DNA of 44,321 bases from Hyphomicrobiales bacterium (GTDB taxonomy: Bacteria; Pseudomonadota; Alphaproteobacteria; Rhizobiales; BM303). Positions within the stretch are counted from its first letter, which is position 1, and the number at the start of each line of letters is the position of its first letter. Under the pieces are notes generated by a model, which made no database searches, had not been told where the DNA came from, and worked only from the letters and a program-made list of their open reading frames with translations. The stretch is taken from positions 1-44,321 of the forward strand of contig PKTQ01000384.1 in the NCBI GenBank assembly GCA_002869085.1. The letters are read 5' to 3'. Below, piece by piece: positions 1 through 44,321 of this stretch. Position numbers and translations under genes: made by a program.

Positions 1-23
1 AAAGCGGCAACGGCAGCCCGGAT

Positions 24-99
<76 letters not shown>

Positions 100-197
100 A
101 TACTTTCAATAAGTTATTCTTTTTTAGCCGCTGAGGTTGATTTTACCAGCAACCAAACAGCAACCACTACGTTGAAAGCAACTCAAAACTCTGGCCA

Positions 198-452
198 TCA
201 GTCCAGAGCCCATCCCTGCCTGATCATCTCATCATAACTCTCAAATCTCACAATGCGATCATCATCATGAGAATGAATGACCCATTGCCGCTTGAGCACG
301 TCTTCATATCTGATATAGCCAAACTCCCCAGATAGAGATTTAAGGCAAAGCCCTTGTGGATGGCCAGGTACAAATTCGTACATCAAACAAGCCTGCTCCG
401 TTTCTATCAGTAACCTCTTTGACCATCTAGCGTTAATGTTGCTCATATCCAT
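198..452 (-). CDS. hypothetical small protein (84 aa from internal ATG)
   Basis: ORF 198..497. The start MDMSNINARW is preferred because an AGGGA Shine-Dalgarno-like motif lies ~7 nt upstream. No recognisable motif. Confidence 0.45.
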   Translation of the reverse strand: MDMSNINARWSKRLLIETEQACLMYEFVPGHPQGLCLKSLSGEFGYIRYEDVLKRQWVIHSHDDDRIVRFESYDEMIRQGWALD

Positions 453-717
453 ATAATCCCTGACTATTCGTATATACCAACCCCAACACACCCCCATTTA
501 TTCCATATAGATAGAGGTGGTGATTTATTTTATCACATATTTATAGATGGTACAACACTTTTCTATTGACTTAATATATTTTCTCATGTATATGTATATT
601 GTATTTATTTTTATTGACCACGCTTTCGTTCTTTTTGGTGGTTTATATAATCATAAAAACGCTAAATATATTGATGAGACAAACAAAAAAGGAGCAAAAA
701 AACCAAGGGTATTAAGA

Positions 718-933
718 ATGACAATTAATAATAATTTTTTGACACAAGACCAATTATCAGAATCTATTCATATCTCCCCAAGAACACTTGAAAGAATGAG
801 AGTCGATGGAACCGGGCCAGTTTATACAAAATTGGGCAGGAGAGTTGTCTATGAGGAAAGCGATATCGAGACTTGGATCAGTGAAAACAAATTTAAATCG
901 ACATCTGAGTATTCAGCTCATTGTGAAAAATAA
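718..933 (+). CDS. AlpA/excisionase-type helix-turn-helix protein (71 aa)
   Basis: LTQDQLSESIHISPRTLERMRVDGTGPVYTKLGRRVVYEESDIETWI matches the AlpA/Xis (HTH_17-like) pattern. The upstream 57 codons of ORF 547..933 are a low-complexity AT-rich extension and were discarded. Confidence 0.7.
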   Translation: MTINNNFLTQDQLSESIHISPRTLERMRVDGTGPVYTKLGRRVVYEESDIETWISENKFKSTSEYSAHCEK

Positions 934-1037
934 GAAAAAAGATGGAAAAATTGAAAAATTGAAAAAATGTGAAAAATTGAAAGATATGTGAAAAATGAGA
1001 AAAATATACGAAAAAACAATGATGTAAATTGAAAAAT
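922..1037. repeat. iteron-like / phased A-tract array, at least 8 copies of (T/G)GAAAAAT
   Basis: Copies at about 922, 943, 951, 960, 969, 988, 996 and 1029, spaced 8-10 nt apart, between the AlpA-like gene and the Rep-like gene. Confidence 0.6.
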
Positions 1038-1309
1038 AGCAACAAAAACAGAAAATTATACTTTTTGAAAAAGCGATCGATTTTTTAAAAATTATAATAA
1101 CTGAGGGATTGTCGAGCTCAGATCCCCAAAACTCAAATGATATTCATCAATAGATAATTTGTGAGTGCTTCGCTCCTGTTATTTTATAATATCATTCATC
1201 GCCAATATTTTTGGCATTAAACCTACTTTGACGGATTTATTGATTTATATCCGATTGAATAATTATATACACAGCTTATTTTATAGAAGTGGAAATCTTG
1301 AGAATTAAA

Positions 1310-2038
1310 ATGAAAAAGAATCTTATATATCAGAATTACAATAATTATGCAGTGGATTTATTGATGTACAAAATGTTACATGATAATTATTTATTTACAT
1401 TTGATCATGAATTTATAGAAGAATATCTTAGCATTCTATCTGTTCGTGATTTTGATGAGCATTTTGAAAAATACCTATTCTTACAAACTACTCATTTCAG
1501 ATTTAGCGGTAACAGCGTAACCAAACACAACATAAACCACTACTCAGATATGGCGTTCAACGCCTATGGGAATTTCTATAAAGGTTTTTGTAAAAAGCTG
1601 TTGGGAGATAGATTCAACAAAAGGATTCACCTACAGCCCCTATCTATAACATCCCTTGATGTGGCAGGCACGAGGGATCACAGACAATCACCAGGGTTTT
1701 CTCTTCCTCACCTGCATTCCCTTGTCCTAGCGCACCCCAAGACAATTGTTAATTTCAACGACCTGATAAACTGCGAACATAAAGGAAATGACCCACTAAT
1801 TGAGAAAGTTGAATTCAGACCGTATGTAAAAACCGTTGATGGGATTCGAGCGCCAGTTTCCTATTGTAATAAATTTGCCAGAAATCAATTAAAATCCAAT
1901 CTGATAGATAATGCACACACGGTATATCCCAACATATATAAATTAAAGGAATTTCATTTTAAATATATTGATATTTACAAGGATCTAATTGGTTTTTATA
2001 ATAATGATGACCTCTCCTCTATTAAGATGGCAGCATGA
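1310..2038 (+). CDS. putative HUH-type rolling-circle replication initiator-like protein (242 aa)
   Basis: Ordered motifs with typical spacing: LSITSLDV (motif I-like uuTu), PHLHSLVL (HUH, nt 1709-1717), SYCNKF (YxxK, nt 1862-1873). ATG at 1310 preferred over GTG at 1289. Iteron-like array lies upstream. Confidence 0.55.
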   Translation: MKKNLIYQNYNNYAVDLLMYKMLHDNYLFTFDHEFIEEYLSILSVRDFDEHFEKYLFLQTTHFRFSGNSVTKHNINHYSDMAFNAYGNFYKGFCKKLLGDRFNKRIHLQPLSITSLDVAGTRDHRQSPGFSLPHLHSLVLAHPKTIVNFNDLINCEHKGNDPLIEKVEFRPYVKTVDGIRAPVSYCNKFARNQLKSNLIDNAHTVYPNIYKLKEFHFKYIDIYKDLIGFYNNDDLSSIKMAA

Positions 2039-2456
2039 ATAATATTTTTCACTGAATTTCTATTCTGTTGTTATCTTCGATTTTCGTGATATTCTGAGAC
2101 ACAAATGTCGATTTTGGGCGGGAAGCAGACTTTTGCTGCACCGGACATGAATGTCCGTTCTCACAATGGTCTCGGACGAAAAATTTAAGGGTTGAATTTG
2201 TGCTGTTGACCCGAGGCAGATAATTGGCATAGTTCCTTGAACTAGGTGTTTGATGACCAACTTAAAAATGTCCCTCATCGGACTTACATCTTACATTATT
2301 TGTGGCGGTCGAACCAAGCATGCAACGTTGTACATCAGGTCTGTGTGATTTCATTCTGATGTAGTCAGCGGAAATTTTTTCATGCCAATGGAAAACCACA
2401 CCTCAAATCCCTCCAAGTCATATTGGTAGATCAGCCCGATATCAACTTTGGAGGAC

Positions 2457-3236
2457 ATGATGATTAAGAAAACACTTGGTTTCCTATTTGGCGTAGCAGC
2501 CATCATTATAGCAAGTACTGTTTTGGCGAACACCTTTTATCCCCAACGCCTGGAAGCCATCGGCGCCTATCTAACAGCTAAAACTTTTGGTTGGGACGAG
2601 CAAACCTGTGGTTTTTACCCCGTGCAATGCCTGCAGGGTAAATATCGGATGCTTTCCGATACAGAGCGACGCCTGAGCGAAGCCATTGAGATGCTGAAGA
2701 CGGAAGAAGCGCGTGCCAAAAACCTGGTCTCCGAACAGAACTTGCTCAAGCAAAAAAACATGAGCTATCTGAAAAGTGGCCGTGAAGTCTATCTTGCAAA
2801 CGCTTCCAATCCGGATCACTCAGTTGAATTTGCAGGCCGGACATATCCGAACTTAAACAAGCTTAAATTGCAGCTAAAACTGCTTTTCTCGGAAAAGGTC
2901 CAGTTGGCCGAAAGCGCCAAAAAAGCTGCCCAGCTGGAAAAGAGGCTACGCAAGAAGTGGGAAGCATTAATGATCAGGCAGGCAGGTGTGCGTGCCGAAC
3001 GACAGATGATCCCGGGTAAGGTTGCTCTGGTCCGTGGCAATTCAACACTGGTGAATATAAGTGAAAACATCTCCATGATCGATGATCTGGTGGATAAGAG
3101 CGAAGATGGCTTGAAAGGGGCAGAAACTCTTATCGGCACCACTAAGGATCTGATGAAGTCGGAAAGCAGAATTGGAGATGACGACGCGGATCATGATGAC
3201 TTCGAAGCCTTTCTCACCAACCCAAAAGTGCAGTAA
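2457..3236 (+). CDS. N-terminally membrane-anchored coiled-coil protein (PspA/IM30-like appearance, low confidence)
   Basis: GGAGG 4 nt upstream of ATG 2457. TM segment LGFLFGVAAIIIASTVLA, then long heptad-like helical sequence and an acidic C-terminus. Confidence 0.7.
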   Translation: MMIKKTLGFLFGVAAIIIASTVLANTFYPQRLEAIGAYLTAKTFGWDEQTCGFYPVQCLQGKYRMLSDTERRLSEAIEMLKTEEARAKNLVSEQNLLKQKNMSYLKSGREVYLANASNPDHSVEFAGRTYPNLNKLKLQLKLLFSEKVQLAESAKKAAQLEKRLRKKWEALMIRQAGVRAERQMIPGKVALVRGNSTLVNISENISMIDDLVDKSEDGLKGAETLIGTTKDLMKSESRIGDDDADHDDFEAFLTNPKVQ

Positions 3237-3295
3237 AATAAGGCTGTGTGGGTGGGTGTGTTTGCACCCGCCCATGCGAGCTACCCGGAGATTGC

Positions 3296-4243
3296 ATGAT
3301 GCTGGATGAAATATATTGGTACGGAATTGGTTGGGCAAAGTTAAAAGGGAGTCTCGTAAAAACGGCAGTGGCACATGGTTCAGATTTTCTCAACCAGCTG
3401 GCAGCATACGAAGATCCTGATAAAGCAGCGCGTTCATTCTTGGAGAAATATCGTCAAGAAATTCAGAAACTATCTCGTCAATTTAAACATAACAATATGT
3501 GGTCAATTGCGCTGGGTTTGCTCTTCGATGATGATCGTTTCGTGAAAGGAGTGTTGAGAGATCTGAAAGCCCTGTCCGGAGAGAAATTAAAACGTGATGG
3601 CTCGAAACTCGAGGCCGAACAGGCATTTGGTAGATTCGTCACATACTATCTGCTCGACTCCATTCAGGCACTCGATCCAAAAGCTGCCTACCAGCACAAA
3701 AAATGGCGCCGAATAAGAAAACTAAGCAAGGAAATCGAGAGAGAGGGATTTCCATTTGGCCCTGGTGAACGCTGTGCGGACGAGCACATTTCGCAAGTGC
3801 TTGATCGAATTCAAATGGATTTTCCGGATGATCACAACCTTCCTAAAACATTTGAAGGTATCAAAAAATATTTTTACCGCTATTGCGACGATTGTGGGTA
3901 TCCCTCAGCGCAGGAAGTGGGATGGCTCATGTCAGATACAGGATACGCTCCAGACGCTACTGAGTGTGTCGACCACCTCTACCGTCGCGAACCTGAACTC
4001 GCTGAAGCGGTAATGGTGAAATGCGGCTATGTCCTCCCGAACACTGGGTCAATGACAGCCGAGAATTACCGCGAAGAAAACAAACTATCCTTGGGAGAAT
4101 TCAGAAAGCGGATCAAGCAGGCCTTGGAGAAATTACGGGAGTGCGTACTACGGGCCATCTTCGTAAAAAACCGCAATGTTTTGAATTTCGAAGACTACGC
4201 CAAGGCAATTGCCCGCGAGAATGGAGATCGCCATGACAGATGA
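3296..4243 (+). CDS. hypothetical soluble protein (315 aa)
   Basis: GGAG 5-8 nt upstream of ATGATG at 3296. Co-directional with its neighbours. No motif recognised. Confidence 0.65.
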   Translation: MMLDEIYWYGIGWAKLKGSLVKTAVAHGSDFLNQLAAYEDPDKAARSFLEKYRQEIQKLSRQFKHNNMWSIALGLLFDDDRFVKGVLRDLKALSGEKLKRDGSKLEAEQAFGRFVTYYLLDSIQALDPKAAYQHKKWRRIRKLSKEIEREGFPFGPGERCADEHISQVLDRIQMDFPDDHNLPKTFEGIKKYFYRYCDDCGYPSAQEVGWLMSDTGYAPDATECVDHLYRREPELAEAVMVKCGYVLPNTGSMTAENYREENKLSLGEFRKRIKQALEKLRECVLRAIFVKNRNVLNFEDYAKAIARENGDRHDR

Positions 4244-4784
4244 TAAGAAAAGCTTGTCACTTTTAGCTATGATCCTGGCCGATCAGCCTGAAACATCAGA
4301 TGTAGCCGACATTTCCCAGGCTCGTATGTATGAAGCCTTGACCAGCGGTCCTACCTTCACTGAACAGGAGAAACAGAGTCTTTGGCTTTCCCCTACGATC
4401 CGGAATACCTATTTTGGACTCAAGAGGAAAATACTTGCCGAACAGCAAGCGCGGATCCAAGAGGCCGGTGTCAATATGCACGCGTTTCCCAAGGCTGCGG
4501 CGGCTGAAGCAAAGGAATTCATTGTAGAAGCTGACGACTTCAAGGTGATTGTTATCCAGTCTAAGGTGGACAAAAACATCTGGTACCTCACGCTCCAGCT
4601 AAAAAAGAAAATGAGAGGTGCAATTTACCCAATGTCTACCATCTCCCTCGTTGATAGTGAAGGGCTTGAATGGCTTTCAGGACGCCCTGATAAACATGGT
4701 GAAACCAATCAGATCTGGCCACACAAGGGGATTTCTCCCGATCAACTGATTGGCAAAGTATCTCTCGAGATCAATGCGTTATGA
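4233..4784 (+). CDS. hypothetical protein (183 aa)
   Basis: ATG 4233 preceded by GGAG. Overlaps the stop of the upstream gene by 11 nt, which suggests translational coupling. Confidence 0.6.
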   Translation: MTDDKKSLSLLAMILADQPETSDVADISQARMYEALTSGPTFTEQEKQSLWLSPTIRNTYFGLKRKILAEQQARIQEAGVNMHAFPKAAAAEAKEFIVEADDFKVIVIQSKVDKNIWYLTLQLKKKMRGAIYPMSTISLVDSEGLEWLSGRPDKHGETNQIWPHKGISPDQLIGKVSLEINAL

Positions 4785-4806
4785 GCAGTTGGAAGTGAGG
4801 ACCACC

Positions 4807-7542
4807 ATGATCAATATTAGCGAGCGGATGCACGCAAACAGAGATTTGATTGGTAGAGTTGAATATGAGCTAAGAGAGGGATTGAAAACGTTAGTGGAAT
4901 TTCGCTTGCGAAGGAAATTCAAAGAGAACTGGAAAAAGGAAGTTGATGATATTCTAGGAGGGAATAGTGCAAATAAAAATACGGTCTATGTATCTCGCGA
5001 TCCAGTTGGGGACCTTCAATGGGATTGCACGGCTCTACTAAAGATAATCCAAAAGAGATCCTGGGAAATATTTCCAAACAAGCTGCAAAATGAAGCAAGA
5101 GACCTAGCGTATAATTTACGAAAATATCGCAATGATGAACCCGGCCATGAAAAGACTAGGCGTATTAATTATTCAAATGCAAGGGTCAACAAAACCATCA
5201 ACATGACAATCGAGCTGCTGGAGTTGGTCAAGCAGGCCTCTATAGCCTTCAGCTGCCAGTACGGTGGCATTGACGCGGAAAAGGCAATCAAAGAAATCGA
5301 GAGGCATGTCGAAGAACTCAAAAACAGGCGGAGAAACAATGCTGAAAACACAGGAGACAGCGCCAACGCTACTCCAAAAGATACCGAGCACCAAAAAGAA
5401 GGTTTGAATTCACCAGAAGAAAGTCCAAATCGGAAAGAGTATCGGAGCTCTGCCTTTATTACGAAACAACATGAAAAAGGAGCTGTTCTCTTTACGATAG
5501 TAGAAGCCGGAACACCTTTTTATGGCTCAATCTGGTGCGAAGTAATTGAGCGCGACGAACAGGTTAATCATAACGTCCGAGCGTTTGGTCCAGATGAGAA
5601 TTTGGAACAGATCGTGGTCGACGCTAGATGGAAGGAAACTAGGGGGAGGCACACCGGATTTGACAAGTTTGTTTATGCGTATTTTGATCCACGCAGTTTT
5701 ACCGGGAGAAGTTGTGGGCTCGCTCTTGCCATCGCCGACAAAAGGGCGCGCTATGATCCCGAAAACCTTCTGGATATCCCTGTCCTTGTCGCCACCGGAG
5801 ACTTGCCGATCGACGGTCATGGAAAGGTGATCGGTATAAATCACTTCAAAGAAAAGCTGAGCCTTGTTGATGATACCCTGAAAGTGCCGGCTCAGTTCAT
5901 TTTTCCGAAGGCGAATCGACCGCGGCAGGGCACTGAAGAATTCAGCATACTTGAACGCATCAAGGCTAAAGGTATCATTTGCCGTCCTGTTGAGAATATC
6001 AATAATCTGTCAGATCTTTGGACAGCACCTGAAGACAGAGCCAAGACAGACGACAAGACTAAAACCCACAAGCCTCATGAGATCTCAACATCTGAGTCTT
6101 TGGACGTGAAGGCCCATCCATTTTCCAAATATGCCTGGGTGGGTATGGCTGCTGGAGTTCTCGGTATTGGGGTCGTCACGCTACTGGCAGATCGCTGGAT
6201 GTCATTTCTCCCCGATCCCGTCGCTGAAGCAGCGCGAACGGAAAGACTGACAGCAATTGAAAACGCCTACAGCCATGTGACTGCTATTTCTGCGAAATCT
6301 TGCAATGATCTTGTCTCAGCCGTTGATCGACTGACGCTGGAGGATAGCGGTTACCTCAATCAGAGCCACAAGAAGGCGATAAGCCAAAGCGATGACTGTC
6401 GAGCCAGGCTGAAGCAAAGCCAGTCTGTTCTGGCGAGCTTGATGGCAAGCGTTAAACAGGCCGGCACTCAGCCCAATCCGGATAGCGATATCAAAGTGGT
6501 TGAAATTTTAGCTAAGCTTGATTTTGTCGATCCTGCGTCTCTCACTGCCGGACAGGGCAATGCCTATAAATACGCCCAGGGCGCAAAAGGCCGTGTCGAA
6601 GAGGCACGTACGCTCATCAAGGCACTGGGGCCATTGCAGACCGTTGATGAACGGTCCACAGCGAAAGCCTGCCAGGACGTACTCGCTGCCAATCAGAAAC
6701 TGGACCAATATGGCCAGCAGTATCTTAAGCACTCCGGATACGATATGGAATCTTCTGTGCGCCTCTGTAACCAGATGGCGATCGCCAGTGCCGAGCGCAT
6801 CGCCAGGCTTGAATCAGCCATTGCAGCGGCAAAGAAGAGACCAACTCTTGAGAGCTATTCACAAATGATCGAGGTATATGACGGGCTCAAGATCTATGAT
6901 AGGTCGCACCTTGAAACCGGCGTGACTCAATTTGTTGAGACAGGCAAATTGAGCCACAGGCAATACAGGATGCAGCTGGAAGGCCTGAACAAGACCCTGA
7001 GGGCCTGGAGGTCCAAACCGGCGTCAGCCACGCTGTTTGAGGTGATCTCATCATTGGACAGGCTCCTTGCTTCCGAACGGGAAGGTATCGCTTCAGGAAA
7101 CCTGCAAACAGTCAAGGATGCAATGGCCGTTCGTACGAGGGCCAACAGGAAAGCTAACGCAATCCAAAAGGGTGAAATTTCCAGTCTGCGCTGGTTTGTT
7201 CGTGATATTGATGGTGCTGACATTCCAAACGGCTTAGCCGGCTCCTTAAGACGCTTGTTGCATCAGTCAGGCCTGAAACTGGCACAGAACATTGACGACA
7301 GCGATATTGCCATAACCGTATCTTTATCTATGCGCTCGGCGCTCACGAATGTCGGTCAGGTCAATGTTCATGGCGCCATCGTGAATCTAAATATGCAAGC
7401 GGCCTGGACCGTCGACAACGAAGTTCTGTTCATAGAGAACGGCTCAGCCAATGGCACAAGCACGCTGAGTGCTGAGAGAGCGAGAGACCAAGCCTACCAG
7501 AAAGTGATGGAGAAGGTTGTGTCGGTTCTATCAGAGAGGTGA
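4807..7542 (+). CDS. multidomain protein: N-terminal HEPN-like domain + Lon (S16)-like protease domain + one TM helix + ~440-aa helical C-terminal region
   Basis: HEPN Rx4-6H motif YRNDEPGH (nt 5128-5148) preceded by LLKIIQKRSWEIF (Swt1-like HEPN look). Lon-like Ser/Lys dyad context FTGRSCGLALAIA (nt 5704-5718) ... VLVATGDLPIDGHGKVIGINHFKEKL (Lys ~5848-5856) ... FIFPKAN. TM helix AWVGMAAGVLGIGVVTLLA (~6133-6190). Confidence 0.75.
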   Translation: MINISERMHANRDLIGRVEYELREGLKTLVEFRLRRKFKENWKKEVDDILGGNSANKNTVYVSRDPVGDLQWDCTALLKIIQKRSWEIFPNKLQNEARDLAYNLRKYRNDEPGHEKTRRINYSNARVNKTINMTIELLELVKQASIAFSCQYGGIDAEKAIKEIERHVEELKNRRRNNAENTGDSANATPKDTEHQKEGLNSPEESPNRKEYRSSAFITKQHEKGAVLFTIVEAGTPFYGSIWCEVIERDEQVNHNVRAFGPDENLEQIVVDARWKETRGRHTGFDKFVYAYFDPRSFTGRSCGLALAIADKRARYDPENLLDIPVLVATGDLPIDGHGKVIGINHFKEKLSLVDDTLKVPAQFIFPKANRPRQGTEEFSILERIKAKGIICRPVENINNLSDLWTAPEDRAKTDDKTKTHKPHEISTSESLDVKAHPFSKYAWVGMAAGVLGIGVVTLLADRWMSFLPDPVAEAARTERLTAIENAYSHVTAISAKSCNDLVSAVDRLTLEDSGYLNQSHKKAISQSDDCRARLKQSQSVLASLMASVKQAGTQPNPDSDIKVVEILAKLDFVDPASLTAGQGNAYKYAQGAKGRVEEARTLIKALGPLQTVDERSTAKACQDVLAANQKLDQYGQQYLKHSGYDMESSVRLCNQMAIASAERIARLESAIAAAKKRPTLESYSQMIEVYDGLKIYDRSHLETGVTQFVETGKLSHRQYRMQLEGLNKTLRAWRSKPASATLFEVISSLDRLLASEREGIASGNLQTVKDAMAVRTRANRKANAIQKGEISSLRWFVRDIDGADIPNGLAGSLRRLLHQSGLKLAQNIDDSDIAITVSLSMRSALTNVGQVNVHGAIVNLNMQAAWTVDNEVLFIENGSANGTSTLSAERARDQAYQKVMEKVVSVLSER

Positions 7543-7685
7543 GGTCGGCGAGAATAAATCATTGTCGCCATTATCTTCGGTGAAGGAAGATGGGAATCAA
7601 GGTAAACGTAAGGAAAAATCCCATCTAATCACTATTTATGTTTCGATGTAGGTGTGCCGAAAAGCAAGTTTAAAGGAAAAATGCA

Positions 7686-8756
7686 ATGAATCCGATTATT
7701 ACTAAAATTAAGAATGCCTACCTTATAATAATATATATTATTTCATTTACTTCAATATCAATTACTATTATGATATTCACCACGTTATCTTCAAGGGCGC
7801 AAAACATCAACAATTCCATATACGATATTATCTCACAGCTTCAGCGCGGCAATGTTAAAACCGTAGCGGTACTTAACTTCGTTGACGTAAGGGGGCGTGT
7901 TAGAGCCCTTGGTAAATACCTTGCTGAGGAACTGTCGATTACGCTGGTCAAAAGTCAAGATACAATCAAAGTCATAGACCGCGGGAATCTCAACCGTTTA
8001 TTGGATGAGCTGAATCTGTCTGAGTCCGGCCTGATAAATCCTGAGAACGCTAAAAAACTAAGTAACATATCTGGGATAGATGCCCTCATTTTTGGCAGCA
8101 TAGTTCCTACGGGCGATAGCTATCGGTTGCAGTTGAGAGGGATCTCCGTTGGTACGGCTGAAGTGATTGCGGCTGCGGGCTTGGATATAAGGGGTGCGGA
8201 ACACCTGAAAGCCTTGTGGAGAGATATTGTATCCTTGAATAATAGTTACGCCATCAAATCCAAAGATGGGTCAATGGCCGCTGAATCAGGCATATCCAGG
8301 AATGATCATGTTAAATATAATGAAAGGTTGCAAGTTAATTTGATAAACCTATCGAGGTCACAGAAAATTGTTTACGGCCAGAAGTTTTACTCTTTGAACT
8401 CAACATTTTCTGTTAAGAACTTGGAGAATAAACCCGTTGAGATCATATTCGTGAATAAATATTACTTAATGTATCAGGATCTATCAGGTCTAACATGCTC
8501 TCCCACCAGCGACTGGGGACGAATTGAGACCAACCTGGGAAAAGCGAGTTCCGCATCTGCTTTCGGCTACGGCAAAGGACAGATGATTGGTCCTGGTGAG
8601 GAATTTATGGTCGTTGTGAAGAGTTTAAATTGCCCAGCCCCAGCAAAACAGGGTAAGGGTAATTTTTCTATAAAAATGCTTTCGAAGAACGAATCAAATC
8701 GAACATTTCAGGAAAGCTTTAACTTCAGAGATATTGAGTTAACAGGAACTCACTAA
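7686..8756 (+). CDS. membrane-anchored protein with CsgG/FlgO/LpoB-like domain
   Basis: N-terminal TM YLIIIYIISFTSISITIMIFTTL, then VAVLNFVDVRG..LGKYLAEELSITLV..VIDRGNLNRLLDELNLSESGL..GIDALIFGSIV, which is the pattern of the CsgG/FlgO/LpoB fold. The C-terminal ~170 aa are unassigned. Confidence 0.7.
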   Translation: MNPIITKIKNAYLIIIYIISFTSISITIMIFTTLSSRAQNINNSIYDIISQLQRGNVKTVAVLNFVDVRGRVRALGKYLAEELSITLVKSQDTIKVIDRGNLNRLLDELNLSESGLINPENAKKLSNISGIDALIFGSIVPTGDSYRLQLRGISVGTAEVIAAAGLDIRGAEHLKALWRDIVSLNNSYAIKSKDGSMAAESGISRNDHVKYNERLQVNLINLSRSQKIVYGQKFYSLNSTFSVKNLENKPVEIIFVNKYYLMYQDLSGLTCSPTSDWGRIETNLGKASSASAFGYGKGQMIGPGEEFMVVVKSLNCPAPAKQGKGNFSIKMLSKNESNRTFQESFNFRDIELTGTH

Positions 8757-9103
8757 AGGCAAATTGGCTGGTTAGTCAGATCTCGATGAGTTCGGGTATT
8801 AGCGCGATTTAAGGGAAGCTTGACTTTATCGAAACTGTCAATCGGCATTGAATGTTGACCCCTGGATCGCTGCCGCGGGTAAAAGCATGGCCGCCTCCTT
8901 CGCTCGTGGCGTTATGAGGGATCACAATGCCGTTAAAGCCGCAATCACAGAGCCATAGTCGAACGGACAGACCTAAGGTCAGGTAAACAGGTTGAAAGTG
9001 GTCAAGCGTCAAATGTATGGGTGCTCTGAAGCCTGGAATCTCCGCCATTTCTGATTAGAGTTTTTCGCTGTCATTTCCCTGGCTGGGATAAGGAGCGGAA
9101 GCG

Positions 9104-9250
9104 ATGAAAGCATCGAGGTTCACGGACGCACAGAAGGCGTTCATCATCAAACAGGGCGAGGACGGCACGCCAGTGGCAGAGATTTGCCGCAAGGCGGGGA
9201 TCAGTCAGGCGACCTATTTCAACTGGAAGAAGAAATATGCCGGCCTGCTT
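9104..9250 (+). pseudogene. IS3-family transposase OrfA, N-terminal remnant
   Basis: MKASRFTDAQKAFIIKQGEDGTPVAEICRKAGISQATYFNWKKKYAGL is a typical IS3/IS407-type OrfA HTH. Homology stops after ~49 aa and no OrfB follows. Confidence 0.7.
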
Positions 9251-9346
9251 CGCCTGAGCTACGCAATGGCTCCGCTCAGCAGGCCTTGACGGAAACCAAA
9301 TCAACGGAAATAAACGTGAACGGATTTTACTAGCAAATGGCCCGGA

Positions 9347-9637
9347 TCAGGGGGCTGGGTCAAGTTGCATGTCCATTTTATGGGCAAAATCATTCCGCAG
9401 TTTTCCCAAAGCCTTCAAAGATTCCTGAAGTTCTTCATGCAACCCCATTGCAACTGCGAGAGTAATTTTCTGGTGGTAACTCAAATTCATTGAACTCAAA
9501 TGTCTTGAGTACGGAATAAGCTGATCGAGCAATTCATCCAAAACGCTTTCAACAAAAATATGAGAGCGAATGACAACACCTAACTCATCCTCACCCATGA
9601 GTAATTTATAAAATTTGTCTGCCTCTGGATCGTTCAT
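9347..9637 (-). CDS. small MtlR-like HEPN domain protein (96 aa)
   Basis: YHQKITLAVAMGLHEELQESLKALGKLRNDFAH has the HEPN RNxxxH motif in the MtlR-like context. AGAGGTGG lies upstream of ATG 9637. It sits 42 nt downstream of the helicase gene. Confidence 0.7.
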   Translation of the reverse strand: MNDPEADKFYKLLMGEDELGVVIRSHIFVESVLDELLDQLIPYSRHLSSMNLSYHQKITLAVAMGLHEELQESLKALGKLRNDFAHKMDMQLDPAP

Positions 9638-9679
9638 TGCCACCTCTATTTCACACACACATGAATATATAATAGGGTA

Positions 9680-12217
9680 TCAAGCCTTTCGCTGTGCCAT
9701 TTCACGTAGGCTCGTCCCCGCTAGACGATAGAATAATTTGTCTATGTCCCATGAACTGTCGTCGCAAAGTTCACGTGTTCTTGGGGAACGTTCCAAAGGA
9801 ATGTGGCGACGAAGATCACTAACTAAGGCAAACAATTGATTTTGAAGCTCAACAAGACTGCTAGGCAAACAAATCTTCATAGCGTTTGACGGGTTACCGC
9901 GCGCTTCGATCGATCCATCCGGACCTACATAGAGAAGACCAAGGCAAGTGCTGTCCGGATAGTTATCGGTGATCCAGCTCAGGTGATCGTGCCCTTGTGA
10001 TATATCCTTCTTCCAGTAGGTAGCTGGGTTATCCTTATCGGTTTTGAGTTCGAACGCTATACATTGCGATGATGGCTCATCCACCCACAGGACATCTGGT
10101 CCGGTTCCAACGTCATTGTCCGGGCGAGTAGCCACGAATCCGAGAATTTCTCCTAGGACCCTTGTCGCTTCTTCCATTCGTCGTGTTGAAGCTCCACTCA
10201 AATCCATGAGCTGTGTGCGCCAGCGCCCAAACTCGCGATCAAAGTGTTCATTTAACGTCAATCCAACCAACCAATCGACATTGCGCGCGAACTGTGAGGC
10301 GTCGTCTCCAAGAGTAGCTGTATTTCGAGGACCAGGTCTCCGTGGAAGAGCAATATTGTTACCCAGCCGGTTCATGGCCCGACGATAGGCCAAGTGAGCA
10401 CTGTCTATATCTTCCTCAGCTTCCAAGGCAGCGCCAACCCAAACAGATTGCCAGCCAGAGAGTACTGGATCTACATGTCCGGTAGCCTCCGCAGCAGAAT
10501 CCAGAATGTTTCTTGCTTCCGTAACATCTCCGTTCCACATTGCGGCTGCATAAGAAGCCTCGGCAAGTGCGGCAGCGACCATTTGCTCTTCAGCCTCTTC
10601 CGCACGCTGAACTTGATCCTGGTCGAGATCGCCCCGTTGGATATTGTCGCCGTAAAAGTCAAGCCAGGAAGGCTCACGCGATAAAACTGCATTAATCGTT
10701 TGCAGAACAGCATCACCCTCCTTAATTTTCATACCTTCCTGAACAGTACGTCCCAATAGAATTTGCCGCTGTAACAACTGCGGAAGAAGGGCGACATTTC
10801 GGTCATTGTTAAACCACGAATTGAGTTCGGTTCCAACTATAAGAAAGGCGCCGTAGTCGTTTCTCCCTCGATTGATTCGACCGAACAACTGGACAAGTCG
10901 ATTGGCGATGCGCGTGGAATGCAGATTTAGCATTCGGAGGAACTCCCACTGATAGCGCTCTATCAGGGAAGCGCCTGATGGTAGTCCATCCATCACCATA
11001 ACGCGGCAAGTGTCGTGCGGCAGGTCGATACCGTCGACCCGGGAAACAAGAACAAATGCGCCATCAGCGGATCGTCGAAAAGCTTCAAGCTCTACAGAGA
11101 AATTCTGTGCGGCAGGGGGCGCCGCCAAATCTTCCCAGTTTCTTGCGGCTGTATAGCTCGGTACTGCAATAAGCACCTTCTGTTTGCCGCAAATCCGTGA
11201 GACAAGGTCGGATGAAACTCCTCCAACAATATTGCGGCCAAACAGGATCAAGCGCTCACCGTTTCCGGCGTCGTTATCCGGTTCAATTACGATATCGGGT
11301 AACCTGCCGAAAGCTCGCACAATATCTGTCTTCGACTTCAGTGTCGCAGATAGATAGACGCGACGGATCGGCCGTTCGAAGACATCGAGTGCGAGAGAAG
11401 GAAGAAACGGTGGCGCTAGCTCGAACATGCCACGACTAAAGAGTAACGCACAACAATCAAGTTTGTCCCGTAAGTGTGCGAAAGGAAATTTAAGATTATC
11501 ATCATCATGGACTCCATGACTGTGCAATAGCGTCAGAAGTCGATCACGACGTTCTGCAAGCCCCCCCGGAGCAGCCATCACGATCGAGGGGTGTTCGCCC
11601 GTCAGACTATCCTCGAAGCGTCCCTCAATACGAAGGTCTCGAAAATGGGGACGAAAAAGTTCAGCGACTTCGTTGAGCAAATCCGGATGTTCCCGCCCGG
11701 AAACAGTCAGAGTGAGAGAGCCACGGAGGATTGCTTCTGCGACGTGCGCATCATCAAAAATGACGGCACCGGGAAAGAACCTGCGCCTGATAGCGCTCAG
11801 CCCGTTGAAGAGGGCGTGATACGTGGTGATACAGAAGCCGCGCCCACTTTCGAAAAGATCGTTGCTGAAATTGGACCGTACTCTAACAGTATGGTCCAAA
11901 CCTATCCGCAAAGCTTCCTGAGACGTCTGATTAACGAGGTCAATAGTTGCACAGACGTAAATGACGTTTTCAATACCTTCATTCACAAGGCTTTGTGCCG
12001 TCAGTAGACCAACGAGGGTCTTGCCAGCACCTGTATTCAACGAGACCAGAACGTCGTTCCTGTCGCGCGCGTCATTCCATTGAACAAGTGCCTCCGCTTG
12101 GCCGCGCCATAGATCGTTTGGCGTACCTGGTAAATTGGGCAGGCGCTCAAATATCTTAATGGGGTCAGTAGGCTGTGCTGCCGTCAACGGCGTACCCAGT
12201 TTCGAAAAATCCATCAC
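9680..12217 (-). CDS. SF2 (DinG/XPD-like) helicase fused to C-terminal PD-(D/E)xK nuclease-like domain (845 aa)
   Basis: LNTGAGKT (motif I), VIFDDAHV (motif II), YLSATL (III), SRVDGIDLPHDTCRVMVMDGLP (DinG/Rad3-type C-terminal signature), QLFGRINRG (VI). C-terminal GPDVLWVD ... IAFELKTDK. Confidence 0.85.
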   Translation of the reverse strand: MMDFSKLGTPLTAAQPTDPIKIFERLPNLPGTPNDLWRGQAEALVQWNDARDRNDVLVSLNTGAGKTLVGLLTAQSLVNEGIENVIYVCATIDLVNQTSQEALRIGLDHTVRVRSNFSNDLFESGRGFCITTYHALFNGLSAIRRRFFPGAVIFDDAHVAEAILRGSLTLTVSGREHPDLLNEVAELFRPHFRDLRIEGRFEDSLTGEHPSIVMAAPGGLAERRDRLLTLLHSHGVHDDDNLKFPFAHLRDKLDCCALLFSRGMFELAPPFLPSLALDVFERPIRRVYLSATLKSKTDIVRAFGRLPDIVIEPDNDAGNGERLILFGRNIVGGVSSDLVSRICGKQKVLIAVPSYTAARNWEDLAAPPAAQNFSVELEAFRRSADGAFVLVSRVDGIDLPHDTCRVMVMDGLPSGASLIERYQWEFLRMLNLHSTRIANRLVQLFGRINRGRNDYGAFLIVGTELNSWFNNDRNVALLPQLLQRQILLGRTVQEGMKIKEGDAVLQTINAVLSREPSWLDFYGDNIQRGDLDQDQVQRAEEAEEQMVAAALAEASYAAAMWNGDVTEARNILDSAAEATGHVDPVLSGWQSVWVGAALEAEEDIDSAHLAYRRAMNRLGNNIALPRRPGPRNTATLGDDASQFARNVDWLVGLTLNEHFDREFGRWRTQLMDLSGASTRRMEEATRVLGEILGFVATRPDNDVGTGPDVLWVDEPSSQCIAFELKTDKDNPATYWKKDISQGHDHLSWITDNYPDSTCLGLLYVGPDGSIEARGNPSNAMKICLPSSLVELQNQLFALVSDLRRHIPLERSPRTRELCDDSSWDIDKLFYRLAGTSLREMAQRKA

Positions 12218-12262
12218 TTAACCAATCCCATAAGTTGCTCCTTATCCACGGGGCGAGAGCCC

Positions 12263-14272
12263 TCAATCTTCTGCTGTCACTCCTTCTTGATCGCTCTCCG
12301 GCTCAGGTTCCCGGCGATCGTCGCCATCAGAGACTACGCCTGAAAGAAACTTATGATACTTGTCTTGCAAATGCTTCAGAGCTGTATCGTCGTCCACTTG
12401 GTGTTCCAGCTTCTCTTGGAAGAACTGAAGACGCGCCTTGTTTTCCTCTATGATCTGGGCCCAAGTCTTGATCCCGACGGAGATATTGTCCTTAGAAGAA
12501 ATGACACCACGGTCATCCATGCGGTACGCAGCATACTGATCTATATCGTCTGATATTGCCCAAAACGTCCATTTGACACCGCTCACCGTGTGGAACCGCT
12601 CATCATTTGCAACGCTGATCGCATATTTCTCAACTTGTGTGATTTCTTCATGGCCAATTTTTATCTTGGGCCGTTTCAGCTCAACGATCAGATGTTCGAG
12701 TTCATCAGCTCTGTGCCGACGAAGTGCTCTAGACAGCATGAGGTCAACAATCCCACGCTGCTGGCTGATATGTCTGACCGGCTTGTCGATAACAATGTCA
12801 TCTCCAAGAATCTTCCGGTGTTTCTGCAATACTGCGGTGAGCCCCTTATCGCTGACAGACAGGTTGTATTCCTCACCGAACAGCCAAGTGTTGTCCTCGA
12901 TGATCTTGTGAAGTTGCGAACGCTCTTTGAGCCGCGCTTTCATATCTGGGTCAAATAGGACCTGTTCCAATCCGGTGAGAAACTTTAGTCGGTCCGCGAC
13001 GATCTTGGCGGCACTGATGATTGACGAGAGGGATGCTTCCCGCAGCAATCCGGCGAGCTCTTCCTGTTTCCGCTTTGGCAGCCCCAGAACCTCGCTCATG
13101 ATTATTTGGAGGTCTTCCGGACTCTTTTCGATTGCTGTACGGAGCATCCGAAGGTCGAACTCTTTCTTCTTCGGCGGGGCACTCTCGAAGTCCGGCATGT
13201 AATCGCTTGCCGTTACGGCCAGGATATCGAATACCTTGCGCTCAGCATTCTCCAGTGACGACTTGGCCTCGCCTACATACGGGTAGACATTCTGCGCCTT
13301 CCATGTCTCGACAACCGTTCGAGCACGCTTAGCAGCGCGCTCCCGGAAATAAGCCTTGATAGTTTGTTGCGCTTCTTCGATGCAACCGTTGAGAAAAGGA
13401 TTCATTTCGGCGAGGTCGAGCTGTGCCTCACCATGCAGTTTTGTGATAAATGGTGATTTCAGATAGGCCGAAAAGTGAAACTCGCCGATGTGAAACCGCG
13501 TCGTTACTTTTGAAAGCGGAAAGCCCTGTTCTGTACACAGGTAGAGACCACGAGTCGTCACGTTCTGCCATTCAATGATCTCAAGCTCCACTGGATGCAC
13601 TGCGCTCTCTTCATCTATGTCGTTCAGGTGCGCAATGTGGGTATTGGCTATTGCTATAGCGGGATCTACCTGCCTGCCCTCATACAGTATCGAAATATCC
13701 CGATAGTCTTTCAGGTAAAGTGCAAAAATCTCGGATAATTCCTGCACGGCATTTTCGGGATCAAGGGACCGGTATTCGTGGTGCAGTTCCGATATCTCAA
13801 TCTCTACTCCGGTGCTTCCAGCTTCGACTGCTTCCTCGTCCGAGATACGAACTTCGCGAATATTGTCTTCCAGCATGGTGATATCGTAGGCGCGCAACTC
13901 ACCTGTGTTCGTACGATATGCGACACGCCAATCGGCGACTCGGCCAAGGGCAAACACTTTGAACCGGCCACGGCCTTCATAACCGTGCAGCATACGCTTC
14001 TTCGTTTTAGTTTGACCACCAGGTTTTTTCCACGAGCCACCGAGGCGCGTGAACAAATGCGGAGCATCGTCGTAGGGAATGCCGTCTCCGTTATCACGGA
14101 CAATGATTTTGCTCAATCCCAGTTCGCCGTAATTGAGCTGCACATCAACACGAGCTGCGTCAGCATCCAGTCCATTCCATATTAGTTCGGCGATAGCTTG
14201 GACCGGCTTCGCCTTCGACTGCCGCGCTAGGAAGTCTGGCTGGACCTCAACCGTATATCTGTGCTCAGTCAT
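12263..14272 (-). CDS. GHKL (MORC/paraMORC-like) ATPase fused to C-terminal Shedu/DUF4263-like PD-(D/E)xK nuclease domain (669 aa)
   Basis: Bergerat motifs ELIWNGLDADA (N box), VRDNGDGI (G1), HGYEGRGRF (G2). C-terminal LHKIIEDNTWLFGEEY ... GIVDLML ... LIVELKRPKIKIG ... QVEKY. Confidence 0.85.
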   Translation of the reverse strand: MTEHRYTVEVQPDFLARQSKAKPVQAIAELIWNGLDADAARVDVQLNYGELGLSKIIVRDNGDGIPYDDAPHLFTRLGGSWKKPGGQTKTKKRMLHGYEGRGRFKVFALGRVADWRVAYRTNTGELRAYDITMLEDNIREVRISDEEAVEAGSTGVEIEISELHHEYRSLDPENAVQELSEIFALYLKDYRDISILYEGRQVDPAIAIANTHIAHLNDIDEESAVHPVELEIIEWQNVTTRGLYLCTEQGFPLSKVTTRFHIGEFHFSAYLKSPFITKLHGEAQLDLAEMNPFLNGCIEEAQQTIKAYFRERAAKRARTVVETWKAQNVYPYVGEAKSSLENAERKVFDILAVTASDYMPDFESAPPKKKEFDLRMLRTAIEKSPEDLQIIMSEVLGLPKRKQEELAGLLREASLSSIISAAKIVADRLKFLTGLEQVLFDPDMKARLKERSQLHKIIEDNTWLFGEEYNLSVSDKGLTAVLQKHRKILGDDIVIDKPVRHISQQRGIVDLMLSRALRRHRADELEHLIVELKRPKIKIGHEEITQVEKYAISVANDERFHTVSGVKWTFWAISDDIDQYAAYRMDDRGVISSKDNISVGIKTWAQIIEENKARLQFFQEKLEHQVDDDTALKHLQDKYHKFLSGVVSDGDDRREPEPESDQEGVTAED

Positions 14273-14573
14273 AAGCGCAGTCCTTCTGTATCCCCGATCT
14301 GCCGCAGCGTGCGGATAATGTAATGGCGGACGGCCTGTTCACGGCTTTTGGCTTCGCTAAGAATGAGCAAACGTTCTCAAGACTTCTATCTAGTGTCATC
14401 GCAACCTGAATCCTGTCGTCGATTTCCATGAAAGGCAAGGTAAATCAGCCACATGAGTGATCGCTTTGTCGGCACACCTAGCAGCGATATAAATGTCCGT
14501 GAACACCTCATCAACAGACATCATACAGAGTCGACAACTTAGTGTAACTCACAATTGAAATTCACTAGAGTTA

Positions 14574-14924
14574 CTACAACCAAAATCTCTCACCCATGCC
14601 ATCTTCAAAAGGCATGTTGAAGATGTCATTGTCGTGTTCAGCAATGGTCTGAAAATTCCCGAAAATAAACTGGCGCGGCTCCGCTGACAGCGGCCGGCGT
14701 GACAAATTCTTCCGGTATGCTTCCTCCTGAATGGCTTTCATGTGCCCTGGCGTAGTGGTCACAGTGAGTACATGGAAAAATTTCGGGATGCCAAATTCTT
14801 TGAGGGCTGTCTTGGTCATTAAGGCCCGGGCGTAGACTATGTATTTCCGGAGCAGTGAAGTATCGCGCCAGAACGTCCGTTTCTTTTGCTTCTCCACTGA
14901 TGGCGCGACAGTCTCGGTTTCCAT
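14574..14924 (-). CDS. conserved mobile-element protein, possibly the C-terminal part of a replication-relaxation-like protein; paralog of 21953..22282
   Basis: LLRKYIVYARAL...FGIPKFFHVLTVTTTPGH...IFNMPFEDG aligns by eye with SILRKYVVYQRAF...FGIPAFQVLTVTTKPGR...ILSMPFLSA. Upstream sequence is in other frames, so it may be truncated. Confidence 0.4.
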   Translation of the reverse strand: METETVAPSVEKQKKRTFWRDTSLLRKYIVYARALMTKTALKEFGIPKFFHVLTVTTTPGHMKAIQEEAYRKNLSRRPLSAEPRQFIFGNFQTIAEHDNDIFNMPFEDGMGERFWL

Positions 14925-15150
14925 ATTTTGTTGGTGTGTGATCAGCCACAACCAGCAGAGAGGCGCTACCCTTCAAGCATGACGCGATATAGTGCACATA
15001 GCCATGAAAAATCCCCCTGTTATGGGAAACATCTCATGGATTGTTCGACTGCAGACCTGTACACTCAAAAACCAAGCTGCATTTCATGTTACACTACCGA
15101 GGTGATTTAGGATAACCTCACTTTCTACTATTTATTTTTGGTGAAACAAA

Positions 15151-16437
15151 ATGGTTTTCAAAGATGAGTTTTGGGCAGGCTTCCTTTTTGCTTTATTAAT
15201 CGTACTTGTTATAGCCATTTCTCTATGGTTTGACATAATTGAAACTATACGAGGGCACGCGTTCTTGTTCGTGGGCATTGTTTGCGGTTTTGTATTATTT
15301 GGGATAGCTCTTATCGCACTTCGAGACAAGATATTCTATTTAATATTTGGAAGATCAATAACAAACATATCAGATGTTATTCATGATTTTAAGAATGTTG
15401 CCGATGCGTTAAGAAGTGGAAATGGAAATATAGCAACTGAGAGGGCAGAGCTTGCCCTCATTGATACTTTTTTATTTTATTCGAGGGGAAAAGTACTAAA
15501 GTGGGGGCTTGGCAGTTTAATTGGTATTATTATTGGAGTTGCTGGCATTTCAGGGTCGTTTTTGCTGTTTGAACAAAACAAAAAACTCTCGGAACAAACA
15601 ATTCTTCTAGCACTACAAAACGAAAAGTCTGACATTCAAAACGCTATAGCCTCTCTTGGAATGGTGGACGTTATCCGTTCCCGGCTATCGAAACCGAAGC
15701 CAAAATCGATTTTTGACCACAAAGATAGTGGTTTGCAATTCCATGTTGATGGCGACTGCTCCATTGTCTCGTCTAAAGGAATAAAGTTGTGGGAGACTTC
15801 AAACCCATCTCAGATAGATGCTGTCGTTGCGCTGGCAAAATCAAAAGAAATTGGCGATCAGGTAGTCGCCGCTCTTATCCATCTAACTCAAGATGAGAAC
15901 CAGAGCGTTGTATTGGGCGCGCTAATTTCCCTTGAAAGGGCGGGCAAAATTAATCTCATTGAAGAGATTAGTGTTTCAAAAGTTGCTGCCTTTTTGGAGA
16001 TTCCTTCGTATGCGGGTTTGATTCGTATTTTTGATAGTATTGTGAATGGATTTTTATGTGATAAATGCAGAATAATGCTATATCGATCTCAAATAACAAT
16101 GCTTAGTAAGGAAGTTACACTTTCAGAAGTAAGCGGTTCAATAGTTAATAATAGTACGCACATATTTAATAGAGACAAAGATATTTTCAAAGAAGTAACC
16201 GTGAGAACAGGACACTCCTTTCCGAATATCTTCATAGGGCCGGGTTTCCGTTTTGAGGGTGACAAATATCCATTCGATCTAACGTCTTCAGTAATGGATC
16301 AATCTCATTTCGTACATCTGATGGTAAATCCAGATCCAAAGAAGAACTGTTCAGCTGCGAAAAAGTTCACCATGAACAATCGATATTTTGACTACTTAGA
16401 ACAAGATAGAGAAAAGATTGTTGATCCGAGTAAATAA
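15151..16437 (+). CDS. hypothetical multi-TM membrane protein (428 aa), AT-rich cassette
   Basis: Long ORF. N-terminal hydrophobic helices (FLFALLIVLVIAISLWF, FLFVGIVCGFVLFGIALIAL, LIGIIIGVAGISGSFLLF). Visibly lower GC than its flanks. Confidence 0.6.
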   Translation: MVFKDEFWAGFLFALLIVLVIAISLWFDIIETIRGHAFLFVGIVCGFVLFGIALIALRDKIFYLIFGRSITNISDVIHDFKNVADALRSGNGNIATERAELALIDTFLFYSRGKVLKWGLGSLIGIIIGVAGISGSFLLFEQNKKLSEQTILLALQNEKSDIQNAIASLGMVDVIRSRLSKPKPKSIFDHKDSGLQFHVDGDCSIVSSKGIKLWETSNPSQIDAVVALAKSKEIGDQVVAALIHLTQDENQSVVLGALISLERAGKINLIEEISVSKVAAFLEIPSYAGLIRIFDSIVNGFLCDKCRIMLYRSQITMLSKEVTLSEVSGSIVNNSTHIFNRDKDIFKEVTVRTGHSFPNIFIGPGFRFEGDKYPFDLTSSVMDQSHFVHLMVNPDPKKNCSAAKKFTMNNRYFDYLEQDREKIVDPSK

Positions 16438-16463
16438 GTTATCACACTTGTATTATAGTTTCT

Positions 16464-17912
16464 TTGAATGAATTATTTTTGCGGATTGGATACATACATT
16501 CGCTAGATCAACTTACCTCGATTTGTTTCAATATCCACCAACATGTCAGATACCGTCCTAAACGGCACCCTAAGATAAAATTACCTCCTGAGAGCCCCTC
16601 ACAAGCTCGCACAGCGGCCTTTCCTAACTTTCGGAGTTGTGGGTGCCAGTGTCAGCGCCAGGTTTGGGGCGGGGAACAACCCTTGCGGCTTTGGCGTGGT
16701 GCTCGACGCCGGCACCTCTATATCATCGGCCAGACCATGACGGGTAAATCAACCCTGATGCGGTCACTTATGGCTCAAGACATTTTGGCTGGACATGGCT
16801 GTGCTCTCATTGACCCTCATGGGGATCTGGCGCTTGAGGTGATGGAAGCTGTGCCGTCCAACCACATTCGGGACGTGATTGTGCTTGATCCGTCTGACCT
16901 CAAATATCCGGTGGGGTTTAATCCGCTTTACCGGGTGCCAAAAGATGAACGTGATGCGGTAGCGGAAAATCTGACAGCTACCTTTGCTCATTTGTGGCGT
17001 GATAGTTGGGGGCCGCGCCTAGAATACATCCTCCTCAATACCATTTCGGCTCTCTTGGATGCACCCGACAATTTGCGGCCGACCATGGTCTCAATTCCAC
17101 TCATGTTAGTGAATGAAGAATACCGGGAGAGGGTTTTGCGCCACGTGCAAAATCCTCAAGTGCGGGAATATTTCTACACCGAGTTCTCACGGTGGAAGGG
17201 CCGGCACCTGGATGACCGGCTAGGGCCGATTCAAAACAAGATCTGTAAGTTTCTCACCAACACAGCGGTGCGAAATATCTTTGGGCAGTGGAAGCCCAGT
17301 ATCGATCTTGATGAAATCGTGGCAAGAAAGCAGATTCTGATTGTGAGATTATCTAAAGGTCTTGTGGGAGAGCTGACCGCCAACATGGTTGGCTCTTTTG
17401 TCGCTACTGGCTTTCAACATGCCGCTATGCGCCAGGCCAAGCTACCAGAAGGGGAGAGGCCTGATTTTGATCTTCATATTGATGAGTTCCACAATTTCAC
17501 CACTGACGCTTTTGCGGACATTCTCTCTGAAGCTCGCAAGTATGGCCTCACCCTTACCATCGGTCATCAGTACATTGATCAAATGGCTGAGGAGGTGGCC
17601 GACGCAGTCTTTGGTAATGTCGGTAGCATCGTGTCCTTCCGGGTATCAGCTCGTGATGCTGAGCGTTTGGCCAAGGAGGTTGGCACTTATCACCCTCGGA
17701 TTTTTGGAGATCTTGGGGTGGGGGAAGTGGTGGCCAAACTCCTTAAGCAGAACAACACCTCATATTCGATGCGCGGCCGCACTGAACCAGATGCCGTTAA
17801 AATCTATGGTCGCAGCGACTCCATACGTCGCCTGTCGCGAGATCGCTATGGCCGTAAACGGTCAGTGGTTAAAAAGAATATTAGTAGGTGGATTGGACGG
17901 CAGAAGATGTAG
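16464..17912 (+). CDS. TraD/VirD4-like (type IV coupling protein-like) P-loop ATPase; N-terminus uncertain
   Basis: YIIGQTMTGKST (Walker A), FDLHIDEFHNF (Walker B), ARKYGLTLTIGHQYIDQM (TraD/TraG C-terminal HQ motif). The first ~85 codons (TTG start, Cys/Arg-rich) look non-native. The true start, or a frameshift, probably lies near 16690-16730. Confidence 0.75.
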   Translation: MNELFLRIGYIHSLDQLTSICFNIHQHVRYRPKRHPKIKLPPESPSQARTAAFPNFRSCGCQCQRQVWGGEQPLRLWRGARRRHLYIIGQTMTGKSTLMRSLMAQDILAGHGCALIDPHGDLALEVMEAVPSNHIRDVIVLDPSDLKYPVGFNPLYRVPKDERDAVAENLTATFAHLWRDSWGPRLEYILLNTISALLDAPDNLRPTMVSIPLMLVNEEYRERVLRHVQNPQVREYFYTEFSRWKGRHLDDRLGPIQNKICKFLTNTAVRNIFGQWKPSIDLDEIVARKQILIVRLSKGLVGELTANMVGSFVATGFQHAAMRQAKLPEGERPDFDLHIDEFHNFTTDAFADILSEARKYGLTLTIGHQYIDQMAEEVADAVFGNVGSIVSFRVSARDAERLAKEVGTYHPRIFGDLGVGEVVAKLLKQNNTSYSMRGRTEPDAVKIYGRSDSIRRLSRDRYGRKRSVVKKNISRWIGRQKM

Positions 17913-17914
17913 AG

Positions 17915-17952
17915 AACCCCCCGGGTCTGCTGGCCCAGGGGGTTGTGTTTTG
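17915..17952 (+). terminator. putative Rho-independent terminator
   Basis: AACCCCC ... GGGGGTT stem followed by GTGTTTTGTG, 3 nt after the stop at 17912. Confidence 0.55.
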
Positions 17953-18199
17953 TGAGCAGGTCTGAAAAACCGGATCGAGTTGGTTCCTCACATAATGAAA
18001 GAACGGGAGCCATTCTTTTCTCGGGATTATCTCCGACATCCCGTACCAATGCATCAAAATCGCGTAAAAGAGCCCGGATATTACATAAGACATTCCGCAC
18101 ACTTTGAAAATAGAGTAAAATATGCCACTATAGACAAATCAATCAGACCCATCTGGGGGATATTGGACTAGTGGGTATTATATTTGGAAGGTGATAATT

Positions 18200-18745
18200 A
18201 TGAATGACATCAAAAATCAATTAACTCAAAAAGCAAAATCTGCCAAAGAGCAAATAAATGCAAAGTTTGAATCTATTTTTGCTAACGTAGATCCTGTAAA
18301 AGGGCGACCAAATATTGAGAGTGATGAAATTCTCGTGAATAGAACATTTCTTAATAATCGATTTATGTATATTGTTGGGGCAATAATTACATTTGTCCCC
18401 CCTTTTATCTGGGGTCCAATAGTCCTATTCACCGCATATTACTTAGGCTCAAATTCCGGTGTAATGTTAACGAATCGACGCCTTGTTATATTTGATAAAC
18501 TTTTAAAGCCACAAATGTATAAGGCTGTTGAAATTCCATTACACCATATAAATTATGTTAAAGTTCGATCCCTCTTAGACAATCGCGACAGTCTCATCGA
18601 TCGGTTGCTCGGATCTGGGGCGATTTATGTTAACTGGGAGTCTCCTACATCTGGTACGCGAAATCAAATTATAGAAGATCTTAGCAAAGCAAAGAAATTA
18701 GCCAAAGATATTCAAAAGACTGTCGATGAGGCAAAATCTCAATGA
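18200..18745 (+). CDS. bacterial PH-domain (bPH_2/DUF304-like) membrane protein (181 aa)
   Basis: Hydrophobic hairpin YIVGAIITFVPPFIWGPIVLFTAYYL followed by VMLTNRRLVIFDK ... HINYVKVRS ... LLGSGAIYVN, the bPH_2 pattern. GGAAGG lies upstream of ATG 18200. Confidence 0.65.
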   Translation: MNDIKNQLTQKAKSAKEQINAKFESIFANVDPVKGRPNIESDEILVNRTFLNNRFMYIVGAIITFVPPFIWGPIVLFTAYYLGSNSGVMLTNRRLVIFDKLLKPQMYKAVEIPLHHINYVKVRSLLDNRDSLIDRLLGSGAIYVNWESPTSGTRNQIIEDLSKAKKLAKDIQKTVDEAKSQ

Positions 18746-19569
18746 AGGCACTCTTTAAGCTTTTGTTTGGCTTCTCCAAAAAACCCGTTGTATGGAAGTA
18801 TAGTATCTTTTCGCTGCTGGTTGCTTCTGCTTCATTATCTATTGTTGGTCATCTTATACTTCACAGCGGAGTTGAGGCGACTTTTAGCTCTGATTTAGTT
18901 CAAAATATATTGCCTAACAGCTTCAAAAACTGGTCTGGAATAATCTCATTTTTAACGGCCTTAATACTTTTCTCTGCGGCAACGCCTGTGATATCTGCAT
19001 TAATATTTCCCACAATGGCATTTTTCCAAGTGATATTCTTTAGTATATTTGCCAATGCATATGAGAAAAATAATATCCCTTCAGCAAAAAGCCTGCATAC
19101 TCCGATGATTGTTAATGTATTAGTTCTTCTTAAGTGGTCTATTGCTAAGGGTATTATTTTTATACTGTTACTCCCCTTGTTTCATATACCTATTTTGGGG
19201 GTAGCTGTACATCTGACACTAATAGGCATCTGGATAACATTGGTTTTTTACGAGTTGGTTGCGCGGCGATATTTTGGTGCACATGGGTACTGGAGGGAAC
19301 TCAAGTGTCGGTTGCCCGAGCTATTTAAAGCGGCACTCATTGGCGTAACGATTGGCTATATCTCTGTCACAATTTTGATCTTTCTTAGCATTGCTATACC
19401 ATTACTAAAGCCCATATTCCTCCTGTTATTATTGGCAATGATTATTACAACAAACTACACTATTTCCGCCGCATTTCTTCAGAGTGTCTATGAGTACAAA
19501 GACAAATTAGGATCTGGAGAAAAACTTGCGATACCAAATGTGCAGTTAGTTGATGACACTGTATTTTAA
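18742..19569 (+). CDS. polytopic membrane protein (275 aa), EI24/CysZ-like appearance (low confidence)
   Basis: ATGA start/stop overlap with the upstream gene. At least 6 hydrophobic segments. Confidence 0.6.
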   Translation: MKALFKLLFGFSKKPVVWKYSIFSLLVASASLSIVGHLILHSGVEATFSSDLVQNILPNSFKNWSGIISFLTALILFSAATPVISALIFPTMAFFQVIFFSIFANAYEKNNIPSAKSLHTPMIVNVLVLLKWSIAKGIIFILLLPLFHIPILGVAVHLTLIGIWITLVFYELVARRYFGAHGYWRELKCRLPELFKAALIGVTIGYISVTILIFLSIAIPLLKPIFLLLLLAMIITTNYTISAAFLQSVYEYKDKLGSGEKLAIPNVQLVDDTVF

Positions 19570-19619
19570 TTTGGTGGCTGACATAAATGTGTGCGTTTGT
19601 ATTGAAAAAGGCGTAGGAG

Positions 19620-20394
19620 CTGTTGACAAAGTGTTTTGTCCAGAGGCGGATGGATACCACCTGAACGAAGCCGAGATAGCTTGATTCAGTTTTGTCGTAT
19701 CGTGTGGCCAGGCGACGGGCATTCTTCATTTTGTTGAAGCACCGCTCGACCTGATTGCGCAATGCATAGATATAGCCGTCGATTGGGATCTGAACTTTCC
19801 TGTTTCGCTTCATGGGGATGATTGTGGCACCCCCTCGCGTTTCCATATCATCGCGTATGAAATCAGCGTCATAGCCGCGGTCAGCAATCAGGACTTTGGG
19901 TTCCGGCCCATTTTCTTCCATGAGCGGATGATAGCCTTTGCAGTCAGCACTCTGACCAGCCGAAATTGTAGTCGCTACTGGCAGTCCTATGATATTGGCG
20001 CGGAGGTGAATTTTGCTCGTAAAGCCACCTTTTGAGCGCCCAAGACCCTCTTTCTGAGTCCCCCCTTTGCGCCAGCCGCATGATGATGCGCCCGGACGAT
20101 AGTGCTGTCGATCATCTGAACACTGTCAGGGATGGCCTCGGTGGCGTTCAATGCTTCCAGCAAAATGTCCCACAGGCCCGAGAGCGTCCACCGCCGGAAC
20201 TGCCTGTAAACGGAAGACCATAAGCCAAAATGATCCGGCAGATCACGCCATGGAGTTCCTGTTCTGGCTATCCAGAAAACACCATCCAGAACAAGGCGAT
20301 GATTTTTCGCAGGTCGACCGCGCTTGGGACCTCGCACCGTCACGAAAGGCTCAAAAAAAGCCCACTCCTCATCACTCATAAGACCACGGATCAA
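19620..20394 (-). CDS. IS5/IS427-type DDE transposase, needs a -1 frameshift
   Basis: OrfA MSDEEWAFFEPF..RPAKNHRLVLDGVFWIARTGTPWRDLP. The -1 frame continues GGTQKEGLGRSKGGFTSKIH...LIADRGYDADFIRD...NQVERCFNKMKNARRLATRYDK. Slippery A-AAG-GGG-G lies at about 20058-20070. The reading frame runs through the IR into flanking DNA. Confidence 0.75.
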
Positions 20395-20461
20395 AACTGC
20401 CTCCTCAAAAGACAGTGTTGAATCATATCTCAGCTGATTTGGGAATCTACTTTGTCAACAG
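19620..20461 (-). mobile_element. IS5-family (IS427-group-like) insertion sequence, apparently intact
   Basis: 13-nt terminal inverted repeats CTGTTGACAAAGT (19620-19632) and ACTTTGTCAACAG (20449-20461) enclose a two-frame transposase. Confidence 0.85.
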
Positions 20462-20535
20462 TGTCCATCGTCAGAGTTTTCCGGAGAACTGAGGTTGTTT
20501 TCTAACGGAGGCTCTGGTTCGATTTCTGTTTGAGT

Positions 20536-21516
20536 TTATGCTGCAGCTGATTGGTGCTGCAAGCGGCGTTTTCGGAATGTCTGTTTCTTGATCTCCTCTC
20601 TCATTTTCAGGATCTTCACGCCTCGGCCATGGTAGACATCGGCGGGCGTCAGATTGCCCAGGCTCTCATGGTAACGATAGTTGTTGTAGTACTCGACGAA
20701 GGCACCGATCTGCCGTTCCAGATCGCCAGGTAGGTAGTAGTTTTCCAAGAGAACCCGGTTCTTCATGGTCTGGTGCCAACGCTCGATCTTGCCCTGGGTC
20801 TGCGGGTGATGCGGCGCACCGCGAACATGATCCATGCCCTTGCTATCGAGGTAGTCGGCCAGGTCGGCGGCGACGTAGGACGAACCATTGTCGCTGAGCA
20901 ATCGTGGCTTTTGGACGACCGTGGCTTGATCACACCCTGATGCTTCCAACGCCAGTTCCAGCGTGTCGGTCACATCTACGGCCTTCATCGTCGTGCAAAG
21001 CTTCCAGGCGATGATGTAGCGGCTGTAGTCGTCGAGGATCGTAGACAGATAGAACCACCCCCAGCCGATGACCTTGAGATAGGTGAAGTCGGTCTGCCAC
21101 AGCTCGTTCGGTCTGGTTGTCTTGTCGCGGAACTCATCGGCTGCGCAGATCACCACATGGGCCGGTGCCGTGATGAGGTCTTCCGCCTTGAGAAGGCGAT
21201 ACGCTGAAGATTCAGAGATAAAATACCGCTCCTCATCGGTGTATTTAACCGCGAGTTCGCGCGGTGTCAGGTCTTCGTGGTCCAGCGCAAACTCGATAAA
21301 GGCTTTACGGGTGTCGTCTGGGATACGGTTCCAGACTGACCGGGGCCGTGGCGACCGATCTGTCAGGCCATCAATCCCTCCTTCAACCCAGCGGGCATAC
21401 CAGTCATAAAAAGTGCTGCTGGGGATGCCGAGCATCTTCAAGGTCTGCCTGGTCGACAGATGTGACCCCTCGACTGTGCGGATGATCTCCAGCTTTTCGG
21501 ATGCAGGATACCTCAT
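20536..21516 (-). CDS. IS3-family transposase OrfB, DDE/rve integrase core (326 aa)
   Basis: WQTDFTYLKV...LSDNGSSYVA...HHPQTQGKIERWHQTMK. ATGA overlap with the OrfA stop. Confidence 0.85.
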   Translation of the reverse strand: MRYPASEKLEIIRTVEGSHLSTRQTLKMLGIPSSTFYDWYARWVEGGIDGLTDRSPRPRSVWNRIPDDTRKAFIEFALDHEDLTPRELAVKYTDEERYFISESSAYRLLKAEDLITAPAHVVICAADEFRDKTTRPNELWQTDFTYLKVIGWGWFYLSTILDDYSRYIIAWKLCTTMKAVDVTDTLELALEASGCDQATVVQKPRLLSDNGSSYVAADLADYLDSKGMDHVRGAPHHPQTQGKIERWHQTMKNRVLLENYYLPGDLERQIGAFVEYYNNYRYHESLGNLTPADVYHGRGVKILKMREEIKKQTFRKRRLQHQSAAA

Positions 21517-21887
21517 TCGTCGTCGCCCCCATCCGCGATCATGCTTTTTTTGAGCAGGCGGTTCTCAAGCATCAGCTCAGCAACAACCTCCTTCAGCGCC
21601 AGCGCCTCAGACCGTAACTCCTTAACCTCAGGTGCCGTCGCCTGACGCGCCGTATCGCCTGCCAGCCGGTTCTTGCCGGCCTCCAGGAACTCCTTCGACC
21701 AGGAGTAATACAGGCTCTCGGCGATCCCCTCACGGCGGCACAGCGCGGCGATGCTCTCCTCGCCCCGAAGGCCAGCCAGAACAATCCTGATCTTCTCTTC
21801 GGCTGTATACTGTTTACGGGTCTTACGCTTGATGCCCCTGACCAGCTTGTCAGCAGCGCCCTTCGATGTTCCGGATTTCTTGTTCAT
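21513..21887 (-). CDS. IS3-family transposase OrfA (124 aa)
   Basis: YTAEEKIRIVLAGLRGEESIAALCRREGIAESLYYSWSKEFLEAG, then a leucine-zipper-like tail. Confidence 0.85.
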   Translation of the reverse strand: MNKKSGTSKGAADKLVRGIKRKTRKQYTAEEKIRIVLAGLRGEESIAALCRREGIAESLYYSWSKEFLEAGKNRLAGDTARQATAPEVKELRSEALALKEVVAELMLENRLLKKSMIADGGDDE

Positions 21888-21952
21888 CTTCGCTCCTTAA
21901 TGGCTTCGATGAACCAGAAATCCTCCGTTGATCAAACCCCTAAATCTGTCCA

Positions 21953-22282
21953 ATGGGTGCTGACGTCAGACACCAGAGCCCGCGATCATTTTTCAAAGGG
22001 AGTTCAATTCTTCGGAAATATGTCGTGTATCAAAGAGCATTCCGGCAAAAGGTGCATACCAAGCTCTTTGGAATTCCCGCCTTTCAAGTACTGACTGTGA
22101 CCACCAAGCCCGGACGGGTTGAGCAGATGCAACAGGCATGGCGCAACCACCTAGCAAAGGGTGTTCATGCTATCAATCCGGCCTTCTTCCTGTTCACTGA
22201 TTGGGAGACGATCGAACAGCATGAAGGGGATATTCTCTCCATGCCGTTTCTGAGCGCCAAAGGTGAAGAGCTGGTGCTGTAG
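21953..22282 (+). pseudogene. 5'-truncated paralog of 14574..14924 (replication-relaxation-like C-terminal region), cut by the IS3-family element
   Basis: Homology to the 14574 gene starts right at the IS end. The preceding residues are in another frame (21900..22094). Confidence 0.5.
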
Positions 22283-22303
22283 GGAGTTGGTTTAGATGGG
22301 GTT

Positions 22304-23878
22304 TTATCTTTTACTCCCAATTCTTTCTATTTCTTCCAACGCTTTGTTCAGCTTTTCAACTTCTGCTTCCTTCCAAAGGCCATGATTCATCTTATCCCTG
22401 ATTTCTAAAATAAAACTTACTATATAACCAACGGGAATCCCAAAAATCAGCCCCCCTAGAAGCCCAGTGGCAAGGCCATTACCTGCACCGTCGCCGCCAG
22501 CTGAGCTTAAAAGAGATAGAATTATTGAAATTGCTATAACTACAGGCCATGATATTTTATGTCTTTTATTTTTTGATTGTGATGACTTCACATCCCTAAT
22601 GGACTTGTTTATTTTTTTCTTGATATCATCAAAACCTTCGCGGACATCTTTCTCTATATAGTATATTTTATCATTGTAATTTAGGAGCTCACCTAATGAT
22701 AGATTGCTTTCTTTTTGGAAGTACTCTTTCATTTCTTTCAGAAAGTCAAAATTTGAATACTTATAAGCGTACTTCACAGACGTTTCAAGGTGATGATAGT
22801 TTATTTCCCTAAAGTACTTTACATATTGATCAATTTGTGTGCGAACTTCCCTAATACACTCCTGGATTACATCTTCAATATAACTCTTGTTTTTGAGTAA
22901 GTCTGGATCAGAAGCGGCTCTAATCCCATACATGTGATCGACCAATAAGCACCCTTTAAAATGTATCTTCCCGTTTACTGTATCTTCCTCATGAAAATGA
23001 ACTTTTGCAAGGTCATATTTACTTAAACCATCATTAGGGTTGAGAGTGATTGATTGGCGAAGATACTTTTTTGCATCTTCAAAATTGCCGATACAATAGC
23101 ACGCATACCCTGCTAGGCCATAATTTCTTGAGCTTGCCTTTTTATCCACCCCGGATGAATACTTAGAAGCCAATAGAAATTCCTCAATGGCTTGTGGAAT
23201 ATCAAAATATTTATCAGTACAATTTTTGTAATTGCCAAGATGTATCAACCCTCTGAGTGTGTAGAATCGATGCTCTAGTCTATATCCCGCATTGTTATTG
23301 TCTCCAGTAATCGCTTTGTTGATGTATTCGTAAGATTCATCTATCAGATTCCTATGAAATGCATCCTGTGCTATGCTAAACTGCTCGAATGCCCATGTTT
23401 GGTCAGGCGTTTTTGCAACTTTCAGCAATTCATCCAGGGTGTCATTCATCCGGCTCATCTCTGCAGCCATTTCAGCAAAACCTAGATCAAGAATAGATGC
23501 TATATTGTCTAGTGAATCGCCTACCCGATCCATAGAGGTAGAAAGTTGTTGGAATCCAGCAGATACCTCATCTGATAAACTATCAAGAGAATTAATAATC
23601 CCTTCTTGCACCGCAATGTTTCTACTTGCTAACTCCTCATTTGAGGTGATTAATTTGCAAATATTCTTATCAACATTCATTTCGATTCGATCGAAATGGC
23701 TTTTGCTCTCTAAATATTCTTGGTAGCTGAATCCATCTCTGAAATAGTATGGGTGCTGTGGTCCAAAATAGATACCTAGATCTGATTTGCTCACTTTTTT
23801 TCCAGTTATATTCTTTAAGGACGAGAATAATTTTTGAAGCTTGATAGAGCATGATTCTAAGATACTCATGCTGCCCAT
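22304..23878 (-). CDS. TPR-containing protein with C-terminal double TM segment (524 aa), AT-rich cassette
   Basis: TPR-like YGLAGYACYCIGNFEDAKKYLRQSITLNPND. Coiled-coil N-terminal region. C-terminal ISWPVVIAISIILSLLS and GLLGGLIFGIPVGYIVSFIL. Confidence 0.65.
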   Translation of the reverse strand: MGSMSILESCSIKLQKLFSSLKNITGKKVSKSDLGIYFGPQHPYYFRDGFSYQEYLESKSHFDRIEMNVDKNICKLITSNEELASRNIAVQEGIINSLDSLSDEVSAGFQQLSTSMDRVGDSLDNIASILDLGFAEMAAEMSRMNDTLDELLKVAKTPDQTWAFEQFSIAQDAFHRNLIDESYEYINKAITGDNNNAGYRLEHRFYTLRGLIHLGNYKNCTDKYFDIPQAIEEFLLASKYSSGVDKKASSRNYGLAGYACYCIGNFEDAKKYLRQSITLNPNDGLSKYDLAKVHFHEEDTVNGKIHFKGCLLVDHMYGIRAASDPDLLKNKSYIEDVIQECIREVRTQIDQYVKYFREINYHHLETSVKYAYKYSNFDFLKEMKEYFQKESNLSLGELLNYNDKIYYIEKDVREGFDDIKKKINKSIRDVKSSQSKNKRHKISWPVVIAISIILSLLSSAGGDGAGNGLATGLLGGLIFGIPVGYIVSFILEIRDKMNHGLWKEAEVEKLNKALEEIERIGSKR

Positions 23879-24033
23879 GAGCTTAATATAGCGCTCTCAT
23901 ATGGTCTAGGTAAATTGATTGCTTATGAGTGAGAACAGGTCAATACCGGCTTTTCGGCCGATCCTGACAGAAAGGGTGAGCCGTGCAAATTCCCAGATCT
24001 ATGGCATACTGTCTGTATATGTCAGTAACAACT

Positions 24034-24221
24034 ATGGAGCTCTACGAGGCGCTTATCGCAGCCGGGGTAGGGGAGGAGAAGGCAAAAGCTGCAGCAAAGG
24101 CAGTTATTTCTCGTGAAGAAGCCCAAGGTCTTGCCACCAAAGGTGATGTGTCTGATTTGAAGGTGGATCTTTATAAGTTTCTGTTTGCGGCCATGGTAAC
24201 CCAAACGGTCTTTATTGTTGG
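24034..24221 (+). pseudogene. DUF1640-like small coiled-coil/TM protein, 3'-truncated by IS insertion
   Basis: MELYEALIAAGVGEEKAKAAAKAVISREEAQGLATKGDVSDLKVDLYKFLFAAMVTQTVFIVG. The frame then runs into the IS terminal repeat at 24222. Confidence 0.5.
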
Positions 24222-24288
24222 TGACCTGCCCCCCGCATAATCCCTCACCATGATGTAGAGTCTGCCCAACTTTTGAAGGAGCAGACGA

Positions 24289-24552
24289 ATGCGAAAGAGC
24301 CGTTTCACCGAAGGGCAAATTATTGGGATGATCAAAGAGCAGGAGGCCGGGATGCCGACTGCTGAGGTATGCCGCAGGCATGGTCTGAGCCCTGCGTCAT
24401 TCTATAAGCTGAAATCCAAATATGGTGGCATGGAAGTGTCGGATGCTGCCCGTTTGAAGGCACTGGAAGATGAGAACGCCAAACTCAAACGGTTGCTGGC
24501 AGATACGATGCTGGACAATGTGGTTCTGAAAGATTTGCTGGGAAAGAACTGA
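24289..24552 (+). CDS. IS407-group transposase OrfA (87 aa)
   Basis: MRKSRFTEGQIIGMIKEQEAGMPTAEVCRRHGLSPASFYKLKSKYGGM...LEDENAKLKRLLADTMLDN. Confidence 0.85.
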   Translation: MRKSRFTEGQIIGMIKEQEAGMPTAEVCRRHGLSPASFYKLKSKYGGMEVSDAARLKALEDENAKLKRLLADTMLDNVVLKDLLGKN

Positions 24553-25447
24553 CGACGCCAACTGAACGGCGGGATGCGGCACTGAGAGCGATGCGGGATC
24601 ACGATATCTCGCAGCGCCGGGTGTGCAAGCTCGTTGGTGTCGATCCTAAAACGGTCCGGCGAGTCGCCCGCTGGACAATCCGGAAATCCGCGCGGAAATG
24701 AAGAAGGTTGCGCGCAAACGCCGCCGGTTCGGCTATCGGCGGATCGGCGTGATGCTACAACGCAAGGGGATGACCATGAACCATAAGAAGCTGTACCGGC
24801 TTTACAGCGAAGAAGGGTTATCGGTTAAGCGACGGCGGGGGCGCAAACGCGCCAGAGGTTCGCGAACGCCGATGCCGGCAGCCACACGGCCCGATCAGCG
24901 CTGGTCGCTGGACTTCCTGGCCGACACCTTCGGGGCCTCACGCCGCTTCCGCATCCTGGCTGTGAATGACGATTGTTGCCGGGAGAACCTTTGCCTGATG
25001 GCCGACACCAGCATATCCGGTGCACGCGTGGCGCGGGAGCTGGATGCGCTTGTCCGGCTCTATGGCAAACCGGCCTGCATTGTCTCCGACAACGGCACCG
25101 AGTTCACCAGCCGCGCGATCCTGCAATGGGCCAACGAGAACGATATCGAATGGCACTACATTGATCCGGGCAAGCCACAGCAGAACGCCTTCATCGAATC
25201 ATTCAACGGCAGTCTTCGGGATGAACTGCTGAACGAAGAAATCTTCGACAGTCTGGATGATGCCAGGCGCAAGTTGGCTCTGTGGCGATACGACTACAAT
25301 CATGTCAGGCCGCACTCATCACTCGCCAATATGACACCCGCTGAAGCGCGCCGGGCGCTTGAGCTGAGTGTGGGTTCCGCGCCCGACGCGCTTGCTCAAT
25401 CCGATGCCAAAGACTATGAAAACAAAACGCGCAGACTCTCGTTATGA
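24546..25447 (+). pseudogene. IS407-group transposase OrfB, frame-disrupted
   Basis: The -1 frame from GGGAAAG gives [41 protein letters not shown] and then stops (~24697). The DDE part ([24 protein letters not shown]...SDNGTEFTS...[11 protein letters not shown]) is in a third frame that opens only after a TAA at ~24645. This implies an extra indel near 24655-24675. Confidence 0.7.
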
Positions 25448-25473
25448 ATGAGGGACGCTCGGGGGGCAGGTCA

Positions 25474-25625
25474 CTCAGCCAGTTGAAGATCAGGTTGGCA
25501 TTCATTGCGTAACGCCGGGCAACCTGGGCAACCGAAACGCCAGGCACACGAGCCTGTCCGCAAATCGAGCGCTTCTCATCTTCGCTCCAAGACCGCCGCA
25601 ACCGTTTCTTTGTCAATTCCCGCAT
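25474..25625 (-). pseudogene. IS66-family TnpA (orf1) N-terminal remnant, cut by the IS407-like element
   Basis: MRELTKKRLRRSWSEDEKRSICGQARVPGVSVAQVARRYAMNANLIFNWL matches the IS66 accessory-protein pattern. Homology ends at the IS boundary, 25473/25474. Confidence 0.65.
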
Positions 25626-25781
25626 CCGGTAGTGTCCACTTATTCGTGGTGGACACTAACCCATGCTATCCACATGCGTTAGGTCGGGTTCCCCGGACGC
25701 TCACGTGCCAGTTGACAATTTTTCCGTAAAATTAGAGTGATTTAATAATCTGCCTGCTGCGCTGCACAGATGACTAGGACA

Positions 25782-27020
25782 TCAAGTCTTTTGCCACGAC
25801 AAAATGTCAGAAAGTTGCTTACCAATCTCTTTATTTGCTGTTTGCAGAGTGCCAGATGCCAAATGAGCATATCTTTCAGTGGTGACTGATTTTTTATGCC
25901 CCATGAGCTTGCCAATCACTGGCAAGCTCATCCCTGAAGCTACAGCTATTGAAGCAAAACTATGCCGCAGATCGTGGATGCGCACATCTTCCAGGCCACA
26001 CAATTTACGAATTCGGTTCCACGGTTTTTGTAGATTGATCAGGTTTTTCCCCTCCTTGCCACCAACGATAACAAAAGGATTATTTTTCAATTTGGGTAAA
26101 TTCCTCAAAACCTCGACCGCAGGAGGAGAGAGAAAGATACTTTTTTTCCCTGTTTTTGAATCTGGTAAATTCAGGACTTCTTTTTCTAGATCCACATGTT
26201 CCCATTTTAAATTTAGAATCTCGCCAAGCCGTGCTCCGGTAAAAATGAGCAACCGGATAGCTGCAATTGCGTAGGGGTTTTCCTGGTCAGTATCTTTAAG
26301 TCGATTCAGGATTTCTCCCAATCTCTCAAATTCCTCAGTTGAGAGATATCGTTCACATTTATTTTCTTTAAAACGAGTGACTTGATGAGCGGGATTTGAT
26401 CCATCCGGACGCAGGTTCCACCGCTCAGCTAGATTGAACATCTTAGACACCAACGCCAGACAACGATTGGCTACACCTGGTCCACCAGTAACAACAGCCC
26501 CTCCTCGATACTCTCTTTTCCCATCAGGGTTTTTTGCAGCCGTTTTACCATTTCTGATATCGTTCTTAAATCGATCAATATCTTCACGTGTTACATCCTG
26601 AACTGGGATATTTCCAATCAGAGGAAGGACATGGTTCTGGATGTTTTTTCTATCTGTGTTGTAACTTGATGGCTTTTTATGAATCTCGGCGTAATCTTTC
26701 AAATACCGATCACATAAATCACTTATCAAAACCTGGTCGCGTTTAGCTTCACGAAGAGCCACCAAATCTTTTCCAGCATAGATATCAGCGAGCAACCTCT
26801 GAGCTTGTTTTCTGGCGTTAACTACTGTCCACGGACTTCCATGTTCTCCAATGGTGAACCATTTCTGCCTTCCTTTGATACGAGCTTTGAGAACATACTT
26901 TTTCGCATTGGTCTGTCTTCTAACACCAAATCCCTTCACCTCAGAATCCCAGACGATCTGGTTTGGTTGGAGTCTATCGACAATTGACTTAGTGATTTTT
27001 GTTGTTTTTCCTTTTGTCAT
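25782..27020 (-). CDS. int: tyrosine site-specific integrase, P4/CP4-57-like with N-terminal arm-binding (DUF4102-like) domain
   Basis: VWDSEVKGFGVRRQTNAKKYVLKARIKGRQKWFTIG (N-terminal domain). TGARLGEIL, HDLRHSFAS and TTERYAHL (R..HxxR..Y catalytic signature). 153 nt from the tRNA-derived direct repeat. Confidence 0.9.
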   Translation of the reverse strand: MTKGKTTKITKSIVDRLQPNQIVWDSEVKGFGVRRQTNAKKYVLKARIKGRQKWFTIGEHGSPWTVVNARKQAQRLLADIYAGKDLVALREAKRDQVLISDLCDRYLKDYAEIHKKPSSYNTDRKNIQNHVLPLIGNIPVQDVTREDIDRFKNDIRNGKTAAKNPDGKREYRGGAVVTGGPGVANRCLALVSKMFNLAERWNLRPDGSNPAHQVTRFKENKCERYLSTEEFERLGEILNRLKDTDQENPYAIAAIRLLIFTGARLGEILNLKWEHVDLEKEVLNLPDSKTGKKSIFLSPPAVEVLRNLPKLKNNPFVIVGGKEGKNLINLQKPWNRIRKLCGLEDVRIHDLRHSFASIAVASGMSLPVIGKLMGHKKSVTTERYAHLASGTLQTANKEIGKQLSDILSWQKT

Positions 27021-27173
27021 AATATCTCTTTCATAAATTTTATTTTTTTAGCAACCATATAGCTACCATATAGGAGACAAATATAGCGAATTCATGGCAA
27101 GCAGTGACTACATCACAACTGATATTTCAAAGGAATTACAACCAGCAACAAACTGTGTCGTAAATAACACTCA

Positions 27174-27220
27174 GACTGAAAATCCGCGTGTCGGTGGTTC
27201 GATTCCGCCCCTGGGCACCA
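27174..27220 (+). repeat. 47-nt exact direct repeat of the tRNA-Phe 3' part (= nt 53-99); att site bounding island A
   Basis: GACTGAAAATCCGCGTGTCGGTGGTTCGATTCCGCCCCTGGGCACCA is identical at 53-99 and 27174-27220. The tRNA 5' half is absent here. Confidence 0.9.
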
Positions 27221-27354
27221 CTTCCCCTCCACCCAACCGACCCCCGGCAGTAGCCCAGCTTAACCCGCTTTGGGAATTTGCCTGCTGCTTCCAGTCGGAC
27301 GACGGGTTGAGGTGAATAGAGAACCAGCTCTTTCACCCGACGCTTCGATAACAT
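27221..27354 (-). pseudogene. AlpA-like regulator, 3'-truncated exactly at the att repeat
   Basis: MLSKRRVKELVLYSPQPVVRLEAAGKFPKRVKLGYCRGSVGWR resembles the AlpA core (..GKFPKPVKLG.RSVGW). The frame then runs into the tRNA-derived repeat. Confidence 0.5.
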
Positions 27355-27615
27355 TCTCATCACGATACTCCTCATGTTGAGGAGCATCACGATGCCCCAT
27401 GGGTTGACTGTTTAGGGCACACTGAAAGTAGTATAAAGTTATCATTCAACTCAACTATACGGAGAGCAAAAGAAATCGATTGTTTCTGAATTATTTTTCC
27501 CATCATCATAGCGTCGCATAGGAGCTCAAAGCGATCTAAGGCGCCATATAGAGAACGGTGACAGGCCCGGATATATTTGAATATTGGGTACTTCCTATTG
27601 AAAAGGAGGTATATC

Positions 27616-27831
27616 ATGGCAACCAAACGCAGACAGAAAACAGACGCCTACACATGGGGTGATGCATTCAAAGCCTTCGGTTGTGGCTGGGCTGATACTG
27701 GCAAGAAATTCGCCGGCGATTGGGCAGACACCGGCGCATCAGTCAGCAGGCAGCTGTTCACCGGAGACTTCAGAAAAGAGCAGGAGGCGAAAAGGAGGCG
27801 AGAGCGAAAACTCCGAACGCGGCGTTCCTAA
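27616..27831 (+). CDS. small basic protein (71 aa) with internal (G/D)WADTG repeat
   Basis: Strong RBS AAGGAGG 7 nt upstream of ATG 27616. A terminator-like hairpin lies downstream. Confidence 0.5.
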   Translation: MATKRRQKTDAYTWGDAFKAFGCGWADTGKKFAGDWADTGASVSRQLFTGDFRKEQEAKRRRERKLRTRRS

Positions 27832-27844
27832 TAATCAAACTCAC

Positions 27845-27873
27845 AAGCCCCCTTCTCGGAGGGCTTATTTGTT
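27845..27873 (+). terminator. putative Rho-independent terminator
   Basis: AAGCCC..loop..GGGCTT followed by ATTTGTT, 14 nt after the stop at 27831. Confidence 0.5.
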
Positions 27874-28301
27874 CGCAGCCAAACTTCAGAAGACTTGTAT
27901 CTTTTCTTTTCAAAATCGATTAAGGGCGCGAGGGCTGATCAGGAGCGATCTCGCATTTTACCCTACGGATTTAAACCGTACCGCACGCTGCTGCGGCTGG
28001 CAGTACCCCATATTAGATCGTTATTATCCGCCTGTCCGAACCCGGTGACGTATGGTTTACCCTCTGGGTTTTCCGGTAGAAGTCATGTGAAACTTGATAC
28101 GAAGTTTCATAGCAGACCTCCTTTCATCCCTTTAGCGTGATTGCTAAGGTGCAGGTTATGTAAGAACTTGCCTTCAAAATTCAAACTGAGTTTTTCCAAT
28201 ACCTTTTGTATTTTAGCCTTCTAGGGAAACTTGCTTTAATTTGAGAAATCGGCCGGCAATTTTATTGAATTCGGAATCGAACCGCTGCCAAATTGACAAT
28301 T

Positions 28302-28392
28302 GAGGGTAAAATCGGGGGTGACACTCCTATGACGCAGATATAAATATAGAATAATATCAATCCTTTAAGTGCTAAGCTAGATTCCGCCCCTG
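28302..28392 (+). repeat. left copy of a ~90-nt imperfect direct repeat ending in a tRNA-Phe 3' fragment (TAGATTCCGCCCCTG)
   Basis: Manual alignment with 36909-36998 shows shared blocks GGGTAAAA, GGGGT.ACAC, ATAAATA, ATATCAATC and TAGATTCCGCCCCTG. About 70 percent identity by my hand count. Confidence 0.55.
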
Positions 28393-28796
28393 CTTCGCCT
28401 AAATCTATAACCATATAATTCATTTGATGAAATACAGATATTTATTCTTGACAGGGGGCGGAATCGAACCGGAACGCATTTGAGACCTGTTCATCTTCTC
28501 CGGAACATCCCCTAACTGCTACAAAACCGCCATGTGCTGATCGCCAATGTCACAGATGGTGGAGTGATGGTCTGGTGTTGCGCCCGGTCGGACAGAGGGC
28601 CCTGACCTGGAATGGACACGCATCTCATAATGATTGCCGATGATTCCACTTCAGAGAAGATTATAGGTTTGATCCGTTACTTTAGGGCAGCTTATAATTC
28701 AAACTATTCCTATTCCAGAAATCGGTCGCTATAATGCCATTTTTTCAGAAATACCTCTGAAAATTGATTGCATTCATTCTCGGATTCTAAAACCTC

Positions 28797-30065
28797 ATGG
28801 CCAGACAGATTTATCGACAGGCTGCGCTTGACAGGTTGGCATCGCCCGAACAGCTGGACCGACCTCACACATTGGTCTCACCGCGCAACTGGCTGGCGCT
28901 GATTTTTCTGGCGGGAACAGTATTTCTACTTGCATACGGAGCCTTGGTTTCGTTCGCACCGGTCAAGGTGCCGGCCCGGGGCATGGTGCTGCAGACAGGC
29001 GGTCTGCTCGAGATCATCGCCAACAAGTCGGGCCGGATCGACAAGCTGACAATCAGCCCCGGTGATGAAGTCCGCCCAGGCATGGTGATCGCGGGGTTTA
29101 AACGCAGCACCATCATCAGGGAAATCAAGCTCGTCAAGGCGGAACTGTCGGACACAGAGGGCCGGCTGGCGTCGCTGGTCGAGTATTACAGCCTGCAGCG
29201 GAAAAACGAGACCGCCAATGAAACCGACCGGTTGGCGGGTTTACAGGAAACGGAACGGCTGCTCAAACGCCGGCGGAACCTGCTCGGAGAACGTCTCAAG
29301 GGGGTCAGGGAACTGGTGAAACGTAAGGTTGCCATTCCCACCAAGCTGATCAATGCTGAGCTTGAACTCACCGATGTTCATGAAAAACTGTCCAGGCTGA
29401 AAAACGAGGCCAATCATCTTCGGACCGATGCCCTCAAGCGCAAAAGGCGCCGGGATCTGGCCCTGCTTGATGAGAAATTGAAGATCGACAAGCTAAAACG
29501 ACAGATCACCCGCCTGGAAAAACAACTGGAGGATGACCAGACGGTCACCAGCCCCCATGCCGGCAGGGTGATTGAAATCAAGATGAAACAGGGCGATGTG
29601 ATTGACAAGGGCATGCCGCTGGCTCTGCTGGCGCCGCTGGCGGATGAAAAGAATCCGGATATCGCCGTGCTTTATGTGTCCACGGCCGACGGCAAAAGGG
29701 TCAAGCCGGGTATGGATGTCGAAATCGTGCCCAGCCTGTATCGCAAGTCGCAATATGGCTTCATCAGGGGCAAAGTCATTTATGTCTCCACGGTCCCCAC
29801 CACCTTGCAGGGCATGCGCAGTGTTCTTCGCAACGAACAGTTGGCCAAGGAGCTGGCCGGGGGGGGCAGTCCTTTCGAGGTCAGGGTGCGGTTTGAGCGA
29901 GATCCAGCCAGCCCCAGCGGGCTGCGCTGGTCATCATCGGATGGCCCTGCATCAGCCATTCACCCCGGCACGCTGCTCGAAGCTTCGATCGTGGTCGAAA
30001 GACTGCCGATAGCCGATATCGTCATCCCCGGCCTGGCGGGCAGATTGGGGCTGCCGGAGCGATGA
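28797..30065 (+). CDS. HlyD-family membrane fusion protein, NHLP/NHLM-bacteriocin-system type
   Basis: N-terminus IYRQAALDRLASPEQLDRPHTLVSPRNWLALIFLAG is typical of bacteriocin-export HlyD proteins. Long coiled coil, then a beta-barrel C-terminus. Overlaps the next gene by 4 nt. Confidence 0.9.
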   Translation: MARQIYRQAALDRLASPEQLDRPHTLVSPRNWLALIFLAGTVFLLAYGALVSFAPVKVPARGMVLQTGGLLEIIANKSGRIDKLTISPGDEVRPGMVIAGFKRSTIIREIKLVKAELSDTEGRLASLVEYYSLQRKNETANETDRLAGLQETERLLKRRRNLLGERLKGVRELVKRKVAIPTKLINAELELTDVHEKLSRLKNEANHLRTDALKRKRRRDLALLDEKLKIDKLKRQITRLEKQLEDDQTVTSPHAGRVIEIKMKQGDVIDKGMPLALLAPLADEKNPDIAVLYVSTADGKRVKPGMDVEIVPSLYRKSQYGFIRGKVIYVSTVPTTLQGMRSVLRNEQLAKELAGGGSPFEVRVRFERDPASPSGLRWSSSDGPASAIHPGTLLEASIVVERLPIADIVIPGLAGRLGLPER

Positions 30066-32227
30066 GCACGATGGTGGCAGCCGGCCGCTTCCAGCACCGG
30101 ATTCGGCGAACGCCGACGGTTTTGCAGCTTGAGGCCGCCGAATGCGGCGCAGCGGCTCTGGCCATGGTGCTGGCTGCTCACGGGCGCTATATCGCGCTTG
30201 AGAATCTGCGCATAGAGTGCGGGATTTCCAGAGACGGCTCGAAAGCCTCGAGCATCGTCAAGGCGGCCCGAAGCCATGGCCTTGAGGCCAAGGGCATGAA
30301 AGCCGAACCCGAACACCTGAAGGACCTGCCCCTGCCGGCCATTGCCTTTGTTGATTTTTGCCATTTTCTGGTGGTTGAAGGTTATGGGCCAAGGCATGTC
30401 TTCCTCAATGATCCGGCAGGCGGGCGGCGCAAAGTGACCCACGAGGCGTTCGACGCCATGTTCACGGGTGTGATCTTGACATTCACGCCAACGGAGCGGT
30501 TCGAAAAATCGGACCAGCGGCCGAACCTGAAAGCTGCCCTTTTCGCCCGAACGAAAGGTTTGCGGCTGGGCATTGCCTTTGTGTTTCTCACCAGTCTGGC
30601 ACTCGTCATCCCGGGAATTGTCATCCCGATTTTTTCAAGGGTGTTTGTCGACCAGATTCTGGTCCGGGGCTATGGCGACTGGCTGCTCCCTTTGCTGGCC
30701 GGCATGCTGATCACGTCGCTGCTGCGGCTGGGCCTGTCGGAGATGCAAAGAGCCCAATTGATCCAGGCCAGAACCAGATTGGCGGTCAGGGAAACCAAGG
30801 CCCTGTTCCAGCATATCCTGAAACTGCCCATTGCCTATTTCGGCACGCGATATGCGGGTGAAGTGGCCGGCCGGCTGGGCCTGAGCGGCAATCTGGCCTC
30901 GCTGCTGACGGGAGACATTGCGTCCATGGCGCTCAGCCTGATCACGGCGACTTTCTTTCTGGTGCTGATGTTCGCCTATAGCGCCACGATCACCATGGTC
31001 ATCCTCGGCTTCACCCTGCTGAACATATTGGTGGTGATCCTGACCACGCGCATCGCCTCGGAAGGGTATCGCAAGCTCTCGATTGAAGGCGGCAAGCTGA
31101 GCGGCATTGGCATGGCTGGTCTGAAGGATATCGAAACCTACAAGGCCGCCGGGGCTGAAGATGCGTTCTTCGCCCGCTGGGCCGGATTGAATGCCCAGAT
31201 CGTGACTCTCAGGCAGGCTCTGAGGAACAGATTGCTACCGGTCGCGACCATTCCAAGTCTGCTGCAGACCTGGACCGCCGCGACGATTCTGATCCTCGGC
31301 GGTTATGAGGTGATGAACGGCCAAATGACTATCGGCACGCTGGTGGCATTTCAATCTCTGGGTGCCAGTTTCATCGGCCCGGTGATCACGCTGACGGGCC
31401 TGGTGTCCACATTTCAGGAGGTGCGGTCCCTGACAGAGCGTATGGAGGATGTGCTGCGCCATCCCGTCGATCCGGTTTTCGAGACGGACACCGGCACTGT
31501 TGATCGGCTCCCGGTCGGCGAGTTGAGATTGAATCAGGTCTCTTTCGGCTATCTGCCCCTGGAGATGCCGCTGATCGACAAGCTAGACATCAACGTCAAG
31601 GCCGGCGGCCGGATTGCCCTGATCGGAGCATCGGGATCCGGAAAATCGACTGTCGGGCGCCTGATGGCCGGTCTGCTGCCACCGGGTGCAGGGCAGGTAC
31701 TGATCGACGGGCGACCGGCGACTGAGTGGCCACGGCCGGCACTAGCAAGTCGTCTGTCCTATGTCGATCAGGAGATTGTGCTGTTCGAAGGCAGCATCCG
31801 TGACAATCTGACCATGTGGGACACCACCATATCCGAGGCGCAGATGATGGCGGCGGCGAAAGACGCACTGATCCACGATGTGATCTGTTCGCGGCCCGGT
31901 ACCTATGACAGCCAGGTGATTGAGGGCGGTGCCAATTTCTCCGGCGGGCAGCGACAGAGGCTTGAGATTGCCCGGGCACTGGCCACCAACCCCTGCGCAT
32001 TGGTGATGGATGAGGCCACCAGCGCGCTTGATACCATCGCCGAAGCGGAAATCATGGAGAATATCCGGGCCCGCGGCACCACCCTTATCATTATTGCGCA
32101 TCGATTGAGCACCATTCGGGATTGCGACGAGATCATTGTCCTGGACCGGGGGAAGCCGGTCGACCGGGGCACCCATGACGAGTTGCTGGCCAAGGACGGG
32201 CTGTATACAAGCCTGATCGAGGATTGA
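30062..32227 (+). CDS. bacteriocin-export ABC transporter with N-terminal C39 peptidase domain (peptidase/permease/ATPase)
   Basis: C39 motif TVLQLEAAECGAAALAMVLAAHG. Six-helix TMD. GASGSGKST (Walker A), FSGGQRQRLEIARAL (signature), LVMDEATSALD (Walker B). Confidence 0.9.
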   Translation: MSTMVAAGRFQHRIRRTPTVLQLEAAECGAAALAMVLAAHGRYIALENLRIECGISRDGSKASSIVKAARSHGLEAKGMKAEPEHLKDLPLPAIAFVDFCHFLVVEGYGPRHVFLNDPAGGRRKVTHEAFDAMFTGVILTFTPTERFEKSDQRPNLKAALFARTKGLRLGIAFVFLTSLALVIPGIVIPIFSRVFVDQILVRGYGDWLLPLLAGMLITSLLRLGLSEMQRAQLIQARTRLAVRETKALFQHILKLPIAYFGTRYAGEVAGRLGLSGNLASLLTGDIASMALSLITATFFLVLMFAYSATITMVILGFTLLNILVVILTTRIASEGYRKLSIEGGKLSGIGMAGLKDIETYKAAGAEDAFFARWAGLNAQIVTLRQALRNRLLPVATIPSLLQTWTAATILILGGYEVMNGQMTIGTLVAFQSLGASFIGPVITLTGLVSTFQEVRSLTERMEDVLRHPVDPVFETDTGTVDRLPVGELRLNQVSFGYLPLEMPLIDKLDINVKAGGRIALIGASGSGKSTVGRLMAGLLPPGAGQVLIDGRPATEWPRPALASRLSYVDQEIVLFEGSIRDNLTMWDTTISEAQMMAAAKDALIHDVICSRPGTYDSQVIEGGANFSGGQRQRLEIARALATNPCALVMDEATSALDTIAEAEIMENIRARGTTLIIIAHRLSTIRDCDEIIVLDRGKPVDRGTHDELLAKDGLYTSLIED

Positions 32228-32233
32228 GGACCA

Positions 32234-34537
32234 ATGCCGGAGCGTTCGCATCATCAACAGCCCGGTCCGGAAAAAGAATCCGTGGATTCGCCGGGGGCGC
32301 CCGAGCACACCACTGCGCAATCGGAAGAGCTGGCGCGAATCCATCGTTCAAATGCGGATGCGGGGCTGGCGTTCAAACACAGCATCGGCCGGTTGGACAA
32401 TGTGGTGCGCACATCGGGTCAGACCGGTTCCGGTTTTGCCATGAACCCGGCCGCCAGTGCGGTTCTGCAGGTGCTGGAGCAGTATGGATTCGATCCGGCG
32501 GAACGGGATATCGACCTCTATCATTTGCGGCTGGTGAAAGATGTGGGCGAATGCACGCGGCAGCTTGGAGCCCGCCTGCGGCCGATCCTGCTCCCGACCC
32601 GGTGGTGGAAGCAGGACCACGGCCATCTGGTCGGATTTGTGAAAGGCAATGGATCACGGAAACCGGCAGACGGCACCGGTGAAGACGATCAATCGGCCAT
32701 CGCGCTGATCCGTGGGGTGTCGGGTGGGTATATGATACCGGTCCCCGGAAGCGAAAAGGCCATTCCGGTCACCCAGGCCGTGGCCGAAGACATTGAGCCC
32801 GGCGCCCTGGAGATATTGCCTCCGCTGCCTGTCAAGGTGTCGGGGCTCGGCGACATGGCCCGCTTCGTCCTGCCGATGATCCGCAAGGATCTGATATGGA
32901 TCGCCGGCATTGGCGCGTTGCTGGGCTTTATCGGCGCCTTGTTCCCTCTGGCGACGGGGATCATTATCGATACGCTCATTCCCGGTCTGGAGCGCTCTCT
33001 GCTGGCCCAGCTGGGGGTGGCGCTGGCGGTTGTCGCCCTGCTCAATTATTTCCTGACCCTGGCAAAACAGCGCCATATGCTGCGGGCAAACGGGCGTTCC
33101 GGGCTGATTCTGCAATCGGCAATCTGGGATCGCATATTGAAGCTGCCGGCGGGCTTTTTCAGATCCTATTCCTCGGGAGATCTGCGTTCGCGCATGGACG
33201 GCATATCAGCACTGCGCAGCACGGTGATCGACATCGTTCTGTCCACCACCATCACCGCAGTGTTTTCCGTCTTCTACCTCATTCTGCTGCTACAATATGA
33301 CACCAGGCTGGCCCTGGTGGCCATTGCCTATGTCCTCGTTCTGGTGGCGGGCAGCTTCGCCATCGCTCTTTATATGAAGTCCTATTACCGGCGCCAGGCC
33401 GAACTGTCCGGCTGGCTGTCCGGCTATGTGTTCCAGGTGCTGCAGGCGATCATCAAGCTGCGCACGGCGGCCGCCGAAGCGCGGGCCCTGGTCCTGTGGG
33501 CCGACAAATTCGCCGATGCCAATGCCGCTGCCCTCACGACCTTGCGCATATCAGGCCGGTTCGAGGTGATGACGCAGCTCTATGTCTCTGTCGGCATGAT
33601 CAGCCTGTTCGCGGCTGCGTATTATCTGTCCGGCCCGTCACTATCCGCTGGCAGCTTCATTGCCTTTCTGGCGGCATTTGGCGGGTTTCAGTCGGCGTTT
33701 CAGGGCCTCAGCGGCGCCGCCCTCAGCTTCATCGCGGTGCTACCTGAATGGGAACGGGCCAAACCTGTCCTGGACGCAAAGCCTGAAACGAGCAGCAGCC
33801 AAAAAGATCCAGGAGAGCTCACCGGCGCCATTGACATGACAGGGGTCAATTTTGCCTATGAACAGGGCTCACCGGTTCTGAAAGATATCAGCCTGTCAGT
33901 CAGCCCGGGTGAGCATGTCGCTCTGGTCGGGCCGTCCGGTTCCGGCAAGTCGACCATTGTGCGCCTACTGCTCGCCCTGGACACCCCGCAAAGCGGTACG
34001 GTGACCTATAACAATCAGGACCTGCGCAGCCTGGATCTGACCCTGGTGCGCCGGCAGATCGGCGTGGTGACGCAAAACGGAAAACTGTCGGCCGGAACCA
34101 TACTGGACAATGTGCGTGGCGCCACAGCGATCAGCTATGAGGATTGTCTTGGGGCCTGCGTTGCCGCGGGTCTTGAGGAAGACCTGAAGACCTTTCCCAT
34201 GGGCATTCACACACCCTTGACCGAAGGGGCCACCACCCTGTCAGGCGGCCAGCGCCAGCGCCTGCTGATTGCCAGGGCCTTGGTCAACAAACCCAAAATC
34301 CTGCTTTTCGACGAGGCGACCAGTGCCCTGGACAACCGGACTCAGGCCATTGTCACGCAAAGCCTGGAACGACTGCAGGTGACGCGGATTGTCATCGCAC
34401 ACCGGCTGTCGACCATTGCCAATGCGGACCGGATCTACGTGCTGGATGCGGGTAAAATTGTCGAGGAGGGTTCCTATGATGACCTGCAGAACAATGATGG
34501 GCTGTTTTCCAGCCTGGCACGACGACAGAAGCTATGA
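32234..34537 (+). CDS. second bacteriocin-export ABC transporter (permease/ATPase) with degenerate non-catalytic N-terminal domain
   Basis: GPSGSGKST, LSGGQRQRLLIARAL, LLFDEATSALD. The N-terminal ~170 aa lack the C39 Cys motif. Confidence 0.9.
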   Translation: MPERSHHQQPGPEKESVDSPGAPEHTTAQSEELARIHRSNADAGLAFKHSIGRLDNVVRTSGQTGSGFAMNPAASAVLQVLEQYGFDPAERDIDLYHLRLVKDVGECTRQLGARLRPILLPTRWWKQDHGHLVGFVKGNGSRKPADGTGEDDQSAIALIRGVSGGYMIPVPGSEKAIPVTQAVAEDIEPGALEILPPLPVKVSGLGDMARFVLPMIRKDLIWIAGIGALLGFIGALFPLATGIIIDTLIPGLERSLLAQLGVALAVVALLNYFLTLAKQRHMLRANGRSGLILQSAIWDRILKLPAGFFRSYSSGDLRSRMDGISALRSTVIDIVLSTTITAVFSVFYLILLLQYDTRLALVAIAYVLVLVAGSFAIALYMKSYYRRQAELSGWLSGYVFQVLQAIIKLRTAAAEARALVLWADKFADANAAALTTLRISGRFEVMTQLYVSVGMISLFAAAYYLSGPSLSAGSFIAFLAAFGGFQSAFQGLSGAALSFIAVLPEWERAKPVLDAKPETSSSQKDPGELTGAIDMTGVNFAYEQGSPVLKDISLSVSPGEHVALVGPSGSGKSTIVRLLLALDTPQSGTVTYNNQDLRSLDLTLVRRQIGVVTQNGKLSAGTILDNVRGATAISYEDCLGACVAAGLEEDLKTFPMGIHTPLTEGATTLSGGQRQRLLIARALVNKPKILLFDEATSALDNRTQAIVTQSLERLQVTRIVIAHRLSTIANADRIYVLDAGKIVEEGSYDDLQNNDGLFSSLARRQKL

Positions 34538-34560
34538 GACCGCTGTGAAGCGATAGGAGA

Positions 34561-35118
34561 ATGAACGGCATGAGAAAAGCGCTCTACATTCTGGGAGATC
34601 TTAGCGAAGCGGACATCTCCTGGCTGGCCGGTGCGGGAGAGGCGGCCAGGCTGGAGGCCGGACGGACACTGATCCGGATCGGCGAAGCGGTACAGGGGCT
34701 GTGTATCATTCTTGAAGGCAAGCTTGCCGTGCTGGTCGAGGATGGCCGGCAGATCGCCACTTTGGGTGCCGGCGACATTGTCGGGGAAATGTCGCTGATC
34801 GAAAAACGTCCACCCGAAGTTTCCATCACGGTGGTGGAATCGGCCCGAATTCTTTTGATTCCCATGTCGCGCCTGCGTGAGAAGCTGGAAACCGATGTGG
34901 CCTTCGCGGCAAGGTTCTATCGGGCTCTGGCGGTGTTTCTGTCCGATCGATTGCGGGAGACCACCTCAAGAATTGCCGGTGATGCCAGCCTGGTTCAAAA
35001 ACAGAGCTGGGGCGCGGAGGTGGATCTGGAGCTGGATGAGGGGATTCTCGACAATCTGCATGTGGCCGGCGACCGGATGCGCCGCCTCCTGGCCCTGCTG
35101 GAACATTCCGGGAGATAA
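34561..35118 (+). CDS. cyclic-nucleotide-binding domain protein (no obvious HTH)
   Basis: LGAGDIVGEMSLIEKRPPEVSITVVESARILLI is the cNMP-binding phosphate-binding-cassette pattern. The start may be ATG 34570, which has better spacing from AGGAG. Confidence 0.8.
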   Translation: MNGMRKALYILGDLSEADISWLAGAGEAARLEAGRTLIRIGEAVQGLCIILEGKLAVLVEDGRQIATLGAGDIVGEMSLIEKRPPEVSITVVESARILLIPMSRLREKLETDVAFAARFYRALAVFLSDRLRETTSRIAGDASLVQKQSWGAEVDLELDEGILDNLHVAGDRMRRLLALLEHSGR

Positions 35119-35284
35119 CCATTGTCCCACGCCGAGCGGCCGCACGCTGTCATCGGTGTGTGTGATCGACCATTTTGTAATTTATAGTTATTCCTAGTAA
35201 GGTTTACGCAATGGCATTCAGATAAAAGTTTGAATTCAGGGAGGATTCTGGACAGTAACAACCACGCAAAACAAGATGAGACCG

Positions 35285-35311
35285 GCATGACATGCCCTGT
35301 GACAGTGTCCG
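35285..35311 (+). promoter_or_regulatory. copy 1 of a ~27-nt direct repeat upstream of precursor gene 1 (contains palindrome GGCATGACATGCC and TGTGA)
   Basis: GCATGACATGCCCTGTGACAGTGTCCG, compared with GCATGACATGAGGCCATGACAGCGTCCG at 35414-35441. Confidence 0.35.
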
Positions 35312-35413
35312 GTGCAGCATGCGAGCGTGCCGGATCTGGTAAAATGAATACAAAATGAACGCGCTCAGAAGATGTCATTCAGATTGATCGAGCTAGTGTT
35401 CGTCCATCGCGGC

Positions 35414-35441
35414 GCATGACATGAGGCCATGACAGCGTCCG
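35414..35441 (+). promoter_or_regulatory. copy 2 of the direct repeat upstream of precursor gene 1
   Basis: Shares GCATGACATG and TGACAG(T/C)GTCCG with copy 1. Lies ~55 nt upstream of ATG 35496. Confidence 0.35.
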
Positions 35442-35495
35442 AAGATCAACAACCAACGCGCCGTGCAACAGCAAAGGCTTTTCAAGGAGAGGCAT

Positions 35496-35846
35496 ATGAC
35501 CAATAAAGACAGCAAACCGGAAAACGATGAGATTCCTGCAGCCATTGCCCTTGATGACGATGAGCTCGATCAGGTCCAGGGCGCTGGAGGCCTGGCAGGC
35601 CTAGCCGGGGCCATCGCCAATGATCCGGGAGGTTTTGCCGGCAATCTCGCGGGTGCGGTGACCAAAGGGGCCGGTAAATTCGCCGAGAATACAGGTGAAC
35701 ATGCGGCCAAGGGATTGCAGGAAAGCGGTCAGGAGAAAGCCGGAGAACTCGCCGACAAAGCGGGAGGTCTCGCTCAGAAAGCCTGGGAAAACACCCCGGC
35801 CGGCTGGCTGCTGAGCGGCGGCGAGGAAGATGGCGAACAAGACTAG
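35496..35846 (+). CDS. double-glycine-leader secreted peptide precursor 1 (116 aa; Gly/Ala-rich acidic core)
   Basis: RBS AAGGAGAGG. Leader MTNKDSKPENDEIPAAIALDDDELDQVQGA/GG, then GLAGLAGAIANDPGGFAGNLAGAV... Confidence 0.75.
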   Translation: MTNKDSKPENDEIPAAIALDDDELDQVQGAGGLAGLAGAIANDPGGFAGNLAGAVTKGAGKFAENTGEHAAKGLQESGQEKAGELADKAGGLAQKAWENTPAGWLLSGGEEDGEQD

Positions 35847-35916
35847 CACCGAGCTCATGGCGCAACAGCCCCAAGCCCAGGCATAGACGTTTTGCTTCAT
35901 CAAAAGGAGAGAATTC

Positions 35917-36219
35917 ATGACCAATAAGAACGAAAAACCGGCGGATCATCAGGCGGCCGCACAGGCCCTCAATGACGAAGAGCTCGATCAGGTGCAGGGC
36001 GGGGCCCCGCTGGCGTACCCGGATGTGGGTACCTCGTCATCGGGCGGCGGCAAGAAGGTCAAGACCAGCAGTGTGAAGGATAGCTCTTCCTCCGGCGATG
36101 AAGGTGGGTCGAAGGGCCTTGTGAGCAACAAAACTGAATCGACATCCCATGCCTCCTTTAGCAACGATGTCAAAGTTGAAGGTGATGGATTCCTGGATAT
36201 GACCCAAAATGGCGACTAG
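35917..36219 (+). CDS. double-glycine-leader secreted peptide precursor 2 (100 aa; Ser/Gly-rich core)
   Basis: RBS AAGGAGAG. Leader MTNKNEKPADHQAAAQALNDEELDQVQGG, then APLAYPDVGTSSSGGGKKVKTSS... Confidence 0.75.
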   Translation: MTNKNEKPADHQAAAQALNDEELDQVQGGAPLAYPDVGTSSSGGGKKVKTSSVKDSSSSGDEGGSKGLVSNKTESTSHASFSNDVKVEGDGFLDMTQNGD

Positions 36220-36414
36220 ATCTGCCCCTCCTCTAGTGAGGCCACTTGAAGCTGGATTGATCTGAAGCGGCCTCATGTTCAAGTGAACGCTGATAAGCCG
36301 CTCAACCCGGACATGTGTCTGGACCGGACATGAATGTGATCGGATTCCGGCCATGTTCAGCCCGCAGAAGCAAGGAGGGCAGCCCCTGAAACAGAATATA
36401 AGGGGTGGTGTAGG

Positions 36415-36549
36415 ATGAGCGGAACAGACAAAGACAGGCAGGACAACCTCCCACCCAGGGTCACTGAGCTGAAGGAGGATGAGCTGGATCAGATCCATGG
36501 CGGCGGCTATGCGCTGAGCAAGGCCACCACGACCGGATCAACAGGCTGA
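36415..36549 (+). CDS. double-glycine-leader peptide precursor 3 (44 aa; 14-aa core), not in the supplied ORF track
   Basis: Hand translation gives MSGTDKDRQDNLPPRVTELKEDELDQIHGG-GYALSKATTTGSTG*. It shares the EDELDQ(V/I)xGG leader with precursors 1 and 2. A purine-rich AAGGGGTGG lies upstream. Confidence 0.6.
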   Translation: MSGTDKDRQDNLPPRVTELKEDELDQIHGGGYALSKATTTGSTG

Positions 36550-36908
36550 ACGATGTTCTATCACGTGAGGCAAGTCTTCCCTCCTACGCGGCCAGTGCCT
36601 ATGGCACACCAATGAAGTTACGCTCAATATCCATACGGACGATATGATTCATGGGGTGCTGTTACGTGGGCCAGGAACCGAATAGGGTCAACAGCTGCCC
36701 ATCGGGCGCACATTGAAATTGTCTGTTTCCGGGGTCAAAGCGGAAAGTCCGTATCGCACAGATGAATCAGAAGTGGGCCATAACGGATGGCTTTTTCATT
36801 CAGGAAGGGGCTCCTCTGGCTGCCTATTGTTGTTCTATGCCCTATCATGATACAGCATATTCTTAAATGGTTGTATTCATTTATAAATACACGAGAAACT
36901 AGAAAATA

Positions 36909-37020
36909 GGGGGTAAAAATAGGGGTAACACCATATCACTCAATCATAAATAGTGTTCTATATCAATCAGTTACTTGGTTAGTTAGATTCCGCCCCTGGC
37001 ACCATATATTTCAATAAGTT
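36909..37020 (+). repeat. right copy of the ~90-nt direct repeat plus a degenerate tRNA-Phe 3' end and tRNA-downstream-like flank
   Basis: 36909-36998 aligns with 28302-28392. GATTCCGCCCCTGGCACCA (36986-37004) equals tRNA nt 80-99 minus one G. TATATTTCAATAAGTT (37005-37020) resembles ATACTTTCAATAAGTT at 100-115. Confidence 0.6.
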
Positions 37021-37099
37021 AGCATATTTCGAAGGTTGCGTTAGTCGCTTCTTAGTCGCGCCAATACGACTTATACGTCATCGTTGCCAAGTCACTATC

Positions 37100-37942
37100 T
37101 TAAATGTGATGGAATGGTTTGCGCTCTTGCTCTGGCTGGTTCTGACGGCTGTATGCAGCATGTACAATGTTCGAGACAACCATGCCACCGATGATGTTTG
37201 ACAGGTCCACTCCAAGGCGTCCTTTCTCAAGATTGACGATCAGCACCTGCCCTTTATCCATAATCTGACGAAATCGAAGTAGCTTTTCAGGATTACAAAC
37301 AGGTTTTCGCACAACAGGATGAGCCAAGAATGCTCCAAGTTCGTTCGCAATCGGAGCCACAACATCTGCGGCATTTTAAAAGTTAATATTGGGATATTCG
37401 GCTGTCCAAAACTGCTGCATCTGAGGGTTGGTGACAGCTGACAGCACTTCGTTACGGAATGACTTGTTCAAGAACAAAGGAATGATGTCTTGCTGTGTTG
37501 ATGTTGGCCATTCCAAAAGCGCTAGCAGTGAGTAGCGTAATAGGTGCTACATACGCGCACCCCATGCATCTGAGCATTGCTTCTTGAGCGTATCAATTTG
37601 ACCCGATACTACAAGCGATCTATATGAGCTGCGCACATATGTCAGTGAGATATATCCATACGGCCAATCAGGATCAGCGATATTCCAATAGATTGCTTTG
37701 TAATCGCTATTTGATCTTACCGCTTCCGCTAAATCCCCAAGTGGATCAATCAGGTAAAACCCTTGGCCATGAGCCAAATCTTGACGCATCATATTGAGAA
37801 GTAGTGTTGATTTCCCCGTACCGGTGTAACCGACAATGTACTGATGAAGTAGTCGGTCTCGCGGTGAAATCCCAAACAGCTTGTGTGGGTAGTGGCCTAG
37901 AGCTGTTCCCAATATGGGGAGCTGATGGTTTTTTTGTTTCAC
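37100..37942 (-). pseudogene. TraD/VirD4-like ATPase paralog, frame-disrupted and 3'-truncated
   Basis: 37547..37942 gives YIVGYTGTGKSTLLLNMMRQDLAHGQGFYLIDPLGDLAEAV. 37100..37360 gives FRQIMDKGQVLIVNLEKGRLGVDLSNIIGGMVV..QPEQERKPFHHI. Both align with the 16464 gene. The middle is in another frame, and the Walker B and C-terminal half are missing. Confidence 0.75.
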
Positions 37943-38085
37943 TACTGAATTGTGAGCAATCTATACTGTCTAGCAAAGGCAATCTGGAATGTTGCTGGGT
38001 TCTCATAACAGTTAACGCGCCTAATATCAGGCATATATAATGATATTTGAATGAGTAATGATCAATACATATACAAATTGTATTT

Positions 38086-38511
38086 TTAGTTCGGTAACAT
38101 TTTCCATATACATACTAAAGCAACAACCATGGGGACAACAAGATCTACTACCTGTGATAGCACGAACTTTGCATTTTGTGTATTTCGATTCTTAGCTGCA
38201 AGTTCTTTATCATTTTCCGATAAATTTTTATTATCTTGTACTTTTCTGTACTCTACAATTTTACTGTAATCTTCAAGTTTATATTCCTTTCTTTTAATAT
38301 AAAACATAACCAGAAATATTGCAAAAAAATATATAAATGCTATCTTTGCCAATACCAACAATGCTGGCTGACTAATATTAAGCGTTATTCCTGCCCACTG
38401 TATTGCATTTTTGGGTATTGCCACGCTATCTAGCACTAACACTGATATAGATGATGTAATAAGGGCTTTTTTACTTTTTATAAAATCATCATGGTCTAAA
38501 GAAGCAAGCAT
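38086..38511 (-). CDS. hypothetical small membrane protein (141 aa), AT-rich
   Basis: Three hydrophobic segments. No motif recognised. Confidence 0.5.
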   Translation of the reverse strand: MLASLDHDDFIKSKKALITSSISVLVLDSVAIPKNAIQWAGITLNISQPALLVLAKIAFIYFFAIFLVMFYIKRKEYKLEDYSKIVEYRKVQDNKNLSENDKELAAKNRNTQNAKFVLSQVVDLVVPMVVALVCIWKMLPN

Positions 38512-38764
38512 AATAAAAATCCTTCGAAAACTGCTATTGTATAGGATTCTCTTTTACCAACAGTTTTCTGATTATATGTAACCCTAATGCTCTACGCAAG
38601 ATTGCCATTGGAGATATGGTAGTTTGACCCTTCAAATTCCAAGGGGTATAAAAATTGTTGATCCTAGCATTTTAAACTCATTGAACATCATTGTTTGTTG
38701 GTGATAAGATTGAGACTTGAATTGGAGTGATCCATGCTCTGGAGTGTTACTAAACTTGTGTTGA

Positions 38765-39427
38765 GTGTCACAATTAACCCCTATGCAACCCATTGATATT
38801 AATGCAGTATTTTTTATGGTGGGGATCTCAATTGTCCTAATTGTGTCCGGTTACCAGTTTTATTTCTGGCCCCAAAGGAAGCCATTGCGCACATGCAATG
38901 TTGGGAAAGTTTCTAGCATTGATAGCAGGATACCCTTTCAACCCCAGTGGGTTTGGATTTATTCTGCGCTATATTACCCTTTTATGATTAGTCCAGTTAT
39001 TTGGATTAGTTCTGCAGCTGAATTTATGTGGATATGTGCGAGCTATGTTTTATTGCTATTTATTCATGTGGCAATTTCTATGATGTATCCTATTAAAACT
39101 CCAACAAACTGGAGAGACTATAATCCGAATACTTATTCGAAGAGGTTTTTAAAATTTATTCAATCGATAGACAAAGGGGGAAATTGTTTCCCATCTATGC
39201 ATGTAGCAGTTGCTACTCTTACAGCTCTGCATATGACATTTGGATTAATTGAAACCTTCAACTGGATTGTTATTCTTTCTTGGTCCTCAGTTGTTGCCAT
39301 CTCGCTTAGTTCCGTTTTAACAAAACAGCATTTTACAAGAGACATCGTAGCAGCATTCCCATTGAGTTGCGCATTGTACTATTTCTATAGCAAATATGTA
39401 GATATAGAAATGTTCTCTATATTTTAA
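38765..39427 (+). CDS. PAP2_C / sphingomyelin-synthase-like (lipid phosphotransferase/phosphatase) membrane protein
   Basis: CFPSMHVAVATL (SxH motif) and TKQHFTRDIVAA (HxxxD motif) lie in a polytopic protein. The start is GTG 38765 or ATG 38783. Confidence 0.6.
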   Translation: MSQLTPMQPIDINAVFFMVGISIVLIVSGYQFYFWPQRKPLRTCNVGKVSSIDSRIPFQPQWVWIYSALYYPFMISPVIWISSAAEFMWICASYVLLLFIHVAISMMYPIKTPTNWRDYNPNTYSKRFLKFIQSIDKGGNCFPSMHVAVATLTALHMTFGLIETFNWIVILSWSSVVAISLSSVLTKQHFTRDIVAAFPLSCALYYFYSKYVDIEMFSIF

Positions 39428-39564
39428 ATAATTGCATATTATTATTTAGTACTTGCTATTTCTTACATAGTTTACGCTAGCGTAACGCAAATATTTAGAT
39501 AATTAATCTCGAATTTTGCGTTAATATGTACAATTATTCTTTTTTGTTTTCATCCATCTAGGGC

Positions 39565-40404
39565 CTGTTGACAAACTGGATTCCCAAATCAGCGCAGATG
39601 TGATTCAAGATACCTTTTGGGGAGGATATCTTGGCTCGATTGTTGATGGAAGACGCTGAATGGGCGATTTTTGAACCCTTTATCACATCCATTCGTGGGC
39701 GCAGCGGACGACCGGCCAGCGATCACCGTCGCGTTCTGGACGGGGTGTTCTGGATTGCCCGCACCGGCGCTCAGTGGCGGGATTTGCCCGATGAGTTCGG
39801 CAAATGGTCCTCCGTATACCGTCAGTTCCGGCGCTGGACGCTGGCGGGATTGTGGGAATTGATGCTTGAAGCCTTGAGCGACAGCGGGACCATGCCGGAT
39901 CAGGTTCAGATGATTGATTCCACCATCATCCGCGCCATCATCAGGCAGCTGTCGCAAAAGGGAGACTCAGAGCTAAGGTTTTGGCCGCTAAAAAGGTGGC
40001 GTCACGACGAAAATCCACCTGATCACCAATGCCCATGGTCTGCCGGTGAAAGCAGAAATCACCGGCGGACAAGTCTCTGATTGTAAAGGCTATGACCTCT
40101 TGCGCGACGGTGATACGGCCTCTGCCAAAGTCCTGATCGCCGATCAGGGCTATGATTCAGACGCCATCAGGAACGATGTTGAGAACTACGGCGGTGCGCC
40201 GGTCATCCCGTCCCGCTCCTGCCGCAAGCAGGACATTCCCATCGACCGCTTCGCATACGCTTTGCGAAACCAGATCGAGCGCTGCTTCAACAAGCTGAAA
40301 AATGCCAGACGTCTGGCAGCCTGATACGACAAAACAGCGGCCAGCTATCTCGGCTTCATCCACATCGTGTCGGCAAAGTTGTGGATCAAGTAGTTTGTCA
40401 ACAG
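39565..40404 (+). mobile_element. second IS5/IS427-like element, transposase decayed
   Basis: IRs CTGTTGACAAACT (39565-39577) and AGTTTGTCAACAG (40392-40404). The transposase has an extra frameshift near 39935, a mutated slippery site (AAAAGGGAG) and an in-frame TGA at 40321-40323 before YDKTAASYLGF. Confidence 0.8.
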
Positions 40405-40449
40405 GTTCTAACAGACTTAATTAAGGATATTAGAGATTAATACTGTAAT

Positions 40450-40980
40450 TTATATTGTTATCCATTTGTATATAATGGTATCGATCTTATAATAATACTT
40501 CAGTATCAATGTTATCCACCCGAACGCAACAACAGTATACAAGACTGTTAAGGCCGCATGTAGATTAGTGCGCGGTTCACCACCGTATAAATTCCGTGAC
40601 ATATATGTATACTGCGGATATACTCCCCCTTCTTCAAAAAATAAAAATGATTTATGCTGTTCAATTAACTTTGCTCGATTTATAAAATGCTTAGCACTAT
40701 TAAATAATCTCGAATTCTGCATTGCAGCACCCACGGAAAGAGCAAAAGCCAGAACAGCAAATATAACTTGAGAATAAAATATTTTGTCCTTAGACAATAA
40801 TACTAATTTTTCATCTAACAAATACATAAGCGCCAGCGTAATAATCAATATAAACACCTGGAATACCACCCACAAAACAAGCAAACTAGATATGTATTGC
40901 CATGTTGTTCTAATGTTACTCGACAATTCTGAGTATTCCACTGAAATTAAAGTTATACTTGCTGTCATTGTCTTTGCCAT
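40450..40980 (-). CDS. hypothetical polytopic membrane protein (176 aa), AT-rich
   Basis: At least four hydrophobic helices. No motif recognised. Confidence 0.5.
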   Translation of the reverse strand: MAKTMTASITLISVEYSELSSNIRTTWQYISSLLVLWVVFQVFILIITLALMYLLDEKLVLLSKDKIFYSQVIFAVLAFALSVGAAMQNSRLFNSAKHFINRAKLIEQHKSFLFFEEGGVYPQYTYMSRNLYGGEPRTNLHAALTVLYTVVAFGWITLILKYYYKIDTIIYKWITI

Positions 40981-41312
40981 TATTTATTATGGGCGCGATT
41001 GCCATAGTTATATATGCAATATTGAACTGAAAAACACAGCTTCTCGATGCCACGTTTTTCTTACACCATTTCAATCCGTAATGATATTTTTGTCAACTTA
41101 AAGATGTTATTTGTACCTTGTGAAAGCGAGCTTATTGCTTTGAATCAATTAAAATGTGAGTGCCGTAATATACCTTATTGGTCACAAACACTCAAAATAG
41201 AGATGTCGATTTATCGAATGGCAGATCAACGTTAAAGCATAGTTGTGAATTTTTTGCCAATTAATACTTGATATGGTAGATTCGAAGAGGGAGTTTTTTT
41301 GAAAAGGATGGA

Positions 41313-42167
41313 TTGAAACTGCGTACTACTGACTCAAGCAAACAAATAAAATTGTTGAATTCTGCGACGGAATACTGGTTGACTATGTCCGATGGCACAG
41401 AGATCAGAATATTGCGGCAATTAGCTTTGGCTGAAAACCACCGACATCTTTCAATTGTATTCATTGGTGGCTGGGGTACTGTTGTCCAGAACTGGGAGCT
41501 TGCGCTCAACGAACTAGGACAAGATTTTGATGTTTATTACGTCGAAACTCGGGAAAAACAATCCAGCAAATTAACCCGTGATTCAGTGAATAATCTTGAT
41601 CGCATATCATGTGATATCATTGAAGTTGTTGATTATTTTAAGATATCGGAGCACCGGTTATTACTCTTTGGCTCCTCATTGGGTGGTTTAATCGCTGCAA
41701 ACACTCTTGCCGAAAAGAAGTTAAATCCAGTACTTACCATTTTTGCAGGACCTATTGAGAGATTTTATCTTCCACCAATTTCAAAATACCTCATCCTTTT
41801 TACTCCAGTCGCTATATTGGAACTTGCACGCCCTATAATCCGCGGATGGCTCCAACTTAGCCGCTCTGTGAGCAAGTTTCAGTTGGCAACCTACCTACGA
41901 ATCCTTGATAATGCAGACCCAAGAAAATGGCGCTCCGTTGCTAAACATATAATCAATAATACTTATTGGCACCTGTACGAGCGAGTCCACAGCCCATCGT
42001 TAGTTATCTCCATTTCGGACAATGATAAATTCCATTCGGGAAGCAAGGCTGAGAAGATTGCCGATCTAATTGATGGATGCCAATCTATTTCAGTACCTAC
42101 TGTTGCTGATATTTACTCTAAGCAACTTGCAGAAATTATTCGTAATCACCTAGATAGTGAGGCATGA
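41313..42167 (+). CDS. alpha/beta-fold hydrolase
   Basis: Nucleophile elbow LLLFGSSLGGLIAAN (GxSxG). IVFIGGWGT oxyanion-region pattern. TTG start with AAGGA upstream (an alternative ATG is at 41385). Confidence 0.7.
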   Translation: MKLRTTDSSKQIKLLNSATEYWLTMSDGTEIRILRQLALAENHRHLSIVFIGGWGTVVQNWELALNELGQDFDVYYVETREKQSSKLTRDSVNNLDRISCDIIEVVDYFKISEHRLLLFGSSLGGLIAANTLAEKKLNPVLTIFAGPIERFYLPPISKYLILFTPVAILELARPIIRGWLQLSRSVSKFQLATYLRILDNADPRKWRSVAKHIINNTYWHLYERVHSPSLVISISDNDKFHSGSKAEKIADLIDGCQSISVPTVADIYSKQLAEIIRNHLDSEA

Positions 42168-42351
42168 ACGTGTAAAGTTAAATCTTAATTTTGCCAAGTT
42201 GTGATCGAGTATCGAAACACGAGCAGGCTGTGCATTTACGTTATTCTCGTTCTTGTATTTTGACGAGATCAACCACTTCCAGCCACTCAGGGCTTTGAAT
42301 AGCCCCTAGATTCGTAGACACCTTCTTTCCTAATTTTGAGGCAAGGAGGCC

Positions 42352-42657
42352 ATGATGAGCAAATCCAATTACAGTGACGATTTCAAGCGGGACGCAGTGC
42401 GTCAGATCACCGAGCGGGGCTATCCGGCTGCGGAGGTTTCCAAGCGTCTGGGCGTGAGCCAACATTCACTCTATGCATGGAAGAAGAAGTTCTCGCAGCC
42501 ATCCGGTGGCGATGGCAAGGACGCCGAGATCCGGCGCCTGAAGCGAGAGCTGAACCGGGTGACCGAGGAGCGTGACATCCTAAAAAGGCCACTGCGTACT
42601 TCGCCAGGGATGCATCCCTCTCGACGGTGTAAACACCCTCTGCCGGTCAGTGAGTGA
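42352..42657 (+). CDS. IS3-family transposase OrfA
   Basis: MMSKSNYSDDFKRDAVRQITERGYPAAEVSKRLGVSQHSLYAWKKKF...RLKRELNRVTEERDILK. A slippery A-AAA-AGG lies at ~42585. Confidence 0.8.
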   Translation: MMSKSNYSDDFKRDAVRQITERGYPAAEVSKRLGVSQHSLYAWKKKFSQPSGGDGKDAEIRRLKRELNRVTEERDILKRPLRTSPGMHPSRRCKHPLPVSE

Positions 42658-43529
42658 GGTACGCGTTTGTCGCCAAGCATCACCCACTGTTTTCGGTACG
42701 GGCGATGTGCCGCTGTCTGCGCATCCACCCGCGCGTTTTCTATGCCTGGCTCAAAAACCCATCCTGCAAGCGAGCCCGGGATGACGCCCGCCAGACCGAA
42801 CTCATCCGCAAGGCGTGGAGGGAGAGCGGCAAGGTCTATGGCTATCGCAAACTACACGATGACCTTCTGGACCAAGGCGAGAGCTGCTGCCCGAACCGTG
42901 TTGCCAGACTGGCCCGGCTTGCCGGGATCAGGGCCCAGATCGGCTACAAGCGCCGTCCAGGCATCTATGGTGGCAAGCCGTCTGTGGTTGTTGACAATGC
43001 GCTGAACCGGCAATTTGATGTGGAAGCGCCAGACAGGGTCTGGGTGATAGACATCACCTACATAAGGACTCATGAGGGCTTCGCCTATCTGGCTGTTGTG
43101 ATCGACCTCTACTCCCGCCGTGTTGTTGGCTGGTCGATGCAGAGCCGTCAAACGACAGTTGTTGTGCTGCAGGCCTTGCTGATGGCTCTGTGGAGACGGA
43201 AACCGAAGAACAGGGTGCTTATCCATTCCGATCAGGGTTCCCAGTTCACCAGCATGGACTGGACGTCATTCCTCAAAGCCCACAATCTGGAACACTCGAT
43301 GAGCCGGCGAGGAAACTGTCATGATAATGCCTTGGTTGAAAGCTTCTTCAACCTGCTCAAGCGCGAGCGGATACGGCGTAGAACCTACAAGACCCGCGCG
43401 GAGGCCAGGCAGGATGTGTTCAGCTATATCGAGATATTCTACAATCCGAAGCGCAAGCATGTGAGGAACGGGATGCCGTCACCCGTCGAATTTGAACGGC
43501 AGCAGAAAATGAGAACCGAGGGTGTCTAG
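42654..43529 (+). CDS. IS3-family transposase OrfB (DDE/rve)
   Basis: WVIDITYIRT...HSDQGSQFTS...GNCHDNALVESFFNLLKRE. The -1 frame between the slippery site and GTG 42654 contains two stops (42630, 42651), so an OrfAB fusion may not be made. Confidence 0.8.
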   Translation: MRYAFVAKHHPLFSVRAMCRCLRIHPRVFYAWLKNPSCKRARDDARQTELIRKAWRESGKVYGYRKLHDDLLDQGESCCPNRVARLARLAGIRAQIGYKRRPGIYGGKPSVVVDNALNRQFDVEAPDRVWVIDITYIRTHEGFAYLAVVIDLYSRRVVGWSMQSRQTTVVVLQALLMALWRRKPKNRVLIHSDQGSQFTSMDWTSFLKAHNLEHSMSRRGNCHDNALVESFFNLLKRERIRRRTYKTRAEARQDVFSYIEIFYNPKRKHVRNGMPSPVEFERQQKMRTEGV

Positions 43530-43547
43530 AAAACTCGGGGCTATTCA

Positions 43548-43928
43548 GTCAGCGCCACCTCCTTCCTGATCGCAGCTGTCGGATATTACCGCAAGTTTGG
43601 TGTCCCCATTACACGGGGCTTGACCGACAATGGCGCCTGCTACAGATCCAACGCTTTCTAAAAGGCGTGTAAGAAGCTCGGTATCAAACACATACGGACC
43701 AAACCCTACACCCCGCAAACCAATGGCAAGGCCGAGCGCTTCATCCAGACCGCCATAAGAGAGTGGGCATATGCCAGAGCTTGCGAGACCTCAGAACATA
43801 GGGCAGCTGAACTGCCAATATGGACGCATATGTACAATTAGCACCGGCCACATGGGGGAATAAAAGATCAAACGCACATCAATCGACTAGGTGAAACTGA
43901 GAACAACCTGTTGAGGTTCCACATCTAG
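43548..43928 (+). pseudogene. IS481-family transposase C-terminal remnant with two in-frame stops
   Basis: Hand translation gives ...GLTDNGACYRSNAF*KACKKLGIKHIRTKPYTPQTNGKAERFIQTAIREWAYARACETSEHRAAELPIWTHMYN*HRPHGG.... It begins at the IS3 boundary. Confidence 0.75.
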
Positions 43929-44016
43929 TCAATCGGTGATGTATGCATTCTTTGGTTGCATACATCCGCTAATAATGCTTATCTATGCGGGCAAATCAAT
44001 CTCTGGAATAATAATA

Positions 44017-44321
44017 ATGATTGAAAAACAAAGAGATTCCGTCGATTTGGGTGTGGCCGGACAAAACCTTCAGCTCAACTCTCTTAACCAACTATATCAG
44101 AGCCTTGATCTCGGACGTGCCACCGCAGCACGTCAAATGTCAGAGGCGGGCTATGCCTATCCCCTCAATGGCCCAGCAGAATATCGCGGATGGTACCGCA
44201 TCACGGGCGGTGCTGATGCCGGCAAGGCTCTCTGGTGCCCCAAATGGTCGAAATTCGATGGCCCCCGCCCCGATGGGCCGCATCAGGGTGCCGATCTTTA
44301 CAGCCATGGCCGCGAGAGGCT
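44017..44321 (+). CDS. partial CDS running off the window; possible M23-family metallopeptidase-like protein
   Basis: Hand translation gives MIEKQRDSVDLGVAGQNL...WCPKWSKFDGPRPDGPHQGADLYSHGRE. HQGAD fits the M23 HxxxD motif. Open to the window end. Confidence 0.4.
   Translation, partial: MIEKQRDSVDLGVAGQNLQLNSLNQLYQSLDLGRATAARQMSEAGYAYPLNGPAEYRGWYRITGGADAGKALWCPKWSKFDGPRPDGPHQGADLYSHGRER

What the first reader, a model, noticed from the sequence alone, without database searches (positions are those of the whole stretch)
2457..8756. Five-gene operon combining envelope-facing modules with a HEPN-Lon-TM giant protein
Genes 2457-3236, 3296-4243, 4233-4784, 4807-7542 and 7686-8756 are all on the plus strand. 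The junctions are a 59-nt gap, an 11-nt overlap, a 22-nt gap and a 143-nt gap. About 400 nt of non-coding DNA precede them and IS debris follows.

The products are:
- a membrane-anchored coiled-coil protein (PspA/IM30-like look, low confidence);
- two proteins with no motif I can recognise;
- a 911-aa HEPN + Lon-like + TM protein;
- a membrane-anchored CsgG/FlgO/LpoB-fold protein.

A locus that links periplasm- or membrane-exposed domains to cytoplasmic RNase-like and protease-like domains, carried on a mobile island, could be a membrane-perturbation-sensing abortive-infection or stress system. I know of no described system with this gene content.
Basis: partly seen in the sequence, partly recalled or inferred. 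Interest (0 to 1): 0.8.

Follow-up and report, generated by a model that had tools for sequence, protein, structure and literature searches.

The report
Membrane-spanning HEPN–Lon sensor gene cassette
The five genes are real, and four of them form a rare, unnamed gene cassette kept in the same order in distant bacteria, usually beside phage-defence genes; it probably passes a signal from outside the inner membrane to a protease and an RNA-cutting enzyme inside the cell.

Summary
All five plus-strand ORFs and their junctions are as described. In the 911-aa protein D, the HEPN call passes Pfam's threshold. The Lon-like call passes a PDB profile search and a structure search, with a conserved Ser-Lys pair. 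One TM helix follows the Lon-like domain. E has a CsgG/FlgO-type domain. The PspA-like look of A is not supported.

The conserved unit is not the five genes. It is A-(0 to 4 secreted "X" paralogs)-B-C-D, found in the same order in nine independent loci from Alphaproteobacteria, a Gemmatimonadota MAG and metagenomes. Below that lies a three-gene core: B, C and a Lon-like-TM-sensor protein. This core also occurs in short forms without HEPN and without A. E is unique to this window, but it occupies a position where related loci carry other secreted or membrane-anchored proteins.

Long-form cassettes sit beside PDC-S28, McrBC, Gabija GajB or GmrSD genes, or on mobile elements. No defence or family library names A, B, C or D, and NCBI calls B and C homologs "hypothetical protein".

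Best model, inferred: a periplasmic signal clusters D, which switches on the Lon-like protease, acting on the B-C pair much as CalpL acts on CalpT-CalpS, and the HEPN RNase. Weak fold hints suggest B is sigma-factor-like.

The parts
2372..2417 (+). Conserved two-part upstream element: an A/T tract (AAATTTTTT, 2372-2380) and a C-rich block (CCTCCAAG, 2410-2417) 47 nt before the A start. Possibly a dedicated promoter or operator.
   Evidence: The C-rich block CC[CT]CC[ATC][AG]G lies 47-71 nt before the A start in all 9 long-form loci that include the sequence upstream of A. An A/T tract lies about 33-40 nt upstream of it. A similar element lies upstream of B in short-form L018. The block alone has P=0.004 in a random 38-nt stretch of the window, and this is the only site in the window with the A/T tract at -38. 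The pattern was defined after inspection.
2457..3236 (+). A: 259-aa protein with an N-terminal signal or anchor segment, an invariant Cys pair (C51, C58), a long helical region and an invariant FAGxTYP motif. Predicted to lie outside the cytoplasm.
   Evidence: Homologs (E 1e-37 to 1e-47) lead the cassette in L002, L003, L004, L007, L011, L012, L016 and L024. There is no Pfam or PDB relative.
3296..4243 (+). B: 315-aa cytoplasmic all-helical protein, possibly sigma-factor-like (unproven). Member of the core triad.
   Evidence: AlphaFold model with pLDDT 73.5 and 16 helices. The top Foldseek hits are sigma factors but are not significant. NCBIfam sigma70-ECF gives E=0.049. Homologs lie upstream of every Lon-like-TM gene examined, long and short.
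4233..4784 (+). C: 183-aa cytoplasmic protein with an N-terminal helical half and a C-terminal beta-rich half, joined by a linker with invariant G79 and A88-A89. Overlaps B by 11 nt. Candidate partner or inhibitor of B and candidate protease substrate (inferred).
   Evidence: Always found between B and the Lon-like-TM gene. There is no PDB or family relative.
4807..7542 (+). D: 911-aa single-pass membrane protein. From the N terminus: cytoplasmic HEPN, linker, Lon-like domain, TM helix, periplasmic helical repeats, C-terminal alpha/beta domain.
4870..5148 (+). HEPN (Swt1-like) RNase domain of D, from the Pfam match through the Rx4-6H motif (R108, N109, H114).
   Evidence: Pfam PF18731, E=1.9e-8, above its cut-off. 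R108 and H114 are invariant and N109 is nearly invariant in 24 long homologs. The AlphaFold model is of low confidence here.
5479..6066 (+). Lon-like (S16-fold) proteolytic domain of D without an AAA+ module. Candidate catalytic pair: S302 (nt 5710-5712) and K350 (nt 5854-5856).
   Evidence: The profile against PDB hits A. fulgidus LonB (E=1.8e-4), CalpL (0.02) and LonA (0.055). S302 and K350 align with CalpL S152 and K193. Foldseek hits Lon proteolytic domains at E about 3e-7 and prob 1.0. Ser and Lys are kept in at least 90% of 121 sequences.
6130..6195 (+). Single transmembrane helix of D (residues 442-463).
   Evidence: Hydropathy scan. Helix 442-467 in the model, in a stretch (residues ~440-560) with pLDDT mostly 83-97. 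A TM helix follows the Lon-like domain within about 10-30 residues in nearly all long and short family members.
6196..7539 (+). Extracytoplasmic part of D: helical repeats with invariant C499 and C531, then a C-terminal alpha/beta domain (about residues 796-911) that also occurs in other proteins.
   Evidence: Alignment A1 and the model. The C-terminal domain is shared with P0004, P0038, P0052, P0107, P0110 and P0121.
7686..8756 (+). E: 356-aa protein with an N-terminal anchor, a CsgG/FlgO-type domain (residues 47-165) and a beta-rich C-terminal half. Possible variable accessory; membership uncertain.
   Evidence: Pfam CsgG and FlgO above their cut-offs and a TM segment. Not found in other cassettes, and a GTDB pattern scan found no relative. 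GC is 40.7% against 46-49% for A-D. No terminator was predicted in the 143-nt gap. Related loci carry other secreted or anchored proteins right after the Lon-like-TM gene.

Best explanation
A-D (perhaps with E) encode a transmembrane signalling and effector cassette carried on a defence island.

Shown:
- D is a single-pass inner-membrane protein. Its HEPN RNase domain and its AAA-less Lon-fold Ser-Lys protease domain are predicted cytoplasmic (topology inferred from the single TM helix and the Cys pairs in the C-terminal half). Its helical-repeat C-terminal half faces the periplasm.
- A (and, in other genomes, the secreted X paralogs) is extracytoplasmic.
- B and C are cytoplasmic. They always sit directly upstream of the Lon-like-TM gene, even in short forms that lack HEPN and A.

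Inferred mechanism:
1. A ligand or an envelope event, possibly phage-related, is detected by the periplasmic part of D together with A (and X or E).
2. This clusters or re-arranges D.
3. Clustering switches on the Lon-like protease, which cuts C or the B-C complex, perhaps at the conserved Gly/Ala-Ala linker of C.
4. B, a possibly sigma-factor-like protein, is released, as CalpL releases CalpS by cutting CalpT.
5. In the long forms, clustering also brings the N-terminal HEPN domains together into an active RNase dimer, following the logic of Ire1 and RNase L. This causes RNA cleavage and growth arrest.
For: Domains of D.

Synteny:
- The order A-(X)n-B-C-D is conserved in the window, L002, L003, L004, L007, L011, L016 and L024. 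L012 and L023 hold partial cassettes at contig ends.
- B-C-(Lon-like-TM) is conserved in short forms L018, L020, L021, L025 and L026.
- B and C overlap, which suggests coupled expression.

Location of the parts:
- A TM helix follows the Lon-like domain almost universally.
- Conserved Cys pairs occur only in the parts predicted to lie outside the cytoplasm.
- The sensor ends vary: an FGE-sulfatase domain in P0003, DUF4384 in P0015, and 0-4 X copies.

Defence context:
- PDC-S28 lies about 0.9 kb downstream in the window.
- McrBC is adjacent in Tabrizicola. That locus is also listed as a viral contig in IMG/VR.
- GajB lies 2.7 kb away in Bradyrhizobium.
- GmrSD is adjacent in L011.
- A relaxase and IS elements flank L016, and an integrase is near L024.

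Precedent: Lon-domain oligomerisation drives anti-sigma cleavage in CalpL/T/S (PMC11417357; 10.1101/2024.05.08.593097).

Sigma-like hints for B.

A conserved upstream element is compatible with a dedicated transcription factor.
Against: - There is no experimental or expression evidence of any kind.
- B's sigma-like assignment is below every significance threshold. Foldseek E>=0.06 with TM scores about 0.2. Profile searches against PDB were negative. hhalign against RpoE and FliA sequences recalled from memory was negative.
- C has no detectable relative, so 'anti-sigma-like' rests only on gene position and analogy.
- The HEPN region of the model has low confidence.
- Short-form triads examined are not obviously in defence islands. 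The core module may therefore be a general envelope-signalling device.
- The Lon fold also occurs in non-proteolytic contexts such as RadA. However, RadA lacks the conserved Ser-Lys pair (own knowledge).
- E may be an unrelated neighbour.
Confidence: 0.45

Rival explanations
1. A general envelope-stress or extracytoplasmic-signal transduction module rather than a phage-defence system. The Lon-like-TM sensor cleaves a soluble regulator pair (B-C) to change transcription. The HEPN fusion tunes mRNA turnover. The island location is incidental.
For: The B-C-(Lon-like-TM) core occurs without HEPN and without obvious defence neighbours in L018, L020, L025 and L026. The module resembles regulated-proteolysis sigma pathways. 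The periplasmic ends are varied ligand-binding-type domains.
Against: The long HEPN forms repeatedly sit beside PDC-S28, McrBC, GajB or GmrSD and on mobile elements. The cassette is very rare and patchy: a pattern scan found A relatives in 4 of 185,579 species representatives. That distribution fits accessory conflict genes, not core stress pathways. HEPN RNases are typical toxin or effector domains (PMC3710099).
Confidence: 0.25
2. An addiction or toxin-antitoxin-like module that stabilises the island. HEPN is the toxin, it is kept in check by C or B, and the Lon-like domain degrades the labile antitoxin.
For: HEPN toxins are common in TA systems (PMC3710099). B and C overlap like TA pairs. 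The cassette sits on mobile elements. A FitA/PIN TA pair lies next to L021.
Against: This does not explain the conserved large periplasmic domain, the secreted A and X partners, or short forms that keep B and C but have no HEPN toxin.
Confidence: 0.1
3. An envelope-biogenesis or secretion locus: E acts as a CsgG/FlgO-type assembly factor and A-D as accessory factors.
For: E passes the Pfam CsgG and FlgO cut-offs. A and half of D lie outside the cytoplasm.
Against: E is absent from all other cassettes. No curli, flagellar or secretion genes were seen among the neighbours scanned. E has no lipobox Cys in its N-terminal segment. HEPN and Lon-like domains have no place in such pathways.
Confidence: 0.03
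4. Five unrelated genes that happen to be co-directional on a mosaic island.
For: The island is compositionally mosaic. E differs in GC from A-D.
Against: A, B, C and D keep the same order and strand in at least nine independent loci across phyla, with pairwise phmmer and profile-HMM E-values from about 1e-15 down to below 1e-200.
Confidence: 0.02

Closest known systems
CalpL-CalpT-CalpS (type III CRISPR-associated SAVED-Lon protease, anti-sigma factor, ECF-like sigma factor)
   Same: Both have an AAA-less Lon-fold protease domain with a Ser-Lys pair. D's S302 and K350 align with CalpL S152 and K193, and CalpL is the second-best PDB family for the domain profile. Both are three-gene modules with two small cytoplasmic partner proteins. 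In CalpL, sensor-driven oligomerisation activates the protease, which cuts the anti-sigma factor and frees the sigma factor. B gives weak sigma-like fold hints.
   Different: D has no SAVED domain and there is no cyclic-nucleotide input. No CRISPR-Cas hit appeared among the neighbours scanned, though cas genes were not specifically searched for. Here the sensor is a TM helix plus a periplasmic domain. B and C show no detectable sequence similarity to CalpS or CalpT. The long forms add an N-terminal HEPN RNase and a periplasmic partner, A.
Ire1 / RNase L (KEN-type HEPN RNases switched on by sensor-driven oligomerisation)
   Same: The logic matches. A sensor domain on the far side of a membrane (Ire1), one TM helix, and a cytoplasmic enzymatic domain fused to a HEPN-superfamily RNase that needs dimerisation (own knowledge; KEN is classed as HEPN in PMC3710099).
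   Different: Those proteins are eukaryotic, and a kinase sits where D has a Lon-like domain. The domain order is reversed: HEPN is N-terminal here. There is no sequence relationship beyond the HEPN superfamily. This is an analogy only.
ECF sigma / transmembrane anti-sigma pathways (RseA-DegS-RseP; DdvA-DdvS controlling a CBASS-CRISPR island in Myxococcus, PMC11506125)
   Same: An envelope-side signal is passed by proteolysis to a transcription factor. DdvA-DdvS shows that such a pathway can control defence genes.
   Different: In those pathways the anti-sigma factor is the membrane protein and separate proteases cut it. Here the protease itself would be the membrane sensor and the candidate inhibitor C is soluble. 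B fails the sigma-70 family thresholds.
Membrane-associated bacterial HEPN proteins (Anantharaman et al. 2013, PMC3710099, section on membrane-associated HEPN domains)
   Same: HEPN of the Abi2/Swt1 group forms the cytoplasmic domain of an inner-membrane protein and is proposed to respond to envelope stimuli.
   Different: None of the listed architectures contains a Lon-like domain, the helical-repeat periplasmic region, or the A, B and C partners.
CsgG / FlgO / LpoB-type periplasmic domains (for E only)
   Same: E residues 47-165 pass the Pfam CsgG and FlgO cut-offs.
   Different: E has no lipobox cysteine. It carries an extra beta-rich C-terminal half with no family match. No curli or flagellar genes are nearby.

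Membership tests
HEPN superfamily, Swt1/Abi2-like group (D, N-terminus) | Match to the family profile above its curated threshold | tested here: met
   PF18731: E=1.9e-8, 35.1 bits against a cut-off of 27.5. The same family hits homolog P0003.
HEPN superfamily, Swt1/Abi2-like group (D, N-terminus) | Rx4-6H catalytic motif | tested here: met
   R108-N-D-E-P-G-H114. R108 and H114 are invariant and N109 is nearly invariant in 24 long homologs.
HEPN superfamily, Swt1/Abi2-like group (D, N-terminus) | All-helical HEPN fold confirmed by structure comparison | tested here: inconclusive
   The model is helical there, but pLDDT is mostly below 60 for residues 1-180. No HEPN entry appears among the 50 PDB hits listed.
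Lon (MEROPS S16) proteolytic domain fold (D, residues ~225-420) | Fold match to solved Lon proteolytic domains | tested here: met
   Foldseek top 50 are all Lon proteolytic domains or the RadA Lon-like domain (E about 3e-7, prob 1.0, TM 0.6-0.7). The model has pLDDT 85-97 in this region. The profile against PDB gives LonB at 1.8e-4.
Lon (MEROPS S16) proteolytic domain fold (D, residues ~225-420) | Catalytic Ser-Lys pair | tested here: met
   S302 and K350 are kept in at least 90% of 121 sequences. K350 aligns with the conserved Lys of the A. fulgidus LonB motif (TQK). S302 and K350 align with CalpL S152 and K193. That these are the catalytic residues of LonB and CalpL comes from own knowledge. 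Catalysis itself was not tested.
Canonical Lon protease (LonA/LonB) | AAA+ ATPase module fused upstream of the proteolytic domain | tested here: not met
   There is no AAA or Lon_C Pfam hit in D. HEPN plus a disordered linker lie upstream of the domain. D is therefore a Lon-like domain protein, not a Lon protease proper.
CalpL/T/S system | SAVED sensor domain on the protease and linkage to type III CRISPR-Cas | tested here: not met
   The Lon-like domain of D is followed by a TM helix and a periplasmic region. No SAVED or cas hit appeared among the neighbours scanned.
CalpL/T/S system | Partner genes encode a sigma factor and its anti-sigma factor | tested here: inconclusive
   For B: NCBIfam sigma70-ECF E=0.049, below its cut-off. 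Five of the top eight PDB Foldseek hits are sigma factors, but E>=0.06. Profile searches were negative. For C: no relatives.
Sigma-70 family (B) | Significant match to the region 2 and region 4 profiles | tested here: not met
   There is no Pfam Sigma70_r2 or r4 hit at E<=1. TIGR02937 gives 13.2 bits against a cut-off of 42.9. B is not filed as a sigma factor; this is kept as a lead only.
PspA/IM30 (A) | Match to the PspA_IM30 profile or to solved PspA/Vipp1 structures; cytoplasmic location | tested here: not met
   No Pfam hit at E<=1 and no PDB sequence relative at E<=10. An N-terminal signal or anchor and a conserved Cys pair point to a location outside the cytoplasm.
CsgG/FlgO-type domain (E) | Family profile above its curated threshold | tested here: met
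   CsgG 33.8 bits (cut-off 20.8) and FlgO 24.6 bits (cut-off 22.6).
CsgG/FlgO-type domain (E) | Lipoprotein signal with a lipobox cysteine, as in CsgG and LpoB | tested here: not met
   The N-terminal 40 residues of E contain no cysteine (translation). E has a signal anchor or an ordinary signal peptide instead.
Known anti-phage defence systems (PADLOC-DB 2.0) | Any of A-E matches a model of a known or candidate system | tested here: not met
   No hits for A-E at E<=1. The neighbouring gene 9680-12217 does match PDC-S28.
Operon / conserved gene cassette | Same order and strand of homologs in unrelated genomes | tested here: met
   Met for A-B-C-D in nine loci beyond the window (two cut by contig ends), and for B-C-(Lon-like-TM) in five short-form loci. 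Not met for E. Co-transcription itself is not testable with these tools.

The most novel reading that the evidence does not exclude
This is a previously undescribed class of bacterial transmembrane sensor. A periplasm-facing domain directly controls a cytoplasmic, AAA-less Lon-like protease. The protease frees a divergent sigma-like factor (B) from a soluble inhibitor (C). In the island-borne long forms, the same clustering event also arms a HEPN RNase. The result would be an Ire1-like immune sensor with two outputs that detects phage or envelope events from outside the cytoplasm.
Probability: 0.3. Interest if true: 0.85.

Novelty: new variant of a known kind. Interest (0 to 1): 0.72.

Why it matters
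Most known bacterial defence systems sense infection inside the cytoplasm. A system whose sensor faces the periplasm could detect phage at or before genome entry, or at lysis, through the envelope.

The cassette would also extend the CalpL principle beyond CRISPR signalling. In that principle, an oligomerisation-gated Lon-like protease frees a transcription factor. Here it would apply to a wider family of more than 100 sequence clusters of membrane-tethered Lon-like sensors with interchangeable outer domains.

The analysis assigns a testable role to three protein families (A, B and C). B and C homologs are annotated only as "hypothetical protein" and A matches no family library.

It also provides a compact set of point mutants (R108/H114, S302/K350) and a conserved upstream DNA element to test.

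Tried and rejected
Searches that found nothing:
- Megablast of 2000-9000 against E. coli genomes and plasmids gave no match.
- The word-indexed homolog search with D, with B and with the D-family alignment found only the query itself. Homologs do exist in that collection, so this reflects the limits of the index, not absence.
- A genome pattern scan with D alone found nothing.

Ideas tested and rejected:
- PspA-like A was rejected.
- hhalign found no relationship between E and the X proteins, between D's C-terminal domain and E's CsgG-like domain, between X and A, or between B and C.
- Profile searches against PDB found nothing significant for A, B, C or X. X gave only weak, non-significant hits to the PA14-bearing regions of glycosidases. 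That identification of the regions is from memory.
- hhalign of the B family against RpoE and FliA sequences written from memory was negative.
- I considered an anti-Shine-Dalgarno role for the C-rich upstream block. It can pair with A's ribosome-binding site in the window but not in L004 and others, so it fails as a general explanation.

Technical dead ends:
- Taxonomic placement through the neighbouring RNase G gene failed, so the host organism is not identified.
- L005 (Peteryoungia) turned out to be a different, TM-less chimeric protein without B or C and was set aside.

Full report
**1. Observation**

The junctions are a 59-nt gap, an 11-nt overlap, a 22-nt gap and a 143-nt gap. Each start codon is preceded by a plausible ribosome-binding site. 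An independent JGI metagenome contig (L001, 13 kb) carries the same genes with the same calls. About 418 nt without a long ORF precede A, and a 61-aa HTH_Tnp_1 transposase fragment follows E. No intrinsic terminator was predicted between the genes, including the 143-nt D-E gap.

**2. Setting**

- A tRNA-Phe gene lies at 24-99.
- The 47 nt of its 3' half are repeated exactly at 27174-27220.
- A tyrosine integrase (25782-27020, minus strand) lies just inside that repeat.
- The operon therefore lies in an integrative island of about 27 kb.
- The island also carries a PDC-S28 helicase (9680-12217, PADLOC E=0), a GHKL ATPase (12263-14272) and a HerA/mad8-like ATPase (16464-17912).
- A-D form a compositional block of 46-49% GC. 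The two upstream genes are 31-34% GC and E is 40.7%.

**3. Protein D**

- *HEPN.* Pfam HEPN_Swt1 matches residues 22-110 above its cut-off. An exhaustive HMMER search of 1.84 billion representatives found 121 relatives. In an alignment of D with 23 long relatives, the HEPN Arg and His (R108, H114) are invariant.
- *Lon-like domain.* In the same alignment, a Ser (S302, in GxSxGLA) and a Lys (K350, after an ATG...G.V motif) are invariant in the central domain.
- *Profile evidence.* A profile of that domain finds only Lon proteolytic domains at the top of the PDB: A. fulgidus LonB (1.8e-4), CalpL (0.02) and LonA (0.055). In the CalpL alignment, S302 and K350 fall on CalpL S152 and K193. From memory, these are CalpL's catalytic pair.
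- *Structure evidence.* An AlphaFold model built with 121 sequences is confident for residues 260-420 (pLDDT 85-97) and for most of 440-560. Foldseek against PDB returns Lon proteolytic domains, or the Lon-like domain of RadA, for all top 50 hits (E about 3e-7, prob 1.0, TM 0.6-0.7).
- *No AAA+ module.* D is therefore a Lon-like domain protein of the CalpL kind, not a Lon protease proper.
- *Membrane helix.* One TM helix (442-463) follows the domain. A TM helix 10-30 residues after the domain is present in almost every family member.
- *Outer half.* The C-terminal half consists of helical repeats with two invariant cysteines (C499, C531). It ends in an alpha/beta domain shared with several other proteins.
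- *Limit.* The HEPN part of the model has low confidence, so the HEPN call rests on the profile and the motif.

**4. The other four proteins**

- *A.* It has an N-terminal signal or anchor, an invariant Cys pair and a long helical region. It has no PspA/IM30 match and no PDB relative.
- *B and C.* They match nothing significantly in Pfam, NCBIfam, PHROGs, PADLOC or PDB. Their homologs in NCBI are named "hypothetical protein".
- *E.* It passes the CsgG and FlgO cut-offs, has an N-terminal anchor and has no lipobox cysteine.

**5.

Using alignments of distant D and A relatives, I fetched loci from genomes and metagenomes. Homologs of A, B, C and D lie in the same order on one strand in these loci:

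| Locus | Source |
|---|---|
| L002 | Pannonibacter MAG |
| L003 | Tabrizicola aquatica |
| L004 | Bradyrhizobium aeschynomenes |
| L007 | Gemmatimonadota MAG |
| L011 (and L012, cut off within B) | metagenome contigs |
| L016 | locus of the closest D relative, P0003 |
| L024 | NCBI assembly GCA_018130305.1 |
| L023 | cut off upstream |

Between A and B these loci carry 0 to 4 paralogous secreted "X" proteins. Each X has a signal peptide, a short coiled coil and a beta-rich domain with a Cys pair.

None of them has an E homolog, and a GTDB pattern scan for E found nothing.

The cassette is rare. The pattern scan found A relatives in only 4 of 185,579 species representatives.

**6. A smaller core**

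About 85 of the 121 D relatives are short proteins (roughly 180-630 aa) that start with the Lon-like domain. They have no HEPN domain. After the TM helix they carry varied outer domains, such as DUF4384.

In all five short-form loci with enough upstream sequence (L018, L020, L021, L025, L026), B and C homologs sit directly upstream of the Lon-like-TM gene. Family HMM E-values range from 1e-19 to 1e-47. There is no A.

The invariant unit is therefore B-C-(Lon-like-TM-sensor). HEPN, A and usually X are additions in the long subfamily.

In short forms, the gene right after the Lon-like-TM gene often encodes another secreted or anchored protein:
- an NMT1_3-like protein in L018;
- a DUF4384 protein in L020;
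- a 176-aa secreted protein in L021;
- an FGE-like protein in L019;
- an X protein in L025.

That is the slot E occupies in the window. I therefore put E's membership at about even odds rather than dismissing it.

**7. What B and C might be**

- An AlphaFold model of B (8 sequences, pLDDT 73.5) is all-helical.
- Foldseek finds nothing significant. However, five of the top eight PDB hits are sigma factors: SigD, two T. thermophilus sigma-A chains, the RsiG-WhiG complex and sigma-28. They have E 0.06-1.7 and prob 0.13-0.69.
- The top viral-library hit is a phage "DNA directed RNA polymerase subunit".
- NCBIfam sigma70-ECF gave E=0.049.
- The conserved C-terminal stretch of B (G-[IL]-S-R-x-x-F-x-x-R-x-x-x-A-L-x-x-L-R-x-C) looks to me like a region-4.2 helix-turn-helix. 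This is my reading, not a test.
- Sequence-level tests were negative. "Sigma-like" is a lead at roughly 35-40%, not a finding.
- C has a helical half and a beta-rich half joined by a linker with invariant G79 and A88-A89. I suggest, speculatively, that this is a cleavage site.

**8. Defence association**

Known or candidate defence genes, or mobility genes, flank the long-form cassette:
- PDC-S28 in the window;
- McrBC directly downstream in Tabrizicola, a region also catalogued as a viral contig in IMG/VR;
- Gabija GajB 2.7 kb downstream in Bradyrhizobium (E=5e-241);
- GmrSD directly upstream in L011;
- a MobA relaxase and IS elements around L016;
- an integrase near L024.

I did not compute a background rate, so this is suggestive rather than statistical. 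Short-form loci do not show the same pattern.

**9. A conserved upstream element**

- In all nine long-form loci that include the sequence upstream of A, a C-rich block (consensus CC[CT]CC[ATC][AG]G) lies 47-71 nt before the A start.
- An A/T tract lies about 33-40 nt further upstream.
- In the window these are AAATTTTTT at 2372-2380 and CCTCCAAG at 2410-2417.
- A similar pair precedes B in short-form L018.
- The C-rich block alone is expected in 0.4% of random 38-nt stretches of the window. This is the only site in 44 kb that has both parts.
- The pattern was chosen after inspection, so the figure is indicative only.
- The element is compatible with a dedicated promoter or operator, and thus with the cassette encoding its own transcription factor.

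**10. Mechanism**

*Shown:* the domain make-up of D; that the Lon-like domain is tethered by a single TM helix; conserved Cys pairs restricted to the parts predicted to lie outside the cytoplasm; the obligatory B-C-(Lon-like-TM) linkage; and the mobile or defence context of the long forms.

*Inferred:*
1. The outer domain of D, with A and the variable X or E proteins, detects a ligand or an envelope event.
2. This clusters D.
3. Clustering activates the Lon-like protease, as cA4-driven oligomerisation activates CalpL (PMC11417357; 10.1101/2024.05.08.593097).
4. The protease cuts C or the B-C complex and frees B.
5. In long forms, the juxtaposed HEPN domains form an active RNase, following the logic of Ire1 and RNase L. 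KEN domains are HEPN per PMC3710099.

I put about 0.45 on this overall picture. Confidence is about 0.9 for the conserved cassette, about 0.6 for transmembrane signalling with protease and RNase outputs, about 0.5 for a defence role, and about 0.35 for the sigma/anti-sigma reading.

**11. Comparison and novelty**

The closest known system in mechanism is CalpL/T/S. Membership fails because there is no SAVED domain, no CRISPR link was seen, and no detectable similarity of B and C to CalpS and CalpT.

Literature searches found no description of a HEPN-Lon-TM protein or of the A, B and C families. PADLOC-DB 2.0 has no model for them.

I rate it a new variant of a known kind: a signal-gated Lon-like protease acting on a small regulator pair, with a HEPN effector. 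It has a genuinely new input side (periplasmic) and a new architecture. If the sigma-release and defence roles were confirmed, it would stand close to a new class.

**12. Verdict**

The finding is more interesting than it first appeared, because the cassette is conserved across phyla and rests on a wider, undescribed three-gene module.

Noticed in passing
window 24-99, 25782-27020 and 27174-27220: A tRNA-Phe gene, a tyrosine integrase (minus strand) and an exact 47-bp repeat of the tRNA 3' half delimit an integrative island of about 27 kb. Sequence beyond 27220 has different composition, so it may be a second island in tandem.
   Followed up: partly
window 9347-9658 (-), 9680-12217 (-), 12263-14272 (-): A PDC-S28 helicase (PADLOC E=0) is flanked by two genes. 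One is a 103-aa ORF with a HEPN-like RNDFAH motif (PHROG 5483, E=8e-12). The other is a 669-aa GHKL-ATPase protein with a weak HSDR_N-like region. They may form one candidate defence unit.
   Followed up: partly
window 15151-17912 and 22304-23878: A HerA/TraG-like ATPase (PADLOC mad8, E=7e-14) follows an unknown 428-aa ORF. Separately, a 524-aa TPR protein has a weak LeoBC match (E=4e-6). These are further possible defence genes on the island.
   Followed up: no
window 28797-35118: A block of about 60% GC encodes an HlyD-type adaptor, an ABC exporter with a C39 peptidase domain, a second ABC transporter and a cNMP-binding protein. It looks like a bacteriocin or peptide export locus and lies outside the first island.
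   Followed up: no
window 20536-21516 (-), 24698-25447 (+), 42654-43529 (+), 9104-9289 (+): Several IS transposase genes (rve family, one IS481-like) and an HTH_Tnp_1 fragment are present, consistent with a mosaic, much-rearranged island.
   Followed up: no
L002 5461-7482; L003 5597-7345; L004 6723-7334; L011 10783-12928; L012 3548-6888; L016 7653-8495; L024 5841-6452; L025 7253-7876: A family of secreted 'X' proteins (signal peptide, short coiled coil, beta-rich domain with two invariant Cys) occurs in 0-4 copies per cassette, and downstream of a short form in L025. The changing copy number suggests a diversifying sensor or decoy. The PA14-like look is unproven.
   Followed up: partly
L005 8800-11511 (Peteryoungia aggregata): A 903-aa protein joins a fragment of the Lon-like domain and part of the helical-repeat region to an unrelated C-terminal region that ends in a HEPN-like RSADAH motif. 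It has no TM helix and no B or C neighbours. It looks like a rearranged relative.
   Followed up: partly
L002 12006-13307 and L011 17990-18388: A small membrane protein family is conserved just downstream of D in the Pannonibacter-like cassettes (E about 1e-29 between loci) and is duplicated in L002. It may be another lineage-specific accessory.
   Followed up: no
window 547-933 and 1289-2038: Two low-GC genes (31-34%) lie directly upstream of the cassette: an AlpA/HTH_17-type regulator and a 249-aa ORF with no family match. They look like island housekeeping genes of different origin from A-D.
   Followed up: no
tool behaviour (versus 81): The word-indexed homolog search returned only the query for D and B, although B and C homologs are present in the same collection. 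A 'singleton' result from that tool should not be read as absence.
   Followed up: yes

Follow-up and report, generated by a model that had tools for sequence, protein, structure and literature searches.

Among described systems, the closest to the one analysed here is that of CalpL, the SAVED-Lon protease of type III CRISPR, which is activated by oligomerisation and cleaves the anti-sigma CalpT, releasing the ECF sigma CalpS (PMC11417357; PMC11229360). DdvS/DdvA is reported to show that a sigma/anti-sigma pair can also control defence islands (PMC11506125). The Swt1-like HEPN domains known from bacteria come as fusions with AAA+ ATPases, with helicases or with components of restriction systems (Anantharaman et al. 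2013, PMC3710099). Here, we describe gene D, which joins a HEPN domain to a Lon-like domain and a membrane anchor and lies in a 44,321-nucleotide stretch of Hyphomicrobiales DNA, referred to as the window.

Architecture and conservation of gene D

4807..7542, forward strand: gene D, an intact reading frame for a 911-residue protein with HEPN, Lon-like, transmembrane (TM), repeat and terminal-module regions
4870..5226, forward strand: Swt1-like HEPN domain, residues ~22-140 (Pfam PF18731 and a conserved Rx5H)
5128-5148: RNDEPGH motif, residues 108-114 (Rx5H)
5329..5484, forward strand: polar low-complexity linker between the HEPN and Lon-like domains, residues 175-226 (read from the sequence)
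5485..6033, forward strand: Lon (S16)-type proteolytic domain, residues 227-409 (family HMM, profile against the PDB, AF2 with Foldseek)
Residues 300-312 of gene D: GRSCGLALAIADK motif
5710-5712, forward strand: predicted catalytic Ser302
Residues 328-332 of gene D: VATGD motif
Residues 347-351 of gene D: FKEKL motif
5854-5856, forward strand: predicted catalytic Lys350
Residues 366-370 of gene D: FPKAN motif
6133..6189, forward strand: single transmembrane helix, AWVGMAAGVLGIGVVTLLA, residues 443-461 (hydropathy 2.03 over 19 residues)
6283..7143, forward strand: ~4.5 copies of a ~62-residue repeat, residues 493-779, predicted periplasmic (profile self-alignment and long-family conservation)
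7183..7530, forward strand: C-terminal ~115-residue module, residues 793-908 (local HMM)

Translation of 4807-7542 on the forward strand gives 911 codons with zero internal stops, while the opposite strand is stop-rich. The ATG (4807), which is 22 nt beyond the stop of the upstream gene, is preceded at a distance of 7 nt by a Shine-Dalgarno sequence, GAGGA. An exhaustive HMMER search with gene D yields 121 clusters of relatives, and the whole architecture is common to at least 24 sequence clusters, the long homologues, of which 24 have R108, H114, S302, K350, C499 and C531 invariant. The recurrence of HEPN, Lon-like, TM and repeat regions in this arrangement, at 17-25% identity in 24 clusters and at independent genomic loci, rules out two genes joined by error, and a protein identical to gene D is called on a separate JGI metagenome contig. 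The single polypeptide with HEPN, Lon-like, TM and long C-terminal regions that was proposed in an earlier note on this DNA is thus confirmed by the reading frame, the profiles and the conservation among homologues, and the literature searched holds no description of the fusion, in agreement with that note. We regard the HEPN, Lon-like and TM calls as solid. Searches with Pfam and PADLOC find neither SAVED nor any other known sensor domain in gene D. When clustered at 50% identity, the Lon-like TM relatives form a family of over 100 clusters, none of it annotated; its distribution is patchy, with one motif pattern giving only 2 matches in 185,579 reference genomes.

At the N-terminus, the match to the Pfam model HEPN_Swt1 (PF18731) reaches 35.1 bits where the cut-off is 27.5 (E=1.9e-8, residues 22-110), and 15 of the 24 long homologues match the model too. 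R108 and H114 are invariant and N109 is nearly so (24 and 19 long homologues), which upholds the reading of YRNDEPGH as the motif of a Swt1-like HEPN domain and answers the question of whether its Arg and His are kept in homologues. When compared to the PDB, the profile of the HEPN region gives weak matches to CRISPR-associated HEPN proteins (E ~0.12). Roughly 90 of the 116 family members are without the HEPN domain, yet they retain the Lon-like domain, the TM helix and the B-C partners described below; the predicted RNase is thus an accessory and not the core output. The linker that follows (residues 175-226) is a candidate flexible or cleavable tether.

The ~182-residue central domain, which in gene D has the HEPN domain and linker on its N-terminal side, is present in 116 of the 121 clusters. 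Within this family, S302 is conserved in 115/115 sequences, K350 in 114/115, and both T330 and G331 in 115/115, and the P..N motif is also kept. The family profile matches LonB (1z0e, E=7.5e-6), LonA (1e-3) and CalpL (1.6e-3) in the PDB, with Lon chains ranging from 7.5e-6 to 5e-3, and it aligns K350 with the catalytic Lys of A. fulgidus Lon (TG...G.V..[IV]GG..K; GGV.QK). The AF2 model of the domain has a core pLDDT of 80-95, and every one of its top 50 Foldseek matches in the PDB is a protease domain of Lon or RadA (E from 2.5e-8, probability 1.0, TM ~0.55-0.64). The serine and lysine loops and the trailing P..N that had been likened to those of Lon therefore hold up in conservation, in profile and in modelled fold. 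Neither Pfam Lon_C nor NCBIfam matches the central domain, even when the isolated domain is searched at E<=10. The lack of a Lon_C match marks the domain as a very divergent Lon relative, whose assignment rests on the family profile and the predicted fold. No AAA+ or P-loop family is detected anywhere in gene D by Pfam, PADLOC or NCBIfam.

A TM helix occurs 20-50 residues past the Lon-like domain in ~105 of the 116 family members, so that the one strong helix reported previously is a feature of the family. The C-terminal ~450 residues comprise the array of ~62-residue repeats (motif A..L[T]..D..R ... SD.R[IL]..L), followed by a discrete conserved 115-residue module. Self-alignment of the repeat profile gives offsets of 62, 124 and 185 residues (probabilities of 99.5, 98.8 and 84.9%), and the Cys499/Cys531 pair in the array is invariant in the long family; the repeats have no match in the PDB or Pfam. 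For the terminal module, which has no Pfam match and no hhalign relation to CsgG-like, FlgT_N-like or DUF6844 proteins, a local HMM matches P0003, P0051, P0120, P0037 and P0106 (E 1e-29 to 1e-49), and the same module also ends small TM-anchored proteins with the same repeats. In other relatives, the tail after the TM helix is FGE-sulfatase (P0002), DUF4384 (P0014) or Sel1-like repeats (L018/L021). No signal peptide precedes the cytoplasmic-type domains of gene D and, together with the single TM helix, the Cys pair after it and the sensor-type tails of relatives, this agrees with the extracytoplasmic C-terminal tail predicted in the earlier note. We infer a topology in which the N-terminal HEPN and Lon-like domains would be cytoplasmic and the C-terminal 450 residues periplasmic.

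Gene D in a conserved three-gene operon

3296..4243, forward strand: gene B, ~315 residues, candidate cryptic sigma-70-family (ECF-like) factor (Foldseek, profile against the PDB, NCBIfam)
4209..4784, forward strand: gene C, ~185 residues, cytoplasmic, always between B and D (true start probably at the ATG, 4233)

A B of ~300 residues and a C of ~180 residues stand ahead of the Lon-like TM protein D in at least 10 independent loci. This B-C-D order is found in the window and in L004, L012, L013, L014, L016/17, L006-8, L009-11, L018/19, L020 and L021 at 20-35% identity, with B always two genes upstream of D and with the three reading frames overlapping or near-adjacent. The operon context, a point absent from the earlier note, changes the functional reading of gene D, which is best understood as the protease of a sigma/putative anti-sigma module and not as a stand-alone effector.

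The C-terminus of gene B resembles sigma region 4, and Cys/His residues are conserved in the protein. Although its AF2 model is mediocre (pLDDT 66.7, pTM 0.38), the top 24 Foldseek matches are all sigma factors, the best being sigma32 (E=0.02, probability 0.85), with TM-scores of ~0.18. When compared to the PDB, a profile of 17 B sequences first recovers ECF SigK region 4 (E=0.0062), then RpoD region 4 and RpoS. NCBIfam sigma models match 7, 5 and 4 of the 17 members (best E 4.8e-5, 2.6e-4 and 4.9e-4), the eight NCBIfam families most often matched are all sigma factors, and the window's own B gives E=0.049 against TIGR02937. Every one of these sigma matches is individually weak and below curated cut-offs. 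Alignment of B with E. coli RpoE by hhalign gives nothing, Pfam misses B, and no enzyme family is matched. The profiles and models thus make a weak but converging case that B is a cryptic sigma-70-family factor.

Gene C, which is without a TM segment, consists of a helical N-half, a linker and a beta-rich C-half, and it is conserved in 11 loci at 21-32% identity. Its invariant residues are S61, P62, R65, A96, A97, D149, W155, G158 and D161, of which Ala96-Ala97 sits inside an otherwise variable linker. There is no match to C in the PDB or Pfam and no detectable similarity to any anti-sigma factor. Its position in the operon suggests that C may be the anti-sigma of B and the substrate of the protease.

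Neighbouring genes and genomic context

2448..3236, forward strand: gene A, 262 residues: N-terminal TM helix, Cys pair, coiled-coil-like body; conserved upstream in long-form loci
7686..8756, forward strand: gene E, 356 residues, a CsgG/FlgO-like envelope protein (Pfam); signal or anchor sequence at the N-terminus
24..27220: ~27-kb integrative island carrying the operon, from tRNA-Phe to a 27-nt copy of the tRNA 3' end
24-99: tRNA-Phe (ARAGORN)
25785-27020, reverse strand: tyrosine integrase (Phage_integrase, Pfam)
27194-27220: exact 27-nt repeat of the tRNA 3' end (0 expected by chance)

Gene A, which has no Pfam or PADLOC match, shares 35% identity with a 344-residue protein of L004 and with the homologue in L012, both of which occupy the same position. 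Downstream of D, gene E matches the Pfam families CsgG (E=2.8e-8) and FlgO (E=2.5e-5) and is 29% identical to the CsgG/FlgO-like genes beside B-C-D in L006 and L014. In the short-form loci, CsgG/FlgO-like, FlgT_N/LPP20-like and DUF6844 genes are always found beside B-C-D.

The island in the window is mosaic in GC content, and the operon adjoins a candidate defence helicase, a full-length PDC-S28 (1104 bits, PADLOC). Close to the short-form locus L009 there is a TIR gene, and L018 and L021 have caspase, trypsin and DUF4384 genes on their flanks. With PADLOC-DB 2.0, only the neighbouring helicase is matched (PDC-S28), and A, B, C, D and E are not; since PADLOC is without models for these five genes, an immune role is suggested by guilt by association. 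No cas genes are seen among the ORFs scanned in the window.

Proposed mechanism and alternative explanations

The reading that we favour, at even chances, is that B-C-D is an envelope-coupled analogue of CalpL/CalpT/CalpS to which a HEPN RNase has been added. Gene D would be a single-pass inner-membrane protein and the protease of the three-gene core, which would be accompanied by variable envelope proteins, in the window A (TM coiled-coil) and E (CsgG/FlgO-like). Envelope disturbance, such as phage attack or envelope damage, would be perceived by the periplasmic repeats, by A and E, or by both, and would lead D to self-associate. Self-association would switch on the Lon-like domain, as oligomerisation does in CalpL, and the protease would cut C, plausibly at the invariant Ala-Ala linker, freeing B to redirect transcription. 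HEPN RNases require a dimeric composite site, and clustering of D in the long lineage would thus also pair the HEPN domains, so that RNA would be cleaved and growth arrested as a second output. The substrate's identity, the kind of signal, what HEPN does and the immune function of the D system are what we infer in this scheme. More broadly, and with a likelihood that we place somewhat short of even, B-C-D may represent an unrecognised and widespread class of trans-envelope signalling or immune modules. In such modules, an ATPase-less Lon-type TM protease would release a cryptic sigma on a periplasmic or outer-membrane cue through interchangeable sensors (62-residue repeats, Sel1, DUF4384, FGE-sulfatase, CsgG/FlgO-DUF6844), with the HEPN long forms adding a membrane-tethered suicide or arrest RNase.

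The invariant HEPN catalytic residues of the long family, the long polar linker between the HEPN and Lon-like domains and the defence-island context of gene D would also fit the view of the earlier note, in which D alone is an abortive-infection toxin. Its membrane-held HEPN domain would be freed or activated by Lon autoproteolysis in residues 175-226 on a periplasmic trigger, B and C being unrelated or regulators of expression. We consider this improbable: because ~90 of the 116 members do without HEPN and keep Lon, TM and B-C, the conserved function cannot be HEPN release, and the synteny of B-C-D, kept across loci at 20-35% identity, speaks for B and C as functional partners. The classic role of Lon is degradation of antitoxins (type II), and the three genes might likewise form a protease-controlled toxin-antitoxin-like pair, with B as effector or toxin, C as labile inhibitor and D as a Lon-type protease dedicated to degrading C when a signal arrives. 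The tight linkage of the three genes and the weakness of the sigma evidence for B would be in keeping with such a pair. Its likelihood is nevertheless low, as B is placed among sigma factors by three independent methods, with nothing else recurring, and matches no enzyme family.

In envelope-stress and cell-surface signalling, anti-sigma factors are by standard logic subject to regulated proteolysis (general background; see also PMC5411451). D could have a housekeeping role as a site-1-type protease for a sigma/anti-sigma pair that controls how a structure associated with the outer membrane, made of CsgG/FlgO-, FlgT_N- and DUF6844-type proteins, is assembled or repaired, with HEPN tuning mRNA levels. 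This explanation, which we hold to be unlikely but credible, is favoured by the envelope genes that always accompany short-form B-C-D and by the absence of a PADLOC match, whereas the window copy is cargo of a mobile tRNA-Phe island with mosaic GC and lies beside a candidate defence gene. Relatives that adjoin TIR, caspase and trypsin genes, the patchy distribution (2 matches in 185,579 reference genomes for one motif pattern) and the HEPN RNase fusion, which is typical of conflict systems (PMC3710099), likewise speak against it. Finally, the RadA protease-like domains among the Foldseek matches and the missing Pfam Lon_C match could be taken to mean that the Lon-like domain serves as a scaffold without catalysis, as in RadA/Sms or ComM, or that the reading frame is an assembly or frameshift artefact. 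Conservation largely refutes both and leaves them a very slim chance: Ser302 (115/115), Lys350 (114/115) and the TG and P..N motifs are kept, and the architecture recurs in 24 clusters and independent genomes, with the identical protein on a separate metagenome contig.

If the envelope-coupled sigma switch is correct, Lon-type signal-controlled sigma switches such as CalpL would extend from CRISPR second messengers to envelope sensing, with CalpL-type logic tied to the cell surface instead of cyclic nucleotides. It would also expose a sigma-factor family too divergent for standard annotation and offer a testable entry into how surface detection of phage attack or damage might be coupled to transcription and RNA degradation. 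If only the domain calls are correct, the HEPN, Lon and TM combination would still add a new effector architecture to those catalogued for conflict systems.

Comparison with known systems

As a Swt1-like HEPN protein, gene D shares with Swt1-like and Abi2-type HEPN RNases the Pfam HEPN_Swt1 match, the R-x(4-6)-H motif and a defence-island context, but PMC3710099 lists no such domain joined to a Lon-type protease and a membrane anchor. As a protease, it shares with LonA, LonB, LonC and BrxL the proteolytic fold and the dyad motifs (G.S.G, TG...G.V..[IV]..[FL]..K, P..N) and, like LonB, it is membrane-anchored. Unlike canonical Lon, LonB and BrxL, however, D is without an AAA+ ATPase module and is thus not an unfoldase-coupled degradation machine. 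Its TM helix follows the protease domain, whereas the TM segments of LonB are inserted in the ATPase, and neither the Pfam Lon_C model nor the PADLOC BrxL models match it. Of the Lon-like effectors named in the earlier note, CalpL is itself matched by the D-domain profile (E=1.6e-3).

Systems such as sigmaE (DegS/RseP-RseA), FecIR-type systems and DdvS/DdvA resemble the proposed one in that an extracytoplasmic signal leads to release of an alternative sigma by regulated proteolysis. In contrast to these cascades, the membrane-spanning element here is the protease D and not the anti-sigma, the putative anti-sigma C is soluble, and the protease is of Lon type and predicted to face the cytoplasm, not a PDZ or S2P enzyme.

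The closest likeness is to CalpL-CalpT-CalpS, where an ATPase-less Lon-type Ser-Lys domain is likewise co-encoded with a sigma factor (here the candidate sigma factor B) and a small partner (here C), and where the logic that we propose, oligomerisation-activated proteolysis followed by sigma release, has been described (PMC11417357). Compared with the CalpL system, the gene order here is sigma, then partner, then protease. Unlike CalpL, D is without SAVED and without a cyclic-nucleotide or CRISPR link, and its sensor side would instead consist of a TM helix, periplasmic repeats and envelope partners, with the D lineage adding a HEPN RNase. B, at ~300 residues, differs from CalpS in being too divergent for Pfam, and C is without detectable similarity to CalpT or any anti-sigma. 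By analogy, gene D, beside its candidate cryptic sigma factor, is probably a new form, tied to the envelope, of the gene switch that a protease controls in CRISPR CalpL systems.

Reading frame of gene D

Gene D (4807-7542, + strand) reads through 911 residues without interruption, and the complementary strand is riddled with stops. Its ATG at 4807 has a GAGGA ribosome-binding site upstream and lies 22 nt from the stop of the preceding gene. A second contig, 13 kb long and from a JGI metagenome, carries a predicted protein identical to D over all 911 aa. All of the motifs quoted from D in the earlier note are present in the translation where it had placed them:

Residues 108-114: RNDEPGH
Residues 300-312: GRSCGLALAIADK
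Residues 328-332: VATGD
Residues 347-351: FKEKL
Residues 366-370: FPKAN
Residues 443-461: transmembrane (TM) segment

The combination of HEPN domain, Lon-like domain, TM helix and repeats recurs in 24 clusters that are merely 17-21% identical to D, and full-length relatives are found in a Pannonibacter MAG (L004) and on two metagenome contigs (L012 and L013). This recurrence of the same architecture, in the 24 clusters and at the three loci, rules out D as an artefact.

HEPN and Lon-like domains

The Pfam model HEPN_Swt1 matches D residues 22-110 (E=1.9e-8, 35.1 bits; gathering score 27.5), and two alignments, of 24 and 19 full-length homologues, show R108 and H114 to be invariant and N109 almost so. 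Against the PDB, the N-terminal profile gave weak matches, to CRISPR-associated HEPN proteins near the RN..AH motif (E about 0.12), so the evidence for this domain consists of the Pfam match and the conservation of the motif. Judged from sequence, it is a bona fide Swt1-like HEPN domain, and it is predicted to be active.

The central region of D matches no curated model in Pfam, NCBIfam or PADLOC, even when scanned in isolation, and neither full-length D nor the Lon domain alone found a match in sequence or profile searches of the PDB. One word-indexed search for homologues returned the query alone and another gave 7 matches; the family came to light not in such searches but when HMMER was run exhaustively against 1.84 billion representatives, yielding 121 clusters of relatives. 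By local iteration, a domain of ~182 aa (D residues 227-409) is common to 116 of these clusters. Among the Lon-like members, S302 occurs in 115/115 and K350 in 114/115, T330 and G331 are both found in 115/115, and R274, E277, D311, R315, G339, P367 and N370 are each at least 90% conserved. When compared to PDB sequences, a 51-sequence profile of this domain (alignment A2) retrieves Lon protease domains almost exclusively, the best matches being A. fulgidus LonB (E=7.5e-6), LonA (1e-3) and CalpL, the SAVED-Lon protease of type III CRISPR (1.6e-3), with K350 lined up with the lysine of the Lon GG..(K/Q)K motif. An AlphaFold2 model of residues 215-430 (mean pLDDT 67, 80-95 in the core) likewise gives Lon or RadA protease domains as all of its top 50 Foldseek matches in the PDB (E from 2.5e-8, probability 1.0, TM about 0.55-0.64). 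Together, the profile, conservation and Foldseek results identify the central domain as a divergent Lon (S16) proteolytic domain. Its Ser-Lys dyad is intact, it lacks an AAA+ module, and we predict that it is an active, ATPase-less protease.

Membrane anchor and C-terminal region

A hydrophobic helix lies 20-50 residues past the Lon-like domain in about 105 of the 116 members, and thus a cytoplasmic Lon-like domain with a single TM helix is the conserved core of the family. Residues 493-779 of D are conserved across the long family (relatives with HEPN and repeats) and are internally repetitive, such that the family HMM matches each protein several times in shifted registers. Self-alignment of the repeat profile gives offsets of 62, 124 and 185 residues (99.5, 98.8 and 84.9% probability, respectively); these correspond to a 62-aa unit that is present about 4.5 times in D, its motif being A..L[T]..D..R ... 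SD.R[IL]..L. The tail is predicted to be of the outward type, and the pair Cys499 and Cys531, invariant in the long family, would be compatible with disulfide bonding in an oxidising compartment. A separate 115-aa module spans residues 793-908; it also ends the small proteins P0003 and P0037, where it follows an N-terminal TM helix and the same repeats.

Neither the repeats nor the terminal module match Pfam or the PDB, and NCBIfam and PADLOC likewise gave nothing for the C-terminal part of D. In hhalign comparisons, the repeats gave a probability below 1% with DUF6844 and with gene A, as did the module with FlgT_N-like, CsgG-like and DUF6844 proteins, leaving the guess of an LPP20/CsgG-like module unsupported. 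The "helical" and "alpha/beta" characters ascribed to this region are readings of the amino acid sequence. In the short form of the family (Lon-like domain, TM helix and short tail), the relatives P0084, P0113, P0122, P0123 and P0124 (L006, L009 and relatives; alignment A3) end with a conserved peptide, [LM][ER]PV[EA][IVM]P, that is predicted to be periplasmic and may serve to dock the CsgG/FlgO-like, DUF6844 and FlgT_N-like proteins encoded alongside them.

Overall, the earlier note's observation that D unites these elements in one chain is confirmed and its interpretation is supported; we have very high confidence in the domain-level statements.

The operon and its relatives

The earlier note had taken this single polypeptide as the unit of interest, a scope that we correct to an operon of five same-strand genes with a B-C-D core. 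Besides D, the genes are:

A: 2448-3236, + strand, TM helix and coiled-coil-like body
B: 3296-4243, + strand, sigma-like
C: 4209/4233-4784, + strand, small cytoplasmic protein
E: 7686-8756, + strand, CsgG/FlgO-like (Pfam E=2.8e-8)

By BLASTP and tblastn, homologues of B, C and D occur in the same order in L004, L012, L013, L014, L016/L017, L006-8, L009-11, L018/19, L020 and L021, with identities across loci of merely 20-35%. We distinguish three flavours:

Flavours of the B-C-D operon
Flavour i (L004, L012, L013, window): A, (secreted paralogues), B, C and long D with HEPN
Flavour ii (L006, L009, L014): FlgT_N/LPP20-like, DUF6844, CsgG/FlgO-like, B, C and short D (Lon, TM and short tail)
Flavour iii (L018, L020, L021): B, C, D with Sel1-like tail and DUF4384 protein

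The window is a hybrid of flavours i and ii, since the CsgG/FlgO-like gene E is also present. Flavour iii is flanked by genes for caspase (Peptidase_C14), trypsin, OmpA, DUF4384 and FGE-sulfatase proteins. Comparison of the flavours establishes B-C-D as the core, in which the partnership of D with a sigma-like and a small cytoplasmic protein is fixed and the envelope partners vary; the HEPN domain and the long repeat region were added to D in particular lineages.

Gene A has no match in Pfam or PADLOC, and hhalign comparisons with DUF6844 and FlgT_N-like proteins gave probabilities below 1%. In L004 (6461-8482) and L012 (6308-8453), two paralogous secreted proteins are encoded between A and B, each combining a signal peptide with a short coiled coil and a beta-rich domain, PA14-like by eye. 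The window has no equivalent of these and carries the CsgG/FlgO-like gene E instead. A 903-aa relative in L005 (Peteryoungia aggregata, 9800-12511) has its Lon-like domain near the N-terminus and no HEPN, with no B or C homologues detectable upstream. Among viral contigs (IMG/VR), no short-family relatives were found, and one long-family-like locus, L023, resembles L005 on a contig classed as viral. The L005/L023 relative may depart from the B-C-D rule, and the viral-contig search provides no evidence for D as a phage gene.

Genes B and C

B matches nothing in Pfam or PADLOC, and a PDB search with 4 sequences was also empty, while its C-terminus reads as a sigma region-4 helix-turn-helix. The AlphaFold2 model of B (10-sequence MSA; pLDDT 66.7, pTM 0.38) is all-alpha, and its top 24 Foldseek matches are all sigma factors, namely sigma32 (E=0.02, probability 0.85), sigmaA, sigmaS, SigK and SigH, with low TM-scores that are expected for flexible multi-domain proteins and reflect the mediocre model. 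The best PDB match of a 17-sequence B profile (A11) is region 4 of the M. tuberculosis ECF factor SigK (E=0.0062), followed by RpoD region 4 and RpoS, all at B positions ~210-293. In an NCBIfam scan of the 17 members, the eight most frequent families are all sigma-factor models, including PRK12532 (7/17, best 4.8e-5), TIGR02989 (5/17, 2.6e-4) and TIGR02943 (4/17, 4.9e-4), and the window's own B matches TIGR02937 with E=0.049; all of these matches fall below curated cut-offs. Comparison with E. coli RpoE by hhalign, a weak test, gave nothing. As the three independent tests agree but are sub-cut-off, and the RpoE comparison is empty, we consider B likely, rather than proven, to be a divergent sigma-70-family factor. 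Its conserved Cys/His positions (RC..EH, FC.DC and two further Cys; alignments A10 and A11) suggest that a metal or redox centre lies inside this sigma-like protein. That would be atypical of sigma factors, as zinc sites are normally on the anti-sigma.

The N-half of C (~180 aa) is helical, with S61-P62 and R65 invariant; a variable linker connects it to a beta-rich C-half, in which the motif D149...W155..G158..D161 is invariant. Within the linker, Ala96-Ala97 (window ~4494-4499) is invariant among 11 homologues that are otherwise 21-32% identical (alignment A12), and the pair resembles a site that a protease would recognise or cut. C matches nothing known in Pfam, PADLOC or PDB searches, nor RsiW or RseA in weak tests. 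From its fixed position between the sigma-like and protease genes, the invariant small-residue pair and the precedent of CalpL with its anti-sigma CalpT and ECF sigma CalpS, we infer that C is a putative anti-sigma and protease substrate.

A mobile island

The last 27 nt of a tRNA-Phe gene (24-99) recur exactly at 27194-27220 (0 expected by chance), adjoining a tyrosine integrase (25785-27020, - strand), which places the operon, as cargo, on an integrative island of ~27 kb with mosaic GC content. Further island genes are an IS481-like transposase (20536-21516, - strand) and a TraG/VirD4-like coupling ATPase, at 16464-17912, that is also HerA/mad8-like by PADLOC. A 249-aa ORF without a family match (1289-2038, + strand; GC 31.6% versus about 46% for the operon) sits between an AlpA-like HTH_17 gene (547-933) and A. 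Directly downstream of the operon, on the opposite strand, is a helicase that belongs to a separate three-gene cluster (9347-14272, - strand):

103-aa ORF ending ...LRNDFAH, HEPN-like by eye alone, with no Pfam or PADLOC match
845-aa helicase, full-length PADLOC match to candidate system PDC-S28, 1104 bits
669-aa HATPase_c_3 protein with a weak HSDR_N-like region

The operon and this cluster are separated by a decayed 5' fragment of an IS3 element. This ~240-bp piece (9018-9258) shares 76-84% identity with the left end and the initial ~150 nt of an IS3-family transposase gene on Hyphomicrobiales plasmids (Nitratireductor, Shinella, Sinorhizobium, Rhizobium). The fragment hints at an alphaproteobacterial host. 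As a source of the TM helix of D it was rejected, as alignment shows no similarity there and places the match at 9018-9258. TIR and cREC_REC genes lie near the short-form locus L009. Outside the island, a region of about 60% GC (28797-34537, + strand) encodes two ABC transporters, of which the first has an N-terminal C39 peptidase domain, together with an HlyD-family membrane-fusion protein; the set resembles a system for exporting a bacteriocin or peptide.

A possible mechanism and its alternatives

In the model that we favor, an envelope cue would be read by the periplasmic repeats of D and/or by A and E and would promote self-association of D. This would switch on the Lon-like domain, much as cA4-driven oligomerisation activates CalpL (PMC11417357), and the domain would then cut C, perhaps at Ala-Ala, so that freed B could reprogramme transcription. 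In the long forms, clustering would also pair the HEPN domains in the dimeric arrangement that HEPN RNases require, as established for the superfamily (PMC3710099), adding RNA cleavage. We give this scheme as a whole an even chance of being correct; release of the sigma factor is the likeliest primary output, with HEPN as an accessory arm.

D might instead be a stand-alone HEPN toxin released by autoproteolysis, a reading that is disfavored because most family members lack HEPN yet retain B and C, and that we consider improbable. It is possible, if doubtful, that the same parts form a housekeeping envelope-signalling module and not an immune one. If B were not a sigma factor, the genes could encode a protease-controlled toxin-antitoxin pair, for which we see little likelihood. 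Finally, the Lon-like domain could be a non-catalytic scaffold, or the ORF an artefact, which we hold to be exceedingly improbable.

Comparison with known systems

Canonical Lon, LonB and BrxL share the Lon protease domain with D, which is none of these because it has no AAA+ module and no curated HMM match. By analogy, D would work like CalpL but stands outside the CalpL family: CalpL has a SAVED domain and a CRISPR link, whereas D has neither, and the partners of D are very divergent. No fusion of the Swt1-like family to Lon or to a TM segment appears in the 2013 census of HEPN architectures, and we found no description of the D architecture or its operon in the full-text literature searched, where absence is not proof. 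The family itself, at more than 100 clusters, is entirely without annotation. Sigma factor release controlled by a Lon protease is a known principle, and what would be new here is its wiring to the envelope and the added RNase.

Follow-up and report, generated by a model that had tools for sequence, protein, structure and literature searches.

The three minus-strand genes at positions 9347–14272 of the window (the whole 44,321-nt stretch of DNA that was analysed) form a defence-island mosaic that is ordinary and made of known kinds of gene; they are not a new immune system. We consider it likely that two independent single-protein anti-phage systems, here called g1 and g2, lie side by side in this stretch of the island, next to a dead gene fragment, g3. 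Judging by their sequences, g1 and g2 very likely serve in defence, and both are presumably expressed and active in this host. A preliminary description had proposed the trio as an undescribed three-gene defence system. Profile and structure-database searches instead placed g2 in the Hna family (PDC-S28) and the architecture of g1 in paraMORC3/type I-D Shedu. The three-gene proposal fails because these families already have names, the trio shows no synteny elsewhere, and g3 is truncated. With this locus, Hna and paraMORC3/type I-D Shedu, both known families of single-gene defence, each gain a divergent member. The case also cautions that tightly spaced, co-directional nuclease and NTPase genes in a defence island do not define a system.

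All three open reading frames were found on the minus strand with the coordinates, motifs, and short spacers first reported. The gene g1 (12263–14272, 669 aa) is predicted to encode a GHKL ATPase with a transducer-like middle domain and a C-terminal PD-(D/E)xK (E-D-ExK, QxxxY) nuclease. It is followed by g2 (9680–12217, 845 aa), an Hna-family SF2 helicase-nuclease, and by g3 (9347–9658, 103 aa from a GTG or 96 aa from the ATG at 9638), a 3'-truncated MtlR/HEPN-like fragment. The ATG at 12214 is where g2 begins in homologues and in the gene call of the database (P0121, 844 aa); it is the probable true start and would give 844 aa. The g1–g2 spacer on the minus strand (12218–12262) measures 45 nt, or 48 nt with this start. 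A terminator-like hairpin was sought in the spacer and none was found; thus g1 and g2 are probably co-transcribed. Upstream of g1 we found a single weak promoter-like site only. When the cassette was compared by megablast with the genomes and plasmids of E. coli, no match was returned.

The cassette lies, as had been described, within a tRNA-Phe island, which is integrative and ~27 kb long. The tRNA-Phe gene occupies positions 24–99, and its 3' part (attL, 53–99, plus strand) is repeated exactly over 47 bp at 27174–27220 (attR, plus strand), where a tyrosine integrase gene (25782–27020, minus strand) adjoins the repeat. The two att repeats and the integrase gene bound the island. The cassette had also been placed between debris of insertion sequences, and this holds for the g3 side alone. 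There, a remnant of an IS3-family orfA (HTH transposase; 9104–9289, plus strand) adjoins the truncated end of g3; its ORF translation, MKASRFTDAQKAFIIKQGEDGTPVAEICRKAGISQATYFNWKKKYAGLL, reads by eye, not by a profile match, as the N-terminus of an IS3-type OrfA. On the g1 side, the flanking element is no insertion sequence but a scar of hsdR, a gene of type I restriction, whose final ~31 codons (14275–14367, minus strand) abut the start of g1; the preliminary description had overlooked it.

Profile, pairwise, and residue-level comparisons identify g2 as a divergent member of the Hna family, a helicase-nuclease type of abortive infection (Sather et al. 2023; Hooper et al. 2026, PDB 9yhn/9ykj/10uj). 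The protein matched PADLOC PDC-S28 over its full length with 1104 bits. A phmmer comparison with S. meliloti Hna (PDB 10uj/9yhn/9ykj) gave an E value of 2.3e-52 over query residues 1–771, and a profile of the g2 family matched 10uj_A, 9yhn, and 9ykj with an E value of 3.7e-77 over residues 2–830. The two proteins are alike in length (844/845 aa for g2) and in HEL1-HEL2-NUC order, and they align end to end. The helicase motifs of g2 were located at 60–67 (LNTGAGKT), 152–159 (VIFDDAHV), 288–293 (YLSATL), 392–413 (SRVDGIDLPHDTCRVMVMDGLP), and 443–451 (QLFGRINRG), and the nuclease motifs at 706–713 (GPDVLWVD) and 720–728 (IAFELKTDK). With Hna it shares SF2 motifs I and II (GAGKT, DDAH), an aligned PD-(D/E)xK site, and the absence of an Fe-S cysteine cluster. 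In the phmmer alignment, GPDNLW...FECK of Hna corresponds to GPDVLW...FELK of g2, with the catalytic residues D713, E727, and K729 of Hna aligned to D708, E723, and K725. Residues G63, G65, K66, T67, D155-D156-A157-H158, P707-D708, and E723-L724-K725 were invariant among 23 homologues. The Pfam matches were ResIII (2.4e-12), DEAD (4.7e-8), and Helicase_C_2 (7.2e-6), with XPD-Rad3 matches as well. Between motifs I and II the protein has just two cysteines (C89, C129), which leaves no four-Cys Fe-S cluster. The original description of g2 as a DinG-like SF2 helicase with a PD-(D/E)xK nuclease is essentially right; its helicase is of the DinG/XPD-like kind and lacks the Fe-S cluster.

Genomic evidence suggests that g2 works on its own and depends on no particular neighbouring gene. 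Across 73 Hna loci (38–85% identity) no neighbour was conserved, and homologues on S. meliloti plasmids are ~35% identical to g2; the Hna-family gene is, on this evidence, a stand-alone and horizontally mobile one. Hna was found to be sufficient alone for defence (PMC12445080), and its mechanism and the phenotype of the K729A mutant have been reported (PMC13381803). By analogy, g2 would be an autonomous single-gene abortive-infection system. If it behaves as its S. meliloti homologue, it would sit in the cell as an ATP-bound, auto-inhibited dimer. A phage single-stranded-DNA-binding protein would disturb this state and turn g2 into a 3'-5' ssDNA exonuclease, leading to abortive infection.

The description of g1 as a GHKL ATPase fused to a C-terminal PD-(D/E)xK nuclease is borne out by Pfam, Foldseek, and invariant residues. 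Its GHKL motifs were located at 29–39 (ELIWNGLDADA), 58–65 (VRDNGDGI), and 96–104 (HGYEGRGRF), and Pfam matched HATPase_c_3 (2.9e-11) and HATPase_c (1.7e-6). Invariant in 22 homologues were E29, N33, and D36 of motif I, D60 and G62 of motif II, G97, G100, and G102 of motif III, and G155 of motif IV. In Foldseek searches, residues ~1–450 of the model matched the N-M domains of TRAP1/Hsp90, the N-terminal domains of MutL/MLH1, and MORC2 (E 1e-10 to 1e-8), in alignments of 330–450 columns. The pLDDT of the model is mostly 70–90 over residues ~20–380, and the model gives g1 a predicted GHKL-associated middle domain (S5/transducer-like, “N24”).

The nuclease motifs of g1 were located at 454–469 (LHKIIEDNTWLFGEEY), 507–513 (GIVDLML), and 528–536 (LIVELKRPK). 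Among 58 domains (43–90% identity), D510, E531-x-K533, and Q546-x3-Y550 were invariant, and E467/E468 were conserved in at least 90%. HSDR_N_2, a family of the PD-(D/E)xK clan, matched 22/22 members of the g1 family, the best with an E value of 4.9e-5, under the curated cut-off. In its profile matches g1 differs from the type I-D Shedu/VcSduA group: Pfam DUF4263 gave no match at E ≤ 1 to the same number of g1-family members (22). The PADLOC SduA model matched 5/58 members weakly (best 0.003), with weak Cas4 matches too, and no PADLOC model recognised the whole g1 protein. A profile search of the PDB with the nuclease-domain alignment returned no match even at E ≤ 10. The full-length structural model is poor over residues 466–535. 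In a domain-only model built from 83 sequences (pLDDT 58), Foldseek placed the Shedu protein of B. cereus (8ti8) at rank 2 with an E value of 0.08, which is not significant. The Shedu assignment of g1 hence rests on architecture, motifs, and weak matches, and the nuclease model is of low confidence. The g1 family holds more than 1300 homologues (clusters). This large GHKL-nuclease family is missed by PADLOC v2.0.0 and by the Pfam DUF4263 model, which is a gap in annotation.

The architecture to which g1 is assigned from its sequence was described as paraMORC3 (Iyer, Abhiman & Aravind 2008, PMC2292703) and as type I-D Shedu with a GHKL N-terminal domain (Gu et al.). In V. cholerae, VcSduA (A1552VC_00276) is a validated single-gene defence system, in which E27A and K557A abolish defence (Nat Microbiol 2025). 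With these proteins g1 shares GHKL motifs I–IV, a middle domain like those of Hsp90/MutL/MORC, and a C-terminal E-D-ExK domain of the restriction-endonuclease fold. Key residues also fall at similar places (E29 and K533 in g1, E27 and K557 in VcSduA), a comparison of positions and not of aligned sequences. Members of the g1 family, like those of paraMORC3/type I-D Shedu, either stand alone or close an R-M operon, in a wide and patchy distribution. By analogy, g1 is an autonomous single-gene module that, as VcSduA, would need no partner. It would probably be a dimeric GHKL ATPase clamp formed by the ATPase and the transducer-like middle domain, in which ATP binding and hydrolysis gate the C-terminal RecB/Shedu-like PD-(D/E)xK DNase against invading DNA.

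Most g1 homologues are either solo or the last gene behind restriction-modification (R-M) genes. Those behind R-M genes (in L001, L166, L081, L169, and other loci) follow genes of type I, type III, type ISP, and type IIG, and ~11/19 of the large upstream neighbours were R-M enzymes. The closest relatives of g1 end type I R-M operons. Homologues overlap hsdR by 4 nt in L001, L166, and L163, and overlap a type ISP enzyme by the same length in L169. In L166, g1 overlaps hsdR upstream (6001–6004) and a PDDEXK/RNase H gene downstream (8007–8010), each by 4 nt; the latter overlaps a SIR2 gene by 4 nt, and HerA follows. Tight spacing is therefore the norm in these islands. In the window, the hsdR scar was detected by tblastn with residues 960–990 of the 991-residue HsdR of L166 (E 3e-5) and with the upstream ORF of L163 (E 2e-6), and blastn gave 79% identity to L166 and L001 across their hsdR|g1 junction. 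This scar upstream indicates that g1 was once the last gene of a type I R-M operon. The original operon would have been hsdM-hsdS-mrr-hsdR-g1, deleted down to the 31-codon remnant. The first description had set the locus apart from MORC-type R-M loci on the ground that no methyltransferase is adjacent; the scar, together with the relatives that end type I R-M operons, undercuts this argument.

This history raises an alternative in which g1 is an accessory of type I R-M, for example in DNA looping or in cleavage coupled to HsdR. The copy in the window would then be an orphan, possibly a silent relic left by the loss of hsdMSR. The abutting scar, the 4-nt overlaps, and the share of R-M enzymes among upstream neighbours all fit such a role, as does the promoter region, since the promoter of the original operon is gone and one weak promoter-like site remains. 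Yet many g1 homologues are solo (L003, L004-7, L168), many of them amid housekeeping or unrelated genes, and the upstream R-M types are too diverse for one specific partnership. The nuclease-bearing paraMORC3 proteins are often standalone (Iyer et al., PMC2292703), and VcSduA, of the same architecture, defends alone. The g1 of the window is intact, with all catalytic residues present. We regard the accessory role as unlikely.

Synteny bears on whether g1 and g2 are two independent systems or partners. The synteny set comprised 160 loci (73 Hna loci and 87 g1 loci). Neither g1 nor g3 was found near Hna in any of the 73 Hna loci. An Hna gene lay near g1 in 1/87 g1 loci (L081); this is a distant, 25%-identical Hna in convergent orientation, and represents a second, independent adjacency. 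The g1–Hna pair in the same order and orientation was limited to the window and its close relatives L161/L162 and L163, so that the expected conservation of the trio in other genomes came down to two genes in a narrow set of near relatives. Within this set, the spacer of ~48 nt is common to the window and L161/L162 only, at 74% nucleotide identity. With L161, where its length is likewise 48 nt, the spacer is conserved in its 3' part; in L163 the spacer differs (~105 nt). Since the order was kept in L161/L162 at 74% identity and in L163, the pair has endured for some time, and the two genes could be under co-selection.

A stronger reading of this persistence is that g1 and Hna became a cooperating two-gene system in this sublineage, with Hna unwinding or resecting DNA nicked by g1, or with g1 regulating Hna. 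The retained order and spacer, the absence of a terminator, and the other g1/Hna adjacency in L081 favour it. So do the g1 homologues that are often directly beside SF2-motor restriction enzymes (hsdR, type III Res, type ISP), and there is a precedent in the MORC/paraMORC and SFII-helicase pairs of R-M operons (Iyer et al., PMC2292703). Like those operons and like Hma, the locus joins, in a defence setting, a GHKL ATPase gene with a neighbouring SF2 helicase-type gene, and there is evidence that a type I R-M operon once lay upstream. However, no methyltransferase is left in the locus, its helicase is the self-sufficient Hna and does not belong to the MORC-linked helicase families, and the linkage lacks conservation. 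Members of both families are overwhelmingly solo, and one member of each architecture suffices alone experimentally. For both genes, copies without the partner are nested among paired ones, with close relatives of g1 that have no Hna and close relatives of Hna that have no g1. In L163, g1 carries an in-frame TGA (a premature stop) and Hna is intact, and in L166 the downstream slot of g1 is filled by different defence genes. A specific coupling of g1 to SF2 helicase motors was considered and rejected, as type IIG enzymes that lack a helicase, and also unrelated genes, are among its upstream neighbours. Cooperation between g1 and Hna is for these reasons improbable. With two independent systems as the preferred reading, Hna would count among several alternative cargo genes that relatives have behind g1, and the position of g2 downstream of a GHKL-nuclease gene in the window, L161/L162, and L163 is one respect in which it departs from known Hna.

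A variant of the pairing holds that a small clade keeps the paraMORC3-type GHKL-nuclease and Hna as a pair that is transcribed together and that at first closed a type I R-M operon (hsdR-g1-Hna, as in L163). The two could then act in synergy; for example, nicks or ssDNA ends made by g1 would feed the 3'-5' ssDNA exonuclease of Hna and produce a layered immunity that neither gives alone. We hold this to be quite unlikely. If true, it would be the first case in which a Shedu-type enzyme is functionally coupled to Hna, a concrete instance of the GHKL and SFII-helicase partnership predicted in 2008, and a testable cooperation between two nuclease systems.

The last and weakest alternative, a true three-component sensor/effector system with the HEPN protein as RNase effector or regulator, draws on the co-directional genes, their 42–48-nt spacers, and the RNxxxH kept by g3, and is refuted by synteny and truncation: g3 occurs near g1 or Hna in 0/160 loci, the two other pair-bearing loci included, DNA homology between the window and L161 stops at 9676, at the end of g2 and before g3, the C-terminal ~40% of the family length is missing from g3, and distant members of its family adjoin other genes.

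The preliminary description had read g3 as an MtlR-like HEPN protein. The RNxxxH family assignment stands, and the truncation had been missed. The motif LGKLRNDFAH lies at residues 84–93 (R88-N-D-F-A-H93), and R, N, F, and H of RNxFAH (Rx4H), a motif shared with small MtlR/HEPN proteins, are invariant in the family alignment. A word-index search for homologues returned g3 itself only; the family was found by an exhaustive HMMER scan. All 872 homologues, typically 160–185 aa long, align to g3 through their own N-terminal ~95–100 residues only. Homology stops at window positions ~9359–9362, ~8 residues past RNxxxH the ORF ends, and the C-terminal half was not found anywhere in the window. Alignment to the family marks g3 as the first ~60% (~97 of ~165–185 residues) of an MtlR/HEPN-like gene, cut beside the IS3 remnant. 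The fragment, which lacks the complete helical HEPN domain seen at family length, is most likely non-functional. It is unrelated to the g1–g2 block and no part of it. In its length g3 differs from MtlR/HEPN small proteins, and its family shows no linkage to g1 or Hna.

Distant members of the g3 family near g1 in L103/L104/L108 were considered as evidence of linkage and rejected; they are 28–32% identical, lie 1.3–2 kb away, and differ in orientation. In L108 the gene beside them encodes a PIN_12 protein, and in L103 it encodes an H-NS-like protein. The g3 family is not covered by a Pfam model. HEPN profile models matched g3 with E values of 0.04–0.13 only, and full-length relatives with E ~5e-4, under the cut-off; the weak profile matches of the family were to HEPN_RiboL-PSP and HEPN_Cthe2314. 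The distant member in L103 is the sole one that passes Pfam MtlR, with 27.8 bits against a cut-off of 25.2.

The three minus-strand ORFs at 9347–14272, put forward in the preliminary description as an undescribed three-gene defence system, are all real, and the motifs quoted from them were all found at their expected positions. They are g1, a GHKL ATPase/nuclease gene (12263–14272, 669 aa), g2, a helicase-nuclease gene (9680–12217, 845 aa), and g3, a small MtlR/HEPN-like gene (9347–9658, 103 aa from GTG or 96 aa from ATG). In homologues and in the database gene call, g2 begins at the next codon, the ATG at 12214 (844 aa); with this start the g1–g2 spacer is 48 nt, and no terminator-like hairpin was found between the two genes. 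The proposed tRNA-Phe island context was also borne out. The tRNA-Phe lies at 24–99, its 3' end is duplicated exactly as a 47-bp direct repeat (53–99 and 27174–27220, the latter being attR), and a tyrosine integrase gene (25782–27020, minus strand) adjoins attR at the distal end. Together, the repeats and the integrase gene delimit an integrative island of ~27 kb with the cassette inside. The cassette itself is a defence-island mosaic composed of a paraMORC3/Shedu-type GHKL-nuclease, a helicase-nuclease of the Hna family, and the truncated remnant of a HEPN-like gene unrelated to them; both large genes are further members of already known kinds.

In PADLOC, g2 matched PDC-S28, a single-gene phage defence candidate, over its full length (1104 bits). 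Among solved structures, it had one strong end-to-end relative, an 845-aa protein titled "Helicase ATP-binding domain-containing protein" (entries 10uj/9yhn/9ykj; phmmer E 2.3e-52; family profile E 3.7e-77 over residues 2–830). These entries come from work on Hna of S. meliloti, which describes it as an abortive-infection system with a single effector, present in ~2% of genomes (PMC13381803). Hna consists of two SF2 helicase domains and a C-terminal PD-(D/E)xK nuclease, without an Fe-S cluster; it forms an auto-inhibited dimer maintained by ATP, its 3'-5' ssDNA exonuclease is freed by phage SSB, and nuclease activity is lost in K729A (PMC13381803). Re-introducing hna alone restored phage resistance (PMC12445080). 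Residues D713/E727/K729 of Hna (GPDNLW...FECK) aligned to D708/E723/K725 of g2 (GPDVLW...FELK), and the latter three, together with GAGKT and DDAH, did not vary in 23 homologues. The PDC-S28 match, the end-to-end homology and the aligned catalytic residues assign g2 to Hna, and judged by its sequence it is a divergent member of this named, characterised single-gene system. Since both profile and structure-database searches place g2 in Hna/PDC-S28, the proposal that it belongs to an undescribed system did not hold.

For g1, Pfam identified the GHKL ATPase and, below threshold, an HSDR_N_2 nuclease match, a pattern repeated in 22/22 homologues scanned. Its AlphaFold model was confident over residues ~20–380 and resembled the N-terminal and middle domains of Hsp90/TRAP1, the N-terminal domains of MutL/MLH1, and MORC2 (E 1e-10 to 1e-8). 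These fold matches indicate that, in the modelled N-terminal part, a GHKL ATPase is joined to a transducer-like middle domain. When the C-terminal domains of 58 family members were compared (43–90% identity), D510, E531-x-K533 and Q546-x3-Y550 were invariant and E467/E468 were at least 90% conserved. Together these residues form the E-D-ExK and QxxxY motifs that mark RecB-like PD-(D/E)xK nucleases, the predicted activity of this domain. Such an architecture has already been described three times: in paraMORC3, which is "typified by an additional C-terminal domain" carrying E-D-ExK motifs and is frequently found standalone (PMC2292703); in type I-D Shedu, which combines an N-terminal GHKL domain with a middle domain; and in V. 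cholerae VcSduA, which was shown to defend as a single gene and is inactive in E27A and K557A mutants (PMC12137116). E29 and K533 of g1 lie at positions similar to those of VcSduA E27 and K557. Pfam DUF4263 did not match g1 or the 22 homologues. PADLOC SduA matched weakly in 5/58 family members (lowest E 0.003; Cas4 ranked next), and the low-confidence nuclease-domain model (pLDDT 58) found B. cereus Shedu 8ti8 as its best nuclease fold match at rank 2 with a non-significant E of 0.08. For these reasons, g1 was filed under the paraMORC3/GHKL-nuclease kind, its nuclease being a candidate for strict Shedu (DUF4263) membership. The g1-type GHKL-nuclease family contains >1300 clusters; neither the PADLOC v2.0.0 models nor Pfam DUF4263 recognises it as a whole, and in RefSeq its members are annotated simply as "ATP-binding protein". 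The family is probably under-counted by current defence annotation.

By analogy with characterised relatives, g1 would act as an ATP-gated dimeric clamp controlling a DNase, and g2 as an ATP-inhibited dimer released by phage SSB. Once released, g2 would degrade ssDNA 3'-5' and thereby abort infection.

A word-index search with g3 returned no relative besides the window's own protein, while an exhaustive HMMER scan returned 872, mostly of 160–185 aa. g3 aligns solely to the first ~95–100 residues of these relatives; it terminates ~8 residues beyond an R-N-x-F-A-H motif that is invariant in the family, and homology breaks off at ~9359–9362. The family's invariant residues, in g3 numbering of the family alignment, are D24, G27, R31, E37, R88, N89, F91 and H93. 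The missing C-terminal half was absent throughout the window, and an IS3-type orfA remnant (9104–9289) lies just past the broken end. No Pfam model captured the family (records P0242–P0390) above threshold. Its HEPN/MtlR likeness comes from weak profile matches, with one distant member above the Pfam MtlR threshold, so the earlier guess of an MtlR-like HEPN family was reasonable, but the gene is truncated.

Next, we surveyed synteny by tblastn with the g1, g2 and g3 proteins in 73 Hna-anchored loci (38–85% identity) and 87 g1-anchored loci (45–88% identity), including flanks of up to 10 kb per side. Neither g1 (0/73) nor g3 (0/73) was found beside Hna, g3 was found beside none of the g1 homologues (0/87), and Hna was found beside only one of them (1/87, locus L081). 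Thus, conserved synteny of the three genes failed, with g3 in 0/160 loci. The single exception (L081, 597–7979) carries a type III Res gene upstream, a g1 homologue (77%) and then a convergent Hna-family gene only 25% identical to g2, with stops ~10 nt apart; it is a second g1/Hna adjacency, independent of that in the window.

Immediately upstream of the g1 start lie the last ~31 codons of an hsdR gene (14275–14367, minus strand), 79% identical in nucleotides to the hsdR/g1 junction of loci L166 and L001. In both of these, the order is hsdM-hsdS-mrr-hsdR-g1 with 4-nt overlaps. The abutting remnant is a deletion scar and shows that g1 was formerly the last gene of such an operon; g1 is orphaned from a type I R-M operon. 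In L166 (1–12613; also L167), the array extends to eight genes, hsdM-hsdS-mrr-hsdR-g1 homologue-PDDEXK_1/RNase H-SIR2-HerA, with 4-nt overlaps at most junctions, including g1/PDDEXK-RNase H and PDDEXK-RNase H/SIR2. Several distinct defence systems are packed here like one operon, and tight spacing is therefore no evidence of a single system. Of the ORFs lying immediately upstream of g1 homologues, 19 were large and co-directional, and about 11 of these encode restriction or R-M enzymes (types I, III, ISP and IIG). A linkage specific to helicase motors was rejected by this survey. Given the R-M-rich upstream neighbours and the differing downstream genes, g1-type genes are commonly found at R-M operon tails, and the slot downstream is variable cargo, of which Hna is one.

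The main remaining alternative, that g1 and Hna are co-selected as a pair for synergy, is improbable. In its favour, the pair has been kept through ~25% nucleotide divergence: window and L161 DNA are homologous across g1 and g2 (14273–9676, 74% identity), beginning at the g1 start codon and ending with the g2 stop, before g3. The genes are paired in L161/L162 (g1 83%, Hna 81% to the window; 48-nt spacer) and in L163 (86% and 82%; ~105-nt spacer), ordered hsdR-g1-Hna in the latter. Hna occurs without g1 in L008/L011 (85%), L164 (80%) and L009 (77%), and g1 without Hna in L001 and L166 (88%) and L168 (85%). By pairwise identity, these unpaired copies nest among the paired ones: Hna of L008 shares 88–89% identity with the Hna copies of L163 and L161, although these two share only 84% between themselves, and g1 of L166 shares 88% with g1 of L163. 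The L163 g1 homologue (1186–3144) has an in-frame TGA at codon 378, Arg in the window, with an intact Hna downstream; the homologue is a true pseudogene unless the TGA is an error of long-read assembly.

One gene pair, a 1020-aa type IIG N6_Mtase/Eco57I enzyme with a 213-aa ORF, recurs ahead of the Hna homologues (77–80% identity) of L009 (4171–10535), L164 (2163–8535) and L165, which represent two distinct contexts. An MmeI-type enzyme and a 212-aa ORF lie a few genes upstream of Hna in L008. Such an arrangement may recur as an R-M-linked neighbourhood of this Hna subclade.

Elsewhere in the island, four co-directional, partly overlapping ORFs (2448–7542, plus strand; 262, 331, 191 and 930 aa) are followed by a CsgG/FlgO-like lipoprotein gene (7686–8756, plus strand). 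The four ORFs had no Pfam or PADLOC match except an N-terminal Swt1-like HEPN in the 930-aa protein (E 1.9e-8); as a defence candidate, this unrecognised cluster may hold more interest than the cassette. A 524-aa TPR-containing protein (22304–23878, minus strand) with a weak PADLOC LeoBC match (E 3.9e-6) is flanked by IS481-type and IS3-type transposase genes. A type IV secretion coupling-protein-like gene with TrwB/TraD/TraG domains (16464–17912, plus strand) suggests an integrative conjugative or mobilisable element either as the island's ancestor or as the source of a captured segment; the gene's neighbour, a 428-aa ORF (15151–16437), matched no family. Past attR, genes for an HlyD-type adaptor, two ABC exporters (one of them with a C39 peptidase) and a cNMP-binding protein occupy a block of higher G+C (28797–35118, plus strand; 0.58–0.61), which resembles a module for bacteriocin or peptide export that has a different origin.

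What the first reader, a model, noticed from the sequence alone, without database searches (positions are those of the whole stretch)
35496..36549. Three tandem double-glycine-leader precursors with very different cores, one a missed 44-aa gene
All three ORFs share a leader ending (D/E)(D/E)ELDQ(V/I)(Q/H)G(G/A) at residues 28-30. Each has a good RBS.

The cores differ markedly:
- an ~86-aa Gly/Ala-rich acidic core (GLAGLAGAIANDPGGFAGNLAGAV...);
- a ~71-aa Ser/Gly/Lys-rich core;
- a 14-aa core GYALSKATTTGSTG, from the gene at 36415-36549, which is below the ORF-track size cutoff.

The long Gly-rich cores resemble class II microcin-like toxins. The short one could be a pheromone-like signal. No immunity gene is evident.
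Basis: partly seen in the sequence, partly recalled or inferred. Interest (0 to 1): 0.65.

Follow-up and report, generated by a model that had tools for sequence, protein, structure and literature searches.

The report
Secreted peptide trio with spike-tip-like domain
Three small genes beside a peptide-cleaving export pump really do encode secretion-tagged precursors, and one of them unexpectedly carries a miniature version of a domain so far known only from the tip of the bacterial type VI secretion spike.

Summary
Three tandem ORFs (35496-35846, 35917-36219, 36415-36549) share a canonical double-glycine leader: L-12, E-8, L-7, V/I-4, G-2, G/A-1. The motif occurs 3 times in six frames and 0 times in 200 shuffles. 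The ORFs lie directly downstream of a complete NHLM/NHLP-type export module: HlyD TIGR03794, C39-ABC TIGR03796 with an intact Gln/Cys/His/Asp peptidase site, ABC2 TIGR03797 and a stand-alone cNMP-binding protein.

The interpretation needs revision.
- Core 2 is not an arbitrary Ser/Gly/Lys-rich microcin. It belongs to a rare family (~17 clusters among 1.84 billion proteins) of GG-leader proteins whose core is a truncated PIPY/DUF4150 "PAAR-like" domain. That domain was otherwise described only in T6SS spike tips.
- In four of five informative contexts this family sits beside the same four-gene exporter, never beside T6SS genes.
- Core 1 is an acidic, Gly/Ala-rich, predicted helical protein. Similar proteins recur beside the PIPY-like gene in other loci, but homology is unproven.
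- Core 3 (14 aa) is an orphan.
- No immunity or modification gene lies in the 8.6-kb GC-rich block, which is bracketed by repeats.

Export and cleavage are well supported. Extracellular function is inferred and unknown. No transcription data were available.

The parts
28328..28392 (+). Left copy of a 65-nt direct repeat ending in the tRNA-Phe 3' motif (GATTCCGCCCCTG). Marks the left edge of the 8.6-kb GC-rich cassette.
   Evidence: the repeat finder family D2/D6. Motif census: 5 copies against 0.04 expected. GC jumps from ~0.35-0.45 to ~0.60 at ~28,800.
28797..30065 (+). HlyD-type membrane-fusion (periplasmic adaptor) protein of the exporter, 422 aa.
   Evidence: NCBIfam TIGR03794 NHLM_micro_HlyD, 274 bits against a cutoff of 156. 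Pfam HlyD_D23/HlyD_3.
30062..32227 (+). ABC1: peptidase-containing ABC transporter (C39 domain + permease + ATPase), 721 aa. Predicted to cleave the leaders after GG/GA.
   Evidence: TIGR03796, 923.5 bits against a cutoff of 853. Pfam Peptidase_C39 E = 2e-35. Residues 16-147 match LahT147 (6MPZ) at E = 8e-41, with Gln22/Cys28/His101/Asp117 aligned to LahT Gln21/Cys27/His101/Asp117 (PMC6363468). Walker A, signature, Walker B-Glu and H-loop present.
32234..34537 (+). ABC2: second ABC permease/ATPase subunit without a peptidase domain, 767 aa.
   Evidence: TIGR03797, 738.5 bits against a cutoff of 709. Canonical ATPase motifs. The N-terminal 230 aa have no solved relative.
34561..35118 (+). Stand-alone cyclic-nucleotide-binding-domain protein, 185 aa. 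Conserved fourth gene of the module and a candidate ligand sensor for secretion.
   Evidence: Pfam cNMP_binding E = 1.4e-16. Matches the C-terminal half of TIGR03896 'bacteriocin-type transport-associated protein' at 116.8 bits, below the 161 cutoff. A 179-188 aa homologue follows ABC2 in L051-L054 and L073.
35496..35846 (+). Precursor 1, 116 aa. Leader 35496-35585 (30 aa, ends ...DDELDQVQGA). Core 35586-35843 (86 aa): Gly/Ala-rich, acidic (pI 4.5, net charge -7), predicted helical, with an acidic tail.
   Evidence: Single-sequence AF2: helices 21-42, 44-77, 80-98; pLDDT 70-83 over residues 31-70. No homologue by word-indexed search. Marginal similarity to L073/L075/L053 partner proteins.
35917..36219 (+). 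Precursor 2, 100 aa. Leader 35917-36003 (29 aa, ends ...DEELDQVQGG). Core 36004-36216 (71 aa): a truncated PIPY/DUF4150 PAAR-like domain (PLAYPDVG ... KKVK ... SSGDEGG.KGLVS ... DVKVEG ... LDMTQN).
   Evidence: phmmer over 1.84e9 proteins: 17 proteins of 74-110 aa, best E = 6.8e-11. Leader-free family HMM: 57.8 bits against a maximum of 10.0 in 1000 shuffles. 15/18 members hit PF13665 and 8 pass its gathering score. Alignment with canonical T6SS DUF4150 proteins keeps all 12 invariant columns.
36415..36549 (+). Precursor 3, 44 aa. Leader 36415-36504 (30 aa, ends ...EDELDQIHGG). Core 36505-36546 (14 aa, GYALSKATTTGSTG), an orphan.
   Evidence: Called as a gene in two public assemblies. A diverged copy has only third-position changes. 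No core relative in any fetched locus.
36775..36793 (+). Terminator-like hairpin followed by TTTTCATT, at the point where GC content falls. Likely end of the precursor transcript.
   Evidence: scan_promoters_terminators. Fine GC profile. Consensus match only; not evidence of function.
36934..36998 (+). Right copy of the 65-nt direct repeat (72% identical to 28328-28392), ending in the tRNA-Phe 3' motif. Right edge of the cassette.

Best explanation
The three ORFs are the cargo genes of a compact, horizontally acquired secretion cassette of about 8.6 kb.

**Proposed mechanism**
1. Each gene is translated with a ~30-residue double-glycine leader.
2. The leader helix places Leu-12, Leu-7 and Val/Ile-4 into the hydrophobic groove of the C39 peptidase domain of ABC1, and is cut after GG/GA.
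3. The core is pumped out by ABC1 with ABC2, through the HlyD adaptor and an unlinked outer-membrane channel.
4. The cNMP-domain protein may gate this export.

**Nature of the cargo**
- The cores are released unmodified. The cassette has no modification gene and the cores have no Cys.
- Cargo 2 is a ~70-residue PIPY/DUF4150-like mini-domain. It is a T6SS spike-tip domain that has lost its first ~40 residues and gained an export leader.
- Cargo 1 is an acidic Gly/Ala-rich helical protein of a type that recurs beside the PIPY-like gene in other loci.
- Cargo 3 is a 14-residue orphan peptide.

**What is shown and what is inferred**
- Shown by sequence analysis: genes, leader, exporter identity, intact catalytic residues, family membership of core 2 and its recurrent linkage to this exporter.
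- Inferred: actual cleavage and export, ABC1/ABC2 pairing, ligand gating, and the extracellular role.

**Most likely role.** I consider extracellular interbacterial competition or interaction the most likely role, with cargos 1 and 2 possibly acting together. I put only about 35-40% on that specific role.
For: **Leader and peptidase**
- Motif found 3 times against 0 in shuffles.
- Leader residues fit the published Leu(-12)-X3-Glu(-8)-Leu(-7) and Val(-4) rule (PMC6363468).
- The C39 domain is ~60% identical to LahT147, with the catalytic residues aligned.

**Exporter**
- All three TIGR equivalogs score above cutoff. These are the export trio defined by Haft et al. 2010 (PMC2887384).
- Both ATPases have canonical motifs.

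**Module conservation.** HlyD-ABC1-ABC2-cNMP recurs in L051-L054 and L073, at 46-63% identity for L073. The cargo varies from locus to locus and always carries a GG leader, including Nif11/LanM precursors in L052.

**Core 2 family.**

**Linkage of the PIPY-like gene to the exporter**
- Adjacent in the window, in L073/L074 (directly upstream of HlyD), in L075/L076 (third gene after cNMP) and in L055 (upstream of a HlyD-like gene).
- A decayed copy follows the cNMP gene in L051.
- P0116 lies in the same genome as a module, but 1.3 Mb away.
- One member, P0129, has a Sec signal peptide in place of the GG leader, which also points to a role outside the cytoplasm.

**Coding statistics** favour the sense ORFs.

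**Cassette boundaries** are set by the GC shift and the bracketing repeats.

**Precedent for ligand control.** The cNMP domain of the HetC transporter binds ppGpp and is required for function (PMC10986499).
Against: - **No expression evidence.** No RNA run is available, and no peptide or protein data exist.
- **Weak direct Pfam score.** Precursor 2 itself scores only 19 bits on PF13665 against a cutoff of 31. Its PIPY motif reads PLAY.
- **No fold evidence.** AF2 with the 18-sequence alignment gives no confident fold (pLDDT 59, coil). A PAAR-like cone fold is therefore unverified. It may not be attainable without the missing N-terminal third of the domain.
- **Core 1 homology is marginal.** z = 2.0-4.7 against composition-matched shuffles, and hhalign finds nothing.
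- **Antagonistic role is weakly grounded.** There is no immunity gene, and the cores are hydrophilic and acidic, unlike classical membrane-active bacteriocins.
- **Missing part.** No outer-membrane channel gene lies in the window.
- **Thin sampling.** The family is rare and comes only from metagenomes, so the co-occurrence counts rest on five informative contexts.
Confidence: 0.7

Rival explanations
1. Classical unmodified class II microcin-type bacteriocins. The long Gly-rich cores would be membrane- or receptor-targeting toxins secreted by a CvaAB-like exporter, with self-immunity encoded elsewhere or provided by the pump.
For: - The architecture (GG leader + C39-ABC + HlyD adaptor) is that of colicin V/microcin export (own knowledge; PMC6363468).
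- Core 1 starts with two short Gly/Ala-rich hydrophobic stretches.
- The cassette sits in a mobile island, as competition loci often do.
Against: - No immunity-like small membrane-protein gene lies in the block or beside the cargo in related loci.
- The cores are hydrophilic and acidic, with no Cys.
- No Pfam or NCBIfam bacteriocin model matches beyond the leader.
- Core 2 is homologous to a T6SS structural domain, not to any microcin.
Confidence: 0.15
2. Signalling peptides. One or more of the cores, especially the 14-aa one, would be an exported pheromone or quorum signal, as with ComC/BlpC in Gram-positives or the unknown HetC substrate in cyanobacteria.
For: - The short unmodified core resembles a pheromone in size.
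- Weak ComC/BlpC hits.
- A ligand-sensing cNMP protein is attached to the exporter. HetC offers a precedent for a regulatory PCAT (PMC10986499).
Against: - The ComC/BlpC hits cover the leader only (residues 16-36).
- No histidine kinase or response regulator lies in the cassette.
- The 14-aa core has no relative in any related locus, so there is no sign of a conserved signal-receptor pair.
Confidence: 0.1
3. RiPP precursors whose Ser/Thr-rich cores are modified by enzymes encoded elsewhere in the genome before export.
For: - The same exporter type serves LanM-modified Nif11 precursors in L052.
- Haft et al. note that precursors can lie far from their modification genes (PMC2887384).
- Cores 2 and 3 are rich in Ser/Thr.
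Against: - No modification enzyme lies in the self-contained 8.6-kb block.
- No core contains Cys, which excludes lanthionine or thiazole chemistry.
- Core 2 is conserved like a folded domain rather than a hypervariable RiPP core.
Confidence: 0.08
4. Spurious ORFs. The real coding sequences would be the long antisense ORFs (35482-35949 and 36037-36498), or the region would be non-coding.
For: GC-rich DNA produces long antisense ORFs of 153-155 aa overlapping the three genes.
Against: - The motif recurs three times in frame.
- Each gene has a ribosome-binding site.
- Codon statistics favour the sense frames.
- Core 2 has homologues across leader and core.
- The variant copy changes only third codon positions.
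Confidence: 0.02

Closest known systems
NHLM/NHLP 'bacteriocin' export system (TIGR03794 HlyD + TIGR03796 C39-ABC + TIGR03797 ABC; Haft, Basu & Mitchell 2010, PMC2887384)
   Same: - All three transporter genes score above the curated equivalog cutoffs, in the same order.
- The substrates carry the same motif leading up to Gly-Gly.
- Cargo is multi-copy, with a conserved leader and divergent cores.
   Different: - The leaders here are short (29-30 aa) and classical. They are not the 70-83-aa nitrile-hydratase-like or Nif11-like leaders that define the NHLP and N11P precursor families.
- There is no modification enzyme.
- The cargo cores are 71-86-aa hydrophilic proteins, one of them a PIPY-like domain, rather than short Cys/Ser/Thr-rich RiPP cores.
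- A stand-alone cNMP-binding protein is a constant fourth gene.
PIPY (DUF4150, Pfam PF13665 Tox-PAAR-like) domains of T6SS spike tips (PMC11883445)
   Same: - Core 2 and its family align with canonical DUF4150 proteins of Paracoccus and Rhizobium over ~70 residues, with 12 invariant columns, including the namesake P-x-P-Y motif.
- 8 relatives pass Pfam's gathering score.
   Different: - Canonical PIPY domains are ~120 aa. They form the N-termini of 330-350-aa effectors or stand-alone cytoplasmic spike tips, and co-occur with VgrG and DUF2169 (PMC11883445).
- In this family the first ~40 residues are replaced by a cleavable export leader and two loops are shorter.
- No VgrG, DUF2169 or other T6SS gene is nearby in any context.
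- The neighbour is a PCAT/type-I-like exporter.
Class II microcins / colicin V with CvaAB-TolC export
   Same: - Double-glycine leader.
- C39-ABC plus HlyD-family adaptor.
- Unmodified cargo of 60-90 aa, Gly-rich in part.
   Different: - No immunity gene.
- Two ABC subunits instead of one.
- Hydrophilic, acidic, Cys-free cores.
- No sequence similarity to any microcin family in Pfam or NCBIfam.
HetC of Nostoc PCC 7120, a PCAT with a cNMP-type domain (PMC10986499)
   Same: A peptidase-containing ABC exporter functionally coupled to a cNMP-type ligand-binding domain.
   Different: - In HetC the domain is fused to the N-terminus of the transporter, and its substrate is unknown.
- Here the domain is a separate 185-aa protein, and candidate substrates are encoded next to it.

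Membership tests
Double-glycine (GG) leader substrates of C39 peptidase ABC transporters | [quoted passage not shown] | tested here: met
   All three have L-12, E-8, L-7, V/I-4, G-2, G/A-1. The rule is from PMC6363468.
Double-glycine (GG) leader substrates of C39 peptidase ABC transporters | Score above the cutoff of the curated leader model TIGR01847 (bacteriocin_sig, 15.7 bits) | tested here: not met
   Precursor 2 scores 13.9 bits. Precursors 1 and 3 are not listed. The model has only 15 positions and was built on Gram-positive bacteriocins.
Double-glycine (GG) leader substrates of C39 peptidase ABC transporters | A cognate transporter with a catalytically competent C39 domain encoded nearby | tested here: met
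   ABC1 ends 3.3 kb upstream in the same orientation. Gln22/Cys28/His101/Asp117 align with the LahT catalytic residues.
Double-glycine (GG) leader substrates of C39 peptidase ABC transporters | Demonstrated cleavage after GG and export of the core | not testable with these tools
   Needs in vitro cleavage or LC-MS/MS of supernatant. No RNA or proteome data are available.
NHLM/NHLP export system (Haft 2010) | Co-located TIGR03794, TIGR03796 and TIGR03797 genes, each above the equivalog cutoff | tested here: met
   274.2/156.2, 923.5/853.3 and 738.5/709.4 bits.
NHLP (TIGR03793) or Nif11-type (TIGR03798) precursor families | Long (~70-83 aa) nitrile-hydratase-like or Nif11-like leader domain before the GG site | tested here: not met
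   The leaders are 29-30 aa, with no hit to TIGR03793/03798 or Pfam Nif11. The precursors use the NHLM exporter but do not belong to these precursor families.
PIPY / DUF4150 (Pfam PF13665 Tox-PAAR-like) | Score at or above Pfam's gathering threshold (31 bits) | tested here: not met
   Precursor 2 scores 19.0 bits, E = 0.0015. Eight close family members do pass, at 31.7-48.1 bits. Precursor 2 scores 57.8 bits on a leader-free HMM of those members. Membership is therefore transitive, not direct.
PIPY / DUF4150 (Pfam PF13665 Tox-PAAR-like) | Conserved PIPY motif forming the hydrophobic core | tested here: inconclusive
   Family members have PVPY/PIPY/PLPY directly after the cleavage site. Precursor 2 has PLAY, with the second Pro replaced by Ala, as in P0118 and P0128.
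PIPY / DUF4150 (Pfam PF13665 Tox-PAAR-like) | Genetic linkage to VgrG and a DUF2169 chaperone in a T6SS context | tested here: not met
   No T6SS family was found among the window's ORFs of 150 aa or more, or in L055, L073-L076 and L056. The canonical relatives do show this linkage.
PIPY / DUF4150 (Pfam PF13665 Tox-PAAR-like) | Cone-shaped PAAR-like beta fold over the complete ~108-120-residue domain | tested here: inconclusive
   The AF2 model has pLDDT 59 and pTM 0.15, essentially coil. The alignment covers only profile positions ~17-103, and the canonical N-terminal ~40 residues are absent.
Class II microcins | Dedicated immunity gene adjacent to the structural gene | tested here: not met
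   No candidate small membrane protein lies within 28.4-37.0 kb.
Class II microcins | Sequence similarity of the core to a known microcin or bacteriocin family | tested here: not met
   Pfam and NCBIfam give only leader-region hits below cutoff.
TIGR03896 bacteriocin-type transport-associated cNMP protein | Score at or above the 161-bit cutoff over the 317-position, two-domain model | tested here: not met
   116.8 bits, matching only profile positions 138-314. The window protein corresponds to the C-terminal half of the model. The L073 homologue scores 148.7 bits.

The most novel reading that the evidence does not exclude
A PAAR-like (PIPY/DUF4150) spike-tip domain has been cut down, fitted with a double-glycine leader (or, in one member, a Sec signal) and turned into free extracellular cargo of a type-I-like PCAT exporter. 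There it would act together with a co-secreted acidic helical partner. Two possible modes are a new kind of two-component antibacterial agent, or a binder of blunt beta-helical spikes (T6SS, tailocin or phage) outside the cell. Either would give the PAAR-like fold a function wholly outside contractile injection systems.
Probability: 0.2. Interest if true: 0.8.

Novelty: new variant of a known kind. Interest (0 to 1): 0.62.

Why it matters
**For T6SS and PAAR research.** PIPY/DUF4150 domains are currently described as strictly tied to VgrG and DUF2169 in T6SS clusters (PMC11883445). Here a family of the same domain is linked instead to a peptide-processing ABC exporter. That would show the module is used by a second, unrelated secretion route, and it raises the question of what a spike-tip fragment does outside the cell.

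**For bacteriocin and RiPP research.** Haft et al. (2010) predicted that the NHLM exporter would lead to further cargo families. This would be one: unmodified, protein-sized and hydrophilic, with a recurrent partner protein and a ligand-binding accessory protein.

**For experiments.** The 8.6-kb cassette is self-contained apart from the outer-membrane channel, so it is directly testable by heterologous expression.

**Prior description.** I found no paper linking PAAR-like/DUF4150 with double-glycine leaders, leader peptides or PCATs. NCBIfam has no model for the family.

Tried and rejected
**Homologue searches**
- Word-indexed searches with precursors 1 and 2 returned only the query itself.
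- The search for related loci with ABC2 in reference genomes gave only generic ATPase-domain matches at 26-35% identity, which were not useful.
- An exact 61-nt scan of reference genomes for the locus found nothing.
- The integrase's best relative is 46% identical (Maritalea), so the host remains unidentified.
- Family scans of 185,579 reference genomes found no confirmed relative. The leader pattern gave 370 stretches and the core pattern 21, none confirmed. An earlier attempt failed because the alignment had no conserved stretch.
- The metagenome scan re-found only L055.
- Precursors 1 and 2 have no match in plasmids.

**Structure**
- AF2 on precursor 2 with the family alignment gave pLDDT 59 and coil, so no fold search was run on it.
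- AF2 on precursor 1 alone gave helices, but Foldseek against the PDB found 0 matches.
- A PDB profile search with the family gave only a spurious thiaminase hit at E = 0.9.

**Rejected or unproven leads**
- The long hits P0109, P0110, P0121, P0122 and P0124 in the exhaustive search score through many weak stretches. P0109, P0110 and P0121, which I inspected, are repeat proteins, so I rejected all five.
- Homology of core 1 to the L073/L075/L053 partner proteins: pairwise E = 2e-5 only with the leader included. With the leader removed, z = 2.0-4.7 and hhalign probability is 0.6%. I treat this as unproven.
- The idea that the 44-aa gene is a truncated remnant: no continuation in any frame, and the gene lies 250 nt inside the GC-rich block.

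**Data not available**
- No RNA runs.
- L003 turned out to be the same strain, 100% identical, not an independent homologue.
- PADLOC has no model for the three precursors.
Full report
**1.

The three ORFs are at the stated coordinates:
- 35496-35846 (116 aa)
- 35917-36219 (100 aa)
- 36415-36549 (44 aa)

Their leaders end at GA30, GG29 and GG30, which leaves cores of 86, 71 and 14 aa.

| Test | Result |
|---|---|
| Strict motif [DE][DE]ELDQ[VI][QH]G[GA] in six frames of the window | 3 occurrences |
| Same motif in 200 locally shuffled windows | 0 occurrences |
| Leader DNA repeat, 37 nt | 89% and 76% identity |
| Codon log-odds of the three ORFs (trained on the four transporter genes) | +0.18 to +0.26 per codon |
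| Codon log-odds of the transporter genes | +0.28 to +0.35 |
| Codon log-odds of the long antisense ORFs | -0.32, -0.17, +0.10 |

- Genes 1 and 2 have AAGGAG 6-7 nt before the ATG. Gene 3 has a weaker site.
It is called in the public assembly that carries this locus, ENA ERZ794997.
- A slightly diverged copy in a bioreactor metagenome from another study differs at two third-codon positions. One change is synonymous and the other is Asp22->Glu, which stays within the D/E pattern of the leader (codon reading mine).
- No RNA data could be found, so transcription is untested.

**2. Surroundings**

The genes immediately upstream, on the same strand, form a complete export module:

| Gene | Coordinates | Evidence |
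|---|---|---|
| HlyD-type adaptor | 28797-30065 | TIGR03794, above cutoff |
| ABC1, with N-terminal C39 peptidase | 30062-32227 | TIGR03796, above cutoff |
| ABC2, without peptidase | 32234-34537 | TIGR03797, above cutoff |
| cNMP-binding-domain protein, 185 aa | 34561-35118 | Matches the C-terminal half of TIGR03896 'bacteriocin-type transport-associated protein', below cutoff |

- This is the export trio that Haft, Basu and Mitchell defined by phylogenetic profiling with NHLP precursors. They predicted it would lead to further cargo families (PMC2887384).
- The peptidase domain matches the crystallised LahT147 protease at E = 8e-41. Gln22, Cys28, His101 and Asp117 align with LahT's Gln21, Cys27, His101 and Asp117 (PMC6363468).
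- That paper gives the recognition rule Leu(-12)-X3-Glu(-8)-Leu(-7), with Val(-4) in a hydrophobic groove. All three window leaders have L-12, E-8, L-7, V/I-4, G-2 and G/A-1.
- Both ABC subunits have canonical Walker A, signature, Walker B-Glu and H-loop motifs.

The module and the three precursors form a sharply bounded GC-rich block:
- GC is ~0.60 in the block against 0.34-0.47 in the flanks, running from ~28,800 to ~36,800.
- The block is bracketed by a 65-nt direct repeat (28328-28392 and 36934-36998). Both copies end in the 3' motif of tRNA-Phe.
- It lies next to a 27-kb tRNA-Phe island with its own integrase.
- It contains no modification enzyme, immunity-like gene, regulator with a DNA-binding domain, or outer-membrane channel.

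**3. Core 2 is a PIPY/DUF4150-like domain**

Pfam gave precursor 2 a weak, sub-threshold Tox-PAAR-like hit (19 bits, cutoff 31). Word-indexed searching found nothing. An exhaustive phmmer run over 1.84 billion representatives found 17 proteins of 74-110 aa that align across both leader and core, best E = 6.8e-11. The few long hits in that list score through many weak stretches. The three I inspected are repeat proteins, and I discarded all of them.

The family has a GG/GA leader followed at once by a conserved core: P(V/I/L)PYPD(I/V)G ... KKVK ... SSSGDEAGT.KGVVS ... DVKVEG.

Evidence that this core is a PIPY/DUF4150 domain:
- 15 of 18 members hit PF13665 on their own.
- Eight pass Pfam's gathering score (31.7-48.1 bits). 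The match begins at profile position 17-18, directly after the cleavage site.
- An HMM built from the 16 other cores, without leaders, scores precursor 2's core at 57.8 bits. The maximum in 1000 composition-matched shuffles is 10.0 bits.
- tblastn with a family member finds annotated DUF4150 proteins in Paracoccus, Rhizobium, Photobacterium and Burkholderia at 37-42% identity.
- Two of these lie in textbook T6SS clusters: DUF2169, thiolase-like, DUF4150-effector, with VgrG, Hcp and TssBC nearby.
- In a joint alignment 12 columns are invariant, including in the window protein. The GG leader occupies the place of the first ~40 residues of the canonical domain.

DUF4150 domains were recently renamed PIPY domains after this motif. 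They are reported to co-occur with VgrG and DUF2169 (PMC11883445).

Caveats:
- Precursor 2 has PLAY where most members have P-x-P-Y.
- AF2 with the shallow family alignment gave no confident fold (pLDDT 59). The fold is therefore inferred from sequence only.

**4. The family travels with this exporter, not with T6SS**

| Locus | What lies beside the PIPY-like gene |
|---|---|
| L073/L074 | Directly upstream of HlyD-C39ABC-ABC2-cNMP (46/63/54/56% identical to the window's proteins); two more GG-leader genes downstream |
| L075/L076 | Third gene after the cNMP gene: cNMP, GG peptide, 104-aa acidic Gly/Ala-rich GG precursor, PIPY-like precursor. The same kind of trio as in the window |
| L055 | Two tandem PIPY-like genes upstream of a HlyD-like gene |
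| L051 | A leaderless, apparently decayed PIPY-like ORF right after the cNMP gene |
| L056 | P0116 lies 1.3 Mb from a module in the same 2.5-Mb genome |

- No T6SS gene appears in any of these contexts.
- One member (P0129) carries a Sec-type signal peptide in place of the GG leader, which again points to a role outside the cytoplasm.
- Other homologous modules carry other GG-leader cargo: Nif11 precursors with LanM plus five small hydrophilic GG peptides in L052, and seven GG peptides in L053.
- The module is therefore a general GG-leader exporter with exchangeable cargo.

**5. Cores 1 and 3**

Core 1:
- It is acidic (pI 4.5, net charge -7), 23% Gly and 20% Ala, Cys-free and hydrophilic overall.
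- It is predicted, with moderate confidence from a single sequence, to be all-helical. No solved structure has a similar fold.
- Proteins matching it in position, size, charge and composition, with an acidic Gly-rich tail, recur in L073, L075/L076 and L053.
- Those three are clearly related to each other (z up to 11.7). Core 1's similarity to them is marginal: z = 2.0-4.7, and hhalign finds nothing.
- I call it a positional and compositional analogue and a possible distant relative.

Core 3 (GYALSKATTTGSTG):
- It has no relative anywhere I could look.
- Its ComC/BlpC hits cover only the leader.

**6. Mechanism**

- Well supported by sequence: ribosomal synthesis with a canonical leader, recognition and cleavage by the ABC1 C39 domain, and export through an ABC/HlyD system of a diderm bacterium.
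- Inferred: ABC1/ABC2 heterodimerisation, use of an unlinked TolC-like channel, and control by the cNMP-domain protein.
- For that control, HetC offers a precedent. Its fused cNMP domain binds ppGpp and is essential (PMC10986499).
- The extracellular function is unknown.
- I favour a role in interbacterial interaction, with cargos 1 and 2 acting together, because they co-occur and the cassette is mobile.
- The lack of an immunity gene and the hydrophilic, acidic nature of the cores argue against classical membrane-active microcins.

**7. Comparison and novelty**

- The exporter is a member of a known system, and all defining models are met.
- The precursors are GG-leader substrates by every sequence criterion, except the very short Gram-positive-based TIGR01847 model.
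- They are not NHLP or Nif11 precursors, because their leaders are short.
- Core 2 is related to PIPY/DUF4150 but fails three of that family's defining features: its own Pfam score, T6SS linkage and a complete domain. It should be called PIPY-like, not a PIPY spike tip.
- I found no paper linking PAAR-like/DUF4150 with double-glycine leaders, leader peptides or PCATs. NCBIfam has no model for the family.
- The family is rare. It is absent, by my motif scans, from 185,579 reference genomes and from PLSDB plasmids.
- I rate it a new variant of a known kind: ordinary in how it is exported, unexpected in what is exported.

Noticed in passing
window 24-99, 27173-27220, 25782-27020: tRNA-Phe (24-99) is followed by a ~27-kb island. 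The island ends in a 47/48-nt exact repeat of the tRNA 3' end (27173-27220), next to a P4-type tyrosine integrase (25782-27020, minus strand). This is a classical tRNA-Phe integrated element.
   Followed up: partly
window 28376-28393, 28452-28469 (minus), 36982-36999: Three further, partly degenerate copies of the tRNA-Phe 3' motif (5 in all, 0.04 expected). Two of them close the 65-nt direct repeat that brackets the exporter and precursor block, and one is inverted. This suggests tandem or nested integrations at the same att site. The 8.6-kb block has no integrase of its own.
   Followed up: partly
window 9680-12217 (minus) and 12263-14272 (minus): The 845-aa helicase is a full-length match (1104 bits) to the PADLOC candidate phage-defence system PDC-S28. 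Its neighbour is a GHKL/MORC-type ATPase (HATPase_c_3), a likely partner.
   Followed up: no
window 4750-7542: A 930-aa protein with an N-terminal Swt1-like HEPN domain, preceded by four ORFs without any Pfam family (1289-4784). Possibly another defence or toxin module in the island.
   Followed up: no
window 16464-17912; 37100-37942 (minus): A TraG/TraD-like coupling-protein gene lies in the island. Downstream of the precursor block, two adjacent minus-strand ORFs (one with a Walker A motif, GYTGTGKST) look like fragments of a disrupted P-loop NTPase gene. Pfam gave no hit at 1e-4.
   Followed up: no
window 20536-21516 (minus), 24698-25447, 42654-43529: Three transposase genes: one IS481-like and two IS3-like (rve/rve_3/HTH_21). 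The whole window is a mosaic of mobile DNA, with GC content from 0.32 to 0.61.
   Followed up: no
L073 8973-9308: One 111-aa ORF downstream of the homologous exporter contains two successive GG-leader motifs (PEDLDAISGG and LSDGDLDKVSGG). It may be a fusion of two precursors or a doubly processed cargo.
   Followed up: no
P0129 (family member, no locus fetched): A PIPY-like family member with a Sec-type signal peptide (MKSLNGLIMVAASILFFTVTSA|DPVPYPDIG...) in place of the double-glycine leader. The export signal has been swapped on the same core.
   Followed up: partly
L052 11152-18229: A homologous four-gene exporter (ABC2 58% identical) is followed by a LanM lanthipeptide synthetase, two Nif11-leader precursors, a luciferase-like oxidoreductase and five small hydrophilic GG-leader peptides. 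Modified and apparently unmodified cargo lie in one locus.
   Followed up: no
L053 3922-4218 (minus): The 98-aa acidic GG precursor next to the homologous exporter weakly hits NCBIfam NF038167 'CTB family bacteriocin' (19.5 bits, cutoff 32), extending past the leader. This is a possible lead for naming the core-1-like proteins.
   Followed up: no
window 35119-35495: A 377-nt gap with lower GC (0.45-0.55) separates the cNMP gene from precursor 1. No sigma-70-like promoter was found by the simple scan. It is a possible separate regulatory region for the cargo genes.
   Followed up: partly
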